From contig JANMPT010000025.1 in NCBI GenBank assembly GCA_031370005.1, positions 1-64,000 of the forward strand: DNA of 64,000 nucleotides, given 5' to 3'. Within the stretch, counting starts at the first letter, position 1, and each line of letters starts with the position of its first letter. Shown here one piece after another: positions 1-64,000 of the stretch. The translations under genes and the position numbers were made by a program. The notes below the pieces were generated by a model. The model saw only the letters and a list, made by a program, of their open reading frames with translations. It searched no databases and was not told the origin of the DNA. Origin of the DNA: Bdellovibrionales bacterium (lineage in GTDB: Bacteria; Bdellovibrionota; Bdellovibrionia; Bdellovibrionales; Bdellovibrionaceae).

Positions 1-1494
1 GTGGATTGGATTTTTTCTTCGGATTTTGTGGATTTGCCTTCAAGGCGTGCGGTGAAGGGTCATGGGCTCACGACGACAATTCTTGATTATTACTACAATT
101 TCGACTTAGTCGTTAATAGGCTAAGCGATCTTTACTTGTACTATACTTATCCAAGCGGAAGATTGTCGACGACAACGCTTGATAATATTTTCGATGCAAG
201 AACTTATGATGTCTATGGGGAGTTAGAAACCTACACTGCAAAATACGTTGATCCGTCCACCGCTATAGAAACTATTTTATATACGTATGCTTTGACTCGT
301 GATTTAGCAGGACGTATTAGCCAAAAGCAAGAGACCATTGGCGGCGTTACGACAGTTTGGAATTACCAATACGACACTCAAGGCCGACTCACAGAGGTCA
401 AAAAAGATTCAGTGGTTTATTCAAGCTACGTCTATGATGACAACGGGAACCGCATAAGCGGACAGACGGGGGGAGTGGCCTTCACCTCGACCTTTGATGA
501 CCAGGACCGTCTACTCACCTATAACTTAAGAAGCTATGCTTACAATAAGAATGGCGATCTATCACAGATCCAGTGGAATACAACGAGCACGACTTCATAT
601 GTCTACGATATGTACGGGAACTTGAATCGCTTTACCGGCACAGATGGAGTTATTCACAGCTATATTGTTGATCCATTCCACCGTCGAGTGGGCAAAAAAA
701 TCGGTGCAACAAATGTCAATTTTAGATATATTTACGAGAACCAATATCGAATAGCAGCTCAGCTCACTGGTCCTGGCGTAGTGCAGAAGGTATTTGCATA
801 CGCGACTCCAGGAAACGCGGCAGACTACTTCATAGCAAGTGGAGTGCGCTACAGAATTATAAAAGACAATTTAGGATCTCCACGGCTAGTGGTGAGATCC
901 AGCGATGGAGTGGTACAGCAACAAATGGATTACAACGAGTGGGGTAAAGTTATGAGTGACACGAACCCTGGGTACCAGCCCTTCGGATTTGCGGGCGGGA
1001 TATATGATTTAACCTCAAAGCTGGTTCGATTTGGAGCTCGGGATTATGATCCTGAGGTTGGGCGGTGGACGGCGAAGGATCCGATTCTATTTAAGGGTGG
1101 GGATACGAATTTGATGTCTTATGTTGGCGGGGATCCTGTGAATTGGATTGACCCCACAGGTTTATATCAAGTTTGTTCTCGCCCGTTAAATGTGGCAGGG
1201 GGTTCAGCACTTCAAAGCCAAGATCCCACGCTTTCTCATCAGTATATTAAATTTGAGGACGGCTTAACGGCGTCTTATGGAAATTCCAGCATAAACCCAA
1301 TTTCAGGCCCTGGAACACAGTTAAATGAATCAGGTGCCGGAGCCACATGTAGTAAGAATATAAAAGTTGGCGATACCGCCGAAAATAGAATGAAGGAATA
1401 TGCAAAAAAGAGATACTCACAGCCATATCATCTGTTGAATAATAACTGTCAACAGTTTGTAGGTGACGTGATTCTGAACGGAAGTGGGTTATAG
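1..1494 (+). CDS. Rhs/YD-repeat polymorphic toxin (probably 5'-truncated by window) with permuted papain-like C-terminal domain
   Basis: YD repeats; Rhs core motifs [47 protein letters not shown]; tip has HQY...YHLLNNNCQQFV. Confidence 0.93.
   Translation: MDWIFSSDFVDLPSRRAVKGHGLTTTILDYYYNFDLVVNRLSDLYLYYTYPSGRLSTTTLDNIFDARTYDVYGELETYTAKYVDPSTAIETILYTYALTRDLAGRISQKQETIGGVTTVWNYQYDTQGRLTEVKKDSVVYSSYVYDDNGNRISGQTGGVAFTSTFDDQDRLLTYNLRSYAYNKNGDLSQIQWNTTSTTSYVYDMYGNLNRFTGTDGVIHSYIVDPFHRRVGKKIGATNVNFRYIYENQYRIAAQLTGPGVVQKVFAYATPGNAADYFIASGVRYRIIKDNLGSPRLVVRSSDGVVQQQMDYNEWGKVMSDTNPGYQPFGFAGGIYDLTSKLVRFGARDYDPEVGRWTAKDPILFKGGDTNLMSYVGGDPVNWIDPTGLYQVCSRPLNVAGGSALQSQDPTLSHQYIKFEDGLTASYGNSSINPISGPGTQLNESGAGATCSKNIKVGDTAENRMKEYAKKRYSQPYHLLNNNCQQFVGDVILNGSGL
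1000..1154 (+). repeat. Rhs core-end segment, copy 1 (duplicated at 1989-2143)
   Basis: 1000-1086 is identical to 1989-2075 (87 bp); the rest is highly similar. Confidence 0.95.
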
Positions 1495-1982
1495 TGAATG
1501 TTTTTAAAGAGGCTCGTACAAAGATCGTTCTATTGTCGATAATCTCGTTGGTTATCGTGGCATTTTCGTCAATTTGCGTTGGGAAAGGTGGGCAATGTAT
1601 TATGCCCATCTACGTTATGCTTTTAGAAGGTTTGGGAGTGCCGTCATTGGCCTTTGCTGTCGTCATGGCGATTGTGGTCTGGTTTTCCATTGGGATCTTT
1701 TCACCAAATACTTCAGCAAATCTGGCGAACATTTTAAACCTTATAACAACCTCAGTCGGCATATGGTGGCTATTTAGCTCGAGAGAAATTGCTCTGACTT
1801 ACACGTCGATTACATTTTATATCACAAGCATAGCCTTGTTTTCTGTTGTACAGGGGTTCTGCTGGCTTTGGGGCGTGAAGCTAAAAAGGTCCGTGGACTT
1901 TAATTACACTCGATCTATTCTCACGATATTTATTTCATTGAATTTAAGCTGGACGCTTATGACTTCGTACGGAATTCACTAG
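1494..1982 (+). CDS. Putative membrane immunity protein for the Rhs toxin
   Basis: Start overlaps the toxin stop; multiple hydrophobic helices. Confidence 0.7.
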   Translation: MNVFKEARTKIVLLSIISLVIVAFSSICVGKGGQCIMPIYVMLLEGLGVPSLAFAVVMAIVVWFSIGIFSPNTSANLANILNLITTSVGIWWLFSSREIALTYTSITFYITSIALFSVVQGFCWLWGVKLKRSVDFNYTRSILTIFISLNLSWTLMTSYGIH

Positions 1983-2378
1983 GCCAGAATATATGATTTA
2001 ACCTCAAAGCTGGTTCGATTTGGAGCTCGGGATTATGATCCTGAGGTTGGGCGGTGGACGGCGAAGGATCCGATTGGGTTTGGGGGTGGGGATACGAATC
2101 TGATGTCTTATGTTGGCGGGGATCCCATCAATTGGGTGGACCCTAGCGGGCTTCAGCTGGCTCCAGGAGAAAAGGAACTTTGGGATCGCCTTCCAGGTGT
2201 TGTAGATTACTGGGTACACGAGCGACCATGTAATAATAAACAGGAAGAAATGCGAAATAAGGAGGTGCGGAATGCGAATAATCCAGTTAACAAGACGCCT
2301 CTTAAGCGCATTCTTCCTCAGCCATTTACTCCTGTGCCGCTGATACCACCTGGGCAGTGTAAAGGAGAAAAATGTTAG
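1983..2378 (+). pseudogene. Orphan Rhs C-terminal toxin cassette
   Basis: Frame open from 1983 ([23 protein letters not shown]...WVDPSG), then a new ~75 aa tip; Rhs N-terminus absent. Confidence 0.88.
1989..2143 (+). repeat. Rhs core-end segment, copy 2
   Basis: Direct repeat of 1000-1154. Confidence 0.95.
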
Positions 2379-2905
2379 GAAGACTCTTAAGAAGAATTCT
2401 AGTTTTTTGCAAAGTGCTATACGCTCTAACAGTATTCGTGAATATATTATTCATATTTACATATGTGTTGCAATTCTTGGATTCAGACTTCGCATCTAAG
2501 TATTTGCTATATGCCTTTGATACTGCTTTGGTTTTATTGCAAAGTTGCGTGCTGTTTTTCCTGTTTGGATATTCAATTAAGGCTTTTGATTTCTGGTCTC
2601 AGGGAGATAAGGGATCAAAAGCCCTTGCGAAGGTCGCGGTAGCCTTATGTTTTGTAAGCGCTCTTGATGCACTGAGGATTATCTATGGATTAGCTTTCAT
2701 GTTTGAGTATGCCAAACTAACTGAAGGATTCTTAAAAGGTGGGAGCATTGCAGTTCCAGCTATTAAGTTCATAGAAGAGAATGCTGAACTACTCTCAACC
2801 ATCAGTCATTATTTCACGCCACGCCCGGAAGGCATTTTTGGCCTTTTTTTGGGACTTTTTATTTTTTATTTTATCGATATAAAACGCGAACCCAGTTCCG
2901 AGTAG
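2372..2905 (+). CDS. Putative membrane immunity protein of the orphan cassette
   Basis: Overlaps the orphan toxin stop; about 4 TM segments. Confidence 0.65.
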
Positions 2906-2918
2906 TGCCAGTCCAAAG

Positions 2919-2972
2919 ATGGACTACAACGAGTGGGGTAAAGTTATAAGTGATATAAACCCTGGGCACCAG
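2919..2972 (+). repeat. Rhs core remnant (third, truncated cassette)
   Basis: 48/54 identical to 925-978 (MDYNEWGKV.SD.NPG.Q). Confidence 0.85.
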
Positions 2973-3076
2973 ACAAAGGTAAGGGATGTATGGACAAATG
3001 CGTAGGGAAGGCCTTGAATTCACCCTTGCTGTAAACACCCAAGAGATCTCTCAAAACCGTCTCTTTTTGATAAAAT

Positions 3077-3137
3077 TGGTATATTTCAATCTATTTTATT
3101 GCCTAAAACAGGTAAATATAGAACATAATATATACCA
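3077..3137. promoter_or_regulatory. Imperfect inverted repeat upstream of abiEi (candidate autorepression operator)
   Basis: TGGTATAT...TTGCCT-aaaac-AGGTAA...ATATACCA; 18/28 positions pair; ends at the start codon. Confidence 0.45.
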
Positions 3138-3952
3138 TGAATGTCGAAGGAATAGGGTCTGTTTCACGTCAGAAGCTGTCAAAGGTTATCAACTCCTCTA
3201 AAGGAGGAATCACGCCAGAGGCAGTATGCAAAATTCTTAATGTAAGTCGACAGGAGGCAGGTCGTCTTCTGTCGAGGTGGCACAAGTCTGGGTGGTTGCA
3301 GCGAATAAAAAGAGGATTCTATATTTCAATCCCAGTAGAATCTGCACCAGATCGACTTGCAATAGAAAATCCGTGGGCAATCGTTTCAAAAATTTTTTCA
3401 CCTGGGTATATCGGTGGGTTTTCTGCTATCAAGCATTGGGATTTGTCCGAACAAATATTTGAATCAATTGTTTTCTATACGACAAAAAAAGTAACAGTTC
3501 GGCATCCAGATTATTCGGGATTGAAACTTCACCTCAAAACTATAAAAAGCAGTAAATTGTTTGGAACAAAAACTATATGGATTGATTCAATCAAGGTTCA
3601 AGTATCTGATCCAACCCGTACAATGGTTGATTTATTCGATGACCCGGCAATGGTTGGGGGAATGAGTATAGTGCGAGATTTCTTTCAAAATTATCTTGAA
3701 TCTGAGCATGCCAACATTAAGCTTCTGATGGATTATTCAGAAAAATTTGGGAACAATACCGTATTTAAGAGACTCGGTTTTCTAATGGAAACTATTGGTG
3801 TTGATAATTCTAAAGTACTGGAGAGAATTAGAAAAAAAATTTCTAAAGGGTATTCAAAGTTTGATCCCTCTGTAACAGGTAAAAGAATTATTCGTCGATG
3901 GAACTTGATCGTCCCAGATTCTTGGATGGAAGAATATGATCGAAAAAAATGA
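3137..3952 (+). CDS. abiEi: Type IV TA antitoxin, AbiEi family (wHTH plus antitoxin domain)
   Basis: N-terminal wHTH (WLQRIKRGFY), YIGGFSAIKHW, SDPTRTMVD, KRLGFLME. Confidence 0.85.
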   Translation: MNVEGIGSVSRQKLSKVINSSKGGITPEAVCKILNVSRQEAGRLLSRWHKSGWLQRIKRGFYISIPVESAPDRLAIENPWAIVSKIFSPGYIGGFSAIKHWDLSEQIFESIVFYTTKKVTVRHPDYSGLKLHLKTIKSSKLFGTKTIWIDSIKVQVSDPTRTMVDLFDDPAMVGGMSIVRDFFQNYLESEHANIKLLMDYSEKFGNNTVFKRLGFLMETIGVDNSKVLERIRKKISKGYSKFDPSVTGKRIIRRWNLIVPDSWMEEYDRKK

Positions 3953-5144
3953 AATTTTACAGCTTGCGCAGAGTTTAAGTCTCTCAGCTGATACAGTAGA
4001 AAAAGACTACGTTCTAGGCTGGATCTTACATGGCATTCACAAACATCCGACGCTTGGAAAAAATTGGCTTTTCAAAGGGGGAACGAGCTTAAAGAAGTGC
4101 TTTTTTGAAACATTTCGTTTTTCTGAGGATCTTGATTTTACCGTTACCAATAGTAATCCTCTCACTGTTGATTTTCTGATAAAGTCAATTCAAGAGGCTG
4201 TCGATTCATTAGCTGAAGAAACAGGGATTGAGTTTTCAAAGGACATGTTTAAATTCAAAGTTCTTTCAAAAGAGAATGGAAAATTATCGGCACAGGGAGT
4301 TGTCCACTACAATGGCCCGCTTCGTAGAAAGCAAGGCGTGGCCACGATCAAGCTCGATTTAACGAGTGATGAAATTGTCGTACTGAAATCGCAAAGAAAA
4401 CGAGTGCATCACCCGTATACCGATGAGCCTGGCAATGGAATTTGGACAGATTGCTATGCATTCGAGGAAGTGATTGCTGAAAAAATTCGAGCGCTAGCCC
4501 AGCGGGCAAGACCTCGAGATGTGTACGATGTAATTCATTTTTTTCGGAATCGAAATATGATTCAAAATCCTCAGCTCGTTCATAATGTTTTGGTCAAAAA
4601 ATGTGGCTACAAAAAGATTGCCGTCCCTGGTTTTGAGAGTATTGAACGGCATGAAAAAATTGATGAGCTTGAGGGACAGTGGAGCAATATGCTTGCGCAT
4701 CAATTGCCAAATTTGCCGCCCTTAGAATCATTTTGGAAAGATATTCGACCATTTTTCGAATGGCTGAATGGCACATTAGCAGAAGAAAAAACGGTTGCTG
4801 TGGGTAGGGTTGACGAAGTTATTTTTCAACCGGGCAGAGTTGCAAATGCATACTCTCTTGATGCTGTTCTCCAAAGAATTCAATTTGCAGCAGCCAATCG
4901 TGTTTGTATCGAACTGAAATACCATGAAAAATCAAGAATGACTGAGCCACTTTCATTTCGAAGAGCCCAGAACGGAAGTCGATTATTTTATGCATTTGAG
5001 CGAGAATCATCTCAGGTCAAGGCCTTTGCTCTAGATAAAATTCAAGGAGCTGCAGTTACAAACATTCCGTATACAGAAAAATACCCAGTTGAGATTAGTC
5101 CCAGTGGAGCCATTTCAATGCCGCCCATTAGAAGAACTAAATAG
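3936..5144 (+). CDS. abiEii: AbiEii/AbiGii nucleotidyltransferase toxin with C-terminal WYL-like domain
   Basis: EKDY, FKGGTSLKK, RFSEDLDF, EKIRAL..R.RPRDVYD; tail IELKY...R..EPLS...F.LDKI. Confidence 0.88.
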   Translation: MIEKNEILQLAQSLSLSADTVEKDYVLGWILHGIHKHPTLGKNWLFKGGTSLKKCFFETFRFSEDLDFTVTNSNPLTVDFLIKSIQEAVDSLAEETGIEFSKDMFKFKVLSKENGKLSAQGVVHYNGPLRRKQGVATIKLDLTSDEIVVLKSQRKRVHHPYTDEPGNGIWTDCYAFEEVIAEKIRALAQRARPRDVYDVIHFFRNRNMIQNPQLVHNVLVKKCGYKKIAVPGFESIERHEKIDELEGQWSNMLAHQLPNLPPLESFWKDIRPFFEWLNGTLAEEKTVAVGRVDEVIFQPGRVANAYSLDAVLQRIQFAAANRVCIELKYHEKSRMTEPLSFRRAQNGSRLFYAFERESSQVKAFALDKIQGAAVTNIPYTEKYPVEISPSGAISMPPIRRTK

Positions 5145-5325
5145 CGAAAAAGGATGGAATAAGAAGGGTTATTTTAAGACTCACAGTCAAGCTTGCCAAT
5201 TGAATGAAGGTAAAACTTGCTCCATGAGAAATTAGATCGAGAACTCTTCTAATGAAAGCACTGCAAGAAATTCTATTTTTGGCAAAAACACCTTCTTTGC
5301 TGATGGATCCCGTTTGCCCATTAGA

Positions 5326-5688
5326 TTAGATGTGGTGAAAATGGTTTTCGAACGTAGATCTCAATCGTTGAATTAAGTTTCTTTCAAAATACGATGGTCT
5401 AGATATTTCTCTTTTGGCCGAAATTTGGCGGCTTTTTAAATAAGTATTTTTGATGATAGCTATTGAAGGCAAGGTCATTCCATGGTGATTTCTTAAGAAA
5501 AAAACTTGTCTGCCTGTCAGCGGATTTGTGTTCTCATCTGAGCAAATCTCGGAAATGACTTTTGCTGCCAAACTCTTGTAATTGATGATTGGCTCAATAC
5601 TCCCACGAATCTCTCTGGCAGGAACATTATGCAGTTCAACAGGGAAGCCAAAGCCGCCAAAAATGTATCTTTTAATTTTCATCCGCAT
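5326..5688 (-). pseudogene. Degenerate XRE/HTH-type antitoxin
   Basis: Y.FGGFGFPVEL.NVP and PLTGRQVFFLR..HGMTL, after which the expected HTH is lost. Confidence 0.6.
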
Positions 5689-5696
5689 CTTCCTAG

Positions 5697-5789
5697 CTAT
5701 TTAGCCAAATCAACAACAGTAATAATTAATAAACCCGACAGTTAATCCAAGGAGATCGCCACTCTGAGTTCTCTTGTATCAACAGTCTT
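5697..5789 (-). pseudogene. Remnant of a DUF4258-like toxin (C-terminal ~30 codons, internal stop)
   Basis: Translates KTVDTRELRVAISLD*LSGLLIITVVDLAK*, directly upstream of the antitoxin. Confidence 0.6.
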
Positions 5790-5791
5790 AT

Positions 5792-7726
5792 TTAATTCAG
5801 CAAGTGCTTCTTAAAGAACTCCAATGCGTGTCCGGTTTGTAAGACTTGGTTACTCTTCTTCTCGGCACCATGTCCCTCGTCCGGGAACAAAATCAATGAT
5901 GAGGGAATGCTTTTCTTTTCCAACAATTTCTGGATTTGCAAGGCTTCACCCACGGGGACGCGGGGATCGTTGACTCCCTGTATGATCATAAGTGGTGACT
6001 TGAGGCGATCAATATAGGTGACTGGCGAAAGATCTACCAGGGCTTGGTGGTCCTTCTCAAGATCACCGTACTCTGGGACGCGCAAAGCGCGGCGATAGGG
6101 AGCAGTGTTGTGCAAAAAAGTGACGAGATTACTCATCCCGACAATTGCGACGCCGGCATCATATGTGCCAGCAAATTTCGTCATCGCCATCAGGGTTGAA
6201 TAACCCCCGTAGCTTCCGCCCATGACGCCAATTTTTGTGATTTTCCAGTTGCTGCGGATGTATCTGGCCGCATCTTCGATGTCACTAATGACAGCAAGTC
6301 TTTTTGCCTGGTCGTCAGAATGCAGCCATGCCTTTCCGTAGCCCTCGCTTCCGCGCACATTGGGTTCTACAAAAATGAAACCGGCATCGACGTAAAGTTG
6401 GGCAATGGAGTTAAAGCCAGGAACGCTTTGGCCCTCAGGTCCCCCGTGAAAATGAACGATCACTGGGCAAGCTTGTATTTTGCATTTCACTGGCCTGCGC
6501 ACGAACATCGGAATCTTAGTTCCATCTTGAGTTGTGTAGTATTCTAATTTTGCGGAAACAAATTTATTAAAATCGATTCCAGGGCTGCTTGGATAAACCC
6601 ATTGCTTAAGGGTCTTCGTCTTCCAATTATATGCAAAGCTTTCACGGGGAGTGTTGTAGGAAGAGACCGAGAGCATTGTGATGTCTCCATCCCAGGTAGT
6701 GGTTCCGGCGTAGGTATTTTCACTGTTCGGGAGTTTCGGCAAAGGAATTGCATTATAGGTTTTAGCATCAAAAGCATAAACTTTGGCATAACCATTTTCA
6801 TTGGTGCCGATCAGAATGCGCTTTCTTTTCTGATCAAGACGAAGATCTACAACGTCTCCGGACTTAGGCGCAAAGAGCTCTTTCCATTGATTGTTTTTGA
6901 AGAGGTAGAGTTTTTTAAAGTCGCCGAACTTTGGAGTAACAACGAGCAAGCTTTTTTCATTGCTAGCATAGCGGACATCAAAGGACTCGTTTTCGCCTTT
7001 ACCAAGAAGTGGTTTTAATTCTTTGGTTTTAAGAGTGTATTCATAAATCTCACGAGCTGTATTCGTGGTGGCTTTGACCATCAACCAGCGACCGTCTTTG
7101 GAGTAATCAGCGATGTACCACTGGCCATCTTCGCGGAAAACTTTTTCACGATGACCAGAAGCGAGGTCGTACTTATAATAAGTATAACTATCCGGCTTTT
7201 CGTCGTTTGCCGAATAGACTAAGAATTTTGAATCTTCGGAAATATAGGATAAAGAAGCGCGAACTTTTGGGAATTCAAAGACAGTCTTTTTTTGCAAGCC
7301 ATCAAGACTGAGCAGATATATACCTGGATTTTCTGCGCCGTCTTTGTCAAGGCTCGTGACAAGCCATTTGCCGTCGGGAGTGACCTCCTCAAGACGAGTA
7401 GAGTCTTTTCCGCCGGTAAGTTGAACTGGAAAGTTACGGTTGGCATCCAAAGACCAAATCTGATAGACCCCGGTTATTTTCCAAGTGAAGAAAAATTGTT
7501 TTTTATTTGGAGCCAGAAGGCCGGCGCCAGGAAAGGTGATGTCTAACATCTTCAGAATAGTCCGCTCTAAGTTGGGATCCAAAGACTGGGGCGCATATTT
7601 TTGCAGGTCGCTTTCCGAAACAGAGTCCTTGCCGAGACCAGAGTAGGTCTCCTTATTGTTTAACTTTGTAGGGGCTTGGCTGCAGGCCAGAAGGATAAAA
7701 AAGAAAGCGAAAATAAAAATTTTCAT
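5792..7726 (-). CDS. S9 prolyl oligopeptidase family lipoprotein
   Basis: LLAC lipobox, HGGP, GGSYGG nucleophile, DPRVP, DEGHG. Confidence 0.93.
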   Translation of the reverse strand: MKIFIFAFFFILLACSQAPTKLNNKETYSGLGKDSVSESDLQKYAPQSLDPNLERTILKMLDITFPGAGLLAPNKKQFFFTWKITGVYQIWSLDANRNFPVQLTGGKDSTRLEEVTPDGKWLVTSLDKDGAENPGIYLLSLDGLQKKTVFEFPKVRASLSYISEDSKFLVYSANDEKPDSYTYYKYDLASGHREKVFREDGQWYIADYSKDGRWLMVKATTNTAREIYEYTLKTKELKPLLGKGENESFDVRYASNEKSLLVVTPKFGDFKKLYLFKNNQWKELFAPKSGDVVDLRLDQKRKRILIGTNENGYAKVYAFDAKTYNAIPLPKLPNSENTYAGTTTWDGDITMLSVSSYNTPRESFAYNWKTKTLKQWVYPSSPGIDFNKFVSAKLEYYTTQDGTKIPMFVRRPVKCKIQACPVIVHFHGGPEGQSVPGFNSIAQLYVDAGFIFVEPNVRGSEGYGKAWLHSDDQAKRLAVISDIEDAARYIRSNWKITKIGVMGGSYGGYSTLMAMTKFAGTYDAGVAIVGMSNLVTFLHNTAPYRRALRVPEYGDLEKDHQALVDLSPVTYIDRLKSPLMIIQGVNDPRVPVGEALQIQKLLEKKSIPSSLILFPDEGHGAEKKSNQVLQTGHALEFFKKHLLN

Positions 7727-8865
7727 AAGAGAACGTCGGGCTTTTGTGATGGCATTGGTGCGGTCACATCAAAGCCTAGAGCCGCGACCACCATTTGTGC
7801 TTGGGAAAGGGCGCCAATAAGATTTTTTTGTGAATTAACAGCCGCTGAGCCAATCCATAGATTTTCAAGGCCCGGAAAAGACTGGTTTGCATTTAGCTTT
7901 AACTCGCCACTGCCCGCAACCTGTTGAGCAACGACGATGCGCTCAAGGCGGATGGATTCAAGGGCCTCTGGGTAGGCGCGCTTTATTTGGCGCTTTACTT
8001 TTTTCAAAGTAGCCCCAACAACCTCGCTATTTTCAGCAACTTCATCCTCAATGAAAGTCATCCACTGAGATGCTTGCAGAACTTGGTCATTTTCTTGAGT
8101 TGCCGGTAAGAACTTACCAACACAAGGACCGATTTCGTCTTCGGTAGTACCATTAAGAATATGCATTGCTGTGGTTTCGGTGACTTCATGAGAATGGCAA
8201 ATATCCAGACACAAAGATGTCCAGTAAAGGTTTTTATTAAGCCTTTGCAGAGTTCGAGGAGTTAAGGCTTGCTCTGGCAAAAGTAGGGCTAGTTCTTTCA
8301 CAGAACCACAAAAGATAAAATTGTGAGCGTTTAAAGTCTTTGCGCCATTGATGAGCACTTGTGTGACTTGGTCATTTAATGAGTGAAATTTGGTAACATA
8401 AGACCTTGGCATGAACTCGCCTTTGAATTTTTCAAAAAGCTGTTGGGTCCAGGCATAGGGTTCAAGTTTTAAATTTAAGGTTCGATTAGCTGTAAAATAA
8501 TTCAATTCTTCATAGAAAGCAGGAGGACTGTCGCCGAAACCAATGAATGGTTTAAGCGATCCAGAGAGATAGGTCACAGGAGAGACCTCGGAGCTTCCAT
8601 CGGCGACTTTAAGCGCCAAAATATTTTCCAAAAAATGAATGGCATTGCGAGCGCTTTCGCTATCTGGAATGTAGCGAAGACCATTATTTATGATTCCAGA
8701 AGGGAACTTAATCGCGCGATTCATGCCGCCAGGGACATCGCTGCTTTCAAGCAAGGCGACGTTGTCAGTGTAACAGCTCAAGGCTGTTGCAATACTCAAC
8801 CCGCTGAGCCCGCTACCGATAATTGCATAGTCATAGATGTGATCTTGTGATTTTTTCTGAGCCAT
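7723..8865 (-). CDS. FAD/NAD(P)-binding oxidoreductase-like protein
   Basis: N-terminal IIGSGLSGL...LLE...PGG Rossmann motif. Confidence 0.75.
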   Translation of the reverse strand: MAQKKSQDHIYDYAIIGSGLSGLSIATALSCYTDNVALLESSDVPGGMNRAIKFPSGIINNGLRYIPDSESARNAIHFLENILALKVADGSSEVSPVTYLSGSLKPFIGFGDSPPAFYEELNYFTANRTLNLKLEPYAWTQQLFEKFKGEFMPRSYVTKFHSLNDQVTQVLINGAKTLNAHNFIFCGSVKELALLLPEQALTPRTLQRLNKNLYWTSLCLDICHSHEVTETTAMHILNGTTEDEIGPCVGKFLPATQENDQVLQASQWMTFIEDEVAENSEVVGATLKKVKRQIKRAYPEALESIRLERIVVAQQVAGSGELKLNANQSFPGLENLWIGSAAVNSQKNLIGALSQAQMVVAALGFDVTAPMPSQKPDVLL

Positions 8866-8918
8866 ATTTCTACCATCACCAAGCCGCGAGACCTTTGCAA
8901 GCGCAAAAACAAGAGAAG

Positions 8919-9749
8919 TTACCTAACGCATTTAATCAAGAGGCGTAGAATGGCACGGATCGGAGGTTTAGCCCAGGAGTGCCTGTTGAGTAGGCAAGCA
9001 ATTTTCGGAGAGACTCGATAGTAGTACATAGTAAAGCCACGTCCCCAAGAGTATTTTTTCAAAGTATAATCACGAAAAAAACGCAACTGTTGGACCTCCG
9101 CTGCGTAAACGCTGTCAAAGGCGGAGCTTGCAATAAAGCAACGGGGACGACTTTCGGATGACATTTTAAGGAACTGCTTAATGACCGCAGGATTTTTAGC
9201 AGATCTCTGGAAAATTTCTGCCTTGCGAATGATATCAGGATAAATAGGAGTGAAACGAATAAAGCTCGCCAACTGTTTTGCGCAATAACTTTGGCGTTCA
9301 GCATGCTTGTCGCTCATGTCATAGATACGTAAGAGATCCCAGTAAACCGAAGCGACGACAGTCAGTTCAGTATGGCGGGCACTTTCTTTGAAAAGCTCAG
9401 GTTTGAGTTCGCCTTTTTTACACTCAAAAACGATTTCCATAATTTTGAGATACTTTTCGTAGGACGCAGCGGCCTGGGAATACATTTTTTGACTCATAAA
9501 AATGCGAGCCTGTTTAATTAACTGCACGCGGTTTTTCCAAAGTGACAGCCGGTGCTGCTCTTTGGCTCTCTCTTGCGCCATCAATACGCCGCCGCTGCTG
9601 TTGGCGGCGTTACGCTGAAGCTCATTGATGCAGCCCACGCAAACCTGACCAGGTACGCTTTCGCCTGCAGCCTGTAGCTTCATTACAATATCGCTAGGGA
9701 CAGGGTGCAGTTCGGTTACTTGAATTCCACAACGTGGGCATTGAATCAT
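8919..9749 (-). CDS. Zn-ribbon/TPR-like protein with CFI-box-CTERM domain
   Basis: Two CxxC motifs; C-terminal RCFIASSAF...EV..LR.FRD..L...GR....YYRVSP. Confidence 0.8.
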   Translation of the reverse strand: MIQCPRCGIQVTELHPVPSDIVMKLQAAGESVPGQVCVGCINELQRNAANSSGGVLMAQERAKEQHRLSLWKNRVQLIKQARIFMSQKMYSQAAASYEKYLKIMEIVFECKKGELKPELFKESARHTELTVVASVYWDLLRIYDMSDKHAERQSYCAKQLASFIRFTPIYPDIIRKAEIFQRSAKNPAVIKQFLKMSSESRPRCFIASSAFDSVYAAEVQQLRFFRDYTLKKYSWGRGFTMYYYRVSPKIACLLNRHSWAKPPIRAILRLLIKCVR

Positions 9750-9786
9750 TTGACTATGTTACAGTCTAATTCGCATTTGTCCAAGA

Positions 9787-11841
9787 TTAGAGTAGGTTCA
9801 TGGGGTCTACATCGAGTAGGATTTTTACTCCTGTCGGTAGCCAGTCTTCCTTGCCCATCGTTTGTCGGGCAAAGGTGTTGATGACTCCCGCCAGGGGCCC
9901 TTTGAGAAGTAGGTGAAAACGAAATTGTCCGCGGAGCTTTGCAAGAGGAGCTTCTGCGGGGCCTAAGATTTCAACGAGTTCGTATTGAGTAAACTGTGCT
10001 TTCAAAGTCAGGGCTCTTTTAGCCAAAAGTCGGGCGGCATCTTGGACGGCACGAAGATGATTTCCTTGAATCCGAAAACCGATGAGCTTTCCACTTGGGG
10101 GATAGTTTAGCTGTGCGCGATTGTTGAGCTCATATTGAGCAAAGCCTTCGAAGTCATGTTTTTGGGCAAACACGAGGCTTTCATGTTCTGGATTAAAAGT
10201 TTGAATGATCACGGTGCCGGGGCTTTCGCCATCTTTAATGTGGCGGCCCGAACGACCGCTCATTTGGGTGATTAGCTGAAAGCTTCTTTCTGTTGCTCTG
10301 AAGTCAGGTAAGTTAAAGCCTACATCCGCAAGAACAAGACCCACGAGTTTTAATTTTTGGAAATCGAGACCCTTGGCAATCATTTGAGTGCCGACGAGAA
10401 TATCAATGGATCCGTTTTCCATTTCTGAAATCAGATTTTCTAGATCAGCACGGTTTTGAATTTCATCACGATCAGCGCGGGCAATGTTTTTTCCCGGAAA
10501 AAGATTTGTAAGATCTTTTTCTAAAAGTTCGGTTCCAAGCCCCATGGCCTCAAGGTGTCCCTCGGCGCAGTCAGGGCACTTGTCTTTGAGACTTTCATGG
10601 TAGTCACAATAGTGACACACCAAATGAGAATGATGATGCAAGGTTAAGTTGATATCGCAGTTGGGGCACTCTCGCGTATGCCCGCAGGCAGGACATATCA
10701 CCATTTGTGCAACACCACGACGATTCAAAAACAGTGCGCTTTGATCACCGTTCGCAAGAGTCGCCGTCATTTTATCAAACAGCAGAGGACTCATCCAAAA
10801 GGGAAGGCTTGGATACTTTTCTTGTTTTAATTTCTGAGCCTCTTCGGAGGCTTTCTCATTACGGAGATCAACCACAATCATGTCTGGCAATGAGCGATTG
10901 GCCACGCGATTTTTTAGAGTGTGAAGATGATATTTTGATTCCGTTGCATTTTTCCAGGTCTCAAGACTTGGCGTTGCAGAACCAAGTACGATTGGGCAAT
11001 CAGCTTGTTTTGCCAACATCACGGCCGCGTCACGCCCGTGGTATTTGAGTTTTTCATCTTGTTTGTAGCTAGGCTCGTGTTCTTCGTCGACAATAATCAG
11101 GCCTAAGTTTTGAATGGGACAAAACAGTGCTGAGCGTGCCCCAATCAGGATTGATTTTCGTCCCTCAATAATATCCCACCACTGGCTGGTGCGTTCACGA
11201 TCCGTAAGCTGAGAGTGAAGAGCGGCGATCTTGTCGCCAAAGCGCCGGACAAAACGGTGGATAAGCTGTGGAGTTAGGGAAATCTCCGGAACTAGAACCA
11301 GCCCAGATTTCCCTTGCTCGAGAGTTTTCTCAAGTAAGCGCAAATAGATTTCGGTTTTACCAGAGCCAGTAACCCCAAAAACCAAATGGGTCGAGAATTT
11401 TTTAAAATTCGCAATGTTTTCAAAAGTGGACTTTTGCTCTGGAGTCATCTCAGGCGGGATGTCGGCATCAATATTTGGGATCACCGGAGGACGTGAAGAT
11501 TTGCGTACTTTTTGAACTTTACTCAGTGGTGGATAAGCAAGCTGGATGACTTGACCAATGGGGTGAATATAGTAGTTTGCGAGCCACTCAAGCCATTTGA
11601 TAAAGTGCTCTGGCAGAATTGGATATTCTGCATCCAAACTTTTTACTGGTTTTATTTTAATTTCCGGACTGAGTGTATCTGTTGAGGGGCCAAGAACAAG
11701 TCCCTTGGCGGAACGTTTACCGAGAGGAACATTCACCAACTGACCTCTTTGTAGAGCCGACATCTCTGGGGCTTGCAGGTAGGTCAGGGCCTCTGGAAGT
11801 GGGGCATCAACAGCGATCTTCCAGAGAGGCTGATCGGTCAT
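9787..11841 (-). CDS. priA: Primosomal protein N' helicase
   Basis: GVTGSGKTE, DEEH, SATPS, four CxxC, GTQMIAKGLDF. Confidence 0.97.
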   Translation of the reverse strand: MTDQPLWKIAVDAPLPEALTYLQAPEMSALQRGQLVNVPLGKRSAKGLVLGPSTDTLSPEIKIKPVKSLDAEYPILPEHFIKWLEWLANYYIHPIGQVIQLAYPPLSKVQKVRKSSRPPVIPNIDADIPPEMTPEQKSTFENIANFKKFSTHLVFGVTGSGKTEIYLRLLEKTLEQGKSGLVLVPEISLTPQLIHRFVRRFGDKIAALHSQLTDRERTSQWWDIIEGRKSILIGARSALFCPIQNLGLIIVDEEHEPSYKQDEKLKYHGRDAAVMLAKQADCPIVLGSATPSLETWKNATESKYHLHTLKNRVANRSLPDMIVVDLRNEKASEEAQKLKQEKYPSLPFWMSPLLFDKMTATLANGDQSALFLNRRGVAQMVICPACGHTRECPNCDINLTLHHHSHLVCHYCDYHESLKDKCPDCAEGHLEAMGLGTELLEKDLTNLFPGKNIARADRDEIQNRADLENLISEMENGSIDILVGTQMIAKGLDFQKLKLVGLVLADVGFNLPDFRATERSFQLITQMSGRSGRHIKDGESPGTVIIQTFNPEHESLVFAQKHDFEGFAQYELNNRAQLNYPPSGKLIGFRIQGNHLRAVQDAARLLAKRALTLKAQFTQYELVEILGPAEAPLAKLRGQFRFHLLLKGPLAGVINTFARQTMGKEDWLPTGVKILLDVDPMNLL

Positions 11842-12674
11842 CGAAACCTCGAATAGAAGTCAATGACAGCCTCTTTTGCGGGCTGATTGTTAAGACCATC
11901 AAGCTTTGTCATTGTATCTAATGAGCTCGGTTGAAACGTACTTGCTGGAGTTTTGCCACGATGAGCGGTTACGCCAATCAAACGAATGCTTACAGTATTT
12001 TGACCCCAACGAATAGTACGAACTTTTGGATAGTTTAAGCCGCGGGCATACTGGTTGTAATTGTCTGCGGTGACCTCCACTTGGCTTGGCAAGCGAAACT
12101 TGCGTATTAAAAACTGATCTTGTTCAATCCAAAACCCTGGATTTCCAGCGCCGTCTAAGGCAGAGGCTGTGCCAAAGGCATAATTTGGCACGCCACCCGC
12201 GCGGGAAAGGCGGACGAAATCTTCTGGTTCATACTTGAGGTTTTCAAGATTTTTTGGCAGAGGTTTTTTAGCCAAGGCATTTGTTGGTATAACTTTTAAG
12301 TTCATCAAAGCGCCTGCTAATTGATCGATAGTGCGAAAATTAAAATATTTTTCCAAAAAATCATCAGAGATGCGACGGCTCTCGCGCGCGCCATTTAGAC
12401 TCCAACGTTGTCCTCCAGAGTAAACAAACTGCATTTTGATTTGATCCTTCAGGTCCTTTGTGCCAGTAACAGTCACGCGCATAGTGTGATCATTTTCAAT
12501 TACCCAAGTTTCTTTTAAAAACAAAGAGTCTTGAATGTTATTGAATTGAACCTCTTGTTCAATTGTATAAACACCAGAGCCGCTGTTCTCAGCTGTTCTT
12601 TGTAAAATCATAGAGGTCGGCGGAATATAGGCAAACACAGGAGTGAGTAACAGCAATAAAACATTTATAATCAT
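11838..12674 (-). CDS. Secreted hypothetical protein (possibly LolA-like fold)
   Basis: Signal peptide; coupled between galU and priA. Confidence 0.65.
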   Translation of the reverse strand: MIINVLLLLLTPVFAYIPPTSMILQRTAENSGSGVYTIEQEVQFNNIQDSLFLKETWVIENDHTMRVTVTGTKDLKDQIKMQFVYSGGQRWSLNGARESRRISDDFLEKYFNFRTIDQLAGALMNLKVIPTNALAKKPLPKNLENLKYEPEDFVRLSRAGGVPNYAFGTASALDGAGNPGFWIEQDQFLIRKFRLPSQVEVTADNYNQYARGLNYPKVRTIRWGQNTVSIRLIGVTAHRGKTPASTFQPSSLDTMTKLDGLNNQPAKEAVIDFYSRFR

Positions 12675-13570
12675 AGAAGAAATCCATTCTTAATTTTTTC
12701 AGACATTTGTAGGATATATTCTTGAAGTTCTGCTTGCAATTCAGGATTGCGTAGGCCGAGCTCAATATTTGCTTGAAGATAGCCCAACTTATCGCCGGCA
12801 TCAAAACGGTCAGCCTTAAACGTCATGGCGTTGAGGCCCATTTTGTCGCAAAGGATCTTCATGCTGTCGGTGAGTTGAATTTCTCCGCCCAAGGAGGGCT
12901 TAGCATGTTGAAGAATCTCCATGATCGCACCATCGAAAACATAGCGGCCAGACAGCGCCCAACGGCTTTTGGTTTCAAAAGGTTTTGGTTTTTCCACTAA
13001 AGAACTGACTTTGAAAAAACCTGGCTTTTGCTCAATGGTCTCAGCAATTCCGTATTTTGAGACATCTTTTTCAGCAACCTCCATGATTGCTATAGTAGAA
13101 GTATTAGTATCATTAAAAGATTCTACTAATTGAGCTGTGACGTTTGGCTCACCATGGAAGCCCATTGTTATTTCATCTCCCAAAAGAACGGCAAAAGGCT
13201 CTTTGCCGACAATTGGAAGACCGCAAAGAACGGCATGGCCAAGGCCCAAGGCTTGTTTTTGCCGAATACTGATAATATTGGCCATATTGCGAATCTTTGT
13301 CAGACGCTCAAGCAAATGGCTTTTGCCATCTTTCTCCAGACGATCCTCAAGCTCGTAAGAGGTGTCGAAAAAGTCCTCAATGGCGTGTTTGCCACGACCT
13401 GCGATAAGAATAATATCCTCGATGCCAGCCTTTACGGCCTCTTCTACAACATACAGGATGATCGGAGCATCAACTATCGTGAGCATTTCTTTAGGGACAG
13501 ATTTAGTGGCGGGAAGGAAACGAGTTCCTAAGCCTGCGGCGGGGATAATTGCTTTTTTAATTTTAGCCAT
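12671..13570 (-). CDS. galU: UTP--glucose-1-phosphate uridylyltransferase
   Basis: PAAGLGTRFLPATKSVPKEM, LGLGHAV, VEKP, GEIQLTD. Confidence 0.97.
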   Translation of the reverse strand: MAKIKKAIIPAAGLGTRFLPATKSVPKEMLTIVDAPIILYVVEEAVKAGIEDIILIAGRGKHAIEDFFDTSYELEDRLEKDGKSHLLERLTKIRNMANIISIRQKQALGLGHAVLCGLPIVGKEPFAVLLGDEITMGFHGEPNVTAQLVESFNDTNTSTIAIMEVAEKDVSKYGIAETIEQKPGFFKVSSLVEKPKPFETKSRWALSGRYVFDGAIMEILQHAKPSLGGEIQLTDSMKILCDKMGLNAMTFKADRFDAGDKLGYLQANIELGLRNPELQAELQEYILQMSEKIKNGFLL

Positions 13571-13705
13571 GTTAAATAAATCTCAAACGTTTCATTCTAA
13601 GACAAGCCCTAAACTTCCATAGGTAACTTTGACTTAAAATGAAATAATTCTTTGCATTTAGACAAGATTTAAGACGGAATGTGTTAGTCTGTTTTTGGGG
13701 GAACT

Positions 13706-14998
13706 ATGAAGGCCGATGTTCGTAGTCATCTGTTAAAGTCCATTTCCGCTGTGCTTGCAGTGGGAGCACTTGTTTTTGCCTTCCAAAACTGCGGAAAAGC
13801 GGGATTCGATAATGCGTTGAGTGATGCCTCAATCACCACATCAAGCAAAGACAGCGCAGCGCCTTTTGCCTACAGTGCAAGCTTCGATCAAATCACATAT
13901 AATTCTTGTTTTGGGCTGGGTCTGAGCACAAACCCTGCTTATTTCACTCTGAAGGCGGGTTCCTACGATAGTGGTGGTGTCAACCTGACTGCTAATTTTT
14001 TAAATTATGTAAGAGCCAACTTAAAGCCCGCGTATCCTTCCACAGAAGTGACAGTGGAGCAGATGAAATCCTTTGTTGGAGAAACAGTAGAGAATGCCTC
14101 TCCAACTTTACAGATGGCTCTGCGCACTCGCGGCGCTCCGCAACAAGTTCGTAATCCTAGTGGCTCCAATCCGAGCCTTAATACAGACTTTGTGAATTTA
14201 ATGTCAGATCTTACGGATGATCGCATCATGGAGCCTATCTTTAGGGCCCTGGGCGGCGTCGTGAGGTACTTTCCGCTTGCAATAAACCAAACGCAACGAG
14301 TGATGGAAGCAAAACTTACTTACAATAATGATGAGGGTGTTGCGTACAGTTTGCGTAATGACCTTTCAAACAATGGTATGTTGGCTCTGACCTATACAGG
14401 GCCTTCCGGAAGCTCCGCCTTCTCTGCGAGAGTTCCAGCAAGTGCATCAACAAAAAATAGTGCCGGCGCCACAGTGACAGACACAACTGTAGCCTATGGT
14501 CGTGGTTACAATTTAACTTTCGCGGCAGACATCGCCCCAATGACGCAAAGTCTTCATCAGGGCTCAACGGTGGCACCGAACTCACGCAATCCGAATAATA
14601 TTCTCGTCGGCATTCAAGAGACTGATTTGGAAAACCCATCAGCGGCCACTGGTGCTGTGTGGAGCTGCAATCAGTCTCGACGCTATGTTATTGTAAAAGC
14701 GGAAGACTCTGCAAGCTACTGCCCGGCAGACCCAGTGGATCGCATGGCCGATGCGACGTATCGCCGCGAGCTTGAAATTATTCGTCGTCATTTGCCAGCG
14801 GAGCAATGGAACGTGAGTGTTGATCGTCATTGCGTGGTTCCGAAATCAGGATCTTGTTACAAAAATGTAGGTGGTACGGCCGAAGAGCCCGTGGAGTACG
14901 ATCAGACACTTGTGTGCTATCAGGGCATTCAAGGCTTGTCGGACGCAACAGTTACAAAACGTTGCGCCCAATACATCACGGTTTGTCTACGTAATTAA
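13706..14998 (+). CDS. Bdellovibrio-type FQNC lipoprotein, Cys-rich C-terminus
   Basis: AFQNC lipobox variant; long ORF with RBS. Confidence 0.7.
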   Translation: MKADVRSHLLKSISAVLAVGALVFAFQNCGKAGFDNALSDASITTSSKDSAAPFAYSASFDQITYNSCFGLGLSTNPAYFTLKAGSYDSGGVNLTANFLNYVRANLKPAYPSTEVTVEQMKSFVGETVENASPTLQMALRTRGAPQQVRNPSGSNPSLNTDFVNLMSDLTDDRIMEPIFRALGGVVRYFPLAINQTQRVMEAKLTYNNDEGVAYSLRNDLSNNGMLALTYTGPSGSSAFSARVPASASTKNSAGATVTDTTVAYGRGYNLTFAADIAPMTQSLHQGSTVAPNSRNPNNILVGIQETDLENPSAATGAVWSCNQSRRYVIVKAEDSASYCPADPVDRMADATYRRELEIIRRHLPAEQWNVSVDRHCVVPKSGSCYKNVGGTAEEPVEYDQTLVCYQGIQGLSDATVTKRCAQYITVCLRN

Positions 14999-15013
14999 AT
15001 ACAATCAAGTCAT

Positions 15014-16126
15014 TTAGAACTGAGCAACTTTCCTGTGCAATAAGTTTTCTGCAAAAATGGGATATGGCCGCAGAAACTTGAGTGGATCCACCATGCGTCC
15101 TTTTTGCCTTATGGCAAAATGCAAATGAGCCTTTGTGCAATAGCCAGTGCAGCCGACCTCGCCAAGCTGTTCTCCAGCAAGAAGTTTTACTCCACGACGA
15201 ATTTTGGAATCCACGCGCTTCATGTGATTGTAAGAGGTTTCAACGCCTTTGGAGTGTAAAAGCACCACATAGTTTCCTGCTGCGCGGTTCTTACCATAGC
15301 GGATCACAATACCTGTGCGGGCTGCATAGATTGGCGACCCCTCGGGCATTTCAAAATCAATACCTAGATGAGGCTGGATTCTTTTAGTAATTGGATGACG
15401 GCGATTGGGTTGAAAAAGGCTTGCGACACGTATGTAAGAAACTGGAGAGTAAAATGGACGATTTTTAATTAGATCACTTTCAGCAATGAAAACCCCGCCA
15501 TCACCACTTAGTTTCACAAAACTTTTTTGTATGTTGCGTCCGTGAATTACTAATGAGGTTTGCAAGACCTCCCCGTAACGAATGAAGTAAGGACCGTCAT
15601 ATTTTTTTTCTACGGTAAGCCAGAACTTAGCCCCTCGATCAAGACTGCGGTTCAAATTATAGTCCATAATATAGGCGTCCATAAAGCGCGACGCCACCCA
15701 GTTGCTATTTATTTTTTCTAAAATGCTAGACATCAGCGAGCCGCGCACGCGGCCCTCCACTCTAGCAATAGTGGTTCTAAAGACGGCGCGGGCAGTTTTT
15801 GCCTGGATTGCTTTTCCATTCTTTGTAATCACAAACACCAGGCCTTTGTTTGGATCATAGAAGCGTATTTCGGTATGCCCGGCCTGTTGTTTTATAAGAT
15901 AACCCACATCCAATTGTAGATAAAGATGCTGAAGCCCTGGGAGCAGGGAAAGAACCCGGCCACGTTCGGCATCGCTAAACTGATGTGATCTAAGTAACGA
16001 GAGAACATTGTCACCGATTTGTACCTTTTTTGCGATAAAGCCATTGGCTCCGGCAAAAGCTCTTTGGTAGGATAACAACGAAAAAACAATCCAACTCGTG
16101 TATATGAAACGATAGAGGTACTTCAA
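15014..16126 (-). CDS. M23 family metallopeptidase (peptidoglycan DD-endopeptidase)
   Basis: HLGIDF, YNHM, HLHF motifs; start uncertain. Confidence 0.92.
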   Translation of the reverse strand: MKYLYRFIYTSWIVFSLLSYQRAFAGANGFIAKKVQIGDNVLSLLRSHQFSDAERGRVLSLLPGLQHLYLQLDVGYLIKQQAGHTEIRFYDPNKGLVFVITKNGKAIQAKTARAVFRTTIARVEGRVRGSLMSSILEKINSNWVASRFMDAYIMDYNLNRSLDRGAKFWLTVEKKYDGPYFIRYGEVLQTSLVIHGRNIQKSFVKLSGDGGVFIAESDLIKNRPFYSPVSYIRVASLFQPNRRHPITKRIQPHLGIDFEMPEGSPIYAARTGIVIRYGKNRAAGNYVVLLHSKGVETSYNHMKRVDSKIRRGVKLLAGEQLGEVGCTGYCTKAHLHFAIRQKGRMVDPLKFLRPYPIFAENLLHRKVAQF

Positions 16127-16971
16127 TGCTCAATCCTTTAAAGGTGTTAAAACATCCTGTTTTAATAAGTTTTTATTTTATATCGAGTTTGGCTCATGCC
16201 CAAATTTTTTCTAGTGCCGCTACCGATGGAGTTGCCGGCGCGGGCCGGGCGGCAGTCGAGGCCGGGGACGTCAACTACTTGAATCCAGCGGGATTAGTGC
16301 ACCTGAAGAATCGCTATATATACTCCACATTTAGTAAAGAAGATCTATCCTTAAGTCTGAGCGAGGCCTCTCGAGAGGTCGTGGTTCCGGCAAGCCTATC
16401 GTACTTTCAGCGAAAAACTACGGATAAGCTTCAGCGCGAAATCCGCTGGCAAGATACGAGATTATCGCTAGCGGATTTCATTACCGACAAATTGTCTATG
16501 GGGCTTACGGGAATTCTAAGTTCCGTGAAAATTAATGATCTGAATTACAATCAGACCAATGGTAATTTAGGATTCTTTTTTACTCCGACGGATAAGTTTG
16601 GATTGGGATATGTATTTTATAATATTTTCGGAACGAATGAAAACGTTCCGGAGGAGTCTCGCCTTCAGCAGAAAATGGGGGCAGGATTAAATTATATTTA
16701 TAAGGGTTTTTTGCGGTATCGTTTGGACGTCCTCACGGCGAACAACAATAACTTTGGAAAGTCTGCGTATATGACCGGGATTGAGACCTTGTTAAATGAG
16801 TGGATGATTTTTCGTTTGGGTTATCAAAATGATATTTTAGCAGAACGAGAGCTTATTACGGAAGGGTTTGGCTTCAATGGGCCGGTTTTTTCTTTGAATT
16901 ACTCCCACCAAGGGTCAATAAAGGGCGTTAATTTCGACCGCCATTCCGTTGACTTGTTGTTTTCCTTTTGA
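16126..16971 (+). CDS. Putative outer-membrane beta-barrel protein
   Basis: Signal AHA, YLNPAG plug motif (FadL/PorV-like), alternating strands, terminal Phe. Confidence 0.65.
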   Translation: MLNPLKVLKHPVLISFYFISSLAHAQIFSSAATDGVAGAGRAAVEAGDVNYLNPAGLVHLKNRYIYSTFSKEDLSLSLSEASREVVVPASLSYFQRKTTDKLQREIRWQDTRLSLADFITDKLSMGLTGILSSVKINDLNYNQTNGNLGFFFTPTDKFGLGYVFYNIFGTNENVPEESRLQQKMGAGLNYIYKGFLRYRLDVLTANNNNFGKSAYMTGIETLLNEWMIFRLGYQNDILAERELITEGFGFNGPVFSLNYSHQGSIKGVNFDRHSVDLLFSF

Positions 16972-17005
16972 TATCTAACACCACTCGTTAAAATTGGGAG
17001 AGAAT

Positions 17006-17134
17006 ATGGCTTCTAAAACAAAAAAGACTGAACACATTCGTAAGAGAAAAAAAGCAACTAGCGGGACAAAGCGCAAAGCAGCTCTTCGAAACAAAGGCAC
17101 CACCAAATCTGCAAAAGTACTTTTTAAAGACTAA
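17006..17134 (+). CDS. Small highly basic protein (42 aa), absent from ORF track
   Basis: GGGAGAG RBS, then MASKTKKTEHIRKRKKATSGTKRKAALRNKGTTKSAKVLFKD*. Confidence 0.65.
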   Translation: MASKTKKTEHIRKRKKATSGTKRKAALRNKGTTKSAKVLFKD

Positions 17135-17152
17135 GATGCTGATTTTATTAAA

Positions 17153-18247
17153 TTATTTATGAACGCTGCGGAGTTGGCCGCCGGCTTCCATGGCCTCACC
17201 AGTTAATGCCCATTTAAAGGGCATTTCCACCCATCCTTCTTGTCCTGGATAGAATTTCCATTTTTTAAGGGCCCCGAGTGTTTTTGCATCTAAATTGCGA
17301 TAGCCAGAGGACTTGCCCAACTTAAAGTTAGAGAGTGCACCGTCCTTATTTACATAAGCATAAAACATGGCTTTGCCCTCTTGGCGAGCCAAGCGCTCTT
17401 CTTTGCCATATTGCGGAAACTTATTCCCAGGTCTTTGGCGAAGTTGCTCTAATGAGCGGACTCCGCCGGGGATGCCAGCGACCGCCTTTGTCGCCTTTGG
17501 CGAGCCGCTGTTACCTGTGCCTTCGCCGGCTTGGGCGGCACCAGCTTTATCCTTATCAGCGGCCGCTTTTTCCGAAGCAAGTGCCGCAGAAATAGCAGCG
17601 GCATCTTGAGCACGACGTTTTGCTGTTGCCTCAGCTAAAACTTTGGATTCATCTTGAGTTTCCTTTTCGACCTCACTAAGGACCTCGTCGCTTTCGGTAA
17701 GTGCTTTGTCCGCATCCTCGTCAATAGATTTTTTAGCAACGGCGAGAGCCTTATGCTGATCTTGATCTACCTTTTCGAAGTCTTCTTGCAAATCCTTTTC
17801 ATCCAGTTGGGTGATGGCGACTTCACCAGAGTCTGATGTTTCTAAAGCTGGAGTTTGAATATCATCCAAGGTCTCAGGCAAGGCTTCCGTCTCAGGCAAT
17901 GCTTCCGGCAATGCCGCTGGCGAAACTTTTGAAACCACAGCAGCCTTCGCAAGGGAAGGTTTTTTAGCTGCGATGACTTTTGCCGGAGCGGCGCCCTTGG
18001 TTTGGGGTAGCGGTGCTCCCTGCGGAATTGCTTGGGCTTGAGTAGGCGTCGAGCTGCTTTCGACCTCAAATTCAACAAGTTCCTTTTTTGGAAACTCAAT
18101 AGGTGGAGTGCTCATTAAAATAAGACTAGCAAGCATTGCTCCATGCAAAAGCACAGACAACGACATGAATCTGCCCGCTTTGACTTCCGTCATATTCAAT
18201 GGCGCGATATCCTCAAACTCATAATTTTTTATGCCTTTGAACTCCAT
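17153..18247 (-). CDS. TonB family energy transducer
   Basis: SVLLH TM motif, Pro/Ala/acidic linker, TonB_C (EG...SSG...LD...A.KKWKF.P). Confidence 0.85.
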   Translation of the reverse strand: MEFKGIKNYEFEDIAPLNMTEVKAGRFMSLSVLLHGAMLASLILMSTPPIEFPKKELVEFEVESSSTPTQAQAIPQGAPLPQTKGAAPAKVIAAKKPSLAKAAVVSKVSPAALPEALPETEALPETLDDIQTPALETSDSGEVAITQLDEKDLQEDFEKVDQDQHKALAVAKKSIDEDADKALTESDEVLSEVEKETQDESKVLAEATAKRRAQDAAAISAALASEKAAADKDKAGAAQAGEGTGNSGSPKATKAVAGIPGGVRSLEQLRQRPGNKFPQYGKEERLARQEGKAMFYAYVNKDGALSNFKLGKSSGYRNLDAKTLGALKKWKFYPGQEGWVEMPFKWALTGEAMEAGGQLRSVHK

Positions 18248-18303
18248 ATGGACTCCATAAATTTAGTTGGCGTGAGAAGCTTTTTCCCTGTGAGGAGATG
18301 AAG

Positions 18304-18319
18304 AGCAAAGAGCCTGCCA
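18304..18319 (-). promoter_or_regulatory. Sigma-54 (-24/-12) promoter for the TonB gene
   Basis: TGGCAGGCTCTTTGCT on minus strand (GG-N10-GC). Confidence 0.65.
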
Positions 18320-18430
18320 GAGTTTTTTGCTGGCCTTTGCCCATTGCTTATACTTGAGACCGGTGGGCTGTTTCATTTTTTGTCAGTCTTGGAATGTTTA
18401 TGAAGGATTTACAAAGGGCGGCCTTTTAAG

Positions 18431-19537
18431 CTAAGCCTCAATAAGTCCAGGAGGCACATCGCCTTTTGCAAGTGCCTGTGCGATTGTTTGATGTTCCACA
18501 CAACCAATAATTTTTAATGCATCTTCAAGTGGCATTGGCTTCGGATTTGGAATTTTATTTTTCTTTAGTTCCAAGATATGTTTATAGCTTGCTTCTAAAT
18601 ATTCTGTCTTCAATTGGCCGTGAGCGTGGGCTTCGGCCAAAGCTTCAAGGGCTCTAGGCGGAGAAAGTGGTTCATTGCAATAGAGAAGAAGATCTGCGCC
18701 CGCCTGTAATGCTCTGACCGGGATTAGTTTTCGATCATAATGCTTTGCCATGGCATTCATGTCGAGGTCATCAGTAATGATCAAGCCACGATAGCGACAT
18801 TGTTCTCGCAGAATTTTCTTTAGGAAAGTCTCTGATAGAGTCACCGGCCACTCCGGATCAATATTTTTAAATAGAATGTGGGCCGTCATAACCATATCCA
18901 CGCGGGATTTGAAAGTGCGTTTAAATGGGATAAGCTCAAGTCCGTCGAGCCTTTGCATATCAAGATCTTCAGTGGGAAGATCTTCATGACTATCGATGAT
19001 AGTATTGCCGTGGCCGGGGAAGTGCTTAGCACAAGAGATGATGTTAGATTTAATATAGCCACGAACCAGAGCCGAGGCATGTTTAGCCACCATCTCTGGG
19101 TCACTACCGATAGAGCGGTCACCTATCACGGTGTTTTTTGGGTTTGTAAAGACATCCACGCAGGGAGCAAAATCTAAGTTGATACCGACAGCGTTGAGTT
19201 CAAGACCCATTTTATTTGAAAAATGAAAGGTCGCCGTCGCATTATCGAGATCGCCCAAAGTTTTAAGCGGCGGCCAAAGCGTGAAGGGCGCCTTAAGCCT
19301 TGCGACACGGCCGCCCTCCATATCAATTCCAATAAAGAGTGGGGTTTTATCGGGCAGCTGGTGGTGAAGCGATTGTATCTCGGAACAAAGGGCATGAATT
19401 TGCCTTGGTTCGGAAACATTTCTGCCAAAAAGAACAACTCCACCGATGTTGTTATTTACAATAAATTTTTTCTCATCAGCAGTGAGTGCGTGGCCCGAGA
19501 CTCCAATGATCATGTGTTGGCCGATGAGTTTATTCAT
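18431..19537 (-). CDS. nagZ: Beta-N-acetylhexosaminidase (GH3)
   Basis: IDMEGGRVAR, KHFPGHG..IDSH, ITDDLDM. Confidence 0.93.
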   Translation of the reverse strand: MNKLIGQHMIIGVSGHALTADEKKFIVNNNIGGVVLFGRNVSEPRQIHALCSEIQSLHHQLPDKTPLFIGIDMEGGRVARLKAPFTLWPPLKTLGDLDNATATFHFSNKMGLELNAVGINLDFAPCVDVFTNPKNTVIGDRSIGSDPEMVAKHASALVRGYIKSNIISCAKHFPGHGNTIIDSHEDLPTEDLDMQRLDGLELIPFKRTFKSRVDMVMTAHILFKNIDPEWPVTLSETFLKKILREQCRYRGLIITDDLDMNAMAKHYDRKLIPVRALQAGADLLLYCNEPLSPPRALEALAEAHAHGQLKTEYLEASYKHILELKKNKIPNPKPMPLEDALKIIGCVEHQTIAQALAKGDVPPGLIEA

Positions 19538-19555
19538 TTAATGAGCCCTCTCTTC

Positions 19556-20425
19556 TTATTTTCCATCTGAATGTGGTGTTGATTCTGACTTAAGCTGAAT
19601 TCCCTGACCTTGGGGAATTCCCTGTTGCTTTCCGGGGTTGGTAGGTCGAATGTTTACGCTTTTTGAAATCATATTGGTTTTTCCAAGTGGGACCTCACCA
19701 AACAAGCTTTTCAGAATTCCAGCACTTACTGGAAAGCCTGCTGTTGCTTGAGCTGGGTCAGCTACAAGCTCTGTAGAAACACCTTGGGCCACTGAGCTTG
19801 TGCCCAGGACTTCGCCGCGCTCGTTAACAAAACTCACAAAGCGGACATCTTTGAATTTGTTTTGCACTTTAAAGGCCTTAAGTCCTAGATAGGCCTCTTC
19901 CTTGCCGACGGAAGCCTGACCTTTGTAAACCGCAGCGTCCTCCTCTGCGATGGCTTGATAGTCATAGTTAGAATCCGTTTTTAGGCCATCTTTACTTTTC
20001 AACATTAAATAAACTAGAAAGGTGCTAAGAAAAGTTCCTTTTGGAAAGTCTTTGCGAATGGTTTGGGTTTTACCTCCAGACTTTACTTGGGCATTCATTT
20101 TTAATCCCAAGAATTTAGCATCAATGGTTTTCGTTTCTTTGCCGACGATACTTGTATAGGCATAGGAAATAGGCGCAAGGTCGGCAGTGGAAAAGGCTTT
20201 GAGGCTTTCGGTAATTTCAGCCCCTTGACCTGAGGTTTTTAAGAAATAAGTAGAAATAAATTTTTTACTTTTTGCATCGAATTCATATTTTGAAATCGTA
20301 TAACCAATAGGGGAGCCATTTGAAAGAATTTTTGCATAACCCTCAAAGAGGACTTCCGCTTGAGCAACGGAAAATGAAAAGACGCAAACTGTAGAGATTA
20401 GTTTTAACAAACCGCTGTGGACCAT
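19556..20425 (-). CDS. Secreted hypothetical protein
   Basis: AQA signal peptide, AGGAGG RBS. Confidence 0.7.
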   Translation of the reverse strand: MVHSGLLKLISTVCVFSFSVAQAEVLFEGYAKILSNGSPIGYTISKYEFDAKSKKFISTYFLKTSGQGAEITESLKAFSTADLAPISYAYTSIVGKETKTIDAKFLGLKMNAQVKSGGKTQTIRKDFPKGTFLSTFLVYLMLKSKDGLKTDSNYDYQAIAEEDAAVYKGQASVGKEEAYLGLKAFKVQNKFKDVRFVSFVNERGEVLGTSSVAQGVSTELVADPAQATAGFPVSAGILKSLFGEVPLGKTNMISKSVNIRPTNPGKQQGIPQGQGIQLKSESTPHSDGK

Positions 20426-20554
20426 AGTCTAGAGCCTCCTTGATATCACGGATAAAAGTCTTACTTGGCTGTTCTATGTTGTCAAAGAGTTCAAGGTCGA
20501 GTTCTCAACGGAAGTTGCCCGAGAACAAAGAATCAGTGACAATAAAAGCGCACG

Positions 20555-22723
20555 ATGAATAGAGCTATTACGAACCGCATTTTTAATCGCAAGGGCCAAG
20601 TGGCCATTTTTATCGCCCTGATATTTCAGGTGTTGTTTTTATTCTTTGCCATGATCATTAATGTCGGACTTTTAGTTCACCATAAAATCAATCTGCAAAA
20701 CTCTGTGGATCTCGCTGCATACTATGGCGCCATGAAACAGGCAGAAATGATGAACGCTGTTGGCCATGTGAACTATCAAATTCGCCAAAGCTGGAAGTTG
20801 TTGTCTTGGCGTTATCGTCAAATTGGAACCGCTGGGGACTATGATACGCATCCATATAATAAAATTCAGCGCGAGATTAGGTCGGATGACATAGAAGGGC
20901 TGCCGAAATATTCCGCCGGCAGTACCGAGCAAGAGTACTATGATGCCCCGGCTTTTTGTATCACCTATGCTCCCTTTTCACCGATGCCCTCAGGGCGTGA
21001 GAGCACCTGTAAGCTACAAAGCAAGCAAAGAACCATTAATCTTTTTAGCCCTCCACCGGCAATTGCCACCTTCTTTAATATCAATACTGCAATTCGTAAT
21101 GCCGCTCAGAGGGCCTTGAACGAGGCCATTGGTCGCTGCCGTTACGTTGGTCAGTTTAATTATGTTATTTTGGCGGAGTTCATGGCGGCCTACAATATTG
21201 ACCAGGGCGAGCGGAAGCAGCTAATTAATTTTCTTTCCCGCGGTCTTAGCGAAAAAGAAACTGATTTTCGTGAAATCAATGGAGAGTTTGCTAGCAAGGG
21301 GATTGTTGCAACTCTCAAAAATAATCTGACTAAGGCTAACCGGGATTCTGTGACGTATAAAGTTTTTAATAGCCTCGGAACCTCTGACTGCAATGCTGTT
21401 GGGCAAGTAAAAACAGATCCAGCCAAGTGGCTTTCAGAAGTTAAAATCAAGCCGGCTTTTATTTATATGGATTTTGATTGCGACAGCAATCCCGCATCCC
21501 CAAAGGTTTCGCCTCATCCCAAAGAGCTTACATCGCAAAATCTTCCTAGATACACGGATGAACTAACAAAAGACGTAAACTATCTTAAGCAATTTGCGAA
21601 TCCATTGGAGCCACCCTATAATAGCTCTGTGGGCTTTGAAAAAAACCCTTGGTGCATGGCCTATGTGGGGGTCAGCGCAGAGTCTACGCCAAATATTCCT
21701 TTTGCACCTTTGGGTGGGGTGACTTTAAAGGCGCGGTCATTTGCAAAACCATTCGGCGGAAAAATCGGCCCATGGTATTATTCTCAGTGGTCGAGAGGCT
21801 CTAAGCAGTCTTCCGGTGGTCAACGAACAGATAAGCTCTTGCCTTGGCGTGAGGGCGATAAGTCCCAAATCGCAGACCCCAGGGATCCCACTAGGGCTGC
21901 AAATTACAGTCGTTTTGTCGGTGATACAGCAGGAATGAAGTCTCGGGCAGTTCAAGGTCAGTTTGGCCGAGCGATTTTTAACTTAAGTACTGACTGGAGC
22001 GGGAAATCCCCGAGCCCCAGTGATCTGGATCCAAGTACTCCACCAAATTGGAAACCGTCAGCGGAGCCCAATTTTTACCATTGGAGCCACTTAGGGCAGA
22101 GTTTCAAGGTAGAGAAAAGTGGTGATATTCTTGCCTGGGATAACAATCAGAATAGTCCTCCACGCATGCGAAGCCTTGAGCTTGCAGCGATTTTGCCAGA
22201 TCAATTTGATCTGACATATTACTCTATCGAACCGGACTACTATCATAACTATTATCAGAAAATTGCTAATGAGTATGTTAAAGCTGTTCCCGGCTTTGAC
22301 TATGTGGTGCGCCCGGATCTCGGTGCCCGTCTTGGCAATAAAGATCTTGAAGAGTTCAGTGTGCGTGAGCAATACAATGCATACAATTGGGTTAAAACCG
22401 ACAATCCACAAATTAATGAACCCAAGGTGGATTTTGAAACCAAAATTCTTTATACAGCCAAAGATGTTTTTCAAGTGCTGACTTCTTGGATTGGAAAAGA
22501 TCTAACAGACTATTCTCTTGATGCTGATAAGTTTGGAAAATGCAAAACGATTCTAGATAAATCTAGGAATGTGCCAACCAGCGGAGACTGCAATAACGGT
22601 GGTCGCACGGGTTATTCAGTAAAAATGGTTTCATTGGATTACCTAAATGCAAACGATTTAGAGGTAGGCGGCGAAAGCGCAGGCCAGGGCCCCCTGCTTA
22701 ATCCTCCCCCAACAGACTTCTAA
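20555..22723 (+). CDS. TadG-like pilus assembly protein (N-terminal Tad domain)
   Basis: RKG|QVAIF prepilin-like site; INVG...KINLQNSVDLAAY.GA. Confidence 0.8.
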   Translation: MNRAITNRIFNRKGQVAIFIALIFQVLFLFFAMIINVGLLVHHKINLQNSVDLAAYYGAMKQAEMMNAVGHVNYQIRQSWKLLSWRYRQIGTAGDYDTHPYNKIQREIRSDDIEGLPKYSAGSTEQEYYDAPAFCITYAPFSPMPSGRESTCKLQSKQRTINLFSPPPAIATFFNINTAIRNAAQRALNEAIGRCRYVGQFNYVILAEFMAAYNIDQGERKQLINFLSRGLSEKETDFREINGEFASKGIVATLKNNLTKANRDSVTYKVFNSLGTSDCNAVGQVKTDPAKWLSEVKIKPAFIYMDFDCDSNPASPKVSPHPKELTSQNLPRYTDELTKDVNYLKQFANPLEPPYNSSVGFEKNPWCMAYVGVSAESTPNIPFAPLGGVTLKARSFAKPFGGKIGPWYYSQWSRGSKQSSGGQRTDKLLPWREGDKSQIADPRDPTRAANYSRFVGDTAGMKSRAVQGQFGRAIFNLSTDWSGKSPSPSDLDPSTPPNWKPSAEPNFYHWSHLGQSFKVEKSGDILAWDNNQNSPPRMRSLELAAILPDQFDLTYYSIEPDYYHNYYQKIANEYVKAVPGFDYVVRPDLGARLGNKDLEEFSVREQYNAYNWVKTDNPQINEPKVDFETKILYTAKDVFQVLTSWIGKDLTDYSLDADKFGKCKTILDKSRNVPTSGDCNNGGRTGYSVKMVSLDYLNANDLEVGGESAGQGPLLNPPPTDF

Positions 22724-22771
22724 GACTTTTGCCTTGCAAAAATGCGCGCCGCGCTGTAGACTGCTTTTCCT

Positions 22772-23140
22772 ATGATCAAAATTTCAATTATTTTTACGAG
22801 TTTTATTTTATTACTAACGCTACAGGCTTCTGCAAAGCCCTTACCCTTGCCGAAAATATTAGAAAAAGAAGTGATTTCCTTGATCGAAGACATGGGCCCA
22901 GACAGTTGGGAAGAGGGCGATACGGATGCGAAAATTGATGGGGTACTTTATGATCAGGATAAGCAGACAGTGTATATCGCCTACAGGAGCAGGAAACTAG
23001 GCTCGCGTGATGCCTATGTAAAACAAAAGTCGATCAGTATTGAGGGGATTCGCTGGATTGACGAAATCATCGACGAGGCCTCGAACGGTTATCGTTCTTT
23101 AAATGAAAAGATTGTGAACGAAATCCTCGATACGCTTTAA
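22772..23140 (+). CDS. Secreted hypothetical protein
   Basis: Signal peptide ASA; 122 aa. Confidence 0.55.
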   Translation: MIKISIIFTSFILLLTLQASAKPLPLPKILEKEVISLIEDMGPDSWEEGDTDAKIDGVLYDQDKQTVYIAYRSRKLGSRDAYVKQKSISIEGIRWIDEIIDEASNGYRSLNEKIVNEILDTL

Positions 23141-23157
23141 AAGCTGAGGACGCCTGG

Positions 23158-23172
23158 ATCTCATTTTGAGAC
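23158..23172. promoter_or_regulatory. Palindrome ATCTCA-ttt-TGAGAC upstream of flp
   Basis: Near-perfect GTCTCA-N3-TGAGAC; variants at 13589 and 33433. Confidence 0.4.
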
Positions 23173-23231
23173 GCTCTCAGCAGACCCATCTCTGAGCAGC
23201 GGGTGCTTCCTCAAAAAAATCAAGACCCTCT

Positions 23232-23258
23232 TTAGAAAGTCCCAAAATTAGCCGATAC
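23232..23258 (+). promoter_or_regulatory. Sigma-28 (FliA)-like promoter for flp pilin
   Basis: TTAG-N15-GCCGATAC, 19 nt upstream of the ATG. Confidence 0.65.
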
Positions 23259-23277
23259 TCGTACTAAGGGGGACACT

Positions 23278-23466
23278 ATGAAGTTGTTCAAATCATTCTC
23301 TAAAAAACTATTGAAGGACCAATCTGGCCAGGGCGCAACCGAGTATATTTTGCTCTTGGTGGTGGTCGTTGCCTTAGTTATGATGTTCAAAACTCAAATT
23401 AAGAGCGCTCTTGATGGCAAGCTTGGCGAGCTTAATAGCAGTATTTCTGGCTTTAAGGGTGAATAA
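23278..23466 (+). CDS. flp: Flp family type IVb pilin
   Basis: DQSG|QGATEYILLL Flp motif. Confidence 0.9.
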   Translation: MKLFKSFSKKLLKDQSGQGATEYILLLVVVVALVMMFKTQIKSALDGKLGELNSSISGFKGE

Positions 23467-23484
23467 ACTTTAAAGAGGTTTCCT

Positions 23485-23676
23485 ATGACTGTTGAATATA
23501 TTCTTCTGCTTTTTGCGGTGTTTTTTATTGGACTGAAGTTTTTTACGAAGGCTCCTATGGATGCTTTCAAAAAATCAGGTCCAGTGCTTGCGATGCGTGT
23601 TGAAAAGCAGCTGATTACCGGTGACGGGTTTGAACCCAATGGCGAAAGAAATGTCTGGGATGCAGAAAAGCCCTAA
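23485..23676 (+). CDS. Flp-like minor pilin (no leader peptide)
   Basis: MTVEYILLL hydrophobic helix; GAGG RBS. Confidence 0.7.
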   Translation: MTVEYILLLFAVFFIGLKFFTKAPMDAFKKSGPVLAMRVEKQLITGDGFEPNGERNVWDAEKP

Positions 23677-23714
23677 GCAAAACCCAAGCCTAATAAGTAC
23701 ATGGAGGTCTGAGT

Positions 23715-23981
23715 ATGAAAAACAAATCTCAAAAAAGCCTCCTTAAAAATCAGCGCGGTCAATTTGTCATCGAAGCAGTCTTGTTAATGGTTGTCTCCAT
23801 TGGTTTTTTGTATGCCGGACTTCGTTTATTGAAGAGCGGCAATGTTATGGGAAACTTGGTAGCAAGCCCATGGAAGAAAGTTGCGGGAATGATAGAAAGT
23901 GGTAATTGGAATGTTGCGGATGAAGCCGCGAAGAAACATCCCAATCAAATAGATCGCAGCTTGAGTGTGGATCCAAGATAA
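23715..23981 (+). CDS. TadE-like minor pilin
   Basis: NQRG|QFVIEAVLL. Confidence 0.78.
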   Translation: MKNKSQKSLLKNQRGQFVIEAVLLMVVSIGFLYAGLRLLKSGNVMGNLVASPWKKVAGMIESGNWNVADEAAKKHPNQIDRSLSVDPR

Positions 23982-23998
23982 GTCAGGGCAGGGGTGAT

Positions 23999-24646
23999 AT
24001 GAATGTTCTAAAAAGAAATCCATTAGTTATCCTTGATAGCTCGAAAGGCTTTCTTTCGGCGGATTTCCTTTTTTCTATAATCATTGCTGCAGGCCTTTGT
24101 GTTGTTTTTTTCTCTTTGACCTTTACGCTCTCAATGGTCGAAGTCGGACAGTATATCGCTTACTCTGTAAGTCGAGCTCATGCAGCTGCGGATAAGACTC
24201 AGGACGATCAAGAGAGTGCTGCAAAGGCCAAGTTTGCCTCCTTACAGAAAAATAAAGTCCTAAGACCGCTGTTTAGTAATGGCTGGTTTGAAATTGGTAA
24301 TCTCGAAATTCGCGGTGCCGGAGTTAAAGGCAAAGACTTTTCAGATCGCTATCCAAGGCAAGCCAGTAACACAATAGGCGTTCCACAAGTGGGGATTCGC
24401 CTCAGCTTTGAAGCAAAAATTTTAAATATAAAAATTCCCATGCTTGGGCCCACCGATCCTGAGGGCAAAGGTTTCAAAGCTTTTTTAACAGGATTGATGA
24501 TTCGAGAGCCCACGGCCAAAGAGTGCCGCGATCAAATTAAAAATGAGCGCTATAAAGCTATTCTGAACCTTGACAAGCGATTTGAAAAAATTGCTGGCGC
24601 CGCCTCGGAACAAAACTATGTTCCTATGGAGGACAACGGATGTTAG
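23999..24646 (+). CDS. TadE-like pseudopilin
   Basis: SKG|FLSADFLF plus TM, QY.AY..SRA. Confidence 0.7.
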   Translation: MNVLKRNPLVILDSSKGFLSADFLFSIIIAAGLCVVFFSLTFTLSMVEVGQYIAYSVSRAHAAADKTQDDQESAAKAKFASLQKNKVLRPLFSNGWFEIGNLEIRGAGVKGKDFSDRYPRQASNTIGVPQVGIRLSFEAKILNIKIPMLGPTDPEGKGFKAFLTGLMIREPTAKECRDQIKNERYKAILNLDKRFEKIAGAASEQNYVPMEDNGC

Positions 24647-25128
24647 TCGTGCAGTATTCCGTGCAAAATGAAAAAGGAATGGCCGTGATGGAGCTAATTC
24701 CAATCATGATTATTATTGTGATTCTTTTTAATTATTCTTTGGGATTCTTTGGTGCAATTCATACCGGTATCTTGAATTCAATGGCAGCAAGAAATTATGC
24801 TTTTGAAACCTTCAGACATCGCGCCAACCTTGTCTATCTTCGTGATGGCGTTTCGGAGGATATTGTTGATTTTTCGAAACAGAATATGCGCATACACGCA
24901 ACGGTGAGTGATAATAACAAAAACGATAAAACACACTTTATCGCCACGGGCCGTCCAATTGATTTCTTGGCCAAGCTGGAAATTACGGGATCAAAGGATC
25001 TTCATAACAAACAAATTTATTCAATAGTAGATGGCAAACGATTTACAGACAACAGTGGCGGCGTCACTCCAATATGGGTGCGCCCACAATATGGAATATG
25101 CTTGAATTCAAAGTGCGGGCCGAAGTAA
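24640..25128 (+). CDS. TadE-like pseudopilin
   Basis: NEKG|MAVMELIP...AARNYAF. Confidence 0.75.
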   Translation: MLVVQYSVQNEKGMAVMELIPIMIIIVILFNYSLGFFGAIHTGILNSMAARNYAFETFRHRANLVYLRDGVSEDIVDFSKQNMRIHATVSDNNKNDKTHFIATGRPIDFLAKLEITGSKDLHNKQIYSIVDGKRFTDNSGGVTPIWVRPQYGICLNSKCGPK

Positions 25129-25140
25129 GGGGATGAACGT

Positions 25141-26037
25141 ATGGGATCAAATGAAACAAGAAATCTATGGCTATCAATTGCCGCCGGAGTCTTTGCGGCC
25201 TTCTTGCTTTATAGTTGGTCTCAAGAAAAGCGTACTGAGTACAATAAAAAATATGGCTCATTAAAAACCGTGGTGGTCGCCAAAGAAGACATCGCAGAAA
25301 TGCGCACGGTCTATGATACGATGCTGACAACCATTGAGCGCCCAAGCGAGTTTGTTGATCCGGATGCTGTCTCAAATCCAGACGAAGTGGTTGGTAATGT
25401 AGCGGCAATACCAATCAAAAAGGGTCAGGTTATTGTTAAAAACAGTCTACTAACTCCAGGACCTGATACAGGTATTTCACTGCAAATCGCCCCAAGTAAA
25501 CGTGCCATTACCATTCCAGTTGACGAGGTTCGTGGTGTAGCCAAATTGATACGGCCTGGAGACCGTGTCGATATTTTAGCCGCTGTGGACACCGGGAAAG
25601 GCATGAATCAAAAGAGAGAAGTTCAGACGCTTTTACAAGATGTCGTAGTTTTAGCCGCTGGTGTTAATATTATGAACAATATCCCTCGTGTATTCGAGTT
25701 GGATTCGGGTGGTAAATCTTTGAGTCAAATTGCACTTACAGGTGACACAAAATATAGTACAATAACAATAGAGGCGACTCAGAAAGAGGCTCAAGATTTG
25801 GTTTATATACTTTCAACGGCACCGGGCAATATTTATTTAACGTTGAGAAATCCAAATGATCGTACGATTCCACCGCGACTTCCGACTTCAAGCGCGGACA
25901 GTGTTTTAGGGAAACCGATGATTTCAATGGATTCAATGCCCAGGGCGCCCATCGCGCCGCCGGTGATGTTGCCGCCAAGATCTGCGCCAAGAACTGCACC
26001 TGTTGCTCCGAAGAGACATGGATTTAGGACGCTGTAA
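25141..26037 (+). CDS. cpaB: Flp pilus assembly protein CpaB/RcpC
   Basis: SAF domain VVVAKEDI; KRAITIPVD..GVA.LIRPGDRVD; LLQDVVVLA. Confidence 0.92.
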   Translation: MGSNETRNLWLSIAAGVFAAFLLYSWSQEKRTEYNKKYGSLKTVVVAKEDIAEMRTVYDTMLTTIERPSEFVDPDAVSNPDEVVGNVAAIPIKKGQVIVKNSLLTPGPDTGISLQIAPSKRAITIPVDEVRGVAKLIRPGDRVDILAAVDTGKGMNQKREVQTLLQDVVVLAAGVNIMNNIPRVFELDSGGKSLSQIALTGDTKYSTITIEATQKEAQDLVYILSTAPGNIYLTLRNPNDRTIPPRLPTSSADSVLGKPMISMDSMPRAPIAPPVMLPPRSAPRTAPVAPKRHGFRTL

Positions 26038-26051
26038 GTAGAGGGGGATGT

Positions 26052-27551
26052 ATGAAGCTCAAATACTTGTTAGGTTTATTCCTCACAATTTCAGGTCACT
26101 TTGCCTTTGCCGAAGATGAGGGCCAAGGGGATGATACTAAGTTCCGCGCAAGAACATTTGTAAATCTCACTTTAGGTATCGAGCAAGATCAGAAGCTTCC
26201 ACCTTTGCCAGAAAATATTGAGTTCAAAGGGGACTTCCGTCGTATTGTAACGGCGGCACACTCTAAAGAACTGAATGTTCTGCGTCTGACCCCTAAAGCC
26301 GAGGGCTTTGCGACAATGACCATTCATGACAAGAAAACCGGCAAAGTGGTTGCCGAGTTTCAAATCGACGTTAAGAAAAGTAAACTCGACAAAGTGGTAA
26401 AAGAGATTCGTGCTCTTCTTGGTGATATTGAGGGCATTACAATTAAAGTTGTGAACAACAAAGTTGTCGTTGACGGCCAAATTCTTTTGCCACGGGATCT
26501 TAGCCGTATTTACAACGTTATCCAGCAGTTTGGCGACCAAGCTTCGTCTTTGGTGACCTTGAGTCCACTGGCTCAAAAGAAAATTGCCGAGTTTATTTCT
26601 CGTGACATCAATAATCCAGAAATCGAAGTGCGTGCAGTGAATGATAAATTTATCCTGCAAGGTTATGCAAATAACGAAGAGGAATATAAGCGCGCAGAAA
26701 TTATTGCGAAGACGTATGTCCCAGATATTATTGTAGAAGCAGCAGAAGAAAAAGGCGTGATTAAAAAACGCCGACCAGCAAATGATGGAGTGATCAATCT
26801 GATCACGATAAAAGAACAAGCTCCAGCACCACCATCAAAAATGATTCAGCTTGTGGTCCACTATGTGGAGCTCAATAAAGACTACTCCAAGGCGTTTAAA
26901 TTCCAATTTACTCCGCAATTAGATGACAAAACTCAACTGCAGTTTCAAACGGGGTCTGGTGGCGCTGGTGGCGTGGTGAGCACACTAACTGGCGTGATTT
27001 CAAATCTTTTGCCAAAACTTACTTGGGCGAAAGAGCACGGCCATGCGCGTATTTTAGAAAGCACAAGTTTGATTATCCAGGACGGTAAAAAAGGTGAGAT
27101 TAAACAGCTGACCAATATGCCTTACTCTGTGATCGGTAAGGATGGCCAACCAGGAACTGCCTTTGCTGAAGTTGGTATTAAATCCGCAGTCACACCGGTA
27201 ATCTTGGGTGAAAAATCTGGTAGTGTTCATATGGATATGGATTTTGCTCTGAGCAATCTTTTAGGCTCGGGACAAAATGGGGCCCCGATTACAAGCTCAA
27301 ACTCGATTCAGTCAACCGTGGTTATTCGTGACCGCCAAAGTGCTGCCATCGGGGGCCTGATTCGCAACGCATCTTCGACTGGGTATAATCGTATGCCGAG
27401 TGATGTGAAGAATCCGATTATCAGTCTCTATGCCTCTAAGAACTTTCAGAGAAATCAAAGCCAGTTTGTGGTTTTCGTGACTCCGATTATCAAGACCTCG
27501 GCAAGTGCGGGGGCAGAGCAGATTAAGAAGAAATTTCGTCTACGTGACTAG
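26052..27551 (+). CDS. cpaC: Tad secretin (CpaC/RcpA) with BON domains
   Basis: Signal peptide, BON-like repeats, secretin C-domain (AIGGL...FVVFVTP). Confidence 0.88.
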   Translation: MKLKYLLGLFLTISGHFAFAEDEGQGDDTKFRARTFVNLTLGIEQDQKLPPLPENIEFKGDFRRIVTAAHSKELNVLRLTPKAEGFATMTIHDKKTGKVVAEFQIDVKKSKLDKVVKEIRALLGDIEGITIKVVNNKVVVDGQILLPRDLSRIYNVIQQFGDQASSLVTLSPLAQKKIAEFISRDINNPEIEVRAVNDKFILQGYANNEEEYKRAEIIAKTYVPDIIVEAAEEKGVIKKRRPANDGVINLITIKEQAPAPPSKMIQLVVHYVELNKDYSKAFKFQFTPQLDDKTQLQFQTGSGGAGGVVSTLTGVISNLLPKLTWAKEHGHARILESTSLIIQDGKKGEIKQLTNMPYSVIGKDGQPGTAFAEVGIKSAVTPVILGEKSGSVHMDMDFALSNLLGSGQNGAPITSSNSIQSTVVIRDRQSAAIGGLIRNASSTGYNRMPSDVKNPIISLYASKNFQRNQSQFVVFVTPIIKTSASAGAEQIKKKFRLRD

Positions 27552-27604
27552 ACTGGCCTTATTTTAATGCGTGTATTCTCCGATAAGTGTTACGGAGGAC
27601 TCTG

Positions 27605-29782
27605 TTGGCGTTAAATCCGAATTGTAATCTTATTGCAGTAGTTGGTGGTAAAGGCGGAGTGGGGAAAAGTGTTTTCGCCGCTAACTTCGCCTGTGCCCTT
27701 CTCACTGAGCTTCGGACTCAGGTTCTTTTGATTGATGGCGATAGCAAGAGCGTTGGGGATCAGAATGTGATCCTAGGGCTAAAGCCGAATAAAACTCTTA
27801 AAGAGCTTGCAACGATGACAAGTTCTTTAAATACACAAAATATGAATTCACTGTTGGCCATGCATTCAAGTGGGCTTGCTTACTTGGGAGCCGTTCGCGG
27901 ACCGGAAGAGACTCTGAATATTGGCCCTGACTTGGCCATGAAACAATTGGAATTTTTTAGTCGTCAGTTTAAGTTTATCGTTGTCGACATCGGAACCGAT
28001 CTTGGTCCTTTGCAAATGGCGGTGCTTCAAGAGTCCACGGCCATAATGATAGTGACAACTCCGGAAATTCTTGTTGTAACTCAGACCTTGCGTTTGATTA
28101 ACGAACTGCTTTCTAACACCTTTCCGAAGGATATGTTTCAACTTATTATTAATAAGGCCTCGCCAAATGGTTTGTCTCCACAGGCAATAGCGACGCAATT
28201 GCAATTAGCCCCGCTGGCGATTATTCCTCAAGATGAAGTCACAGCCATGGCGTCTATTCAGAAGTTCCAGCCCTTTGTACTTGGACAACCCAAAGCACCA
28301 ATCACCTCAGCATACTATGAGGTCGTTCGCAGAATTAGCGGTGGAGTGCTGCAAAAACTTAAATCGCTTTCACGCCCTAAGCCGGTGACGACTTCCTCGG
28401 CTGAGGTTAGCGGTGGCTATGACACACGAACACAATTAAAACTGCGTGTACACTCAGAGCTGATTCGCACGGTGGATCTTAAAAAACTCCTCTTAGATAC
28501 AAAGGGTGATGAGAATAAGGAAAGAGAAGTTCGCGAGAAAACACGACGCGAAATTACTTTGATTGCCGATCGCGAGGCCCCAGAATTGGCTCGTGATGAG
28601 CGCGCGCGTATCATTAAAGAGGTTTTGGAAGAAGCTTTGGGACTTGGCCCTTTAGAGGATCTTCTTGCCGATCCGAATGTTACAGAGATTATGGTGAATG
28701 GGCATAAAAAGATCTTTCTAGAAAAATTAGGAAAAGTCTCGATAAGTCCGGTGACCTTCACTTCAAATGATCATCTTCGTCGTATTATTGAAAGAATCGT
28801 GACCCCCTTAGGTCGTCAAATCAATGAGTCCTCGCCATATGTTGATGCTCGTTTAAAAGATGGCAGTCGCGTGAATGCGGTGATTGAGCCTCTTGCGATT
28901 GATGGACCGGCGTTGACAATTCGCAAGTTTAAAAAGGGCGGTATTTCTCCGGAGAAATACACTGAATACGGAAGTCTTACCAAGCCAATGATTGATTTCT
29001 TGCGAATCTGTGTTGAAAACGGACTCAATGTAGTAATCAGTGGCGGTACTGGCTCAGGTAAAACGTCTTTGTTGAATATGCTCTCATCTTTTATTCCCTC
29101 CAACGAACGCGTTATCACTGTTGAGGATGCGGCCGAGTTGCAATTGCAACAGGAACACGTTGTTCGCCTGGAGACCCGTCCTCCTTCAATGGAGGGCTCC
29201 AATGCGGTTACAATTCGTGATCTTATAAAAAATGCTCTGCGCATGCGGCCAGATCGTATTATTGTTGGCGAGTGTCGAGATGGCGCAGCTCTTGATATGC
29301 TTCAAGCGATGAATACAGGTCATGATGGCTCGATGACGACAACCCATGCAAACAGTCCCCGTGAGTGCCTTGCCCGTCTTGAGACCCTTTGCCTAATGTC
29401 GGGAATGGATCTTCCCGTTCGTGCCATTCGCGAGCAAATTGCAGGTGCTGTGAATTTGATTGTGCAAATTTCTCGTTTGTCTGACGGCAGCCGTAAAGTT
29501 CTTAGCATCACTGAAGTTGCGGGAATGCAAGGCGAGGTTGTAACCTTAGCAGAGATTTTCCGTTTTAAAGAAACTGGTTACGATAAAAATCGTCGTATCC
29601 AAGGTGCTTTCCAATCTACAGGCGTTGTTCCCAGCTTTATCCAAAAGCTTAGTGATAAAGGTGTGGGTATTCCCCGCGAGATGTTCTCAAATGATCAGAA
29701 ACCTGCAAACAAAGCGGAACAAAAAACCATTCAAGGCCCTAAACCAATGGGACCCTTGAATCCCATTAAAAAAATCAGCTAG
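27605..29782 (+). CDS. tadA: CpaE/TadZ (MinD-like)-CpaF/TadA ATPase fusion
   Basis: N-terminal GGKGGVGKS; C-terminal GLGPLE, SGGTGSGKT, LRMRPDRIIVGE, MNTGH; TTG start after GGAGG. Confidence 0.93.
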   Translation: MALNPNCNLIAVVGGKGGVGKSVFAANFACALLTELRTQVLLIDGDSKSVGDQNVILGLKPNKTLKELATMTSSLNTQNMNSLLAMHSSGLAYLGAVRGPEETLNIGPDLAMKQLEFFSRQFKFIVVDIGTDLGPLQMAVLQESTAIMIVTTPEILVVTQTLRLINELLSNTFPKDMFQLIINKASPNGLSPQAIATQLQLAPLAIIPQDEVTAMASIQKFQPFVLGQPKAPITSAYYEVVRRISGGVLQKLKSLSRPKPVTTSSAEVSGGYDTRTQLKLRVHSELIRTVDLKKLLLDTKGDENKEREVREKTRREITLIADREAPELARDERARIIKEVLEEALGLGPLEDLLADPNVTEIMVNGHKKIFLEKLGKVSISPVTFTSNDHLRRIIERIVTPLGRQINESSPYVDARLKDGSRVNAVIEPLAIDGPALTIRKFKKGGISPEKYTEYGSLTKPMIDFLRICVENGLNVVISGGTGSGKTSLLNMLSSFIPSNERVITVEDAAELQLQQEHVVRLETRPPSMEGSNAVTIRDLIKNALRMRPDRIIVGECRDGAALDMLQAMNTGHDGSMTTTHANSPRECLARLETLCLMSGMDLPVRAIREQIAGAVNLIVQISRLSDGSRKVLSITEVAGMQGEVVTLAEIFRFKETGYDKNRRIQGAFQSTGVVPSFIQKLSDKGVGIPREMFSNDQKPANKAEQKTIQGPKPMGPLNPIKKIS

Positions 29783-29796
29783 GAAGGAGTCACACA

Positions 29797-30675
29797 ATGC
29801 CATCGTTTTTAATGAATGAGTGGTTTTTAATACCGGCAATCTCAATCTGTGTGTTCCTGATTGTTTTTGCATTTGCTGACAGGGCCCTGAATTTTCTATA
29901 TAAGCGAAGTCTTGGTCAGCGCGAAGAAGTGATGAAACTGCTGAAGCTGATGTCTGTTGAGGTCGACCAACGTCAAGTCACCTGGGCAATTCTTTTATTA
30001 AGTTTTGGGATGGGGGCCTTATTCTTTGTTCTGTTTTGGCCAAGCATACTTCTTGGCCTTTTATTTGGTGCTGTCGTGACAATTGCGGGTTGGTCTTTAC
30101 CACTTCTTGTTGTCAAGTTTCTCTATGAGCGCCGCTGTACACACTTTGTTGATCAGATGGTGGATGGACTTACGATCATGGCCAATGGTATTAAGAGTGG
30201 ATCTAACTCCATGCAAGCTATGGAACGGGTGATCGAGATTATGGGAAGCCCCATCAGCCAAGAGTTCAGGCAAGTTGTTACCCAACATCAATTTGGTCAA
30301 AGTTTTGAAGAGGCACTTCTAGATTTAGGTGAGCGCATTCCTCGGCCGGATGTTCAGATGTTTGTAACAGCTATCAATATACTAAAAGAAACAGGCGGCA
30401 ACTTAGCGGAAACATTTGAAACTATTGTAACAACAATTCGCGAGCGCCAGAAGGTAGAGAAAAAAATTCAAGCCCTCACGGCCCAAGGTCTAATGCAGGG
30501 ATTAATTGTAACGATGATTCCTTTCATCTTAGCGGTGGTATTTTTAATCATTGATCCGAATTACATAAAGCCAATGTTTAGCACAACCCTAGGTCTAGTC
30601 CTTATCTTTGCGATGCTAGGCCTGCAAATTATCGGTGGCATCCTAATCAAAAAGATTGTTACAATAAAAGTATAA
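29797..30675 (+). CDS. tadB: TadB (T2SS F family) platform protein
   Basis: TM segments; ETGGNLAE...IRER. Confidence 0.92.
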   Translation: MPSFLMNEWFLIPAISICVFLIVFAFADRALNFLYKRSLGQREEVMKLLKLMSVEVDQRQVTWAILLLSFGMGALFFVLFWPSILLGLLFGAVVTIAGWSLPLLVVKFLYERRCTHFVDQMVDGLTIMANGIKSGSNSMQAMERVIEIMGSPISQEFRQVVTQHQFGQSFEEALLDLGERIPRPDVQMFVTAINILKETGGNLAETFETIVTTIRERQKVEKKIQALTAQGLMQGLIVTMIPFILAVVFLIIDPNYIKPMFSTTLGLVLIFAMLGLQIIGGILIKKIVTIKV

Positions 30676-30705
30676 TTTCTATTGTTCTTCAAGGATGAGG
30701 TTCAA

Positions 30706-32358
30706 ATGATAAAACGAGCAATTTCTGTGTTGCTGTTATTAGCAGCGGTTCAAGTGCATGCTCTCGTGGACATGAAAAACGCCAACTACTCAAATACCTG
30801 GATAGATATGGACGTTCCAGGAAGCGGGTATGATTTAAAAGTCGTGCGCACTTATAATAGTCGCTCGCTATTTAATGGTATATTTGGTTTCGGTTGGTGT
30901 TCTGATTTTGAGACCTCAATGGAAGTTACCGCCGAAGGAAACATTAAGGTCAAAGAGTGCGGCGGCGGTCTAGAAGTGATTTTTTCTCCCCGCGAAGTGA
31001 CCAAGAAAGATGTTGATAACACAATCAATATGATCATTTCTAGAATGAAGGCAGATAAGAAAGTTGGCCAAACGGAGGCCTACTATAGAAGTCTTCAAAC
31101 ACAACTTTATGAAGACGATAGTATGAGATCCGAATATGCACACAAATACGGTGTCGCGGTCGCGATCAAAGAGGGAACAAAATTTTATGCTAACGGACGA
31201 GAGGTTGAGCACATTGTTTATAATAAGACTTATTACACTCGAAATCTTGTTGATGGCAGTGCCCAAAGATTTACTCCCCAAGGAAAGCTCACGCATATCT
31301 ATGATAAGAATGGAAACTTTCTTAAGTTCGAGTACGAGAAAGACTTGATTCGGGATATCACGGACAACAACAGCCGTCGCTTAAGTTTCAAGTATTTTTC
31401 AAACAAAAAAGTAAAATCGATCTCGGGCCCGAATGGTCTGATGGTCGAATATAAATTTGCAAATCTTGATGACTTAGCTTGGGTTAAGAATGCGTGGCTA
31501 AAGACCTATACTTATGAGTATGACGATCTTCACAATCTTGTGAAAGCCGGATGGCCTGACAAAACCTTCGTGGCCCTAAAGTATGACAAGAAAAATGACT
31601 GGGTTACAGGCTTCACTGATCGCGAGAAGTGCGTAGAGTCGTATAGTTATGATGTCGATCAAAAAGATCCAAAAAATCATTATTGGTCTGTCGTGAAGAA
31701 AGTTTGCGGTAAGGAAACTGTCGCAGATAACAAATACGAATTCTGGCACAAGCAGCGTGCAGATGGTCAGTACTATCTTCAGCGCGTACTTTCTAGTTCA
31801 AATGGCAATACCACCGACATCAGCTATCATGAAGTCTTTGGGAAACCGCTTTCGATACGCCGCAATAGCGAAAAGATCTCCTACGAGTACTATAGCGATG
31901 GGCAAGTGAAAGTGAAAGCGACTCCGAACATCAGAATGGCCTTTGAATACGACAATCAGATTAAAAAAGTCAGCCAAGTTATTAGTACCTTTTATAATGA
32001 GAAGGGACAAAAAACGACTTCAAAGAGTTCGCAATTTAAATACGACAAAAAAGGCAACTTAGTCTTTGCACAAAATAGTGATGGCCAAAAAATCACGATG
32101 ACCTATGACAATAAAGGTCGTATTGCTAGCATTACAGATCAGGCTAAAAAAGTTGTTAGAATTGAATATGAGGACCGCTTTGGAAAACCAGCAATTGTGA
32201 CTCGTCCCGGCCTAGGTACTATCAAAGTGACTTACAAACCAAGCGGTGAGATCAACAAGGTCGAAAGCAAAGAAGGACCCAGTGTTGCCATGCAGGTGGC
32301 AAGTACCTTTAACAATCTCTTAGACGTTGTTGCTCCAGCAACTTCAGAAGTGTTCTAG
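30706..32358 (+). CDS. Secreted YD-repeat (DUF6531/Rhs-like) protein, Bd0109 orthologue
   Basis: VDMKNANY, RTYNSRS..GIFGFGW, YD repeats, no toxin tip; lies between tadB and hit. Confidence 0.85.
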   Translation: MIKRAISVLLLLAAVQVHALVDMKNANYSNTWIDMDVPGSGYDLKVVRTYNSRSLFNGIFGFGWCSDFETSMEVTAEGNIKVKECGGGLEVIFSPREVTKKDVDNTINMIISRMKADKKVGQTEAYYRSLQTQLYEDDSMRSEYAHKYGVAVAIKEGTKFYANGREVEHIVYNKTYYTRNLVDGSAQRFTPQGKLTHIYDKNGNFLKFEYEKDLIRDITDNNSRRLSFKYFSNKKVKSISGPNGLMVEYKFANLDDLAWVKNAWLKTYTYEYDDLHNLVKAGWPDKTFVALKYDKKNDWVTGFTDREKCVESYSYDVDQKDPKNHYWSVVKKVCGKETVADNKYEFWHKQRADGQYYLQRVLSSSNGNTTDISYHEVFGKPLSIRRNSEKISYEYYSDGQVKVKATPNIRMAFEYDNQIKKVSQVISTFYNEKGQKTTSKSSQFKYDKKGNLVFAQNSDGQKITMTYDNKGRIASITDQAKKVVRIEYEDRFGKPAIVTRPGLGTIKVTYKPSGEINKVESKEGPSVAMQVASTFNNLLDVVAPATSEVF

Positions 32359-32372
32359 GAAGGGATGGTAAT

Positions 32373-32684
32373 ATGAGAAATATACTTTTAGCGATTACAA
32401 GTTTTTTCGCGACAGTTTTAATCCTTTCACAGATTGCTTTGGCTCAGTCTCAGGCGGATGGCGGGACTCAACATAGCGTTTCTGCGCAAGGAGAGGATCC
32501 TAACTTAGCAGAGACCTCTGATAGAATGACGACTGAAGGTGGCGTCCCGAACGCCGGAAACAAATGTAAAGATGGCACCTGTTATCAAAGATCTATTGGG
32601 GGTCGTCTTGGTGACAACACAAGGGCAAGGCCAAGAAACTCTGCCTCCGAAGATGGCGGACGAGATCAAAAGGGCTCTCAGTAG
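32373..32684 (+). CDS. hit: hit locus protein, Bd0108-like (secreted, disordered)
   Basis: 103 aa, signal peptide, GEDPN motif, Cys pair, synteny after Bd0109-like gene. Confidence 0.75.
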   Translation: MRNILLAITSFFATVLILSQIALAQSQADGGTQHSVSAQGEDPNLAETSDRMTTEGGVPNAGNKCKDGTCYQRSIGGRLGDNTRARPRNSASEDGGRDQKGSQ

Positions 32685-32839
32685 CGAGTCTACGTAAAGC
32701 AGAAGGCATTCTATCCGAGGAGGCTCGGCCTGCGGGCCCAAACAACTCCGAGGTCCGTGTTAATACCCAACAAAGCTCACTATTTACAACAGAAACTAGT
32801 TGCCATGTTTTAGCTTCTAAACTATACTGCCCCAAATTT

Positions 32840-33418
32840 ATGACCAAACAAGCCAGCTTTTTTGACTACCACAAAATGAAAGAAACCAAAGCCAAATACG
32901 GCAGAACCTGTCATGGCGGCCCCACATCCCGTGGACATCGTAAAGAGCAACGCCCCCTCTCCGCAGGAAAGTGGATCCACCTAGTACTCAAATCAGAGCT
33001 CGCAAAAGGTGCTTGGAGCTTTTTGACTCCTACAAATTCAATTTACCTAGATAAAATCCTTAGAGAAAAAGCCGCGAAGTTTGGGGTCTTCATTGCTGAG
33101 ATAGTCAATGTTGGAAACCATCTTCATATCAAGTGCAGGTTTAAGTACCGCAAAGGCTTTCAGAATTTCTTGCGAGCCGTGACTTGCCTCATTGCTCGTA
33201 AAATCACTAAAGCCTATCGCGGGAGCAAGCTCTCCACTCCCTTTTGGCAGGGCTTAGCCTTTACAAGGGTATTAAAAAGTTCTTTTGAAGAGATGCAGCT
33301 CAAAGGATATTTTCAGGCCAATCGCGAGCAAGCTGAGAAGGGCTATTCTGCTCGGCAAGAATACTTAGATAGATTCAACCGCTGGGTATATCGACTGCGG
33401 GTTCAGGATTATTCCTGA
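32840..33418 (+). mobile_element. RAYT/IS200-like HUH (Y1) transposase
   Basis: H.VLKS, VGNHLH (HUH), FWQ..AFTR, GYFQAN tyrosine motif. Confidence 0.75.
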
Positions 33419-33565
33419 GGGCTTGGCGTGAAATCCCGTAATGAGACACGCGCAGGGCTTTTTTTTGCTTCGCGCATGACTAATATGCGAACACCGTGAG
33501 CTGGGCGATCTGCCCTAAGATGTTAAAACCCCAGGCATTTTTTCACCTCTACACGCTCATCATCT

Positions 33566-33581
33566 TGGCACGTCCTTCGCT
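33566..33581 (+). promoter_or_regulatory. Sigma-54 promoter
   Basis: TGGCACGTCCTTCGCT (GG-N10-GC). Confidence 0.6.
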
Positions 33582-33628
33582 ATAGATAGCAATAGATGTC
33601 AATGAAATCTCTTACTGAGGAGGAGACA

Positions 33629-33835
33629 ATGCGTATCTCTAAAACAATCTTGAATCTGGCGCTGATGATGTCAGTGGTGTCGGCGACAGCCGTCGCAGCG
33701 GCAAGCAGCAGTTGTAATATGCGATCTGGAATTCCAAGAACCGCAGCGAGCAATCCAGAGAAAAAACAAGTGGCTGCAAGGGTTTTAAAGGCCTCAACGT
33801 CGAGCTCACTAAAAAGTCATCGCGGTAAGAAATAG
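33629..33835 (+). CDS. Small secreted protein
   Basis: GAGGAGG RBS, signal peptide. Confidence 0.65.
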   Translation: MRISKTILNLALMMSVVSATAVAAASSSCNMRSGIPRTAASNPEKKQVAARVLKASTSSSLKSHRGKK

Positions 33836-33860
33836 CAAATGGCAGGGGTCGTTGAAAAAT

Positions 33861-34088
33861 TTATTTTCCGGCCCTTGTAGTTAGACTGCTTTTTGCGCTA
33901 AAAAACAAATTTCTAAGCGCTAAGGCACCGCCAGAAGCGACGCTTTGAACGTAGAGTGAAACAGAAGATTTTTGCAACCAACGTTGGGAGTGTTGCTCTA
34001 AAGAAGAGTTTCCCACTTTGACTTGCAGAGCTATCACAAAAATCACCGTTAATAGAAAGCTTTTTAAGACAAACATCAACTCGCTCAT
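33861..34088 (-). CDS. Small membrane protein
   Basis: TM helix; coupled to the receiver gene. Confidence 0.6.
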   Translation of the reverse strand: MSELMFVLKSFLLTVIFVIALQVKVGNSSLEQHSQRWLQKSSVSLYVQSVASGGALALRNLFFSAKSSLTTRAGK

Positions 34089-34468
34089 TTTATTTTCTCC
34101 GGTTTGCTTTTATAGTGTTTTTTTATAACAGCTAAAAAGCCCTCTTTCGTAAAGGGCTTTACTATATAATCATTGCAACCCACATCCATCGCATTCTCGA
34201 TAATAGTTTTGTCATCAAGAGTAGAGCAGGCAATGATTACCACCTCATAAGAGAGCTCGCGGATTTTTCGCGCTAACTCTATGCCATTTTCTTTTGGCAT
34301 TACCATATCAAGGACGATGAGATCCGGAAGAGTTTTTTTAAAAAGACGAAAGCCCTCTTCGCCATTTAAGGCTTGGCCGACGCAAACGGCGCCTGAACTT
34401 TTAAGAATATTCTTAATCAGTTCACCAACGAAAGTGGCATCATCAATAATAATATAGCGAAAACTCAT
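34085..34468 (-). CDS. Single-domain response regulator (CheY-like)
   Basis: IIDD, LDMVMP, KPF. Confidence 0.92.
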   Translation of the reverse strand: MSFRYIIIDDATFVGELIKNILKSSGAVCVGQALNGEEGFRLFKKTLPDLIVLDMVMPKENGIELARKIRELSYEVVIIACSTLDDKTIIENAMDVGCNDYIVKPFTKEGFLAVIKKHYKSKPEKIK

Positions 34469-34539
34469 TCTTTGATTATCGAAAGTTCCTGGGGGATTGT
34501 CTAAGCGCTTTTGTGCAAGACTAGACTAAGTGAGGGCTT

Positions 34540-35598
34540 TTAGCCTCCCCAGCGGTAACCGAGAGAGAAAATATAGAAGGTGTCTGTAACGCTAACGTTT
34601 TTTGGAATAGAACCTGTTGCTGGGTCCGCAAGTCTTGCGCTGCCATCAAAAAGATTCTTTTCAGACATTAACGAGGCCTCGTAAAAGATTTGAGACTCTT
34701 TAGACAATTTTATTTCTGAGCCAAGCTGGATTCCCAGGCGGATATTTTCTGTGCTACTTCCTGAACTAATATCTATGCCGGCTTTAGACTCAGAATGCTG
34801 AAGCCGCGGATAGAAACTTCCACCAAGAAGCCATGCAACATCTGGGCTTGAGGGAAGCCTGAGAGTCATTTTAAGACCCAGACCCGAGGTTTTTAGTTTT
34901 GCCCGATAAATATCATCAGCATTTACATTGAATTTATAGTCACTATAAAGGACATCGAACTGAAGGGATTTTGAAGACTGAGTAAAGCCAAAGAATTGTC
35001 TAAACTTCAGGGCGACGTCTAAGAACTCATATCGCGCCGGAGAACGCGTGTTGCTTACCGCATCGCCGCTTGTGTCCGCAGCTAATGAGAACATGAAGTT
35101 TCCACCTACGCCTATAGCTGGAGTTAGCCACACGTTTGCTCCAAGATCGACTCCAGCATAGACACTACGATAATCTCTATATGAATAGTTCGAGGAAGAC
35201 TCATTGGTTACATAACTTGGTGCGAAGCTAATTTCAATTTTATTTTGTCGAGCGTCGGATTCCTCAAACTGTCCTTGGTAAAATCCAAGCTCTCGCTCAG
35301 GGCTAGCAGTAAAAAGACTTTTTACCTGCTGTGAAATAGTGGGCTCTTTGGGTGCCAGCGGGGGCAAAGTCAAAGGTGGCAAAACCGGTGATGCAACTGT
35401 GGTCTCTTCGCTTGCGGGCTGCCGTGTTTTTTGTTGAGACTTCTTTGCAATTTTTTTGAGTGCCGGAGCGGGAGCAGGGGCCAAGCTCGGAGTCCGAGTT
35501 CCCAGCAGAAGCTCATAGGAAGAGTCCAGCTGTGCGAGTAAAGCCACTGGACTAAGGAGCGCAAAACTAAAAATGAGTGCCGGACATACGAACTTCAT
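34540..35598 (-). CDS. Putative outer-membrane beta-barrel protein
   Basis: Signal peptide, R.PAS linker, beta strands, LGYRW end. Confidence 0.65.
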   Translation of the reverse strand: MKFVCPALIFSFALLSPVALLAQLDSSYELLLGTRTPSLAPAPAPALKKIAKKSQQKTRQPASEETTVASPVLPPLTLPPLAPKEPTISQQVKSLFTASPERELGFYQGQFEESDARQNKIEISFAPSYVTNESSSNYSYRDYRSVYAGVDLGANVWLTPAIGVGGNFMFSLAADTSGDAVSNTRSPARYEFLDVALKFRQFFGFTQSSKSLQFDVLYSDYKFNVNADDIYRAKLKTSGLGLKMTLRLPSSPDVAWLLGGSFYPRLQHSESKAGIDISSGSSTENIRLGIQLGSEIKLSKESQIFYEASLMSEKNLFDGSARLADPATGSIPKNVSVTDTFYIFSLGYRWGG

Positions 35599-35605
35599 AC
35601 CAGAT

Positions 35606-35632
35606 TTTTCGGATTCTCGAAGGATTTACTTG
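35606..35632 (-). promoter_or_regulatory. Sigma-28-like promoter
   Basis: CAAG-N15-TCCGAAAA on minus strand. Confidence 0.45.
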
Positions 35633-35675
35633 ATGCGAAATTGACGAGTTTTTCTGTGACAGGCAGAATTAAAGT

Positions 35676-37235
35676 ATGAGAAATAATTTTAAGGTCCTGC
35701 TTCTTTGTCAGTTTTTGTTGGCCTTGTTTTTTTCCTTACAGACCAGAGCCCAGCTAAACTCTTCTTTCGTCAGCGCCGTTGATCAAGATCTTACGATCAA
35801 GGTCGTCACGGCGGCTCCGTTTTCTGACAACATCAAGGGAATTTATTCCAAGCCACTTTTTAAAAAATTTCAAGAGCTTCTTAGTAACGACAGGCTCTGG
35901 ACTTATGAGGCATTGCCTGATGGCACCAGTGTTGCTTTAGATTTGGATGAAAATCCTGCTGCAGTAAAAAGTATTTTTGATGCTACGAAATCCCAGGGGC
36001 TTTTCACTTTCCATATTACAAAAGGCCCGCTGGGCCTAAACGCGCACCTTGTTTTTTTCGTAGGGCAAACGGGAGCCCCGCTAATTCAAGAAGATCTAGT
36101 GAACTATCCGGGATTTGAAATCGCTGATCTCGAAAAACAACTTCAGGTCATGTACGAGAAAATCAAAGCTCGACTTCCATATCGAGGGATGATTTTAAGT
36201 CGTCGAGGACAAGAGGTAACCATCAATATTGGTTACAAAACGGGCGTAAAAAATAATGATGAGATTTCGGTGATTCAAATTCTGAAAGTAAATCGCCATC
36301 CAAAACTAAAATTTATGGTAAGTACCGAAAAGGAAATCCTTGGCAAAATTAAAGTCTATAAAACTGACGAGTTTCTGAGTTTTGCCTATATCACTTATGA
36401 GCGCGAGCCTGGAGTGGTTCAAGTTAACGCAAAACTACTTCCGCAGGAGTTCATTCAATACAAAGAACCTGTTACCCAAAACGGTCAAGTAATCCCAGGT
36501 CTTGAAAATCGCAAAGACAGCGAATTGAGTTATGGCGATAACCCTAGAGAATGGTTGCCGACACAGGCGCCTCAATATGGCCGTATCGCGATTTTAGGTG
36601 GCCTTGGTAGCTACGGCATTTCCACAAGCCTCGCCTCCGGCACCATAGAAGCATCAACCAGCCTTGCTCCAGAGATCGCCGTTAAAGGCGAACTCTGGCT
36701 GAGCAGCGAGTGGAATATTCTTTTTAATATTCGCCAAGCGGTTTTTACAGCCTCAAATCTCAATATGTCTCTGTCTTCTTACGGCGTACTAGGCGCGTAT
36801 AATTTTTTAATGAGTGAAGACTTTTTCGGTCCAAAGATTCAGCTCAGCGCGGGCTATTCGACTTATATGTCAAATGCAGATCAAAGCACCCCTCTTGCTT
36901 TCACCAATATGAACTATGGCGGGTTCGTGGTCGGGTTTCTCGGCCAGTTTCCCTTAACAAAAGAGATCCCGATGGATTTGGGCGCGCAATTTAATTTATT
37001 TATAAGTCCTGGGATGAGTGAGTCTGTCTCATCGGGGGACTCCTCAAGAAACACTATCAATCAGTTTGGTTTCTTTGGTGTTTACCATCTCCGAAGTCGC
37101 TTTAAAATTCGCGGGGAAATAAACTTTGAATACTATGCCAGTGATTTTTCTGGCCCAGGAGCGGGAACACATAGCTCATCGAACACGACACAAAAATTAA
37201 CAAGCCTCATGGGTGGCATTGAGTATCTTTTCTGA
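35676..37235 (+). CDS. Outer-membrane protein (periplasmic domain plus beta-barrel)
   Basis: Signal peptide, FlgT-C-like VTINIG..G motif, GGIEYLF end. Confidence 0.65.
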   Translation: MRNNFKVLLLCQFLLALFFSLQTRAQLNSSFVSAVDQDLTIKVVTAAPFSDNIKGIYSKPLFKKFQELLSNDRLWTYEALPDGTSVALDLDENPAAVKSIFDATKSQGLFTFHITKGPLGLNAHLVFFVGQTGAPLIQEDLVNYPGFEIADLEKQLQVMYEKIKARLPYRGMILSRRGQEVTINIGYKTGVKNNDEISVIQILKVNRHPKLKFMVSTEKEILGKIKVYKTDEFLSFAYITYEREPGVVQVNAKLLPQEFIQYKEPVTQNGQVIPGLENRKDSELSYGDNPREWLPTQAPQYGRIAILGGLGSYGISTSLASGTIEASTSLAPEIAVKGELWLSSEWNILFNIRQAVFTASNLNMSLSSYGVLGAYNFLMSEDFFGPKIQLSAGYSTYMSNADQSTPLAFTNMNYGGFVVGFLGQFPLTKEIPMDLGAQFNLFISPGMSESVSSGDSSRNTINQFGFFGVYHLRSRFKIRGEINFEYYASDFSGPGAGTHSSSNTTQKLTSLMGGIEYLF

Positions 37236-37236
37236 C

Positions 37237-37258
37237 CAAAGCCTAGTCAAAGCCTAGT
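37237..37258. repeat. 11-bp tandem duplication CAAAGCCTAGT x2
   Basis: Seen directly after the stop of the upstream gene. Confidence 0.85.
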
Positions 37259-37300
37259 CACTATCGAACAGTCTCAATTGGGGATGGTTTAAAAAGTAAT

Positions 37301-37330
37301 TTGACAGTTTTGTGAGCTCGCTGACATACT
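37301..37330 (+). promoter_or_regulatory. Sigma-70-like promoter for the pilin cluster
   Basis: TTGACA-N18-CATACT with TGn extension. Confidence 0.4.
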
Positions 37331-37436
37331 TATAGATGTTAAGAATTAAATAAGTCGGCCCGTAAGCAGTTGAGATTATAATTATCATATATGGAAATAT
37401 TCTTGGTAGTTTTGGGGGGCCACTGGGAAGGTTCAA

Positions 37437-40091
37437 TTGTTAAGGACTTCGCTTCAGAAAAAAATGAAAACTCGTGAAGGCAAACGACAAGGCTTGCGAC
37501 TAAGAGGCAATACAAAGGGCTCCGTCCTTTTGCTGGTCATGATCGCCGCACCGGTGGCTGCGATCCTTTTCTTTTCGTTAATTGAAATGGTCCTTATTTC
37601 AAAACGGCAAGTTGTTATTAATCGAAATATAGTTGGCTATTCTACGGCTTTAGACGCCGTTCTTGATTATACAAACTATGCAATTAAAAATCGCTGGTGT
37701 ATGACTAGCACTTGGACCCGAGATACCATAGGTTGCAACTTAACTCATGCAAGAAGTTTTGAGCGTATGGTTTTGGACATGAACTCGCTGGCGGCTTTGA
37801 CTGATATAAATTCCGGGGTTGCTGGGTATACAAATGCCGGGGTGGTGCTTGGTACCATAACAACGACAGTGCCCATTAGCTCCATCACGGGGGCTCACCC
37901 ACTTGCTGACATCATTACAAATTTAGAAAAATCTGGAAATGCGGTTTCTAATATCCAAATCACCGTTACTCGCGTAGATAATATTAACGTGCCGAGAAGG
38001 GGAAGAGAATCATACCTAGATATCAGAGCGACCCTGCTATCTGGCGGTATAATCTTTAGAAATCTTTCAGCGATTTCTGCCACGAGTCGTTTAATGATTG
38101 CACCAAGGGAGCTTAATTACTTCTCTTTAGTGGTCCCTGAAAATATGCATTTAGACGGAACAATCAGTTCTGCAAATGGAGATTTTTCAATTCCATCTGG
38201 GACTGGCGGGACAGGAGTCTCTTTCGAGAGTCCCGTTTTTGTAAACGGTGACATTTTTATTCCTGATCCCATAAGCGGAGCCCCCAACGCCACGACCTTT
38301 TCTAATAAAGTAATTCTCGGTGGACCAAATGGCGGAGGAAACGGTGGACGCCTTATGCTTGGGGCCACGCCCTTTACCGCGCCTAATTCCGGTGATCTTT
38401 CCAGCTACCTCTACTCGGTAATCCCAAAGCTTGGCGGATTCAAAAAAGGGGTTGATGTCGACGGCGTGCGGGACAGTGGCCTTGACGTGCTTTCGGGTAA
38501 TGCAGTTTCAGCACTTCCTGTGGCTACCCAGGCGAATCTTTGCTCCGGTATCAACTCTGTTTATTATAGGCTACAAGACACCAACCAATCCGATCTGGTG
38601 ATAAAGTCCATTAACAGTGCGGCACCAAATCAGTTTGATTATTACATTGGATTAACCCAAGGGAATATGTTTCTTCCCCAGGGGACTCGCCCATATTTTA
38701 TTAGCGGGCCGTGGTCCAGAAGAACTATTACGGACATCCCTTCCGGCACCACCAGCAGTAATGCGTTAAACGGACAAGCCACTATGTATTTTCGATTTGA
38801 CTCAGGCAATTTGCCGCCATTGGGCCCTGCGGGAGCCTACGACTCAAGCTCACCTAATTGGAATATTATGACATCGCAGTTTGCTCTGAGAGATAATGCA
38901 GAGGTGACAATTAAATTCAGATCAACCCTTCCTGGGCCGCCGCAGTGGGCCTTCGTTCATATTGAAATGATACCTGTTGTTGTGGGCGGCAATGTTCAAA
39001 GGGATGTTTTCCATTTGAGAGTCAGCACAACGGGATATTTAAATCCATCTGCAACGATAGATAGATTTTCAATTTATATGAAAGCCTATGACCTCGGCAC
39101 CTATGGTGGTCGGGACCGCAGGTATCTTGATTCAGGCTCTGATGATACCCTAATGGCAGGACATACTATGGATGGCTGGTTGCATTTCAAAATTGTGGGA
39201 GGTGCCCTACAGTGGCGAGATCAATCTGGGACACCAAAGGTTCCGAATTATACTAGCTATGTAAAATTAGATCCGGCAAATCCTATTCCGCCAAATGGCT
39301 TTACGCCGCCAGAGTCTTCTTGGCCAGCGCCACTGCCTCCGATAATGACTCCAATTGCCGGCGTATCGACACCATTGCCTGATGAGACTTTTGACTACCA
39401 GGCCATTGTGAATGGATGCTTAGGAAATTCCGGCGGGGCAAATAGTGCGGCATTTCAATCTGTAAATTGGAATAGCCCATTTGTAAACTCAACCCGTTAC
39501 TCTTGGCATTTTGCCCCGGTTGTGGGCGGGGTTGCCCCGGCCGGCGAATATACGACAATTCCGGCTTCGGGTCCTTCGCTAACAATAAATAATGGCCAGT
39601 TTTACATAAACTCCATTGTTGGAACATGCATAGTTCCTGCAACGACTACGGTGGCATCAGGTTTCATAACTTGCGACAGTCTGGTAATTCTGCCGAGAAG
39701 TAATCCTTTATTGATGATTGGAACTTTTATTGCCGGAAGCGCAAATATTGCACCATCAGCTGTGGCAGCGGGAATTACCTTTAGAAATATCTATCATCCT
39801 CAATCGAGAAGTGACCTAATTGCTCAAGGTATTCTAACGAATGCGAATGGGACAGTTTGCGCAAACGGACCGCTTCCTGTTCCAGTGTGGTGGCCGACTC
39901 TGACTGCAAACCAATATGATTCTATCAGGAAATGCAATGTGATTTCTCTTCGTGACAAGGCAGATCCCTTCACCTGGAGTGCGGTAAATCCTGATTGCGG
40001 CTTGCCGTCGGGCGGTAGTTTTGTTAAATGTCAGAAGCACACTCTTAACTACATACTGAGCGAAGTCAGTAGGACAAGTGAGTTGCAATGA
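37437..40091 (+). CDS. Large PilX-like minor pilin/adhesin
   Basis: TKG|SVLLLV class III-like signal plus TM; Cys-containing C-terminus; true start may be 37463. Confidence 0.7.
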   Translation: MLRTSLQKKMKTREGKRQGLRLRGNTKGSVLLLVMIAAPVAAILFFSLIEMVLISKRQVVINRNIVGYSTALDAVLDYTNYAIKNRWCMTSTWTRDTIGCNLTHARSFERMVLDMNSLAALTDINSGVAGYTNAGVVLGTITTTVPISSITGAHPLADIITNLEKSGNAVSNIQITVTRVDNINVPRRGRESYLDIRATLLSGGIIFRNLSAISATSRLMIAPRELNYFSLVVPENMHLDGTISSANGDFSIPSGTGGTGVSFESPVFVNGDIFIPDPISGAPNATTFSNKVILGGPNGGGNGGRLMLGATPFTAPNSGDLSSYLYSVIPKLGGFKKGVDVDGVRDSGLDVLSGNAVSALPVATQANLCSGINSVYYRLQDTNQSDLVIKSINSAAPNQFDYYIGLTQGNMFLPQGTRPYFISGPWSRRTITDIPSGTTSSNALNGQATMYFRFDSGNLPPLGPAGAYDSSSPNWNIMTSQFALRDNAEVTIKFRSTLPGPPQWAFVHIEMIPVVVGGNVQRDVFHLRVSTTGYLNPSATIDRFSIYMKAYDLGTYGGRDRRYLDSGSDDTLMAGHTMDGWLHFKIVGGALQWRDQSGTPKVPNYTSYVKLDPANPIPPNGFTPPESSWPAPLPPIMTPIAGVSTPLPDETFDYQAIVNGCLGNSGGANSAAFQSVNWNSPFVNSTRYSWHFAPVVGGVAPAGEYTTIPASGPSLTINNGQFYINSIVGTCIVPATTTVASGFITCDSLVILPRSNPLLMIGTFIAGSANIAPSAVAAGITFRNIYHPQSRSDLIAQGILTNANGTVCANGPLPVPVWWPTLTANQYDSIRKCNVISLRDKADPFTWSAVNPDCGLPSGGSFVKCQKHTLNYILSEVSRTSELQ

Positions 40092-40606
40092 AAAAACTCA
40101 TAGCTAACAACCACGGACAGACAATAATTGAAAACGTCTTAGCAATGGGTTTGCTGGTTGTGGTTTTTTATATGATTGTTGACGGCAGTCTTCAGCTGTT
40201 TAAGACCGAGTCTAAAACAGGTCAGGTCTCCGCAGAGTATCAAATGGTCTCTCAATTGATTGAGACTATTAAGGGCGAGCCCGCAGTCTATCAAAAAAAC
40301 TTTGTGCCAAACGCTGGCGGTATAAACTCTTACTTGGCGACTTTTCCCTATGGATATGCCGGCAATGTTCTTTATACGGGCAACCCACCTAACTGCGATT
40401 CGAGCGCTCCTTTGGCAAATGGAAGTATTGGCGGTGGCGGCGTAATCAATACTTTTTGTGATGCCCTTATGACCTACACAATTCAACCCAGTCTAAATTA
40501 TAGCGGGCTTTTTAAGGGCTCAATTAGAGTTAAGCATATAAATAAGGATCCACTCGCGACACCAACACCGGATAGCAATTACTATTTTTTAATTAATACA
40601 AACTAG
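40088..40606 (+). CDS. Type IV minor pilin (PilV-like)
   Basis: NHG|QTIIENVLA. Confidence 0.75.
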   Translation: MKKLIANNHGQTIIENVLAMGLLVVVFYMIVDGSLQLFKTESKTGQVSAEYQMVSQLIETIKGEPAVYQKNFVPNAGGINSYLATFPYGYAGNVLYTGNPPNCDSSAPLANGSIGGGGVINTFCDALMTYTIQPSLNYSGLFKGSIRVKHINKDPLATPTPDSNYYFLINTN

Positions 40607-40612
40607 GGGCAT

Positions 40613-41578
40613 ATGAAAGACAATAAAGGTTTCTCCATTATAGAACTTAGTATTGCCATAGCTCTTTTGGGTATTGTTCTGCTCGCGTTTATGGACGTAA
40701 TGCAATACATGCGCATTATGGAAAACAGGGTTAAAATCCGAGCGGATTCACACACCTCTCAGACCCTGGGAGAGCGCTTTTTATGGATGGGGCTTAAAAA
40801 TGCAGCACCATCTTTTAATAATATTCCAATGCTTGATGACAATGGCTTTAACTTCTATGATCTCAACCGCGATGTCCCTTCGAATTCAATACCTAACGCC
40901 ACTCGAATACTGACTTTAAACTTAATCGGCGGGCAAACCACCTTTTTTGCTCTTTTGAGTGAATCCACTACGGCAAACGTGAGCAGTGGGGCTCCGGAGG
41001 TTATGTTTCTAGATCCTGCTAAGTTTTATCAAATTAATGATTTGGCCGCCCCAGCGGCAACGCCTTTTAATTGGACTTTTTTTAGAAACTATATCCTTGC
41101 ACAAAATCCGAATTTTTTGGCAAAAGCAACACAGGTATTAGAGATTTATGTTCCTTCCACATTTAGAAATATCGGGGCCCCAGTAAGTACAATGCCAAAC
41201 AGCACGAGCTATTTTTTGCGCTGTACGTCTTCTCCAACCCCTTGCAACACTGAAAATTTTGGCGGCATGGTGAGTTTCAAAAATGCTGCGGACAACACGG
41301 TTTCCATTGCCAATTTTGACGACTTCGTAAAAACAATACCGCCAGCCAGCGGAGGAATTCCGCCTATATTAGCTAGAGTGGTGCGCATGGTTCGCTATCA
41401 GTTGCAACCAAAGCCGTCTTACGCTACGGGTATTGGGGATTTATCTTATTCAACTTGGGATGGCGCTGGCTTTACTGCGCCGGTTTTAATTGCCGACCGA
41501 GTTAAACAGGTCGTTCTTCAAAGGCCTAATATCACAGATCCAACGATCACTATTGATTTAACTTTGGAAAAACGCTGA
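40613..41578 (+). CDS. Prepilin-type N-methylation domain protein (PilW-like)
   Basis: NKG|FSIIELSIAIALLG. Confidence 0.85.
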   Translation: MKDNKGFSIIELSIAIALLGIVLLAFMDVMQYMRIMENRVKIRADSHTSQTLGERFLWMGLKNAAPSFNNIPMLDDNGFNFYDLNRDVPSNSIPNATRILTLNLIGGQTTFFALLSESTTANVSSGAPEVMFLDPAKFYQINDLAAPAATPFNWTFFRNYILAQNPNFLAKATQVLEIYVPSTFRNIGAPVSTMPNSTSYFLRCTSSPTPCNTENFGGMVSFKNAADNTVSIANFDDFVKTIPPASGGIPPILARVVRMVRYQLQPKPSYATGIGDLSYSTWDGAGFTAPVLIADRVKQVVLQRPNITDPTITIDLTLEKR

Positions 41579-41599
41579 GGCCTTGGCTAGGGGAAAAGA

Positions 41600-43099
41600 A
41601 TGAAAAAACGAAGTGTTTTAGCAATTTTAATTCTTAGCTCAGCGCAAGTTTTTGCGGCCCAGGTATTGGTTCGTCCGAGTCAGGCCGGAAGAGCCACAGA
41701 TACGATGATTTTTTCAGATCAGGCGACCTCCTTTTCGGATCCTAATATGGGATTTCAGGTGCGCCTGAATGTCTCTTGTTTTCGAACAAATCTTCGAAGT
41801 GTGACAAATCCAATTTCGCCAACAGGGGCCGTAAGATTTGCCTTGAGTTTAAGTTCTGGCAATACTTTTTCGCTGGTATTTCCGGGTTGGTTGGTTATGA
41901 ATACCGGCGCAAATGCACAAGTTGTGACCCCGCCTCCTGTCGCCGTTGCTAACGGCACATATTATCTCACCGCCTCTGTTGATCCCCAGGATGTGCCCTA
42001 TGCGTACCCCGGCCCGGCTCAGCCTGTGCGAACCCGCTCTTTTGGAAACACGCTTATTTTTAACACGCCGGTTGGTTTCGTTTCTGGGGTACCCTTATCT
42101 GCTGCTGGTGACTATACCTACGCAAACTATGCCACTTTGATTCAAAGTGTCACTTTTGTTCAACAGGTTTCGAGTGTTGTTGGCCAGCAGGCAACTATCG
42201 TTAAGCTGGATCAGCCGCCGAGCTTAGCGCCATGGAAATTCCAGAAAATTTTTACGGCGTTAATGAGCCCACTTAACTGGATTTCATGGGGATCAGTTGA
42301 AGAGACTCATGCCGGGGGTGGGCTTCCGCTTATTGAGCCACCAGTTAGTTTAACCCTCTATGAAGACGTCGGATGGTATCAACCGCGCTTTGCCTGGTAT
42401 GCTCAAATAAGCTCGGTGCTGGCGGCAACCCCAGCAAATCCTTCGAATTACGTCCAAACCCCCAGTGTTGTGCAGCAATATATGGGGACGACGGGGCCAC
42501 TTACGGGAAGTTGGCAGGCGACTTGGTCCAACGATTTTAAGGTTTTAAATGTGAACGCATCATTTCCTGGGCAAGTTAATTACTGCGGCGGATTTTTTTC
42601 GCCACTGATGCTGTTTTTTGATTCTAAAGAGCCTCAGTTTAACCGCTTTGTTGATTTCAAAATGAGCAGTTATTCGGACCAAACCTATTGGCCAGAACCT
42701 GAAACTAAAGCCGCCTTTTTGGTGCTAGATAGAAATGGTGATGGGATTATCAACGATGTGACAGAGATGTTTGGCAGTGAGGACAGCTCTTTAAACGGAT
42801 TTGAGCTGCTTGCCGCTTTTGACGAAAACGGTGATGGCGTCATTGATGCAAAGGATCCGGTTTATTCTCAATTGCGCCTTTGGACAGACTCAACAGGAAA
42901 AGCAATCACTCTTAAGAAGGACTTGAAAACTTTGAAAGAGGCCGGGGTCGAGTCCATTTCTTTGAATTACAATAAGTCGGCGGTGCTGCCAATCGACAAT
43001 CGGGCCGAACTCAGGGAGCGTTCATCTTTTACCATGGTAAAAGATGGCAAGAGAACACAAGGTGAAGTCATTGACGTTTGGTTTGCTAACAAAAGGTAA
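41600..43099 (+). CDS. Secreted protein with C-terminal EF-hand (FrpC SPM-like) module
   Basis: Signal VFA; GGFFSPLMLFFD, DRNGDGIIND..EMFG, NGFELLA.FDENGDGVIDAKD..YSQLRLW.D, DVWF. Confidence 0.75.
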   Translation: MKKRSVLAILILSSAQVFAAQVLVRPSQAGRATDTMIFSDQATSFSDPNMGFQVRLNVSCFRTNLRSVTNPISPTGAVRFALSLSSGNTFSLVFPGWLVMNTGANAQVVTPPPVAVANGTYYLTASVDPQDVPYAYPGPAQPVRTRSFGNTLIFNTPVGFVSGVPLSAAGDYTYANYATLIQSVTFVQQVSSVVGQQATIVKLDQPPSLAPWKFQKIFTALMSPLNWISWGSVEETHAGGGLPLIEPPVSLTLYEDVGWYQPRFAWYAQISSVLAATPANPSNYVQTPSVVQQYMGTTGPLTGSWQATWSNDFKVLNVNASFPGQVNYCGGFFSPLMLFFDSKEPQFNRFVDFKMSSYSDQTYWPEPETKAAFLVLDRNGDGIINDVTEMFGSEDSSLNGFELLAAFDENGDGVIDAKDPVYSQLRLWTDSTGKAITLKKDLKTLKEAGVESISLNYNKSAVLPIDNRAELRERSSFTMVKDGKRTQGEVIDVWFANKR

Positions 43100-45410
43100 G
43101 AGCTTTATAAAAGGCAATATAGAGGAAATTCGCGCTTCACCGGCACTGCGAAAATATGGTTTTTTTCTATCATTCATTCACTTTTTCACATTTGCATATT
43201 GGTTTTCTTATGCAGATATCTATAATCTAATCAGCCGGGCGACGCCAGCTTTTTGCCAGCCCTTCTTTCAGTCCTGTGAAGTTTTTCGCTTTGGCACTCC
43301 TGAACTTTGGCGCTGGATTCTTGTGGCCTATTTTTTGGCTGGACTGCTGAGCTCTGCACTGTGGTTAATGGGCTTCATTCGCTGGGCCTATATAGCCGCG
43401 CTGGTACTGTTTCTTTTTAAGTTTTTTATTTATATTCAGGATTATCGTTTAACGGACAGCTATCATTATATTCATTTTCTTTTTCTTTTTCTTTTTTTGT
43501 TCGTTCCCCGAAAGCTCAAAATTATTCCCTTTGCCATTGTTTTAATATATTGGGTGGCGGGAATTCAGCAACTCAATATGGGATTGAGTGGCATAAGATG
43601 GACGACGGCTTATGTTCTTGTTTTGGAATTATTTTTCTCTACTTTGCTGTTAAGCTCAAAGCCCTTCTGGCAAAAGTTCGCACTCATTCAGTTTTTTATT
43701 TTTCATATTTATTCAATCCAATTCGTTGGGCTGTTTTATCCTGCCGTCATGCTTTGTGTACTGAGTATTTTCATTCCTATGTTTAAAGCCAAGAACGCAG
43801 CCCCTGGGTTATCAGAAATTTGGCACTATAAGCCGCATCGCAATTTGGTCTTTCTTTTTATTTTGGCACAGCTCTATCCCGTAGTCCTTCCCGGAAAGGC
43901 GGCCTTAACCGGGGAAGGTCGTTTGCTCGCATTAAATATATTTGCTTCGCGAGCCACCTGTCGCCATAGTTTTGTGGTTGAGATGGGAGCAGGCCGATAC
44001 CAGCAACTTCAGATCCGCACAGAATCAATTGGTGCCGGAATTCGTTGCGAGCCCTATCTTTATCTAGAGTTCGCGCGTCGGCTTTGCGAAGACTTTGCCC
44101 ACGAGGGCAATCCAGCCATAGTGGATATTCATTTGCAGAGTCGGTTGAGCAGCGAAAATAACTTTAGTCCGATTGTGGATCAAAAAAATATCTGTCAAAG
44201 TAAGATTCGCTTTAACCCGCTCTTTAGCAATTCTTGGATTGAAAAAGGTGAACCCGCCACGGAAGAAGTCACTCCGTGGTTTTATCAAAATGCAAAAATA
44301 GAAGCCTCAGATGATATCTTTATGTATCGTGGGGATGCCCAACGCAGCGGAACGGTTTTAACAAAGGAACTCATTCATCCCCTGAGCCGGCCTTTTTGGC
44401 GTAAGCCGAACTGGAATGCCTCCGCTCTCTCTGTAAGTAAAAGTTCAGCAGTTTCCGATGGCAAGGCGGTTTATGTCGGCTCGGATCAAGGATATTTTGC
44501 TGCGGTCGATAGCACCGGGAAAGAGTTTTGGCGTTGGATTATGACAGCTAAAAACGGCGTTCTTGGCAGTGCGCTTATTGCTGGGGATTCCGTTTTCTGG
44601 GGGGACGCTGCGGGGATACTTTATTCAGCACAAAAAAAAACTGGTGCATTAAATTGGCTTTTACCTATAGGGCGAGCCATAGATTCCTCGCCGCTTTATG
44701 ATGATGGCTTTATTTATGTGTCAGTTACCGGCGTCTTCCCAGAGGATGGATTTGTCGCCAAGGTCGATGCGCGTACAGGAAAGCTTTTATGGAAAAGCCC
44801 TTCCCTTGGCGATCAAGTGCAGTCTTCACCAGCGCTTTCTGAAGACGGCAAGCTTGTTTTTGTCGGCTCAAATAATGGGTATCTGACGGCAATAGATAAG
44901 CAAACAGGAAACTTTGTTTGGCGTTATGGGGCAGGTCTAGCAATTAAGGGAACGCCCCTGGTGGCAGCAGGCTCCGTTATTTTTTGCTCCTGGGACCAGA
45001 ACCTGTATCGTTTAAATTCTACTACTGGTGAACTTATTTGGAATGCGCCTCTGGAAAGCGACTGCCAAAGTTCAGCGACCTGGTCAAAAAAAGAAAACGC
45101 AATCTATATAAGTACCTTGGATGGTGCCACATCCGCATTTGATTTTAGTACTGGAAAAGAGCTTTGGCAGCACCAGGGCAGTGGCAGTTTTTTATCTAGT
45201 CCAGTTTTATTGATAAAAAATAGTTTAGAATCCACAGAACAACTTTTGGCGAGTTGTTTTGAGCAGGAGCTTTGTATTTTCAATTCAAAAAATGGTAGTA
45301 TTAAAAGGAAAATAAATCTTGGTGATCGCTTAAGTTCTGTTCCTTGGATAAATAATGGGGAGCTGATTTATACGTTAGATTCGGCGGGGGGGCTTGTTCA
45401 GTGGAAATAA
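43044..45410 (+). CDS. HTTM-like membrane domain fused to PQQ-like (BamB-type) beta-propeller
   Basis: About 8 TM segments with QDYRL, Y..AG, FH..S..VG.FYP, ALTGEGRL; C-terminal MYRGD..RSG and SSP/W propeller repeats. Confidence 0.72.
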   Translation: MAREHKVKSLTFGLLTKGKSFIKGNIEEIRASPALRKYGFFLSFIHFFTFAYWFSYADIYNLISRATPAFCQPFFQSCEVFRFGTPELWRWILVAYFLAGLLSSALWLMGFIRWAYIAALVLFLFKFFIYIQDYRLTDSYHYIHFLFLFLFLFVPRKLKIIPFAIVLIYWVAGIQQLNMGLSGIRWTTAYVLVLELFFSTLLLSSKPFWQKFALIQFFIFHIYSIQFVGLFYPAVMLCVLSIFIPMFKAKNAAPGLSEIWHYKPHRNLVFLFILAQLYPVVLPGKAALTGEGRLLALNIFASRATCRHSFVVEMGAGRYQQLQIRTESIGAGIRCEPYLYLEFARRLCEDFAHEGNPAIVDIHLQSRLSSENNFSPIVDQKNICQSKIRFNPLFSNSWIEKGEPATEEVTPWFYQNAKIEASDDIFMYRGDAQRSGTVLTKELIHPLSRPFWRKPNWNASALSVSKSSAVSDGKAVYVGSDQGYFAAVDSTGKEFWRWIMTAKNGVLGSALIAGDSVFWGDAAGILYSAQKKTGALNWLLPIGRAIDSSPLYDDGFIYVSVTGVFPEDGFVAKVDARTGKLLWKSPSLGDQVQSSPALSEDGKLVFVGSNNGYLTAIDKQTGNFVWRYGAGLAIKGTPLVAAGSVIFCSWDQNLYRLNSTTGELIWNAPLESDCQSSATWSKKENAIYISTLDGATSAFDFSTGKELWQHQGSGSFLSSPVLLIKNSLESTEQLLASCFEQELCIFNSKNGSIKRKINLGDRLSSVPWINNGELIYTLDSAGGLVQWK

Positions 45411-46717
45411 TCCAAAAAATTACAGTGCCAGCTTTGGTTTTCGTGCTACTAACGTCCCTGGGAGCAGTTGCGGGTGAGGCAAAGACGGCGACCTGCTCGT
45501 CTCAAAATGCTGAAAAATTCGTCCAGATGATTAGTATAAAATTTTGGAGAATGATTAAAAATGAACCGGTAACGCTTTACATGATGGATCTTGATAAGTG
45601 TTTTGTGGTCGGGCAAAAAATAGAAATATTTGAAACGAAGGTGGAAAATGGCCAAGTTTATTGGAAGTTTTCCCGGGGAACGGCCAAAGTTCAGAGCATA
45701 GAGAAAATTAACTTTGCGACATATAACAAAAGAGAATTAGGAAAGGCTGTTGGCCAGGAGCTCGAAATCTTCAAAAAAAAACTTATCAAATATACTGGAA
45801 AAAATGGCGCGGAGCTTGAGGCGGCACCTCTTCTTGCATTGACTATCGTACGTGACAAGTTTGAGGATCGGCTGACGGCCTATGGAAGTCCGCGGCGCCA
45901 CCCGGCCGCGAAATCTTTCAATAAAAGAGAGTTTGTAGAGGAACTGAATCAAGGCCATGTTTATGATGTTCGCCCCTTGTCATTAAAGAAAGAGTTTCCT
46001 TTAAATAAGGCAAAAAACTTGGTTTTCACAAATTACGCTTGGGTCACCCAAAAAATTCTTTCACCATTGCAGATAAAAAAAACAAAAGCGAACTTCACGG
46101 GCCTCGTGCTGCCACAGAAAAAAGAAGATCCTGTATATATAATTTCCGGATGCACGGGTGAGTTTTCAGCATACAATGCGCTCACGCTTTTAGCCTCAAA
46201 GGGCTATAAAAACCTTGGATGGTTTCCGGGTGGCATGGCAGAGTTTGGGAAGAAGCCTCATCCCTGCATAACTCCGGATAAATTATCAGAGGCTACGATT
46301 GTACAGGCTGCAAAGGTGCGGGAGCTTATCAAAGAAAAAAATATTTTCATTGCAGACGTCCGAGAACAGGCAAGGTTTACTTTAGTTGGCGCGACCTCGT
46401 TCCCGTTTCTGGAAAAAAGAAATGCACTTTCAATTCCGACCTACCGTGACAAAGTGACTGCGGCAGGGCTTGTCTCGAATAAAGAGATTTATTCGAATGA
46501 GTTCATGTTGTCTATTCCAAAGGAAAGCACGATTCTAATCGTTGGTGACAATGAGTATGATTGGAGAGCCTATAAGGCCGCCATCTTTTTAAAAGCAAAA
46601 GGGGTTAAAAATATTTATTGGTATCGGGATGGCATGGAGGACTGGGCGCAAAAAGTCTTATTTTATCCAGCGGAGTATACTTTAAACAGAAAGACCAAAA
46701 ATGGAGAACTCTATTGA
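45401..46717 (+). CDS. Secreted tandem rhodanese-domain protein
   Basis: Two DVR...AY.A...GY/VKN..W..GM.EF/DW units; signal peptide. Confidence 0.78.
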   Translation: MEIIQKITVPALVFVLLTSLGAVAGEAKTATCSSQNAEKFVQMISIKFWRMIKNEPVTLYMMDLDKCFVVGQKIEIFETKVENGQVYWKFSRGTAKVQSIEKINFATYNKRELGKAVGQELEIFKKKLIKYTGKNGAELEAAPLLALTIVRDKFEDRLTAYGSPRRHPAAKSFNKREFVEELNQGHVYDVRPLSLKKEFPLNKAKNLVFTNYAWVTQKILSPLQIKKTKANFTGLVLPQKKEDPVYIISGCTGEFSAYNALTLLASKGYKNLGWFPGGMAEFGKKPHPCITPDKLSEATIVQAAKVRELIKEKNIFIADVREQARFTLVGATSFPFLEKRNALSIPTYRDKVTAAGLVSNKEIYSNEFMLSIPKESTILIVGDNEYDWRAYKAAIFLKAKGVKNIYWYRDGMEDWAQKVLFYPAEYTLNRKTKNGELY

Positions 46718-47628
46718 AACTCTTTGTAATCGTCATTTTATTAATAGGCGTTCGGGCTCAAGCAAAAGGTCAAGAGCTAGTTTGGATTGTGGCTCCGGCG
46801 ATTTGGAATGGGACAACTCCAGAGCTCGACAAGGGCTTGAAGAATCTCGAAAGATATCTTGAAAAATCATTGGATAAGCCGGTTAAAGTTGAATTGAAAA
46901 CCACCCCTGGCTTTGTCTTAAGTCAGTATCTTAATTTGAAAAAAGAGCTTATAACCAAGCAGCCAGATTATATTTTTTATATTGAGTCCACGCGGTTTTT
47001 TGCAAATGATCTCGAAGAGATTCTGTTGTCGAAGAACCTACCTGAGCAAGCACTTGTGGCAGACAAGTTTTCTGATTTAGAAATTTCTAAGGCACAGCCA
47101 AATTGGGCGAAAACACTTTTTCCAGACACAAGTTTTTTTATGCCAATTAAAAAGGCGCTCTTCATGGACAAGCGTCTCAGAGAGGACTGGGCCCCCGCGA
47201 ATGTACCGAACAATGAGGCCGAACTTTTCCTTAACACAAGCGTGTTCGCTTACGAGCAGCTTCAACATCTTTTAAAAGACAAAAAGCGCCTGGTTTTTCT
47301 TTTTTCTGCGGAGAATCTTCATTATTCTCAAGAAATTTTTTCTGGGACTGAGTTGAAGAGTTCCTTAGCACAGATCTTTTTTAAAGGTGTTAACCTTGAA
47401 TCGGATTTTTTAAAAGAGTTTATTAACTATAGCGTGATTAACTTCAATACGACCTTTCTTCCGCCTGGGTTTAAAAAACTCTCCCGGACTGAATTCCTTA
47501 TGGCGGGCTCAAGGCAAGTTTTGAATTCCGTAGGAGTCCAGCGCAGCTTTCAGATTTTAAAACCGATAATTTCCAGCCATATGAAAGCTGAGGAGAAAAC
47601 AAAATCGCCCGCAAAAACTAAACGCTAA
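46714..47628 (+). CDS. Secreted hypothetical protein (possibly degenerate SGNH-like)
   Basis: TTG start overlapping the previous stop with GGAG RBS; AQA signal; KQPDYIF. Confidence 0.55.
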   Translation: MKLFVIVILLIGVRAQAKGQELVWIVAPAIWNGTTPELDKGLKNLERYLEKSLDKPVKVELKTTPGFVLSQYLNLKKELITKQPDYIFYIESTRFFANDLEEILLSKNLPEQALVADKFSDLEISKAQPNWAKTLFPDTSFFMPIKKALFMDKRLREDWAPANVPNNEAELFLNTSVFAYEQLQHLLKDKKRLVFLFSAENLHYSQEIFSGTELKSSLAQIFFKGVNLESDFLKEFINYSVINFNTTFLPPGFKKLSRTEFLMAGSRQVLNSVGVQRSFQILKPIISSHMKAEEKTKSPAKTKR

Positions 47629-47726
47629 GGCTTAGATCTAGCTGGCAAATGTGTCTGGTGACGGTTGGTGACTAAGAGGAGTTTTGGCGATATCATTTTT
47701 GTATAGAATATTTTTTTGGAGGTCCT

Positions 47727-48386
47727 ATGATTTTTAAGTCTGTTAAAGATGGTTGTTTGCTTGATGCATCTAACAGCATGTACCCGAGTGTTTTAAGGGG
47801 ATTCGACCACGGAGAAGAAAGCTTTTCACTGCCAACAAGTACATATTTTGGCTTCGTGGTAAATGGGAATTATGAGCTTCATCGTCAAAATCAGCACTTT
47901 GCGACACTTCAAACAGGAATGTATTTTTCCGCTACGGGACCTTTTACATTAAAAGGCAAAGGCGAAATGATAGTCATCGAAAGGTTGGGCTATCGTGGAC
48001 TTATGCAATTCGGTGGCCCCGTCGAGGAAGTCGGACGTCTGTGTTACATCGATAACTCCAATACCACGATGATTTTGCCGCCGCCAAGGATGGGCGACCC
48101 TGTTTTTAATCTGCTCGTATTTCCCCCTAAGGTGATACAAACACCACACATTCATCCCACGGTTCGTTTGGGCGTTGTTTATGAGGGCGAGGGAGAGTGT
48201 ATCCTGCCAAATCAAAAGCCATTAGCTTTGAAGCCAGGAATTGCATTTTTGTTAGCAGAAGGAGCAGTTCACTCATTTAATTCTTTTGATAAAAAACTTA
48301 AGATTATTGCATTTCATCCGGATTCAGATACGGGCCCAACGGATGCCTCGCATCCGATGTTGAATCGGACTTATACGAAAATTTAG
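47727..48386 (+). CDS. Cupin-domain protein
   Basis: QTPHIHP.VRLG.V..GEG and H.F metal motif; GGPVEE.GRL.YID. Confidence 0.85.
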   Translation: MIFKSVKDGCLLDASNSMYPSVLRGFDHGEESFSLPTSTYFGFVVNGNYELHRQNQHFATLQTGMYFSATGPFTLKGKGEMIVIERLGYRGLMQFGGPVEEVGRLCYIDNSNTTMILPPPRMGDPVFNLLVFPPKVIQTPHIHPTVRLGVVYEGEGECILPNQKPLALKPGIAFLLAEGAVHSFNSFDKKLKIIAFHPDSDTGPTDASHPMLNRTYTKI

Positions 48387-48709
48387 GCTTTATTTTTTTT
48401 AGCACCGGCTCGTTTTATATTTTCTTGACCGCGAGCCTTTGCATTCGAGCCCACCACGAGTCCATACTTTTTAACAAGTATGGACTGCAGGCTATCGAGA
48501 TTTCGAAAATAGTTAGCCTTTAGATCGCCATAATCAAAGACAATTCCAAAGCGCTCTTCGAAGACATTCACCATCTGAATGACGGAAAAAGAGTCTAAAA
48601 TACCTTCTTCAAAAAGGTCCATCTTGGAGTGAAATTCGCGATCCCTAATGCGCGGGTTTACCTCGCGAATTATTTTTTTCAGGATATTTAAATTAACTTT
48701 TTTTGCCAC
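48383..48709 (-). CDS. Acyl/aminoacyl carrier protein (DltC-like)
   Basis: DLFEEGILDSF phosphopantetheine site; EERFGI. Confidence 0.88.
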   Translation of the reverse strand: MAKKVNLNILKKIIREVNPRIRDREFHSKMDLFEEGILDSFSVIQMVNVFEERFGIVFDYGDLKANYFRNLDSLQSILVKKYGLVVGSNAKARGQENIKRAGAKKNKA

Positions 48710-49265
48710 CGACAGCCTTCCTTTCTCTGTTCATTACCGAGTAGACGCCGAGATTGACGTTTAACTGCAGGTAATTATAGAAGTCATCGACCTGCGATAT
48801 AGAGTGGATTGAATCCAATTTGTCATAAAATTTTTTTAAAAATACTTTTATTCTTTTTAACAAAATTATTTTTTCTTCGGCCACAAAGAGCCAGTATTTT
48901 TTAAAGTTAGTATCACTTATTGGCGTCTTTTGAAGTGCTTCATTGGAAAAGCTTGATTTGATCTCCTCTTTCATGATTTGAATGCTCGTGAGAAGCAAGA
49001 CGGAGACCTCTAGTTTTCTCTTTAAAAGAGCAAGCCTTTCCTGGTCTTTTTTTGTTAAGGTTGGGGAGGCCGTTTGAAAACCCTTTAGCGGATCATAGGT
49101 ATGATAGAGGGGTTTTATTCCGGAGACGTCAAGTTCGGTGCTTAAAGCCTGAACATGAACTCCCTTAAGCGGGGTGAAAAAATTAAATTTAATGCTTTTT
49201 TTCACAAAAAGGACTCGGTCAGTTTTTATATCAGTATAAATGAAAAGCTTAAGTCTTTCTGACAT
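48693..49265 (-). CDS. Hypothetical protein (putative partner of PP-loop enzyme)
   Basis: Overlaps both neighbours; GGAGG RBS. Confidence 0.6.
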   Translation of the reverse strand: MSERLKLFIYTDIKTDRVLFVKKSIKFNFFTPLKGVHVQALSTELDVSGIKPLYHTYDPLKGFQTASPTLTKKDQERLALLKRKLEVSVLLLTSIQIMKEEIKSSFSNEALQKTPISDTNFKKYWLFVAEEKIILLKRIKVFLKKFYDKLDSIHSISQVDDFYNYLQLNVNLGVYSVMNRERKAVGGKKS

Positions 49266-50295
49266 AAGCCTCCAACTCTTCAATTGAATTTACTTGGCGA
49301 AAGTGAGAATCAACAGCGATTCGTTTTTCACTTAAGACATAAGTTTTTTCCAAGCTTTGAATTTTGAGCAAGTCATGCTGCCTTTGGTCCAATGTAAAAT
49401 CCGCGATAAATTTTTTTGCGACATGTTTATAAGATTTCCAGGTATTTTTAATTTTTAGGTCATGATTGTTCAGACTCCACCGCTGAAAGTCTACACTATC
49501 GTAAAAGTGAAGGATGTGACTTCCATATTTCGCTTCAAGGCACCAATCTTTATTTTCATAGAATCGATACTTTACATGCTGCCATTTTTGAGAAAAATTC
49601 AGCCACCAAAAAAAATCATGAGTAGTTTTGATTGGAAATGGGGCCTCGCTGACAATGGGTAAAAAATGCTCGAAAATTTTTCTCCCAGATGTTTTAACCC
49701 CGGTGTAGGCATCAATAACTTGTGGGCAATAATCTAAGTAGTTTTTGCTTAAAATCTCGTCGCCGAGCACTTTACATCCGGAAGCTAAAATGTCAGATCC
49801 AAATAACTGATCGCCAAGTTCGCCTGTAACCAAAAGAGCTTTGTTCGTCATCAACATTTTTGAGATAGGCAGAAGTGAGTTTATTAAATTAAACCGAGAA
49901 ATATACTTATCAAAAAAAGAAGGATTCTCCTCTACAGAGTGATGCGACAGCACGACCGAAATTTTTTTAAGTTCATTTGCAGGCCAGAATTTCAGAACAG
50001 AAGACATCATGTTGGTGCTGTCGATGCCACCACTATAAGCAAACCAATAGTTGTCAAAATTATATTTTAAAAGATTAAGCGCGCGATCCGCGCAGCAGTC
50101 CTCCCATGTTTTGGAAGAGGTCTGTTTGGTCAATTCAGAGATCGGTTCGGCTTGAAGGGAAAAGTTAAAAAGATCCGGTTTATAGGTCAGCCGGCTCACT
50201 GTCTTATCAAAGGGATCAAATAGCACAGCGGATTCTGAAATAATGCTTTTAAGGCTTTGGCTAGTTTTGATGCTGAGACTTAAAAGTTGTTTCAT
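49249..50295 (-). CDS. PP-loop ATPase, asparagine-synthetase-like, no glutaminase domain (paralog 2)
   Basis: YSGGIDST; VTGELGDQLFGS. Confidence 0.78.
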   Translation of the reverse strand: MKQLLSLSIKTSQSLKSIISESAVLFDPFDKTVSRLTYKPDLFNFSLQAEPISELTKQTSSKTWEDCCADRALNLLKYNFDNYWFAYSGGIDSTNMMSSVLKFWPANELKKISVVLSHHSVEENPSFFDKYISRFNLINSLLPISKMLMTNKALLVTGELGDQLFGSDILASGCKVLGDEILSKNYLDYCPQVIDAYTGVKTSGRKIFEHFLPIVSEAPFPIKTTHDFFWWLNFSQKWQHVKYRFYENKDWCLEAKYGSHILHFYDSVDFQRWSLNNHDLKIKNTWKSYKHVAKKFIADFTLDQRQHDLLKIQSLEKTYVLSEKRIAVDSHFRQVNSIEELEAYVRKT

Positions 50296-50299
50296 ATAG

Positions 50300-51409
50300 T
50301 TAAAAGGGCGCATCCTTAAAGCTGTTCTTTGGATTGTACCAGTCTTTTCTGGGCAGACTTGCATACATTTTCATTTCGTCATCAATAAAGTTCTTCTGAA
50401 TTTGATGCATTATGACCCAGGTCAGAGACCCATTTTTTGTCTTATAGTCTCTATAGTGACTATCTTTGTTAAACCTATAGATGACTTCTTTTGCCTCCCA
50501 CTTGTAAGATTCCCAAGTGGTTATGACTCTCTTGTCTGGGTTGTTCATGGACCAAAGCTGAAAATCTTCAGTACCAAAAAAATGGAAAAAATAATTTTCG
50601 ATAAAATCGGTATCAATATTATGAGCGGCAAAATCTGATGTGTATGTCAGCATTCTGAAGTAAACGGATTGCCACTTAAGCGAAAAGTTAATCCACCACA
50701 AGAAATCCGCATTGGAAGAAACTGGGCATGGTGCCGCTGAGTAAAGGCGTTCAAACAAATCCATATACCAGGAGACAGCGGTCGGATCATGTAATTTTCT
50801 TCCGAACATTTTACTCATCTTCTGGCGATTGTATTTTGTCTTAGCGGCGTTTTCTCCGAATAGATCCATAAAATCCTTGAAAAGCGCCGAACCAAAAATT
50901 TGATCGTTATATTCCCCTCCGACAAAGAGGGCTTTTTTTGATAGAATATATGGATAGATCGCGGCGGCCTCCAGCTTTACTTTACCGCGAAGATGATCCC
51001 TATAAAAATTAGGATTTTCTGCAATCGACTCTTGTGACAACAAAACGCAGATGCGCTCTTTCTGTGCAGCACTGGCGTTTTTAAGCAAGGAAACCAATAC
51101 CAGGGTTGAATCAATGCCCCCAGAGTAAAATGTATAAATGGGCAGACCCTGCTTATCAGAGCGCTTTAGCAATTCAACCGCCCGCTCATCACAAATTTGC
51201 TCATAAGTCTTATCCAGTTTTCTGAATTCAGGTAGGGGCGAGTGAATTTTAACGTTCACAGGGACTTGGATTGTGTTTGTCCTGTCAATCAGTACAACAT
51301 TGTCATTGAAAAGCAGAAAGGTCTGATGAAAAGCACGAATTCCGGGCAGCTCTTGCAGCCTTTTTGCGGTGATGACCATGGGGTTGTACATGTAAATATT
51401 TTTAGACAT
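50300..51409 (-). CDS. PP-loop ATPase, asparagine-synthetase-like, no glutaminase domain (paralog 1)
   Basis: YSGGIDST; VGGEYNDQIFGS. Confidence 0.78.
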   Translation of the reverse strand: MSKNIYMYNPMVITAKRLQELPGIRAFHQTFLLFNDNVVLIDRTNTIQVPVNVKIHSPLPEFRKLDKTYEQICDERAVELLKRSDKQGLPIYTFYSGGIDSTLVLVSLLKNASAAQKERICVLLSQESIAENPNFYRDHLRGKVKLEAAAIYPYILSKKALFVGGEYNDQIFGSALFKDFMDLFGENAAKTKYNRQKMSKMFGRKLHDPTAVSWYMDLFERLYSAAPCPVSSNADFLWWINFSLKWQSVYFRMLTYTSDFAAHNIDTDFIENYFFHFFGTEDFQLWSMNNPDKRVITTWESYKWEAKEVIYRFNKDSHYRDYKTKNGSLTWVIMHQIQKNFIDDEMKMYASLPRKDWYNPKNSFKDAPF

Positions 51410-52100
51410 GCGAATTTAAGTAATACTCCCGGATAAAGTCCTGAAAAATTTTATTATTTTCCTCAATAGTCGCTGCATTTGAAATCAAGTCGAAGTACTT
51501 CAATTTAATTTCCTCTGTTTGCCATAGCGCCGCCTCAAATAGTCCAAAGTGAAAAATAATCTCATCAGCGGCCTCTCTTGAACTTATTTTTTTAACTTGG
51601 GCGTATTGAAACACGAACAAGTAGTCTTTAACCTGCTCTTCGTTATAGCCCGACTTTCGAAACGCCAGAGCCTGCTCCCTGCGCATGTAATCTACGAGCT
51701 CGCCGTATTTTTCTGAATGTGCGACCCGCATTCTTGATTGTGTTATCACGCGGGAAACTCGCTGGAGGTTCTTTACCCGAGCCGTCAAAAGCAAACTGTT
51801 TTTTAGTTGCTGCTCAGTTGGGGGCCGGCTCTTCGTTATTTTTACTACGGCTCCAGATTGTCGATGATAAAGGAAGCTCAACAGCTCCTCAGGCGGTAAC
51901 GTCAGCAAGTCTGCGGTGCGAACCTTGGAGTGAAGTATGGGCTTGCCGCCAGGGATGAGGTTAAACCCCATCTCCATTTGCGAAGACATTAAGGCCAATG
52001 CAGCGCTAGTAAATGGAGTGACGCAGAGTATGCGTTTTGACTTGAGATGCCACAAAATACAAACGTTTCTTCTTGGTAAGGGCTCATCAATTTCAATCAT
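51402..52100 (-). CDS. Hypothetical protein (putative partner of PP-loop enzyme)
   Basis: Overlaps the downstream PP-loop gene; helical C-terminus EQALAF..GY...QYA...AADEII. Confidence 0.65.
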   Translation of the reverse strand: MIEIDEPLPRRNVCILWHLKSKRILCVTPFTSAALALMSSQMEMGFNLIPGGKPILHSKVRTADLLTLPPEELLSFLYHRQSGAVVKITKSRPPTEQQLKNSLLLTARVKNLQRVSRVITQSRMRVAHSEKYGELVDYMRREQALAFRKSGYNEEQVKDYLFVFQYAQVKKISSREAADEIIFHFGLFEAALWQTEEIKLKYFDLISNAATIEENNKIFQDFIREYYLNSHV

Positions 52101-52146
52101 ATGACAGTCAGTGTCTCAAGATTAATTTTGATGAGCAATTGAAAAA

Positions 52147-53610
52147 CTACTTCCGAGCTAAAATGGTCGTGAAGTGATAATAGGCATTGATAATGTTCAC
52201 ATCACAAAATCCGATGTTTTCGAGTTCACTCATGTACCAGCTTAGCGGATAGGGGTCGAGAACTCCCCTTATGGCCTCAGCTTTATCTTTTATTTGTTGC
52301 TCACTGATGCCATTTTTTCGTTTAAAATCATGATACAGATCTAGGATAAATGGATTCCCCTGCATCTTATCCGATATAATCAGAAAGCCACCAGGCGCTA
52401 ATCCGTCATAGATATCTTGAAGGTATTCTTTGCGCGCCTTCACGAAGTGCAGGGTCCAATTTGCGCAGACCAGGTGAAAGGGCGGCTGGCCCTGGGGAAA
52501 TGTGTCCGACAAAATAACATGATCTTGGTGCATGGAGTTCTTAACCATCGACTCAGATTTTTCAACGCCCCAGGTGTCTAGAAAACCGGCCTTGATAAAC
52601 TCATCCATGGTTCGACCAATTGCTGAGCCAATGTCTAGAACTCGACAATTCTTTTTAGGATAAGCCTTACTTGCAATTTCAACGCACATACCAATAACCT
52701 CTTTGTATCGAGGAATTGACGTTAGCGCGATTTTTTCGAAATCTTTTGAGACCTTTTCGTCGAACGTCCATGAGCCGGTCCGCATTTTTTTTCCGGGCGT
52801 GTATTGAACAAAATCTTCTCTTGGAAGCGTGAATTTTCCACTTTTTAGTTCAGCGGCCAAGTCTTCAACCTTCGCCCCACTTTTTTTAAATCGCATCATA
52901 AATCGAACGGGCATCTGCCATCCTGGCATGATTTCATTAAAGGCATCATGGCGTCCCTTGATACGCGCCGGACTTATAATGCCTTCAGGGCAGGTGAAGC
53001 CGAAGTGCGCCATCACCATTTTTAGACCGCCAGGGCTGATGCGGCTGCCGATGCCTCGAGCCCTCTCTTGTCCGTTCGGCAAGGTGATGCTTTGTTTGGG
53101 TGAGAACTCAACGTAAGGGACCTCGACATTAATAGGCTTCTGCGGCAGAATTGACTCTATAAGAACCCATTCTTTCGCCGCATAACTCATCTTTTCAAGA
53201 ATGGAAAAGTAATCCAAAAATACAAACAAAACTCCGGCCATGAGAACGATGTCATACTCGTCCTCTTTAACTTTCTCAAGAAAGTCGGAGATCTCGGATT
53301 TTACTAAACGAAACTGGTCTTTTGACCAGTGTTTGCTAAGAAGAGCTTTAGATTGTTTAAGATATTCGGATTGGATTTCAACTCCGGTATATTTTTTAGC
53401 GCCATAGGACAGACACCAGTGCCCTGTCGCCCCAAGACAAGAGCCTAAATCTAAAACTTTTTTACCCTTAATGATCCACTCGGGCAACAAAGCCCCATGT
53501 TTTGCCTCGAGGGTTTCTTTTGTAACAGGCACCACAGGCCTGTGATTTCTATTATCATTTAAAAAAAAACCGGGCTCAATTTCAAATGGAGACTTTTTTT
53601 TTGCAGCCAC
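52147..53610 (-). CDS. Didomain SAM-dependent enzyme: N-terminal CmoB/DUF1698-like transferase plus C-terminal CmoA-like carboxy-SAM synthase domain
   Basis: Two motif-I sites (VLDLGSCLG; VLDIGSAIG); C-domain WTFDE, SIPRY, NWTLHF, IYDGLAPGG.LIISDK, HDFKRKNG.SE..I..K. Confidence 0.8.
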   Translation of the reverse strand: MAAKKKSPFEIEPGFFLNDNRNHRPVVPVTKETLEAKHGALLPEWIIKGKKVLDLGSCLGATGHWCLSYGAKKYTGVEIQSEYLKQSKALLSKHWSKDQFRLVKSEISDFLEKVKEDEYDIVLMAGVLFVFLDYFSILEKMSYAAKEWVLIESILPQKPINVEVPYVEFSPKQSITLPNGQERARGIGSRISPGGLKMVMAHFGFTCPEGIISPARIKGRHDAFNEIMPGWQMPVRFMMRFKKSGAKVEDLAAELKSGKFTLPREDFVQYTPGKKMRTGSWTFDEKVSKDFEKIALTSIPRYKEVIGMCVEIASKAYPKKNCRVLDIGSAIGRTMDEFIKAGFLDTWGVEKSESMVKNSMHQDHVILSDTFPQGQPPFHLVCANWTLHFVKARKEYLQDIYDGLAPGGFLIISDKMQGNPFILDLYHDFKRKNGISEQQIKDKAEAIRGVLDPYPLSWYMSELENIGFCDVNIINAYYHFTTILARK

Positions 53611-53615
53611 GAGTT

Positions 53616-53912
53616 CTACCCCTGATTCGACGTAATGTTTTTGATTTTTGGCCTAGCCTCACTCAAAATGCACCGAAAAATTTTCTGCATAGAGTCCTCG
53701 GAAAGAGGGCCCTGACATATTGACCGAACTTTTGAAAAAATAGCGTTTTCTCTAGTAGGATCAATCAAAGGGAGTTGATTGTGTTGCTTTAAGAGCCAGA
53801 CTTCTTCTACAAGTGCCGCGCGTTTATTCAGCGCAATAGCAATTTGCGCATCGAGCTGGTCAATTTCATTTCGAAGTTTTTTTAAATCTAGCGCTGTATT
53901 CCAGTTTCCCAT
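53616..53912 (-). CDS. Chorismate mutase (AroQ type II)
   Basis: L.KLR.EID.LD.QI...LNKR...V..LK....D.TRE..I; ATG at 53912 with RBS. Confidence 0.88.
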   Translation of the reverse strand: MGNWNTALDLKKLRNEIDQLDAQIAIALNKRAALVEEVWLLKQHNQLPLIDPTRENAIFSKVRSICQGPLSEDSMQKIFRCILSEARPKIKNITSNQG

Positions 53913-53987
53913 TCTCTTCCTAAGGTTAGGCTTAAATATTACAAGTTTTACAGCAAAACACCAAGCCAAATTCAGTTGGGACCTAGA

Positions 53988-55364
53988 CTATCCAAACAGG
54001 TGCTGGAGTTGCATGAGCCAGCTATGCCAGTTGGTACTTAAAATAATCGCAAGGATAATAGTCGATATTTGTAATACGTAGGTAGTAATAACAGAGGCCC
54101 ATGGCGTCCAAATCGAACGGTTATTTGACCATTGGAAAAACCAATACCTTTGAGTTATATACAACAATAGAAAATGAAGAAAAAATAAAATGACAGAATA
54201 GCGCAAGTCTGGATTTCTATAAATTCCACCATGAATGTCAGACCCGGCCCAATTTAAAATCATAATGCCGACGTCGAAGACGCCATTTTTCATGATATAA
54301 AAAAAGAAAAAGCAGACGAAAGTTACAATGAATCGACTTCGGATTAATCGCCAAAGTCTTAGAAACAGATATCTATTGATAAACTCATAATGATAAACGC
54401 TGCCACGCCGCCAGTATTCAGCAGGAGTTCTCGCTAGCCATGAAAAACTAGTTGCATCCCGTACGCGATACCCAAACAGCCTGGCAACACCGGTAATGAC
54501 ATTGAAAGCGCCGACATCAGATAAGATGAGCAGTACATACTTAACCGTGGACTTTACCAAAATATTTCCTGAACGATCCAGGCCCGCCTTATCCAATTGC
54601 ACTTTTAGATATATGATCAGATAGCCAAGGACAACGCCCCAAAAGCCTTTCCACCAAAACTGCGCTATCGCTGGGCGGTTTTTGCGCGCAAGTACCGTGA
54701 CCACGGGCCAGAGCACGCCATGGGTCGCCGTTGCTGGGTTATAAGCTAAAAAAGGATCCACAGGGCGCGGTGAGTAAGCATAGGCCAGCTGAATTGCGAC
54801 GAGCACCATATACTGGAGTTTAAATTTCCAGAAAAGCAGTAACATAGAAAACTCTTCTAAAGCATAGAGCCTGCCGCTGATATAGAGCCACGAAAACGTG
54901 AAATAACCGAGCAAAACAAGGACCCACGTTGCTCTCGTTTGTTGTTTCCGACGGGCGGTCCCAATATAATAGGTGAAAATGCTGTTCAAAGGCAGGAGGA
55001 GGGTAATCAGAACAAAAACATCAATGGGGACTTTGCCTAAGAAAAATATATAACAGTTTAAGCCCCAGGAAAGCATAGTTACGAGAGCACTATACCAGCC
55101 TCTAGCCGTGCCCTTGAAAAAAATCGAGATTCCGGCGCAAGCAAATAATAAGGGCATCACAAACCGGCTTTGTCTCACAAAGGGAAACATTCCAAACGGC
55201 TGTAAATGGGTGTTCATTTCCAAAATCGATTTAATCCAAAGAGCCATGAGAACTAATATGATTGCGGCGAAGGGAGTTGCCCACTTTAGACGGGCGCCAC
55301 AATATTCAGATAGTCGAACTTCAAAGCGTCGGAGATAAATTTCAAGCTGAGCCGGTGAAATCAT
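53988..55364 (-). CDS. MBOAT family (DltB/AlgI-like) membrane protein, divergent
   Basis: Multi-TM; ARLFGY, WLARTPAEYWRR...RYLF. Confidence 0.72.
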   Translation of the reverse strand: MISPAQLEIYLRRFEVRLSEYCGARLKWATPFAAIILVLMALWIKSILEMNTHLQPFGMFPFVRQSRFVMPLLFACAGISIFFKGTARGWYSALVTMLSWGLNCYIFFLGKVPIDVFVLITLLLPLNSIFTYYIGTARRKQQTRATWVLVLLGYFTFSWLYISGRLYALEEFSMLLLFWKFKLQYMVLVAIQLAYAYSPRPVDPFLAYNPATATHGVLWPVVTVLARKNRPAIAQFWWKGFWGVVLGYLIIYLKVQLDKAGLDRSGNILVKSTVKYVLLILSDVGAFNVITGVARLFGYRVRDATSFSWLARTPAEYWRRGSVYHYEFINRYLFLRLWRLIRSRFIVTFVCFFFFYIMKNGVFDVGIMILNWAGSDIHGGIYRNPDLRYSVILFFLHFLLLYITQRYWFFQWSNNRSIWTPWASVITTYVLQISTIILAIILSTNWHSWLMQLQHLFG

Positions 55365-55486
55365 TTTTATCTACTCCGCCCTACTGCGAGGAGCGTCAGT
55401 TTGCTTGCATAGGATATCTTTGTTCATTTTAGTTTAGATCACAACAATAGAAGAAATACCCAGCCCCAACAAAGGTCCAAAAGCAT

Positions 55487-55520
55487 AAAAAAACCCGAGA
55501 CTTTAAGGTCCCGGGTTTTT
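55487..55520 (-). terminator. Intrinsic terminator after groEL
   Basis: AAAAAAACCCGAGAC-tttaag-GTCCCGGGTTTTT hairpin with poly-T both ways. Confidence 0.88.
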
Positions 55521-55553
55521 GAAAGTTACTCCAGCTATAAGCAGGGAGGGATA

Positions 55554-57212
<1,659 letters not shown>

Positions 57213-57248
57213 TTAAAATAGATTTCTTTAGAAATAAAAAAATAAAAA

Positions 57249-57548
57249 CTAGTGAAAGACACCAAGGACATCTTCCTCTTTCATCATCAAATATTCCTGC
57301 CCGTCGAGTTTTAACTCAGTGCCTGCATATTTGCTGAACAAAACTTTATCGCCGGACTTCACTTCTAGCGGAAGAACTTTTCCATCTTCAGTGACGCGAC
57401 CTTTGCCAGTAGCAACGATTTCACCTTTTTGAGGTTTTTCTTTTGCAGTGTCAGGAATGAAAAGACCACCTGCGGTTTTTTCCTCCTCAGCCATGCGACG
57501 AACTAAAATACGATCATGAAGTGGGCGAACGCCAATTTCTTTAGCCAT
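57249..57548 (-). CDS. groS: Co-chaperonin GroES
   Basis: [24 protein letters not shown]. Confidence 0.99.
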
Positions 57549-57589
57549 GTAAATTACCTCCGAAATAATTAGTTGATTAGATCGGGACT

Positions 57590-57618
57590 AATATGGATCG
57601 CTCAGAGAATAAGTCAAG
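57590..57618 (-). promoter_or_regulatory. Putative groESL promoter (sigma-32 or sigma-70-like)
   Basis: CTTGAC-N15-TCCATATT on minus strand. Confidence 0.45.
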
Positions 57619-57674
57619 GTCCATAGGCTAATAAATGTCATGGCACAATGCGGAAATTGAGGGGTTTCAAGGAC

Positions 57675-58256
57675 TTATTTAAACCTGTCAGAGCTTAAAG
57701 CATTGGCGCTGGGGGCTAACTCTGGAGAGTGTGCTCCAAAAACGCTATTCGCGTAGGCAGCCATAAGTTCTGCAATTTCCTCTGCAGTTAACTTACCTGC
57801 GATCTCATTGAAGGCGGATTTTTTGTCTTGTAACTTTGTCAAATAACCCACGAAATAATCCGTAACAGACAGATCTTTGGCCATTTCAAGTGTGGACTGA
57901 TCCTGTTGTAGTTGGCTCTCAAGCGCCTCTGTATTTGCTCCTGAGCCGGCCTCAAGGGCATCTTTAGCTTTACGATGATGTAGATTTGGATCTTTCGAGC
58001 GGACGATTTGAATTTTTGTTTTGGTTTCAATCACCTTAATCAAGGCGTCTTGAACTTTCTCGCTTTTCCATTCGCGATAGCTTTTTGCCTTGAGAGACTC
58101 AAGAACAGTGGAGGGGGCCCCCAACGGAGCTGTAGTTCTTAAGGACTCATGGGTGAGGGCTGCGGCCCTGGATCTGGCGCCAGAGAAGGCTATGGTAAAT
58201 AGTATAAAAGCCAGTAAGGGCAGTTGATTTTTTAGGTGCATGAACGGCCTCCGCAA
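57675..58256 (-). CDS. Secreted hypothetical protein
   Basis: Signal peptide, helical body. Confidence 0.65.
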   Translation of the reverse strand: MRRPFMHLKNQLPLLAFILFTIAFSGARSRAAALTHESLRTTAPLGAPSTVLESLKAKSYREWKSEKVQDALIKVIETKTKIQIVRSKDPNLHHRKAKDALEAGSGANTEALESQLQQDQSTLEMAKDLSVTDYFVGYLTKLQDKKSAFNEIAGKLTAEEIAELMAAYANSVFGAHSPELAPSANALSSDRFK

Positions 58257-58408
58257 AATACGTACAAGTAGTCGTCAGAACACCTTCAATGTTTATGCCC
58301 TCGTTGAATCGCCTTAGATCAGCTATAGATGACTTGAGCTAAGCTATCGAGCAATTATGGTCGCTGAGAGACTAAAAATGGTTCTGGCTTGGGTTCTTTA
58401 TGAGTGCG

Positions 58409-58954
58409 CTACTGACATAAAGGAACAAGAAAGTCGCCGACTACGCGAGTGCTTCCGACTTTAGGGTTTTGAAAGTAACCAGCAATGTATCCGCCAACAA
58501 AGTGCTTATCGATGCTAGTAAAAGTGATCTCACCCTGGTCGGCCTTCATATTGTCCCGGGGCTGAGGCCTCAAGTTGAGGTCAGAGAAGAAGATTGAAAG
58601 AAGGGAGTTAAAAGGATCGTCCGGCGAAATATTCCAAGTTGCCAGCCCTTTCGGAGCTGTTAGGCGAACTTGCAAAGTTGAACCTTTTTTTTCTTTACAA
58701 GGTGCCACATTGTCCTCGTTCCAGAGCTGAACTATGAGATAGTTTGTTTGATATTTTTTGAAGTAGGCTCGGCCACTCCGAAAAACCCAGCCTTGCCCAT
58801 TGATTCGGCCTTGGGCCGGCTCCCCAGCCCCCGCCTTGCGCTGATCAGATGTGGGGGAACTCGCCGAATCCCCGGAGCTCCCAGTGGGGGAGCACGCTGC
58901 GAGAACAGAAATAACAAATAAGAATAATAGAAAAACATCAAGAGGCAATCGCAT
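58409..58954 (-). CDS. Lipoprotein, unknown function
   Basis: LAAC lipobox. Confidence 0.7.
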   Translation of the reverse strand: MRLPLDVFLLFLFVISVLAACSPTGSSGDSASSPTSDQRKAGAGEPAQGRINGQGWVFRSGRAYFKKYQTNYLIVQLWNEDNVAPCKEKKGSTLQVRLTAPKGLATWNISPDDPFNSLLSIFFSDLNLRPQPRDNMKADQGEITFTSIDKHFVGGYIAGYFQNPKVGSTRVVGDFLVPLCQ

Positions 58955-59024
58955 GTGATTAGAAGCTAGCTAATTTTGAGTAATAACTCAAGTTCACTTA
59001 TAAAAATATAGACATATAGCCTAG

Positions 59025-59384
59025 TTAGTCTTGAGTTTTTGGTGTGCAGGCGGAGTGCTGGAAGTAGTTGAAAAAGGTGTTGGACATCGGCACCATAATT
59101 ACAAACTCATCTTGAACACTCATTCCTATATTTGCTCCTTGGTCACAAACATAGGCGCCGCCCAGTGAGGAGTATTCGGCATACTCATCATAGGAGAATT
59201 TTAGCTGGAACGAACCCATGCTTGGAAACTGCGCTTGGACATAAGGAGGGGCTGACTTGAACTGCTGATTGATTTTGATGATCTCTGTCTTCGGCAGGTC
59301 GGTCATTCTTTGAGGCCAGCCCTCAGCAGACGCAAAGCCAGCAAATCCTAGTGATATGAAAAGTAGCATCATCATAAACTTCAT
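59025..59384 (-). CDS. Small secreted protein
   Basis: GGAGG RBS; MKFMM...ASA signal; Cys pair. Confidence 0.65.
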   Translation of the reverse strand: MKFMMMLLFISLGFAGFASAEGWPQRMTDLPKTEIIKINQQFKSAPPYVQAQFPSMGSFQLKFSYDEYAEYSSLGGAYVCDQGANIGMSVQDEFVIMVPMSNTFFNYFQHSACTPKTQD

Positions 59385-59503
59385 AGAAACCTCCATAAGA
59401 ATGTAATTCTTTTTTTTGGAGGTTCTATCACGTTGCAAGATGAATAAACAGGTAGTTTTGTGAGGATTATGTTAAAATTGGGTTGGAATCATATTAGCAA
59501 TGC

Positions 59504-60514
59504 TTGGAAATGATTATGATAAATACGAAATTAGAAAATTACTCCGTTTTAAAAATGTTAGTCTTAGAAGAGGCCCTCGGCAAGCATTCAACTGTTGAGA
59601 TGAGTCGCAGTCTGGGATTTAAATTTGATAAATACAAGCGCTGGATGAAGAATGAAAAAATATTAAAATGGGACGAGTTTAATATTTTATGTGACAGGGC
59701 CGGGCTTAACTTAACCAATGCGCTAGAAGTTATTAGATTTCCATACAGTCAGTATTTGTCGGTGAATAGTTTTTTTGCGTACCTAAAAGAATTTAATGCA
59801 TTTAAGACAAATCAGGAAGCTTCTGATTATTTAAAATGCCATGTCTCTGTGGTAAAGCGATACAACAACGGGAATACCTTTCCCGATGTCGAGACCGTTT
59901 TTAAAATGATTGATTTCAAAACTAATATATTATCTTTATTTTTGAATCGCTTGTTTTCTCAAAAAATTAACAACACCTTATTAAGGAAGTGGATCGAAGA
60001 TGGTTCGAAACAGGCACGTTTCGAGACTCAGCTTCCGTTAAGCTCAATAATAGAGGCGGCCTTAAATTTAGAGGCCTATAAGCAGAAAACGGAGGCAACG
60101 GATGTGTGGTTGGCCCAACTCTTGGGCTTTTCACGAGAGGACATTCGTGCTGTTTTAAAGCGCATGGTGGACTCACAAATTATTACCTGCGAAAAGGATG
60201 ATGTTTATTTAGTAAATAACTATACTACAAATCTAGACGGCGTGAGCAGTCAGGAGATTATACCCTTTATCCAGATTTTGAATCTCAAATTAGTGGAGAA
60301 TTTAGAAAGAAGAAAGGATGCGAACTATCAACCGGACGCACGTCCAGGTGCGGTTGTGTATAGAGTTTTTCCTGCAAGCTTAGAGTCGATGGATAAAATT
60401 AATTCGCTTTTGAGCAAAGTCAGCGTAGATATCCTAAAAATCTTAGAGGAAGACTCGCACCCTAAAATAGAGGCGAGGGCAGTATTGCTTCAGCATTTTA
60501 GCCTGACAAAATAG
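59504..60514 (+). CDS. Tandem-HTH DUF4423/TIGR02147-like regulator
   Basis: Two XRE-like HTH units, winged helix (WLAQLLG), C-terminal LQHF.LT. Confidence 0.65.
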   Translation: MEMIMINTKLENYSVLKMLVLEEALGKHSTVEMSRSLGFKFDKYKRWMKNEKILKWDEFNILCDRAGLNLTNALEVIRFPYSQYLSVNSFFAYLKEFNAFKTNQEASDYLKCHVSVVKRYNNGNTFPDVETVFKMIDFKTNILSLFLNRLFSQKINNTLLRKWIEDGSKQARFETQLPLSSIIEAALNLEAYKQKTEATDVWLAQLLGFSREDIRAVLKRMVDSQIITCEKDDVYLVNNYTTNLDGVSSQEIIPFIQILNLKLVENLERRKDANYQPDARPGAVVYRVFPASLESMDKINSLLSKVSVDILKILEEDSHPKIEARAVLLQHFSLTK

Positions 60515-60540
60515 ACCCTTTGGGTTCTATTTTGTCAGGC
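60501..60540. terminator. Strong hairpin overlapping the stop codon
   Basis: GCCTGACAAAATAGA-CCC-ttt-GGG-t-TCTATTTTGTCAGGC (15-bp perfect outer stem). Confidence 0.6.
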
Positions 60541-60589
60541 AACTGGTTGAAACTCTAGATTAGACATGCAATCTCCGAGAAGAGTTTGC

Positions 60590-61474
60590 ATGAAGGCACA
60601 ATCGCAAAATCAATTTAATTATGCCCTCGCCTTTTCAAGAAATTTGGGATGGCTGACCGAGGATGAGCAAGGCGTAATTGCACAAAAAAAAGTAGCGATT
60701 GCTGGCATGGGAGGCGTTGGTGGCCACTATGCTGAAGTCCTTGCGCGGCTTGGGGTCGCTAAGTTTCATATTTCAGATTTTGATGAATTCGAAGTCCAGA
60801 ATTTTAATCGTCAGAACTGCAGTGGGCTTAGCACTCTACACAAAAAAAAAGTAGAAGTGATAAGAGATAAAATTTTAGATATTAACCCCTTGGCCGAGGT
60901 CACAATCTTTAATAGGGGTGTGAATGCAGAAAATGTCGAATCCTTCTTAGACAGTGTCGATCTTTATCTTGATGGTTTGGATTTTTTCGTTATCGACATA
61001 AGGCAACTTGTGTTTGCAGTGGCACACCAAAAAAAAATTACGGCGATAACTATAGCGCCAGTTGGTATGGGCGCGTCCCTTGTTGTGTTTGATCAAAATT
61101 CAATGAGCTTTGTTGAGCATTTTGGTATGAAAAAAAATGATTCTTTGGAAGTATTGGCAATTAAATTCTTAATTGGACTTACTCCGACACTAAAGCAATT
61201 AAAATACCTAGTCGATCGAACGCGGACAAATTTTAATGAGAAAAAAGCGCCGTCGCTACCGATGGGGCCTTATTTATGCGCCGGTGTTGCTGGAAGCGAG
61301 GCCGTCAAAATTTTATTAAAAAGAAAAAAAATTAGAACCTCTCCTTGGGTTTTGCATTTTGATGCATATTTGCAAAGTTATAATAAAACATATTTATGGT
61401 GGGGACATAAAAACGTATTTCAAAAAATTAAATTCATAATCATTAAAAATATTTTAGGACGGCACTCTCGGTAA
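60590..61474 (+). CDS. ThiF/MoeB family adenylyltransferase
   Basis: AFSRNLG, IAGMGGVGG, DFD.FE..NFNRQ, DGLDFF. Confidence 0.9.
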   Translation: MKAQSQNQFNYALAFSRNLGWLTEDEQGVIAQKKVAIAGMGGVGGHYAEVLARLGVAKFHISDFDEFEVQNFNRQNCSGLSTLHKKKVEVIRDKILDINPLAEVTIFNRGVNAENVESFLDSVDLYLDGLDFFVIDIRQLVFAVAHQKKITAITIAPVGMGASLVVFDQNSMSFVEHFGMKKNDSLEVLAIKFLIGLTPTLKQLKYLVDRTRTNFNEKKAPSLPMGPYLCAGVAGSEAVKILLKRKKIRTSPWVLHFDAYLQSYNKTYLWWGHKNVFQKIKFIIIKNILGRHSR

Positions 61475-61577
61475 ATTGTCTGATTCGTCTTAAGCAAGCA
61501 ATGACTGGTACTCATGGTCAGAGTGATAGTGCTGTTTCATTTTGACGGGAATATCTGGCAACTTCAGAGCCCTTGCC

Positions 61578-62246
61578 TCAAAACTGAAGGCGTAGCAACA
61601 GTCGGTCGGCGGTCTCTTCATCAATTAAAACAAATCGTTTTAATTCTGGTTCATAGGTATAAACATCAGCTTTTGCAATGTCGAACCACCAGCCGTGCAC
61701 GGCCAAGGTGCCCTCCTTAATCCGTTTTTGAACTGGTGGATAGGACTTTACATGCTCGATTTGAAGCAAGACATTCAGTTGAGATAGTTGGTTGTGAACC
61801 GCTAAACTTGAGTCAAGCGTCGTACCAGACATTAATTGATTAAAGGCTGGGTCGCCATGGCGAAGCCAGCTTTTTAAATTTGGCGTCGCAATGTTGTTAC
61901 GATTACTAATAAGTGCCCGCATTGCTGCGCACTCAGAATGACCACAAACGATAATATCTGAAACGTTTAAACTTAGAACAGCATACTCGATTGCAGCAGC
62001 TTCGGACTCATCGCTAGATGAGATACCATGCTTGTCACAAGGGGGAATCAAATTGCCGACGTTTCTTAAAACGAATAAGTCCCCTGGATTTGTCGACGCA
62101 AAGGTGTTGGGCACAACACGGCTATCAGAACATGCAATGAAGAGTGTGTCAGGCGACTGTCCAGTTGCTAGACGGCCGAAGGACTCTCTATAGCCCTCTT
62201 GAACTTTACGTCGAAACTCTACGATTCCTTGGATTAGCTTTCTCAC
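61578..62246 (-). CDS. Beta-class carbonic anhydrase
   Basis: CSDSRV, RNVGN, CGHSECAAM. Confidence 0.95.
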   Translation of the reverse strand: MRKLIQGIVEFRRKVQEGYRESFGRLATGQSPDTLFIACSDSRVVPNTFASTNPGDLFVLRNVGNLIPPCDKHGISSSDESEAAAIEYAVLSLNVSDIIVCGHSECAAMRALISNRNNIATPNLKSWLRHGDPAFNQLMSGTTLDSSLAVHNQLSQLNVLLQIEHVKSYPPVQKRIKEGTLAVHGWWFDIAKADVYTYEPELKRFVLIDEETADRLLLRLQF

Positions 62247-62359
62247 GGAAGAGGAAGCTAGCGCATTTTATAGACAAGGTCTATGATTTTATGTCATTAC
62301 CTAGCGTACACCTGCGTTGACGGACGCAGAGTGGTCTAGAGAATTACAGAATCCACGAC

Positions 62360-62557
62360 TTATCGCGCCGTTGTTCTTCCGGGCTTACTTGTCGGATTCT
62401 CCTTTAAGTTTATTCTTCTGTGGCTATGGCCGTGACTGTGGCCCGGGTTTTCTTCGGGGTTTAGAAATCGAGAGGCAGCGGGCTCTGTAGACGCGGGCTT
62501 TATTACGGATTTCTTAGTTTTGCGTTTAGCCTTTGTTTTTTTTGCTGGCGTTTTCAT
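62360..62557 (-). CDS. Small basic hypothetical protein
   Basis: GAGGAG RBS; Lys-rich; GHSHGHSH. Confidence 0.55.
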   Translation of the reverse strand: MKTPAKKTKAKRKTKKSVIKPASTEPAASRFLNPEENPGHSHGHSHRRINLKENPTSKPGRTTAR

Positions 62558-62656
62558 TGGGAAACTCCTCGTTTTTTAGTAGTTGAAAACACGAGTAAGT
62601 ATAAATTAAAAGTGACGTTGTGAAATGATATTCCAGCGAAGTTGCAAAAAAACAAG

Positions 62657-64000
62657 TTATCCGAGGTGCTCAGCCTTCCTTTGAAAAACCATTAGATGAG
62701 AAACTATATATTGATATTTTCTTTCATGCTCGCGAATCAAAAGGGGCACGTCAGAGGTTTTAAGTAAATTAAAGTCAGGATCCATAAATTGTTTTATTTC
62801 ATCACTGCTAGAAATAGCGGTATTGTTTTCGCGACGAGCACCAAGCCAGTGCGCGCGAGCCGTATGTTGCTCAAGCCAAGAGTAAGGCGAAAATAAAATT
62901 AAAAGACCACCAGGACGAACCGCTCCGTTTTTCCCCGACATCGCCGCTAAACAGGCTTTAGGGTCTGGCAGGCGACAGAGGAGATTTGCCATCATAACGG
63001 CATCAAAATTATTTAACTGTGGCGGAAGATTGCAGGCATCGGCTTCTAAAAATTGAATTCGCTCCGGATGAGAGTCTTTGGGCTTTTTTGCGGTTAGACG
63101 AGTTCGGATCTCCCCTTGATCTTTGCGGTCAAACTCAATTTCATCAGCGGCCTTCAAGTGATTTGCAGCAGCGATAAATGAAGAGCTTAAATCCACGCCA
63201 GTTACTGACTCAAAGTACTGGCTAAGGACAAAGGAGGAGCCACCCACCGCGCAGCCTAAATCAAGAACTGACTTCATTGGGCCTTTGGCTTTTTTCGCCT
63301 CTGCAATAACAAGACTTGCACATCGTTGAGGAAAGGAAAGGGCTTCAGTTGGTCCGAAATCAAAAGGGAATACAACCTTCGGATCAGAAAAGTGAAGTAG
63401 CAGGTACTGAGATAACAATTCGGAACTTTCATAATCTGAGCCACCGAGCGGGCCAGCCTTATTTACCCGCATAGCACTTGTATAGTGAGCCCCTGCTGCA
63501 CTTTGAATCACTCTAAAGCCGGCATGTTGAAAAAAGTGTGGACGGAAGTGGAACCGCGCATAGGGCTCTGCTTCCGCGCCAGTACTAGCAAAAGAGCCAC
63601 CCATAATCATTTGATGTTTTCCATCAAAACACGGAGTGCTAAAATCTTCGTAGTAGGGGTGAGCAGCAAAACCCGGCAGTGGATTGAACTCATCCTCACA
63701 CCACTGCCACACATTGCCAAAGATGTCGCCAATCCCGTTTGAAGTGTGTTTATTCACAGACACCTCAGAGCCGTACTTTAAGTTTGTATTCCAAGTAGAT
63801 TTTGGATTTATGTTTGTACGCAATCGGTGATGCTCGGCTTCGCTGGTTAATCTGAAAGGGATTTCAGAATTTTCCTTAAGTGTTTTCCAGCGACAAAAGG
63901 CTTTGGCCTCATGAAAATTAACTATGACTGGCCAATCAGGTTGAAATGGTACCATATCGAAAATACGGCGAATGCTATATTCGTGAAGTCCCGCAGGACC
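62657..64000 (-). CDS. ovoA: OvoA-like 5-histidylcysteine sulfoxide synthase / mercaptohistidine methyltransferase (5' truncated)
   Basis: FGE-sulfatase GNVWQW...DFSTPCFDGKH...FRPHFFQHAGFR plus MTase LDLGCAVG, NLLCRL, SPYSW, LIREHERKYQ; frame open to window end. Confidence 0.88.
   Translation of the reverse strand, partial: GPAGLHEYSIRRIFDMVPFQPDWPVIVNFHEAKAFCRWKTLKENSEIPFRLTSEAEHHRLRTNINPKSTWNTNLKYGSEVSVNKHTSNGIGDIFGNVWQWCEDEFNPLPGFAAHPYYEDFSTPCFDGKHQMIMGGSFASTGAEAEPYARFHFRPHFFQHAGFRVIQSAAGAHYTSAMRVNKAGPLGGSDYESSELLSQYLLLHFSDPKVVFPFDFGPTEALSFPQRCASLVIAEAKKAKGPMKSVLDLGCAVGGSSFVLSQYFESVTGVDLSSSFIAAANHLKAADEIEFDRKDQGEIRTRLTAKKPKDSHPERIQFLEADACNLPPQLNNFDAVMMANLLCRLPDPKACLAAMSGKNGAVRPGGLLILFSPYSWLEQHTARAHWLGARRENNTAISSSDEIKQFMDPDFNLLKTSDVPLLIREHERKYQYIVSHLMVFQRKAEHLG

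Follow-up and report, generated by a model that had tools for sequence, protein, structure and literature searches.

Some predatory bacteria possess a carrier-protein/MBOAT gene set that lacks the usual ligase and has an AsnB-like enzyme with a helper protein instead, an arrangement that suggests, short of proof, a new carrier-loading route. The set was found in a window of 64,000 nt (the whole stretch of DNA analyzed here). Its four-gene core could be an acyl relay in which a PP-loop enzyme (PP2) and its partner take the ligase's place, with PP2 loading the acyl carrier protein (ACP), a reading that we favor with slightly less than even confidence.

The ORF list of the window confirmed the original prediction of eight closely spaced or overlapping genes with MBOAT and ACP at the two ends: eight minus-strand ORFs, all in the same direction, occupy positions 48383 to 55364 (Table 1). 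Spacing is tight, with gaps of 4, 5 and 46 nt and overlaps of 8, 14 and 17 nt, and the MBOAT gene is separated from the chorismate mutase (CM) gene by 18 nt (longest CM start) or 75 nt (ATG at 53912). The start sites of PP2 (50295), the 190-aa partner (49265) and CM (53912) were revised and are probable. The operon is real, yet composite, consisting of a core and accessory parts; because a DAHP synthase gene on the opposite strand splits MBOAT from CM in two same-genus genomes, the eight genes do not form one conserved transcription unit. Promoter-like sites were as frequent as expected (17 observed, 16.6 expected), and the groEL terminator (55520-55489) was the only signal that stood out in the promoter/terminator scan. 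No tRNA and no meaningful repeats were found in the sequence examined.

Table 1. Core, accessory and associated genes of the locus, with positions in the window
Part	Feature	Position	Strand	Basis
Core	Divergent MBOAT-fold membrane protein, 458 aa	53988..55364	-	AF2 model, fold searches, profile match to DltB
Accessory	AroQ chorismate mutase (CM), ~98 aa from ATG 53912; ORF extendable to 53969	53616..53912	-	Pfam CM_2, E 2e-20
Accessory	SAM methyltransferase + CmoA-like two-domain fusion (MT/CmoA-like), 487 aa	52147..53610	-	NCBIfam CmoA E 6e-27, below cut-off; PDB CmoA alignment; homologue alignments
Accessory	Helical PP1 partner, 232 aa	51402..52100	-	Profile matches, adjacency, alignment
Accessory	PP1, stand-alone AsnB-synthetase-fold PP-loop enzyme, 369 aa	50300..51409	-	Model, fold matches, tree
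Core	PP2, probable AsnB-fold PP-loop enzyme of ACP-linked clade, 348 aa	49249..50295	-	Identity to PP1, motifs, tree, linkage
Core	PP2 partner, 190 aa	48693..49265	-	hhalign to partner family
Core	Acyl carrier protein (ACP), 108 aa, Ser40 in D-S motif, Lys-rich C-terminal tail	48383..48709	-	Pfam PP-binding, alignments, tree
Associated	Cupin, 219 aa, convergent, overlaps ACP end	47727..48386	+	Pfam Cupin_2

The predicted MBOAT identity was supported by fold, not by Pfam. The AF2 model (pLDDT 84.7) matched PORCN, MBOAT7 and DltB with Z 15-18 (15.5 for DltB), the best 24 VIA rows of the fold search were all MBOATs (Z 10.6-18) with the next row at Z 7.0, and the MBOAT-family profile (alignment A8) matched DltB with E 1e-18. 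Pfam gave no MBOAT match for this protein or for any of 14 MBOAT family members, and a PDB sequence search with the MBOAT alone returned no match. The expectation of Dlt-like catalysis was not borne out: in the sequence alignment Ser322 and Lys359 correspond to DltB His289 and His336, and on this basis the protein is without both DltB active-site histidines. PMC11035591 describes His336 as the catalytic His and His289 as a conserved His/Asn/Asp position. At the His336 position, Lys or Arg is found in 8 of 10 PP2-linked MBOAT copies, and His is retained in G472 and L080.

The carrier protein was identified as predicted, scoring 22.8 bits against the Pfam PP-binding cut-off of 20.8; its D-S serine is present and is invariant across the aligned ACPs. 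Its best NCBIfam match was DltC (score 30, equivalog cut-off 68). Also in agreement with the prediction, which had noted the lack of DltA/ANL, ketosynthase and PPTase genes, no match to AMP-binding, ketosynthase or PPTase families was detected among the window ORFs scanned, a set without GroEL/GroES, short and alternative-frame ORFs. A dedicated ANL ligase is absent genome-wide: the five AMP-binding genes all lie on other contigs and are only FadD-, AcsA-, FadD11-, OleC- and MenE-like, the best amino-acid adenylation score among them belonged to AcsA, and no DltA-like ligase was found in this 99.79%-complete genome. The genome carries two ACPs and one Sfp/HetI-like PPTase, the latter also on another contig. 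DltD and DltX families had no Pfam or NCBIfam match among operon or flanking ORFs, a search that divergent homologues could escape, and no DltD/AlgJ-like partner was identified within the window. A shared unlinked ligase was considered and rejected: the candidate, an ANL located 12 kb away from the cluster of G476, adjoins a FabH-like gene (from sequence), is unlinked also in G004 and G034, and has a best counterpart of at most 32% identity in the window genome.

Both predicted AsnB-like PP-loop proteins carry SGGIDS and GE-x-x-DQ-x-FG motifs. The PP1 model (pLDDT 93.9) gave its top fold matches to AsnB-type synthetase domains, all of them amide or lactam synthetases (Z 13.2 for TsnB9, 12.2 for beta-lactam synthetase and 12.1 for ASNS), and an AsnB-type fold can be inferred for PP2 because it shares 30% identity with PP1 (E 7e-39). 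The N-terminal glutaminase domain is absent (348-369 aa; structural matches start at target residue ~126-174). There was no match for the PP-loop proteins to Pfam Asn_synthase, for PP1 in a PDB sequence search, for either protein in PHROGs, or for PP2 in plasmids. SGGIDS, DQLFG and K-x-Q-S-L are invariant in the PP2 clade (support 99, quick tree); PP2 keeps the invariant residues of the family, and only six columns are clade-specific.

PP1 falls in a different clade. It has 666 homologues, the nearest in CPR bacteria and phages, and the PP-loop + partner family comprises 1,569 clusters at 50% identity and is often met in CPR bacteria and in phages that have not been cultured. The 232-aa protein belongs to a family without a name whose occurrence is coupled to that of the PP-loop family: its profile matched at 25 of the 68 genome loci and at 79 of the 125 viral loci with a PP gene. 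The 190-aa PP2 partner appears from profile comparison to be a distant member of this family (hhalign direct E 5e-4 and 1e-3; probability 91% and 97% via intermediate partners; column-shuffled controls at most 0.2%). PP1 and its partner, with or without cupin and MT/CmoA-like genes, occur widely among CPR bacteria and phages, unaccompanied by ACP or MBOAT, and across the whole PP family an MBOAT is seen at four of the 68 genome loci and at none of the 125 viral loci. Thus, the candidate for having replaced the ligase is PP2 rather than both PP-loop enzymes together. The two PP-loop enzymes had been predicted to act as one unit; PP2 alone is tied to ACP/MBOAT, and an obligate pair was rejected, PP1 being present in four of nine core loci.

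The core itself is conserved. PP2 is accompanied by its partner, ACP and an MBOAT-family gene in 9/9 PP2-clade loci with enough context (the window, G004, G006, G034, G472, G476, G477, G576 and metagenome L080), although the eight genomes belong to one order and are kin rather than independent. All nine are from Bdellovibrionota or metagenomic, and a tenth contig, L079, shows MBOAT followed by the PP2 start. Seven of the nine loci built the PP2 profile, G477 and G576 lying outside it, and the G576 protein P0142 was placed in the PP2 clade by the tree before its gene context was examined. Among 182 genomes of the family, the seven with an MBOAT-profile match below 1e-60 were the same seven with a PP2 match below 1e-130. 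PP2-linked MBOATs (support 92-93) and ACPs (support 89) each form a clade with ANL-linked relatives outside, these being unstarred SH-aLRT values from quick trees. Another 17 MBOAT-profile loci were fetched; 13 of them contain an AMP-ligase (ANL), the remaining four being on short contigs, and none contains a PP-family gene. For several of these ligases, the top-scoring models are those for DltA or for amino-acid adenylation. On the other hand, no ANL lies in the fetched stretch of 8/9 PP2 clusters. G472, whose core gene order differs, has two ACPs, two MBOATs, one ANL and one PP2, with the ANL 0.5 kb from PP2's ACP, and the PP2 genomes G034 and G576 contain unlinked A-domain-like genes. Linkage of the PP-loop genes to ACP/MBOAT, on which the original prediction had been made to depend, stood for PP2 and failed for PP1; among sister clusters, this linkage and a DltA-like ligase nearly exclude each other.

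A plausible course of events is as follows. The core would go back to an MBOAT+ACP cluster of Bdellovibrionota. Its remaining members rely on a DltA-like ANL ligase, which PP2 with its partner would have replaced here. Judging from fold and motifs, PP2 may adenylate a small carboxylate with ATP, an unlinked Sfp-type PPTase would prime the ACP, and PP2, as the gene replacement pattern hints, may move the acyl group onto the ACP phosphopantetheine thiol. By analogy with DltB/DltC, the acyl-ACP would dock on the MBOAT-fold protein. The latter, working with no catalytic His of the usual kind, would pass the group to the inner membrane, or through it, to an acceptor in the envelope. More tentatively, an AsnB-fold PP-loop enzyme and partner drawn from a phage/CPR gene family might be a Ppant-thioester-forming ligase that hands the group to an MBOAT using Lys/Arg instead of the catalytic His, so that the predator envelope is modified. 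LarE is a PP-loop enzyme that places sulfur on a carboxylate (PMC8584467). However, N-type ATP pyrophosphatases have ammonia or an amine, not a carrier-protein thiol, as canonical nucleophile (PMC6594144 Table 1), and this counts against loading by PP2, as do the amide/lactam synthetase fold matches, the retention of the family's invariant residues in PP2, the lack of any ACP near the closest PP2 sisters (G446 and G522) and in the wider PP family, and the His-less MBOAT. A further point against it is that PP2 stands in for several genes of the ANL-type clusters (ligase, decarboxylase-like, ATP-grasp-like and desaturase).

A somewhat unlikely alternative, which follows the canonical chemistry of the AsnB fold, is that PP2 acts as an amide synthetase that amidates or N-acylates an ACP-tethered acid or amine, the product being exported by the MBOAT-fold protein. 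OxyD-type malonamyl-ACP formation is a precedent. The ACP would be loaded by malonyl transfer from fatty-acid synthesis, by acyl-CoA and the Sfp-type PPTase, or by a FadD/AcsA-type ligase; the genome does have unlinked ANLs and a PPTase, although its five ANLs look like housekeeping families. This alternative accounts equally for the PP2-ACP-MBOAT linkage and clades, and in G337 a glutamine-dependent classical AsnB-like gene (from N-terminal sequence) lies beside ANL, ACP and MBOAT, so AsnB-type genes accompany ligase-bearing clusters too. However, it leaves the contrast in ligase occurrence between PP2 clusters and other loci unexplained, and PP2 has no glutaminase domain. The replaced histidines, the variable gene order and the PP + partner pairs lacking ACP/MBOAT would also fit an MBOAT-fold protein that has no acyltransferase role and serves, His-less, as channel, scaffold or sensor of an ACP-bound or PP2-made product, or an ACP-MBOAT relic decaying beside an independent PP + partner pair. 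We regard this as improbable, since the four core genes are intact in all nine loci across two families with MBOAT identity of 24-66%, the ACP serine is invariant, and the MBOAT either keeps His or has a conserved basic residue in its place.

The original prediction also raised a carboxymethyl-derived substrate as a possibility. In the corresponding route, CM would supply prephenate, the CmoA-like domain would make carboxy-SAM, the N-terminal MT would carboxymethylate an acceptor, and PP1/PP2 would activate the carboxylate (to an amide or for ACP), as in phage CmoA-CmoX-CmoY. It agrees with the adjacency of CM and the CmoA-like gene, with DAHP synthase adjoining CM in two relatives, with MT/CmoA-like fusions that three phages (L113, L132 and L137) carry close to partner and PP1-type genes, with prephenate use by CmoA (PMC10491745) and with the existence of an AsnB-like ligase that forms amides at a carboxymethyl handle (PMC12783734). 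However, such a substrate cannot be part of the core because CM and MT/CmoA-like genes occur in only 3/9 core loci and are missing from six; CM at this position was found only in three same-genus genomes. The fusion scored 94.8 against the NCBIfam CmoA cut-off of 193.3, and Arg199, the residue with which E. coli CmoA holds the carboxylate of the carboxymethyl group (PMC3663124), aligns to Ala with an Arg four residues on, the position being non-Arg in all nine PP-associated homologues. This difference is not decisive because one of two control phage CmoAs lacks Arg as well (PaBG, Arg; SPbeta-like, Ser). The PP family was rejected as CmoY: PP1 matched the PaBG asparagine synthase with E 0.42 and had one weak match in 50,697 cultured phage records, and no operon gene matched a DNA methylase family in Pfam or NCBIfam. 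The route is very unlikely and at most describes the accessory module. PP1, its partner, MT/CmoA-like, cupin and CM form a separately mobile and dispensable module, which has entered the core in a single genus (one further genome has PP1 and partner there) and may tailor the substrate. In G004, G006, G034, G472 and G477 the cupin gene lies close to the core, and in CPR/phage loci it neighbors genes of the PP1 type.

Should PP2 load the ACP, the AsnB fold would lengthen the short list of carrier-protein-acylating folds, and such pathways would be overlooked by genome mining that demands an ANL/A domain. Through Ppant ejection, the ACP also makes a large and so far uncharacterised family of PP-loop enzymes and partners accessible to mass spectrometry, and the His-less MBOAT offers a test of whether the superfamily needs a catalytic His.

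Compared with known systems, the core is apparently an undescribed variant of Dlt-type acyl relays; our literature search, which covered few subscription papers and main texts only, found nothing relevant on AsnB-like/PP-loop enzymes with ACP or MBOAT, or on a Bdellovibrio MBOAT. Like Dlt teichoic-acid D-alanylation (DltA/DltC/DltB/DltD/DltX), it combines a Ser-bearing carrier protein with an MBOAT-fold protein, and same-phylum sister clusters resemble Dlt and related ligase + ACP + MBOAT envelope-acylation clusters in carrying a DltA-like ligase; it differs in having an AsnB-fold enzyme and partner for the ANL ligase, Ser/Lys for the two histidines, no identified DltD/DltX and a Gram-negative host. 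AsnB-family synthetase domains, which also include lasso cyclases, share the fold (Z 9.6-13.2 for AS-B, beta-lactam synthetase, carbapenam synthetase and TsnB9), the SGGxDS PP-loop, GE-x-x-D and an invariant C-terminal Lys, whereas the PP enzymes show 9-14% identity to them, lack the glutaminase domain and Asn_synthase match, and are coupled to a small helical partner, with one clade ACP-linked. Citrate-lyase ligase CitC is a non-ANL acylating precedent. BioW and LarE are further thiol- or carrier-protein-acylating precedents, and so are amino acid:carrier protein ligases, class II aaRS-like according to work cited in PMC2922099; all of these achieve carboxylate activation with a non-ANL fold, and none of them is an AsnB-type domain loading an ACP for an MBOAT. 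Finally, phage CmoA-CmoX-CmoY DNA hypermodification (PMC12783734) shares a CmoA-like gene near an AsnB-like ligase with the accessory module only, which differs in its lack of a C5-methyltransferase, a CmoY-type match for PP1 and Arg199.

The original prediction, eight co-oriented and closely set genes with an MBOAT and an ACP but no adenylating ligase in the window, was confirmed: the ORFs overlapped or were separated by short gaps, and no match to AMP-ligase, ketosynthase or PPTase families was detected among the window ORFs scanned. The absence of a DltA-like ligase extended to the whole assembly (3.2 Mb, 99.79% complete; the window takes up the opening 64 kb of its contig). Genome-wide, we found five AMP-binding genes (closest models FadD, AcsA, FadD11, OleC-like and MenE), one Sfp/HetI-like PPTase and two ACPs, the operon ACP and another that scores far higher and is presumably AcpP. 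A cupin gene is convergent with the operon ACP gene, and the Lys-rich tail at the ACP C-terminus (48383-48450) occurred only in the three same-genus genomes.

Features of the window and of related loci
Feature	Position	Strand	Remark
458-aa membrane protein	within 48383-55364	(-)	operon ORF
Chorismate mutase (CM)	within 48383-55364	(-)	operon ORF
Methyltransferase + CmoA-like fusion	within 48383-55364	(-)	operon ORF
232-aa hypothetical	within 48383-55364	(-)	operon ORF
PP1 and PP2, PP-loop proteins	within 48383-55364	(-)	operon ORFs; 30% identity to each other
190-aa hypothetical	within 48383-55364	(-)	operon ORF
ACP	within 48383-55364	(-)	operon ORF
YD/RHS-repeat ORFs, small ORF after each	1-1494 and 30682-32358	(+)
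AbiEi/AbiEii type IV toxin-antitoxin pair	3137-5144	(+)
Tad/Flp pilus cluster	20555-30675	(+)
Second pilin-like cluster with N-methylation motif	37437-43099	(+)
ThiF-family protein (PRK08223 above cut-off), carbonic anhydrase, sulfatase-modifying-factor + methyltransferase fusion (5'-truncated)	60566-64000
Sister ANL-type cluster	L340, L342-L344, L179, L181, L182		genomes G440, G529, G534, G532, G286, G047, G290

The 458-aa membrane protein had no Pfam match, nor did any of 14 family members. Its model (pLDDT 84.7) has an MBOAT fold: the 24 best structural matches were all MBOATs (Z 10.6-18; next match 7.0), and a profile that included canonical MBOATs aligned to DltB (E 1e-18). The PP1 model (pLDDT 93.9) matched AsnB-type synthetase domains (TsnB9, Z 13.2; beta-lactam synthetase, 12.2; ASNS, 12.1; CarA, 10.9), and structural comparison of this model revealed no glutaminase domain. 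PP2 shares with PP1 the invariant SGGIDS, D-Q-x-F-G and late Lys, and by this likeness would also be an AsnB-fold PP-loop enzyme. Judged from profile comparison, the 232-aa and 190-aa hypotheticals are distant homologues (direct hhalign E 5e-4 to 1e-3; probability 91% and 97% via intermediate partners, at most 0.2% in ten column-shuffled controls), and the operon therefore contains two enzyme + partner pairs.

PP2 formed its own clade, apart from PP1 (SH-aLRT 99 in a quick tree). The conservation search proposed with the original prediction revealed that the partner, ACP and an MBOAT-family gene accompanied PP2 at all nine PP2-clade loci with context (the window, G004, G006, G034, G472, G476, G477, G576 and metagenome locus L080; loci met under two identifiers were counted once). 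At a further locus, L079, an MBOAT gene was followed by the start of PP2 at the contig end. PP1 and its partner were inserted in four of the nine core loci, and CM and MT in three, all from one genus; a DAHP synthase gene on the opposite strand lies between MBOAT and CM in G004 and G006. Among 182 genomes of the family, 19 had a PP-family match and 21 an MBOAT-profile match, and the top seven were the same for both. This co-occurrence is partly circular, because the PP2 profile was itself made from seven of the nine loci; G477 and G576 were outside it. G576, from a different family, was recovered from a scan of 384 genomes; its protein P0142 had been placed in the PP2 clade before its context was known, and the contig then proved to read MBOAT-PP2-partner-ACP. 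The closest sisters of the clade (in G446 and G522) had the partner and no ACP in the fetched stretch. Upstream of the G576 minimal core (L348:5309-8381) were genes for a carbamoyltransferase, a 62-aa membrane peptide and a 344-aa GDSS-motif protein (SGNH-like by eye; no Pfam match), which hints at an envelope acceptor.

A block conserved beside the operon in G004 and G006 (43044-47628, +) encodes a membrane domain with an AASDH/ACSF4-type beta-propeller (152.7 bits against a cut-off of 133), a rhodanese-repeat protein and a 336-aa protein. The N-terminal domain of the propeller protein had no Pfam match and may resemble HTTM. The G034 core and CPR PP1 loci likewise have propeller fusions at their flanks.

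PP2-linked MBOATs and ACPs each formed a clade (support 92-93 and 89, respectively; unstarred, with long branches flagged), and ANL-linked relatives fell outside. An ANL ligase was present in 13 of 17 other MBOAT-profile loci fetched, the four without being short contigs, and none of the 17 had a PP-family gene. Conversely, ANL was absent from the fetched stretch at eight of nine PP2 loci, some on short contigs (L080, 5.5 kb; G576, 13.5 kb). Only G472 departed from this: its two ACPs and two MBOATs against one ANL and one PP2 are most simply two parallel relays, although a single ligase could serve both; the ANL-type and PP2-type units lie back to back in a flagellar gene region (L059:1096-16501). 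Since the kin are not independent, the nine loci probably represent one evolutionary replacement rather than nine. The nearest ANL-type clusters contained a DltA-like ligase, ACP, PLP-decarboxylase-like genes and a desaturase; in the sister Bdellovibrionota cluster, the ligase, ACP and a divergent MBOAT occur with varying combinations of PLP-decarboxylase-like, desaturase-like and ATP-grasp-like genes.

PP1 homologues (n = 666) came mostly from CPR bacteria and uncultured phages. In a context survey of the PP family (68 genome and 125 viral loci), the 232-aa partner profile matched 25 and 79 loci, an MBOAT-family gene was found in 4 and 0, and an ACP in 5 and 2, respectively. The four MBOAT-bearing loci were Bdellovibrionota PP2 loci, and the three ACPs beyond them were weak matches. 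PP1-type neighbours included cupins, solute symporters and propeller fusions, with the same MT/CmoA-like gene in some phage and CPR loci. PP1 and its partner are therefore a mobile module able to do without a carrier protein. Thus, the proposed linkage of the PP-loop pair to ACP and MBOAT held for PP2 and failed for PP1. In viral loci L081-L159 and L257-L258, and in L197, L309 and L313, PP and partner genes lie in islands with desaturases, radical SAM enzymes, dioxygenases and symporters, hosted by large uncultured phages and by some Bdellovibrionota; between two and four PP paralogues are present in some of the phages.

The simplest reading, which we rate a little short of an even chance, is that PP2, an adenylating fold, takes over the activation step lost from the cluster: it would load the ACP with a carboxylate, and the acyl group would then pass on through the MBOAT-fold protein. 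CitC is a precedent for carrier loading, and OxyD for a tethered amide. Among PP-loop enzymes, LarE is able to attach sulfur to a carboxylate (PMC8584467). The main rival, possible but on the unlikely side, is that PP2 keeps to amide chemistry, acting on a group that a housekeeping route has put in place, because the canonical nucleophile of its enzyme class is ammonia (PMC6594144).

DltB His289 and His336 are active-site residues (PMC11035591); in the profile sequence alignment they correspond to Ser322 and Lys359 of the window MBOAT, and the latter position was Lys/Arg in eight of ten PP2-linked copies and His in two. That the MBOAT is non-catalytic, or a relic, seems improbable to us. A carboxy-SAM route is very unlikely: phage CmoA-CmoX-CmoY is a known parallel for it (PMC12783734), and CmoA requires prephenate (PMC10491745), but the genes of the route were missing at six of nine core loci and PP1 had no match to CmoY-type genes. 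CmoA Arg199 (PMC3663124) aligned to Ala here and was also missing in one of two control CmoAs. The same gap at six loci argues against the once suggested carboxymethyl-derived carboxylate being the substrate of the core.

We found no description of a unit of AsnB-fold enzyme, ACP and MBOAT in the mainly open-access literature searched. The core resembles a Dlt-type relay in architecture, but it differs in having neither a DltA-type ligase nor the DltB catalytic His, and is not a Dlt system. Such a unit is an apparently undescribed variant of Dlt-type relays.

Follow-up and report, generated by a model that had tools for sequence, protein, structure and literature searches.

A candidate carboxy-SAM synthase-carboxymethyltransferase fusion encoded beside a chorismate mutase in a Bdellovibrionales bacterium

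We describe a 487-residue protein, encoded within a 64,000-nucleotide stretch of DNA from a predatory-type bacterium of the Bdellovibrionales (GCA_031370005.1, JANMPT010000025.1:1-64000; hereafter the window), which on a modest balance of the evidence we read as a carboxy-SAM (Cx-SAM) synthase fused to a carboxymethyltransferase for an acceptor that would be neither tRNA nor DNA. In the classical pathway, CmoA makes Cx-SAM from SAM and prephenate, and CmoB transfers the carboxymethyl group to tRNA. The known acceptors of Cx-SAM are few, comprising U34 of tRNA, the thiol of a norcysteine, a nucleotide in microcin C and a cytosine of phage DNA, and the fusion, which has at least 309 relatives of fusion length, would add another if our reading is true. 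It is a single purifiable protein, which allows a direct test, and a natural synthase-transferase fusion should be useful for bioalkylation engineering. In the open literature, subscription journals lying outside the search, no description was found of the fusion, of its PP-loop and cupin partners, or of a supply by chorismate mutase and DAHP synthase. Non-tRNA use of Cx-SAM is already known (TglE/F, MccS/MccB, CmoX); the fusion, its partners and the chorismate mutase supply appear to be new.

Organisation of the locus

The fusion ORF (52147-53610, minus strand) begins with a GTG at 53610, separated by a 5-nt gap from the stop codon of a stand-alone AroQ chorismate mutase (CM) gene on the same strand (53616..53912, 98 aa; PF01817, E 1.5e-20), the likely source of prephenate. 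A preliminary description of this DNA, made from the sequence, had placed an AroQ gene 5 nt before a didomain protein, and the coordinates and the CM_2 match (73.6 bits against a cut-off of 27, which puts the product in the AroQ family) agree with it. The CM gene starts with an ATG, immediately 5' of which lies a Shine-Dalgarno-like AGGAAG; ORF calling can extend it to a TTG at 53969, and its relatives begin at the ATG. The fusion's N-terminal domain (about residues 1-250; 52861..53610) has a class I SAM fold by both Pfam and fold search, as had been recognised for this half, and is the putative carboxymethyltransferase. The C-terminal domain (about residues 270-487; 52147..52803) is CmoA-like and is the putative Cx-SAM synthase.

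Downstream on the minus strand lies the gene for a 232-residue protein of no known family (51402..52100), with no match in Pfam or NCBIfam and a match to PHROG 8983 (function unknown; E 1.4e-5), which is found in 13 loci including the window and usually adjoins a PP-loop gene. Its C-terminal part presumably resembles phage tail-fibre assembly helpers. Two paralogous PP-loop (SGGIDS) ATPases come next on this strand, the first (50300..51409) distantly asparagine-synthetase-like and a candidate acyl-adenylate-forming amide ligase, the second (49249..50364) matching TilS-N at E 0.004. They are followed, still on the minus strand, by a 196-residue protein (48693..49283) that by Pfam and locus comparisons has no known family and is confined to the genus, and by an acyl-carrier-like protein (ACP; 48383..48709; PF00550, 22.8 bits against a cut-off of 20.8) whose linkage to the fusion does not extend beyond this genus. 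A convergent cupin gene (47727..48386, plus strand; PF07883, E 7e-8) encodes a recurrent partner. Upstream of the CM gene is that of a 458-residue membrane protein (53988..55364, minus strand), divided from groEL by a terminator-like hairpin at 55520-55489. The module had been called self-contained, a description that does not hold, since chorismate derives from genes elsewhere in the genome.

The C-terminal domain and CmoA

The CmoA hallmarks reported for the C-half are all present, WTFDE, S.P.Y, N.TL.F and HDFKR.NG.SE..I..K each occurring once, at residues 281, 298, 384 and 427. The best NCBIfam family is CmoA itself (TIGR00740, E 7e-28), with scores that fall short of the equivalog thresholds, at 97.8 bits for TIGR00740 (threshold 193.3) and 68.2 for PRK15451 (threshold 285). 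By sequence the closest solved relatives are CmoA/YecO; in a profile search against solved structures, three CmoA chains are found with E-values of 8e-38 to 2e-34, compared with 3e-14, 3e-12 and 5e-11 for the runners-up 8K5L, 3DTN and CysG. The predicted model of the domain superimposes on CmoA 4GEK with Z 25.3 and an rmsd of 2.3 over 207 aligned residues, and the domain also matches PHROG 4752 (E 3e-45). The C-domain is thus of CmoA type, and is nearest to CmoA by family, profile and fold.

Structurally, the carboxyl O-methyltransferases BelI and CysG are nearly as close (Z 23.7 against 25.3). These are described in PMC11408123 as isopropylmalate O-methyltransferases with a His-His-Asp calcium site, and they share with the C-domain a lidded fold and would share action on a carboxylate. 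They differ in a far weaker sequence match (E 5e-11 for CysG against 1e-38 for CmoA) and in the calcium site, whose His-His-Asp motif is unmatched in the C-domain, where the residues read N-W-T-L-H-F.

The C-domain keeps the lidded CmoA fold together with Tyr39 and the lysine triad Lys165/185/198 of CmoA, represented in the window protein by K415, K430 and K443. These lysines are kept in 336, 339 and 338 of the 341 unique family C-domain rows, in all 109 SpCmoA relatives and in 23 of 23 tRNA-type CmoAs, and are missing from the two aligned non-CmoA neighbours 3DTN and 8K5L; the use of the triad as a CmoA marker is an observation of the present analysis. There are also near-invariant departures from CmoA, namely W385 (339/341) and H388 (336/341) in place of Phe133 and Gln136, and changes at the A32 and W213 sites set the family apart from all CmoA types. 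In a tree built without an outgroup and without support values, the C-domains of the fusion family form a separate clade.

The Arg199 site

Is the lack of Arg199 an obstacle to Cx-SAM synthesis? In E. coli CmoA, Arg199 forms a salt bridge with the carboxymethyl group and is presented in PMC3663124 as a marker of Cx-SAM enzymes. In the window protein it aligns with Ala444, and an arginine, Arg448, stands four residues on (the 203 site), exactly as the preliminary description had it. The loss of the residue, raised there as a caveat, is therefore real, but it largely falls as an obstacle, as SpCmoA of phage S-B43, a proven Cx-SAM synthase with a kcat of 2.33 per s compared with 0.23 per s for the E. 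coli enzyme (PMC12783734), likewise lacks Arg199. SpCmoA (gene at L242:2495-3190) has Glu199 and Arg203, the identity of its locus being confirmed by C98 and R350 of CmoX; the main text of PMC12783734 makes no mention of the R199 site. We had treated the loss of Arg199 as a knock-out criterion that at first seemed fatal; it was overturned by this control and dropped, because a proven enzyme without Arg199 carries the same i+4 arginine.

The E/R pair at 199/203 occurs in 109 of 109 viral SpCmoA relatives (L293-L401; 59-99% identity, one clade), 87 of which have the R350-type CmoX partner beside them. Among 13 controls, six are R199/E203, six are non-Arg/R203 and one has neither; the control as a whole consists of one clade of S-B43 kin and these 13 hand-picked proteins. 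Arg199 is present in 22 of 23 tRNA-type CmoAs of the phylum. The Ala444/Arg448 pair of the window protein fits the non-Arg199/Arg203 type, so that it lacks the Arg199 of the CmoA equivalogs and has, through Arg448, the arginine at 199 or 203 that Cx-SAM synthases carry in the broad sense. Within the fusion family the picture is more varied: Arg is found at the 199 site in 22 of 341 rows, and at the 203 site Arg in 17 and Lys in 103, the last including the closest relative read. A basic residue occupies one or other site in 209 rows and neither in 132; in a set of 171 thinned to 60% identity, 73 have none. Both sites are basic in only six rows, compared with 33 expected, a mutual exclusion that a simple salt bridge within the helix might account for. 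As the Arg199 marker misses a proven clade, Cx-SAM enzymes are probably under-annotated. A CmoA-like gene in Aeromonas phage HJ05 (L231:834-3184) has neither arginine; it adjoins a ParB-methyltransferase fusion and has no CmoX match.

The N-terminal domain

The N-half had been described as CmoB-like, and this stands in part: it has a SAM fold and weak CmoB matches, but these lie far below the cut-off, and the fold search is not specific for CmoB. Modelled with a pLDDT of 93.5, the domain gives hits that are tied among class I methyltransferases, from Z 18.6 for the top hit to 16.7 for CmoB (rank 49, 206 residues aligned); in Foldseek, CmoB chains rank 3-5, again tied with others. CmoB is the NCBIfam family matched most often, by 10 of 19 N-domain members and at E 8e-10 in the strongest case, with about 20 bits against the 209 required for PRK15068/TIGR00452 and an alignment that starts at CmoB residue 112. 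Most of the N-terminal domain of CmoB, of about 100 residues, is missing.

The carboxylate site of CmoB is given in PMC4482062 as K91, Y200 and R315. The Y200 site corresponds to residue 129, which is Phe in the window protein and Tyr in 167 of 225 relatives, and R315 corresponds to Arg236 by the end register only of a structural alignment (model 7..244, 4QNX 61..323), a position at which 223 of 225 rows are basic (214 Arg, 9 Lys). K91 could not be placed in the alignment, and R21 and R24, which like D19 are invariant in 225 of 225 rows, are candidate equivalents; the same arginines might just as well bind an acidic substrate. Plausibly, then, the N-domain works like CmoB, yet is no CmoB. A search with the N-domain among annotated phages gave no matches; in atlas searches it led to generic methyltransferase clusters, and the PP-loop protein to unnamed viral clusters only.

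Distribution and gene partners

The best 120 of the 309 fusion-length relatives were retrieved, and 190 loci were taken (49 from genomes, 61 viral and 80 metagenomic). The nearest named relatives are Bdellovibrionales, and the named hosts include Patescibacteria, Alphaproteobacteria and Gammaproteobacteria of Thiothrix/Thiocapsa type; enzymes of this kind are frequent in phages and in tiny symbiotic bacteria. Within the bacterial family of the window genome the fusion occurs in 3 of 182 genomes, with one further C-domain-only match. In many loci the two SAM domains are separate adjacent genes.

Gene partners were counted, as raw frequencies and with profiles built from the same loci, in 57 non-redundant loci that have a C-domain and 5 kb on each side. 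The N-domain is present in 50, so that the C-domain has a dedicated partner transferase, fused in the present case; a PP-loop relative is present in 34, a cupin in 10, and the ACP and MBOAT-like gene together in one. The proposal of an ACP/MBOAT pathway thus finds no support in the family, and the conserved core is instead formed by the PP-loop and cupin partners. The 458-residue membrane protein can be called MBOAT-like only by a motif resemblance seen by eye; neither Pfam nor PDB sequence searches gave a supporting match for it or its relatives. Of 251 genomes in the order, 18 carry such relatives, and most of these lack the fusion.

The cupin, seen in 19 of all 190 loci, has invariant Q138, H141, H143 and H182, and the PP-loop protein an invariant SGGxDS motif, with three of its 23 members matching Asn_synthase, at E 7e-4 or weaker. 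The partnership extends to single chains: P0187, P0188, P0193 and P0196 carry PP-loop, N-, C- and cupin domains together, and three further proteins, among them P0167 with both SAM domains, join the PP-loop domain to one or both of them. These five named chains are 1028-1812 residues long and have low-similarity inserts. In gammaproteobacterial loci the gene after the fusion encodes a true Asn_synthase. Neighbours elsewhere include YcaO with a nitroreductase (L005, L007 and L018), 2OG oxygenases, desaturases, transport proteins that bind carboxylates and a class IV aminotransferase, an assortment suggestive of chemistry on peptides or small molecules.

Some loci depart from this pattern. At L010:9259-9939, L013 and L189, of Saccharibacteria type, a C-domain without an N-domain adjoins a membrane methyltransferase of the PEMT/ICMT family, as does a Rhizobium cmoA that has Arg199 (L234:3199-3948); this neighbour is a possible membrane carboxymethyltransferase. 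In P0217 (570 aa) the C-domain is fused to, and preceded by, a region weakly matching ATP-grasp (E 0.003), another type of ligase linked to it. L024, L025 and L044, two of which are titled Gracilibacteria, fell apart into tiny ORFs when read with table 11 and were dropped from ORF-based counts. Gracilibacteria use another genetic code.

Chorismate mutase and the supply of prephenate

Of the seven charged active-site residues given in PMC5526877, six have counterparts in the CM, namely R14, R31, K42, D51, R54 and E55. The Ser84 and Gln88 sites read Ala86 and Ile90 when the ungapped alignment is extended 7 residues past its end. Gln88 is described in PMC4281200 as part of the CM catalytic set. 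The CM therefore seems to be without it; the lone CMs linked to peptidase-U32 genes likewise have no Gln and mostly share Glu85. The nearest solved CMs are regulatory CM domains of DAHP synthases (cf. PMC5526877), and in the in vitro CmoA assays reported in PMC7496830 a CM is dispensable.

Co-occurrence of CM with the fusion had been proposed as a check, and an unconserved linkage as a point against the original reading. In single-sequence and profile searches, the profile recovering both CMs of the window genome, a CM adjoins the fusion family in only 3 of 190 loci, and these three may overlap the genus genomes and each other and so do not count as independent; at least 500 nt of upstream sequence was present in 161 of 182 loci, and eight loci were without a usable ORF under table 11. 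Linkage is therefore not conserved with the fusion. Within the genus, three of seven genomes have the fusion with an orthologous CM directly upstream, and the other four (80-99% complete) have neither by these queries.

Two of these genus relatives, G080 and G083, have an extra DAHP synthase in the cluster, divergent from the CM, which lies on the opposite strand and 3-5 nt from the fusion; this second copy is absent from G079 and G084, and DAHP synthase is absent at this site in the window cluster. G080 and G083 have chorismate synthase, and in neither was prephenate dehydratase or dehydrogenase found, with a dehydrogenase model of low sensitivity that gives E 1e-6 for the enzyme encoded by the window genome itself. 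The cluster CM is the sole CM match in G080; for housekeeping, the window genome possesses a CM-dehydrogenase as a separate gene.

Elsewhere in this bacterial family, 13 of 16 lone CMs outside the cluster adjoin peptidase-U32 genes, in three arrangements and among kin that are not independent. In these loci (L207, L211-L217, L219, L220 and L266-L268) the U32 protein is RlhA- or TrhP-like, and both TrhP and RlhA need prephenate for RNA hydroxylation (PMC6599085). A lone CM beside a U32 gene thus appears dedicated to providing the prephenate for RNA hydroxylation in the family, and a lone CM would tend to mark a prephenate consumer in these bacteria; this is the best independent support for prephenate use by the fusion, and the rule offers a search handle for further prephenate chemistry. 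Since lone CMs adjoin prephenate users and genus relatives add a DAHP synthase, it is likely that the CM supplies prephenate to the fusion in this genus. The dedicated supply proposed earlier is accordingly favoured by the CM/DAHP-synthase linkage at genus level, but is not family-wide. In the window genome the only U32 match, at G000:C54:28933-29401, consists of two short overlapping pieces, possibly a broken or contig-edge trhP-like gene.

Comparison with known Cx-SAM systems

The pairing of a synthase with a transferase is common to CmoA-CmoB, TglE-TglF, MccS-MccB and CmoA-CmoX. With E. coli CmoA-CmoB, which makes cmo5U34, the fusion shares the CmoA fold and motifs, the lysine triad, a paired SAM-fold transferase and sites like Y200 and R315; it differs in being one polypeptide, in lacking Arg199 and the CmoB N-terminal domain, in W385 and H388, and in its patchy, phage-rich distribution. 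The CmoA-CmoX-CmoY system of phage S-B43 makes 5-glycylcarboxymethylcytosine (PMC12783734). It has in common with the fusion a non-Arg199/Arg203 synthase and a gene logic of synthase, transferase and PP-loop amide-ligase-like protein, whereas the transferase of the fusion has a small-molecule-type fold and not that of a C5 DNA methyltransferase, and a cupin partner and CM supply are added. No CmoX or CmoY tblastn match was found in the 190 family loci, and the similarity of the PP-loop protein to CmoY spans 23 columns only, at 34% probability. DNA modification of the CmoX type was rejected, as SpCmoX matched none of the 190 loci by tblastn and 6 of 12 control loci. TglE-TglF (3-thiaglutamate) and MccS-MccB (carboxymethylated microcin C) are described in PMC10491745 as non-tRNA uses of Cx-SAM; by that description they resemble the fusion in combining a Cx-SAM synthase with a dedicated transferase (in MccB the C-terminal domain) for a non-tRNA natural product, and MccB indicates that such a transferase need not resemble CmoB (PMC10491745). 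Unlike in the fusion, their synthases are separate genes in the account given there.

Proposed pathway and its alternatives

We propose that the CM, an AroQ enzyme by family, would turn host chorismate into prephenate, which the C-domain, given its fold and residues, would decarboxylate while carboxylating SAM in the manner of CmoA, with Arg448 in place of Arg199 and Lys415, Lys430 and Lys443 probably holding the prephenate carboxylates. The N-domain would then transfer the carboxymethyl group, its conserved Arg21, Arg24 and Arg236 perhaps selecting Cx-SAM over SAM. By analogy with CmoY, the PP-loop ATPase, linked through gene fusions, may adenylate the new carboxylate to form an amide, and the cupin, similarly linked, may tailor the product. 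A non-tRNA acceptor, as first suggested, is likely, given that few genomes of the bacterial family carry the fusion, that the CmoB N-terminal domain is mostly missing and that the partners are PP-loop and cupin enzymes. That this acceptor is a peptide or amino-acid-derived molecule is a guess, with rather less than an even chance of being right; here it may be carrier-bound and delivered to the cell surface. Channelling between the domains, suggested earlier, is unsupported, because in many loci they are separate genes and because the linker has a pLDDT of about 61 and the whole model a pTM of 0.59. More tentative, and in our view doubtful, is the wider reading of a four-enzyme pathway (synthase, transferase, PP-loop amide ligase and cupin) by which acceptors of a novel class would receive a carboxymethyl-amide and which, in hosts seemingly without Phe/Tyr synthesis, would have a prephenate supply of its own. 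Equally tentative is the accompanying suggestion that this pathway has dispersed among phages, Patescibacteria, sulfur bacteria and predators and that its acceptor is, for example, a peptide or a protein of the cell surface.

Other readings must be weighed against a Cx-SAM synthase-transferase. The C-domain might use its lysine pocket to bind prephenate, or an aryl or 2-oxo dicarboxylate related to it, and perform other chemistry, either methylation or decarboxylation without CO2 capture, the N-domain then methylating an arginine-held acidic intermediate. We regard this as unlikely but to be taken seriously: the family is its own clade, with invariant W385 and H388, changes at the A32 and W213 sites relative to all CmoA types and 132 of 341 rows that have no basic residue at 199/203, the linkage of CM and DAHP synthase fits equally well, and carboxyl O-methyltransferases of CmoA fold exist, with a His at an H388-like site (PMC11408123). 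Against it stand the SpCmoA-type arginine of the window protein, the missing His-His-Asp metal motif of CysG/BelI and the obligate second transferase, which bespeaks the need of a cofactor-making enzyme.

It is improbable that both domains are ordinary SAM methyltransferases of a tailoring cluster and that the CM is the left-over regulatory partner of a DAHP synthase lost from the window site. The CmoA-specific lysine triad in about 99% of the 341 rows and a CmoA profile E-value of 1e-38 compared with 3e-14 for the next match argue otherwise, as do the lone CMs that follow prephenate users in the bacterial family and the position of the CM, which is on the opposite strand to DAHP synthase, 3-5 nt from the fusion, and stays when the synthase is absent; for it speak the generic fold hits of the N-domain, the CM adjacency in 3 of 190 loci only and the kinship of the CM with DAHP-synthase regulatory domains. 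We think it very improbable that the protein is a fused, divergent CmoA-CmoB making cmo5U in tRNA in a genome without the usual pair. No CmoA or CmoB exceeds the cut-off in the window genome, and the N-domain does match CmoB weakly, but the fusion is confined to 3 of 182 genomes of the bacterial family plus a lone C-domain match, most of the CmoB N-terminal domain is missing and the partners are PP-loop and cupin enzymes; moreover, true tRNA-type pairs of the phylum keep R199 (22 of 23) and K91, Y200 and R315 (21 of 21 seen).

Other features of the window

A promoter scan was uninformative, with 17 found against 15.7 expected. Upstream of the cluster, at 37437-41578, are three genes whose putative prepilin-like N-termini are suggested by a motif; their products are candidate surface acceptors. 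The region 43044-45410 encodes a membrane domain with a PQQ-type beta-propeller, and 8 of the 190 loci have related propellers close to the fusion family, in several cases together with YcaO. Finally, 62657-63955 encodes an FGE-sulfatase-like domain with a methyltransferase, presumably akin to the C-terminal part of the ovothiol synthase OvoA.
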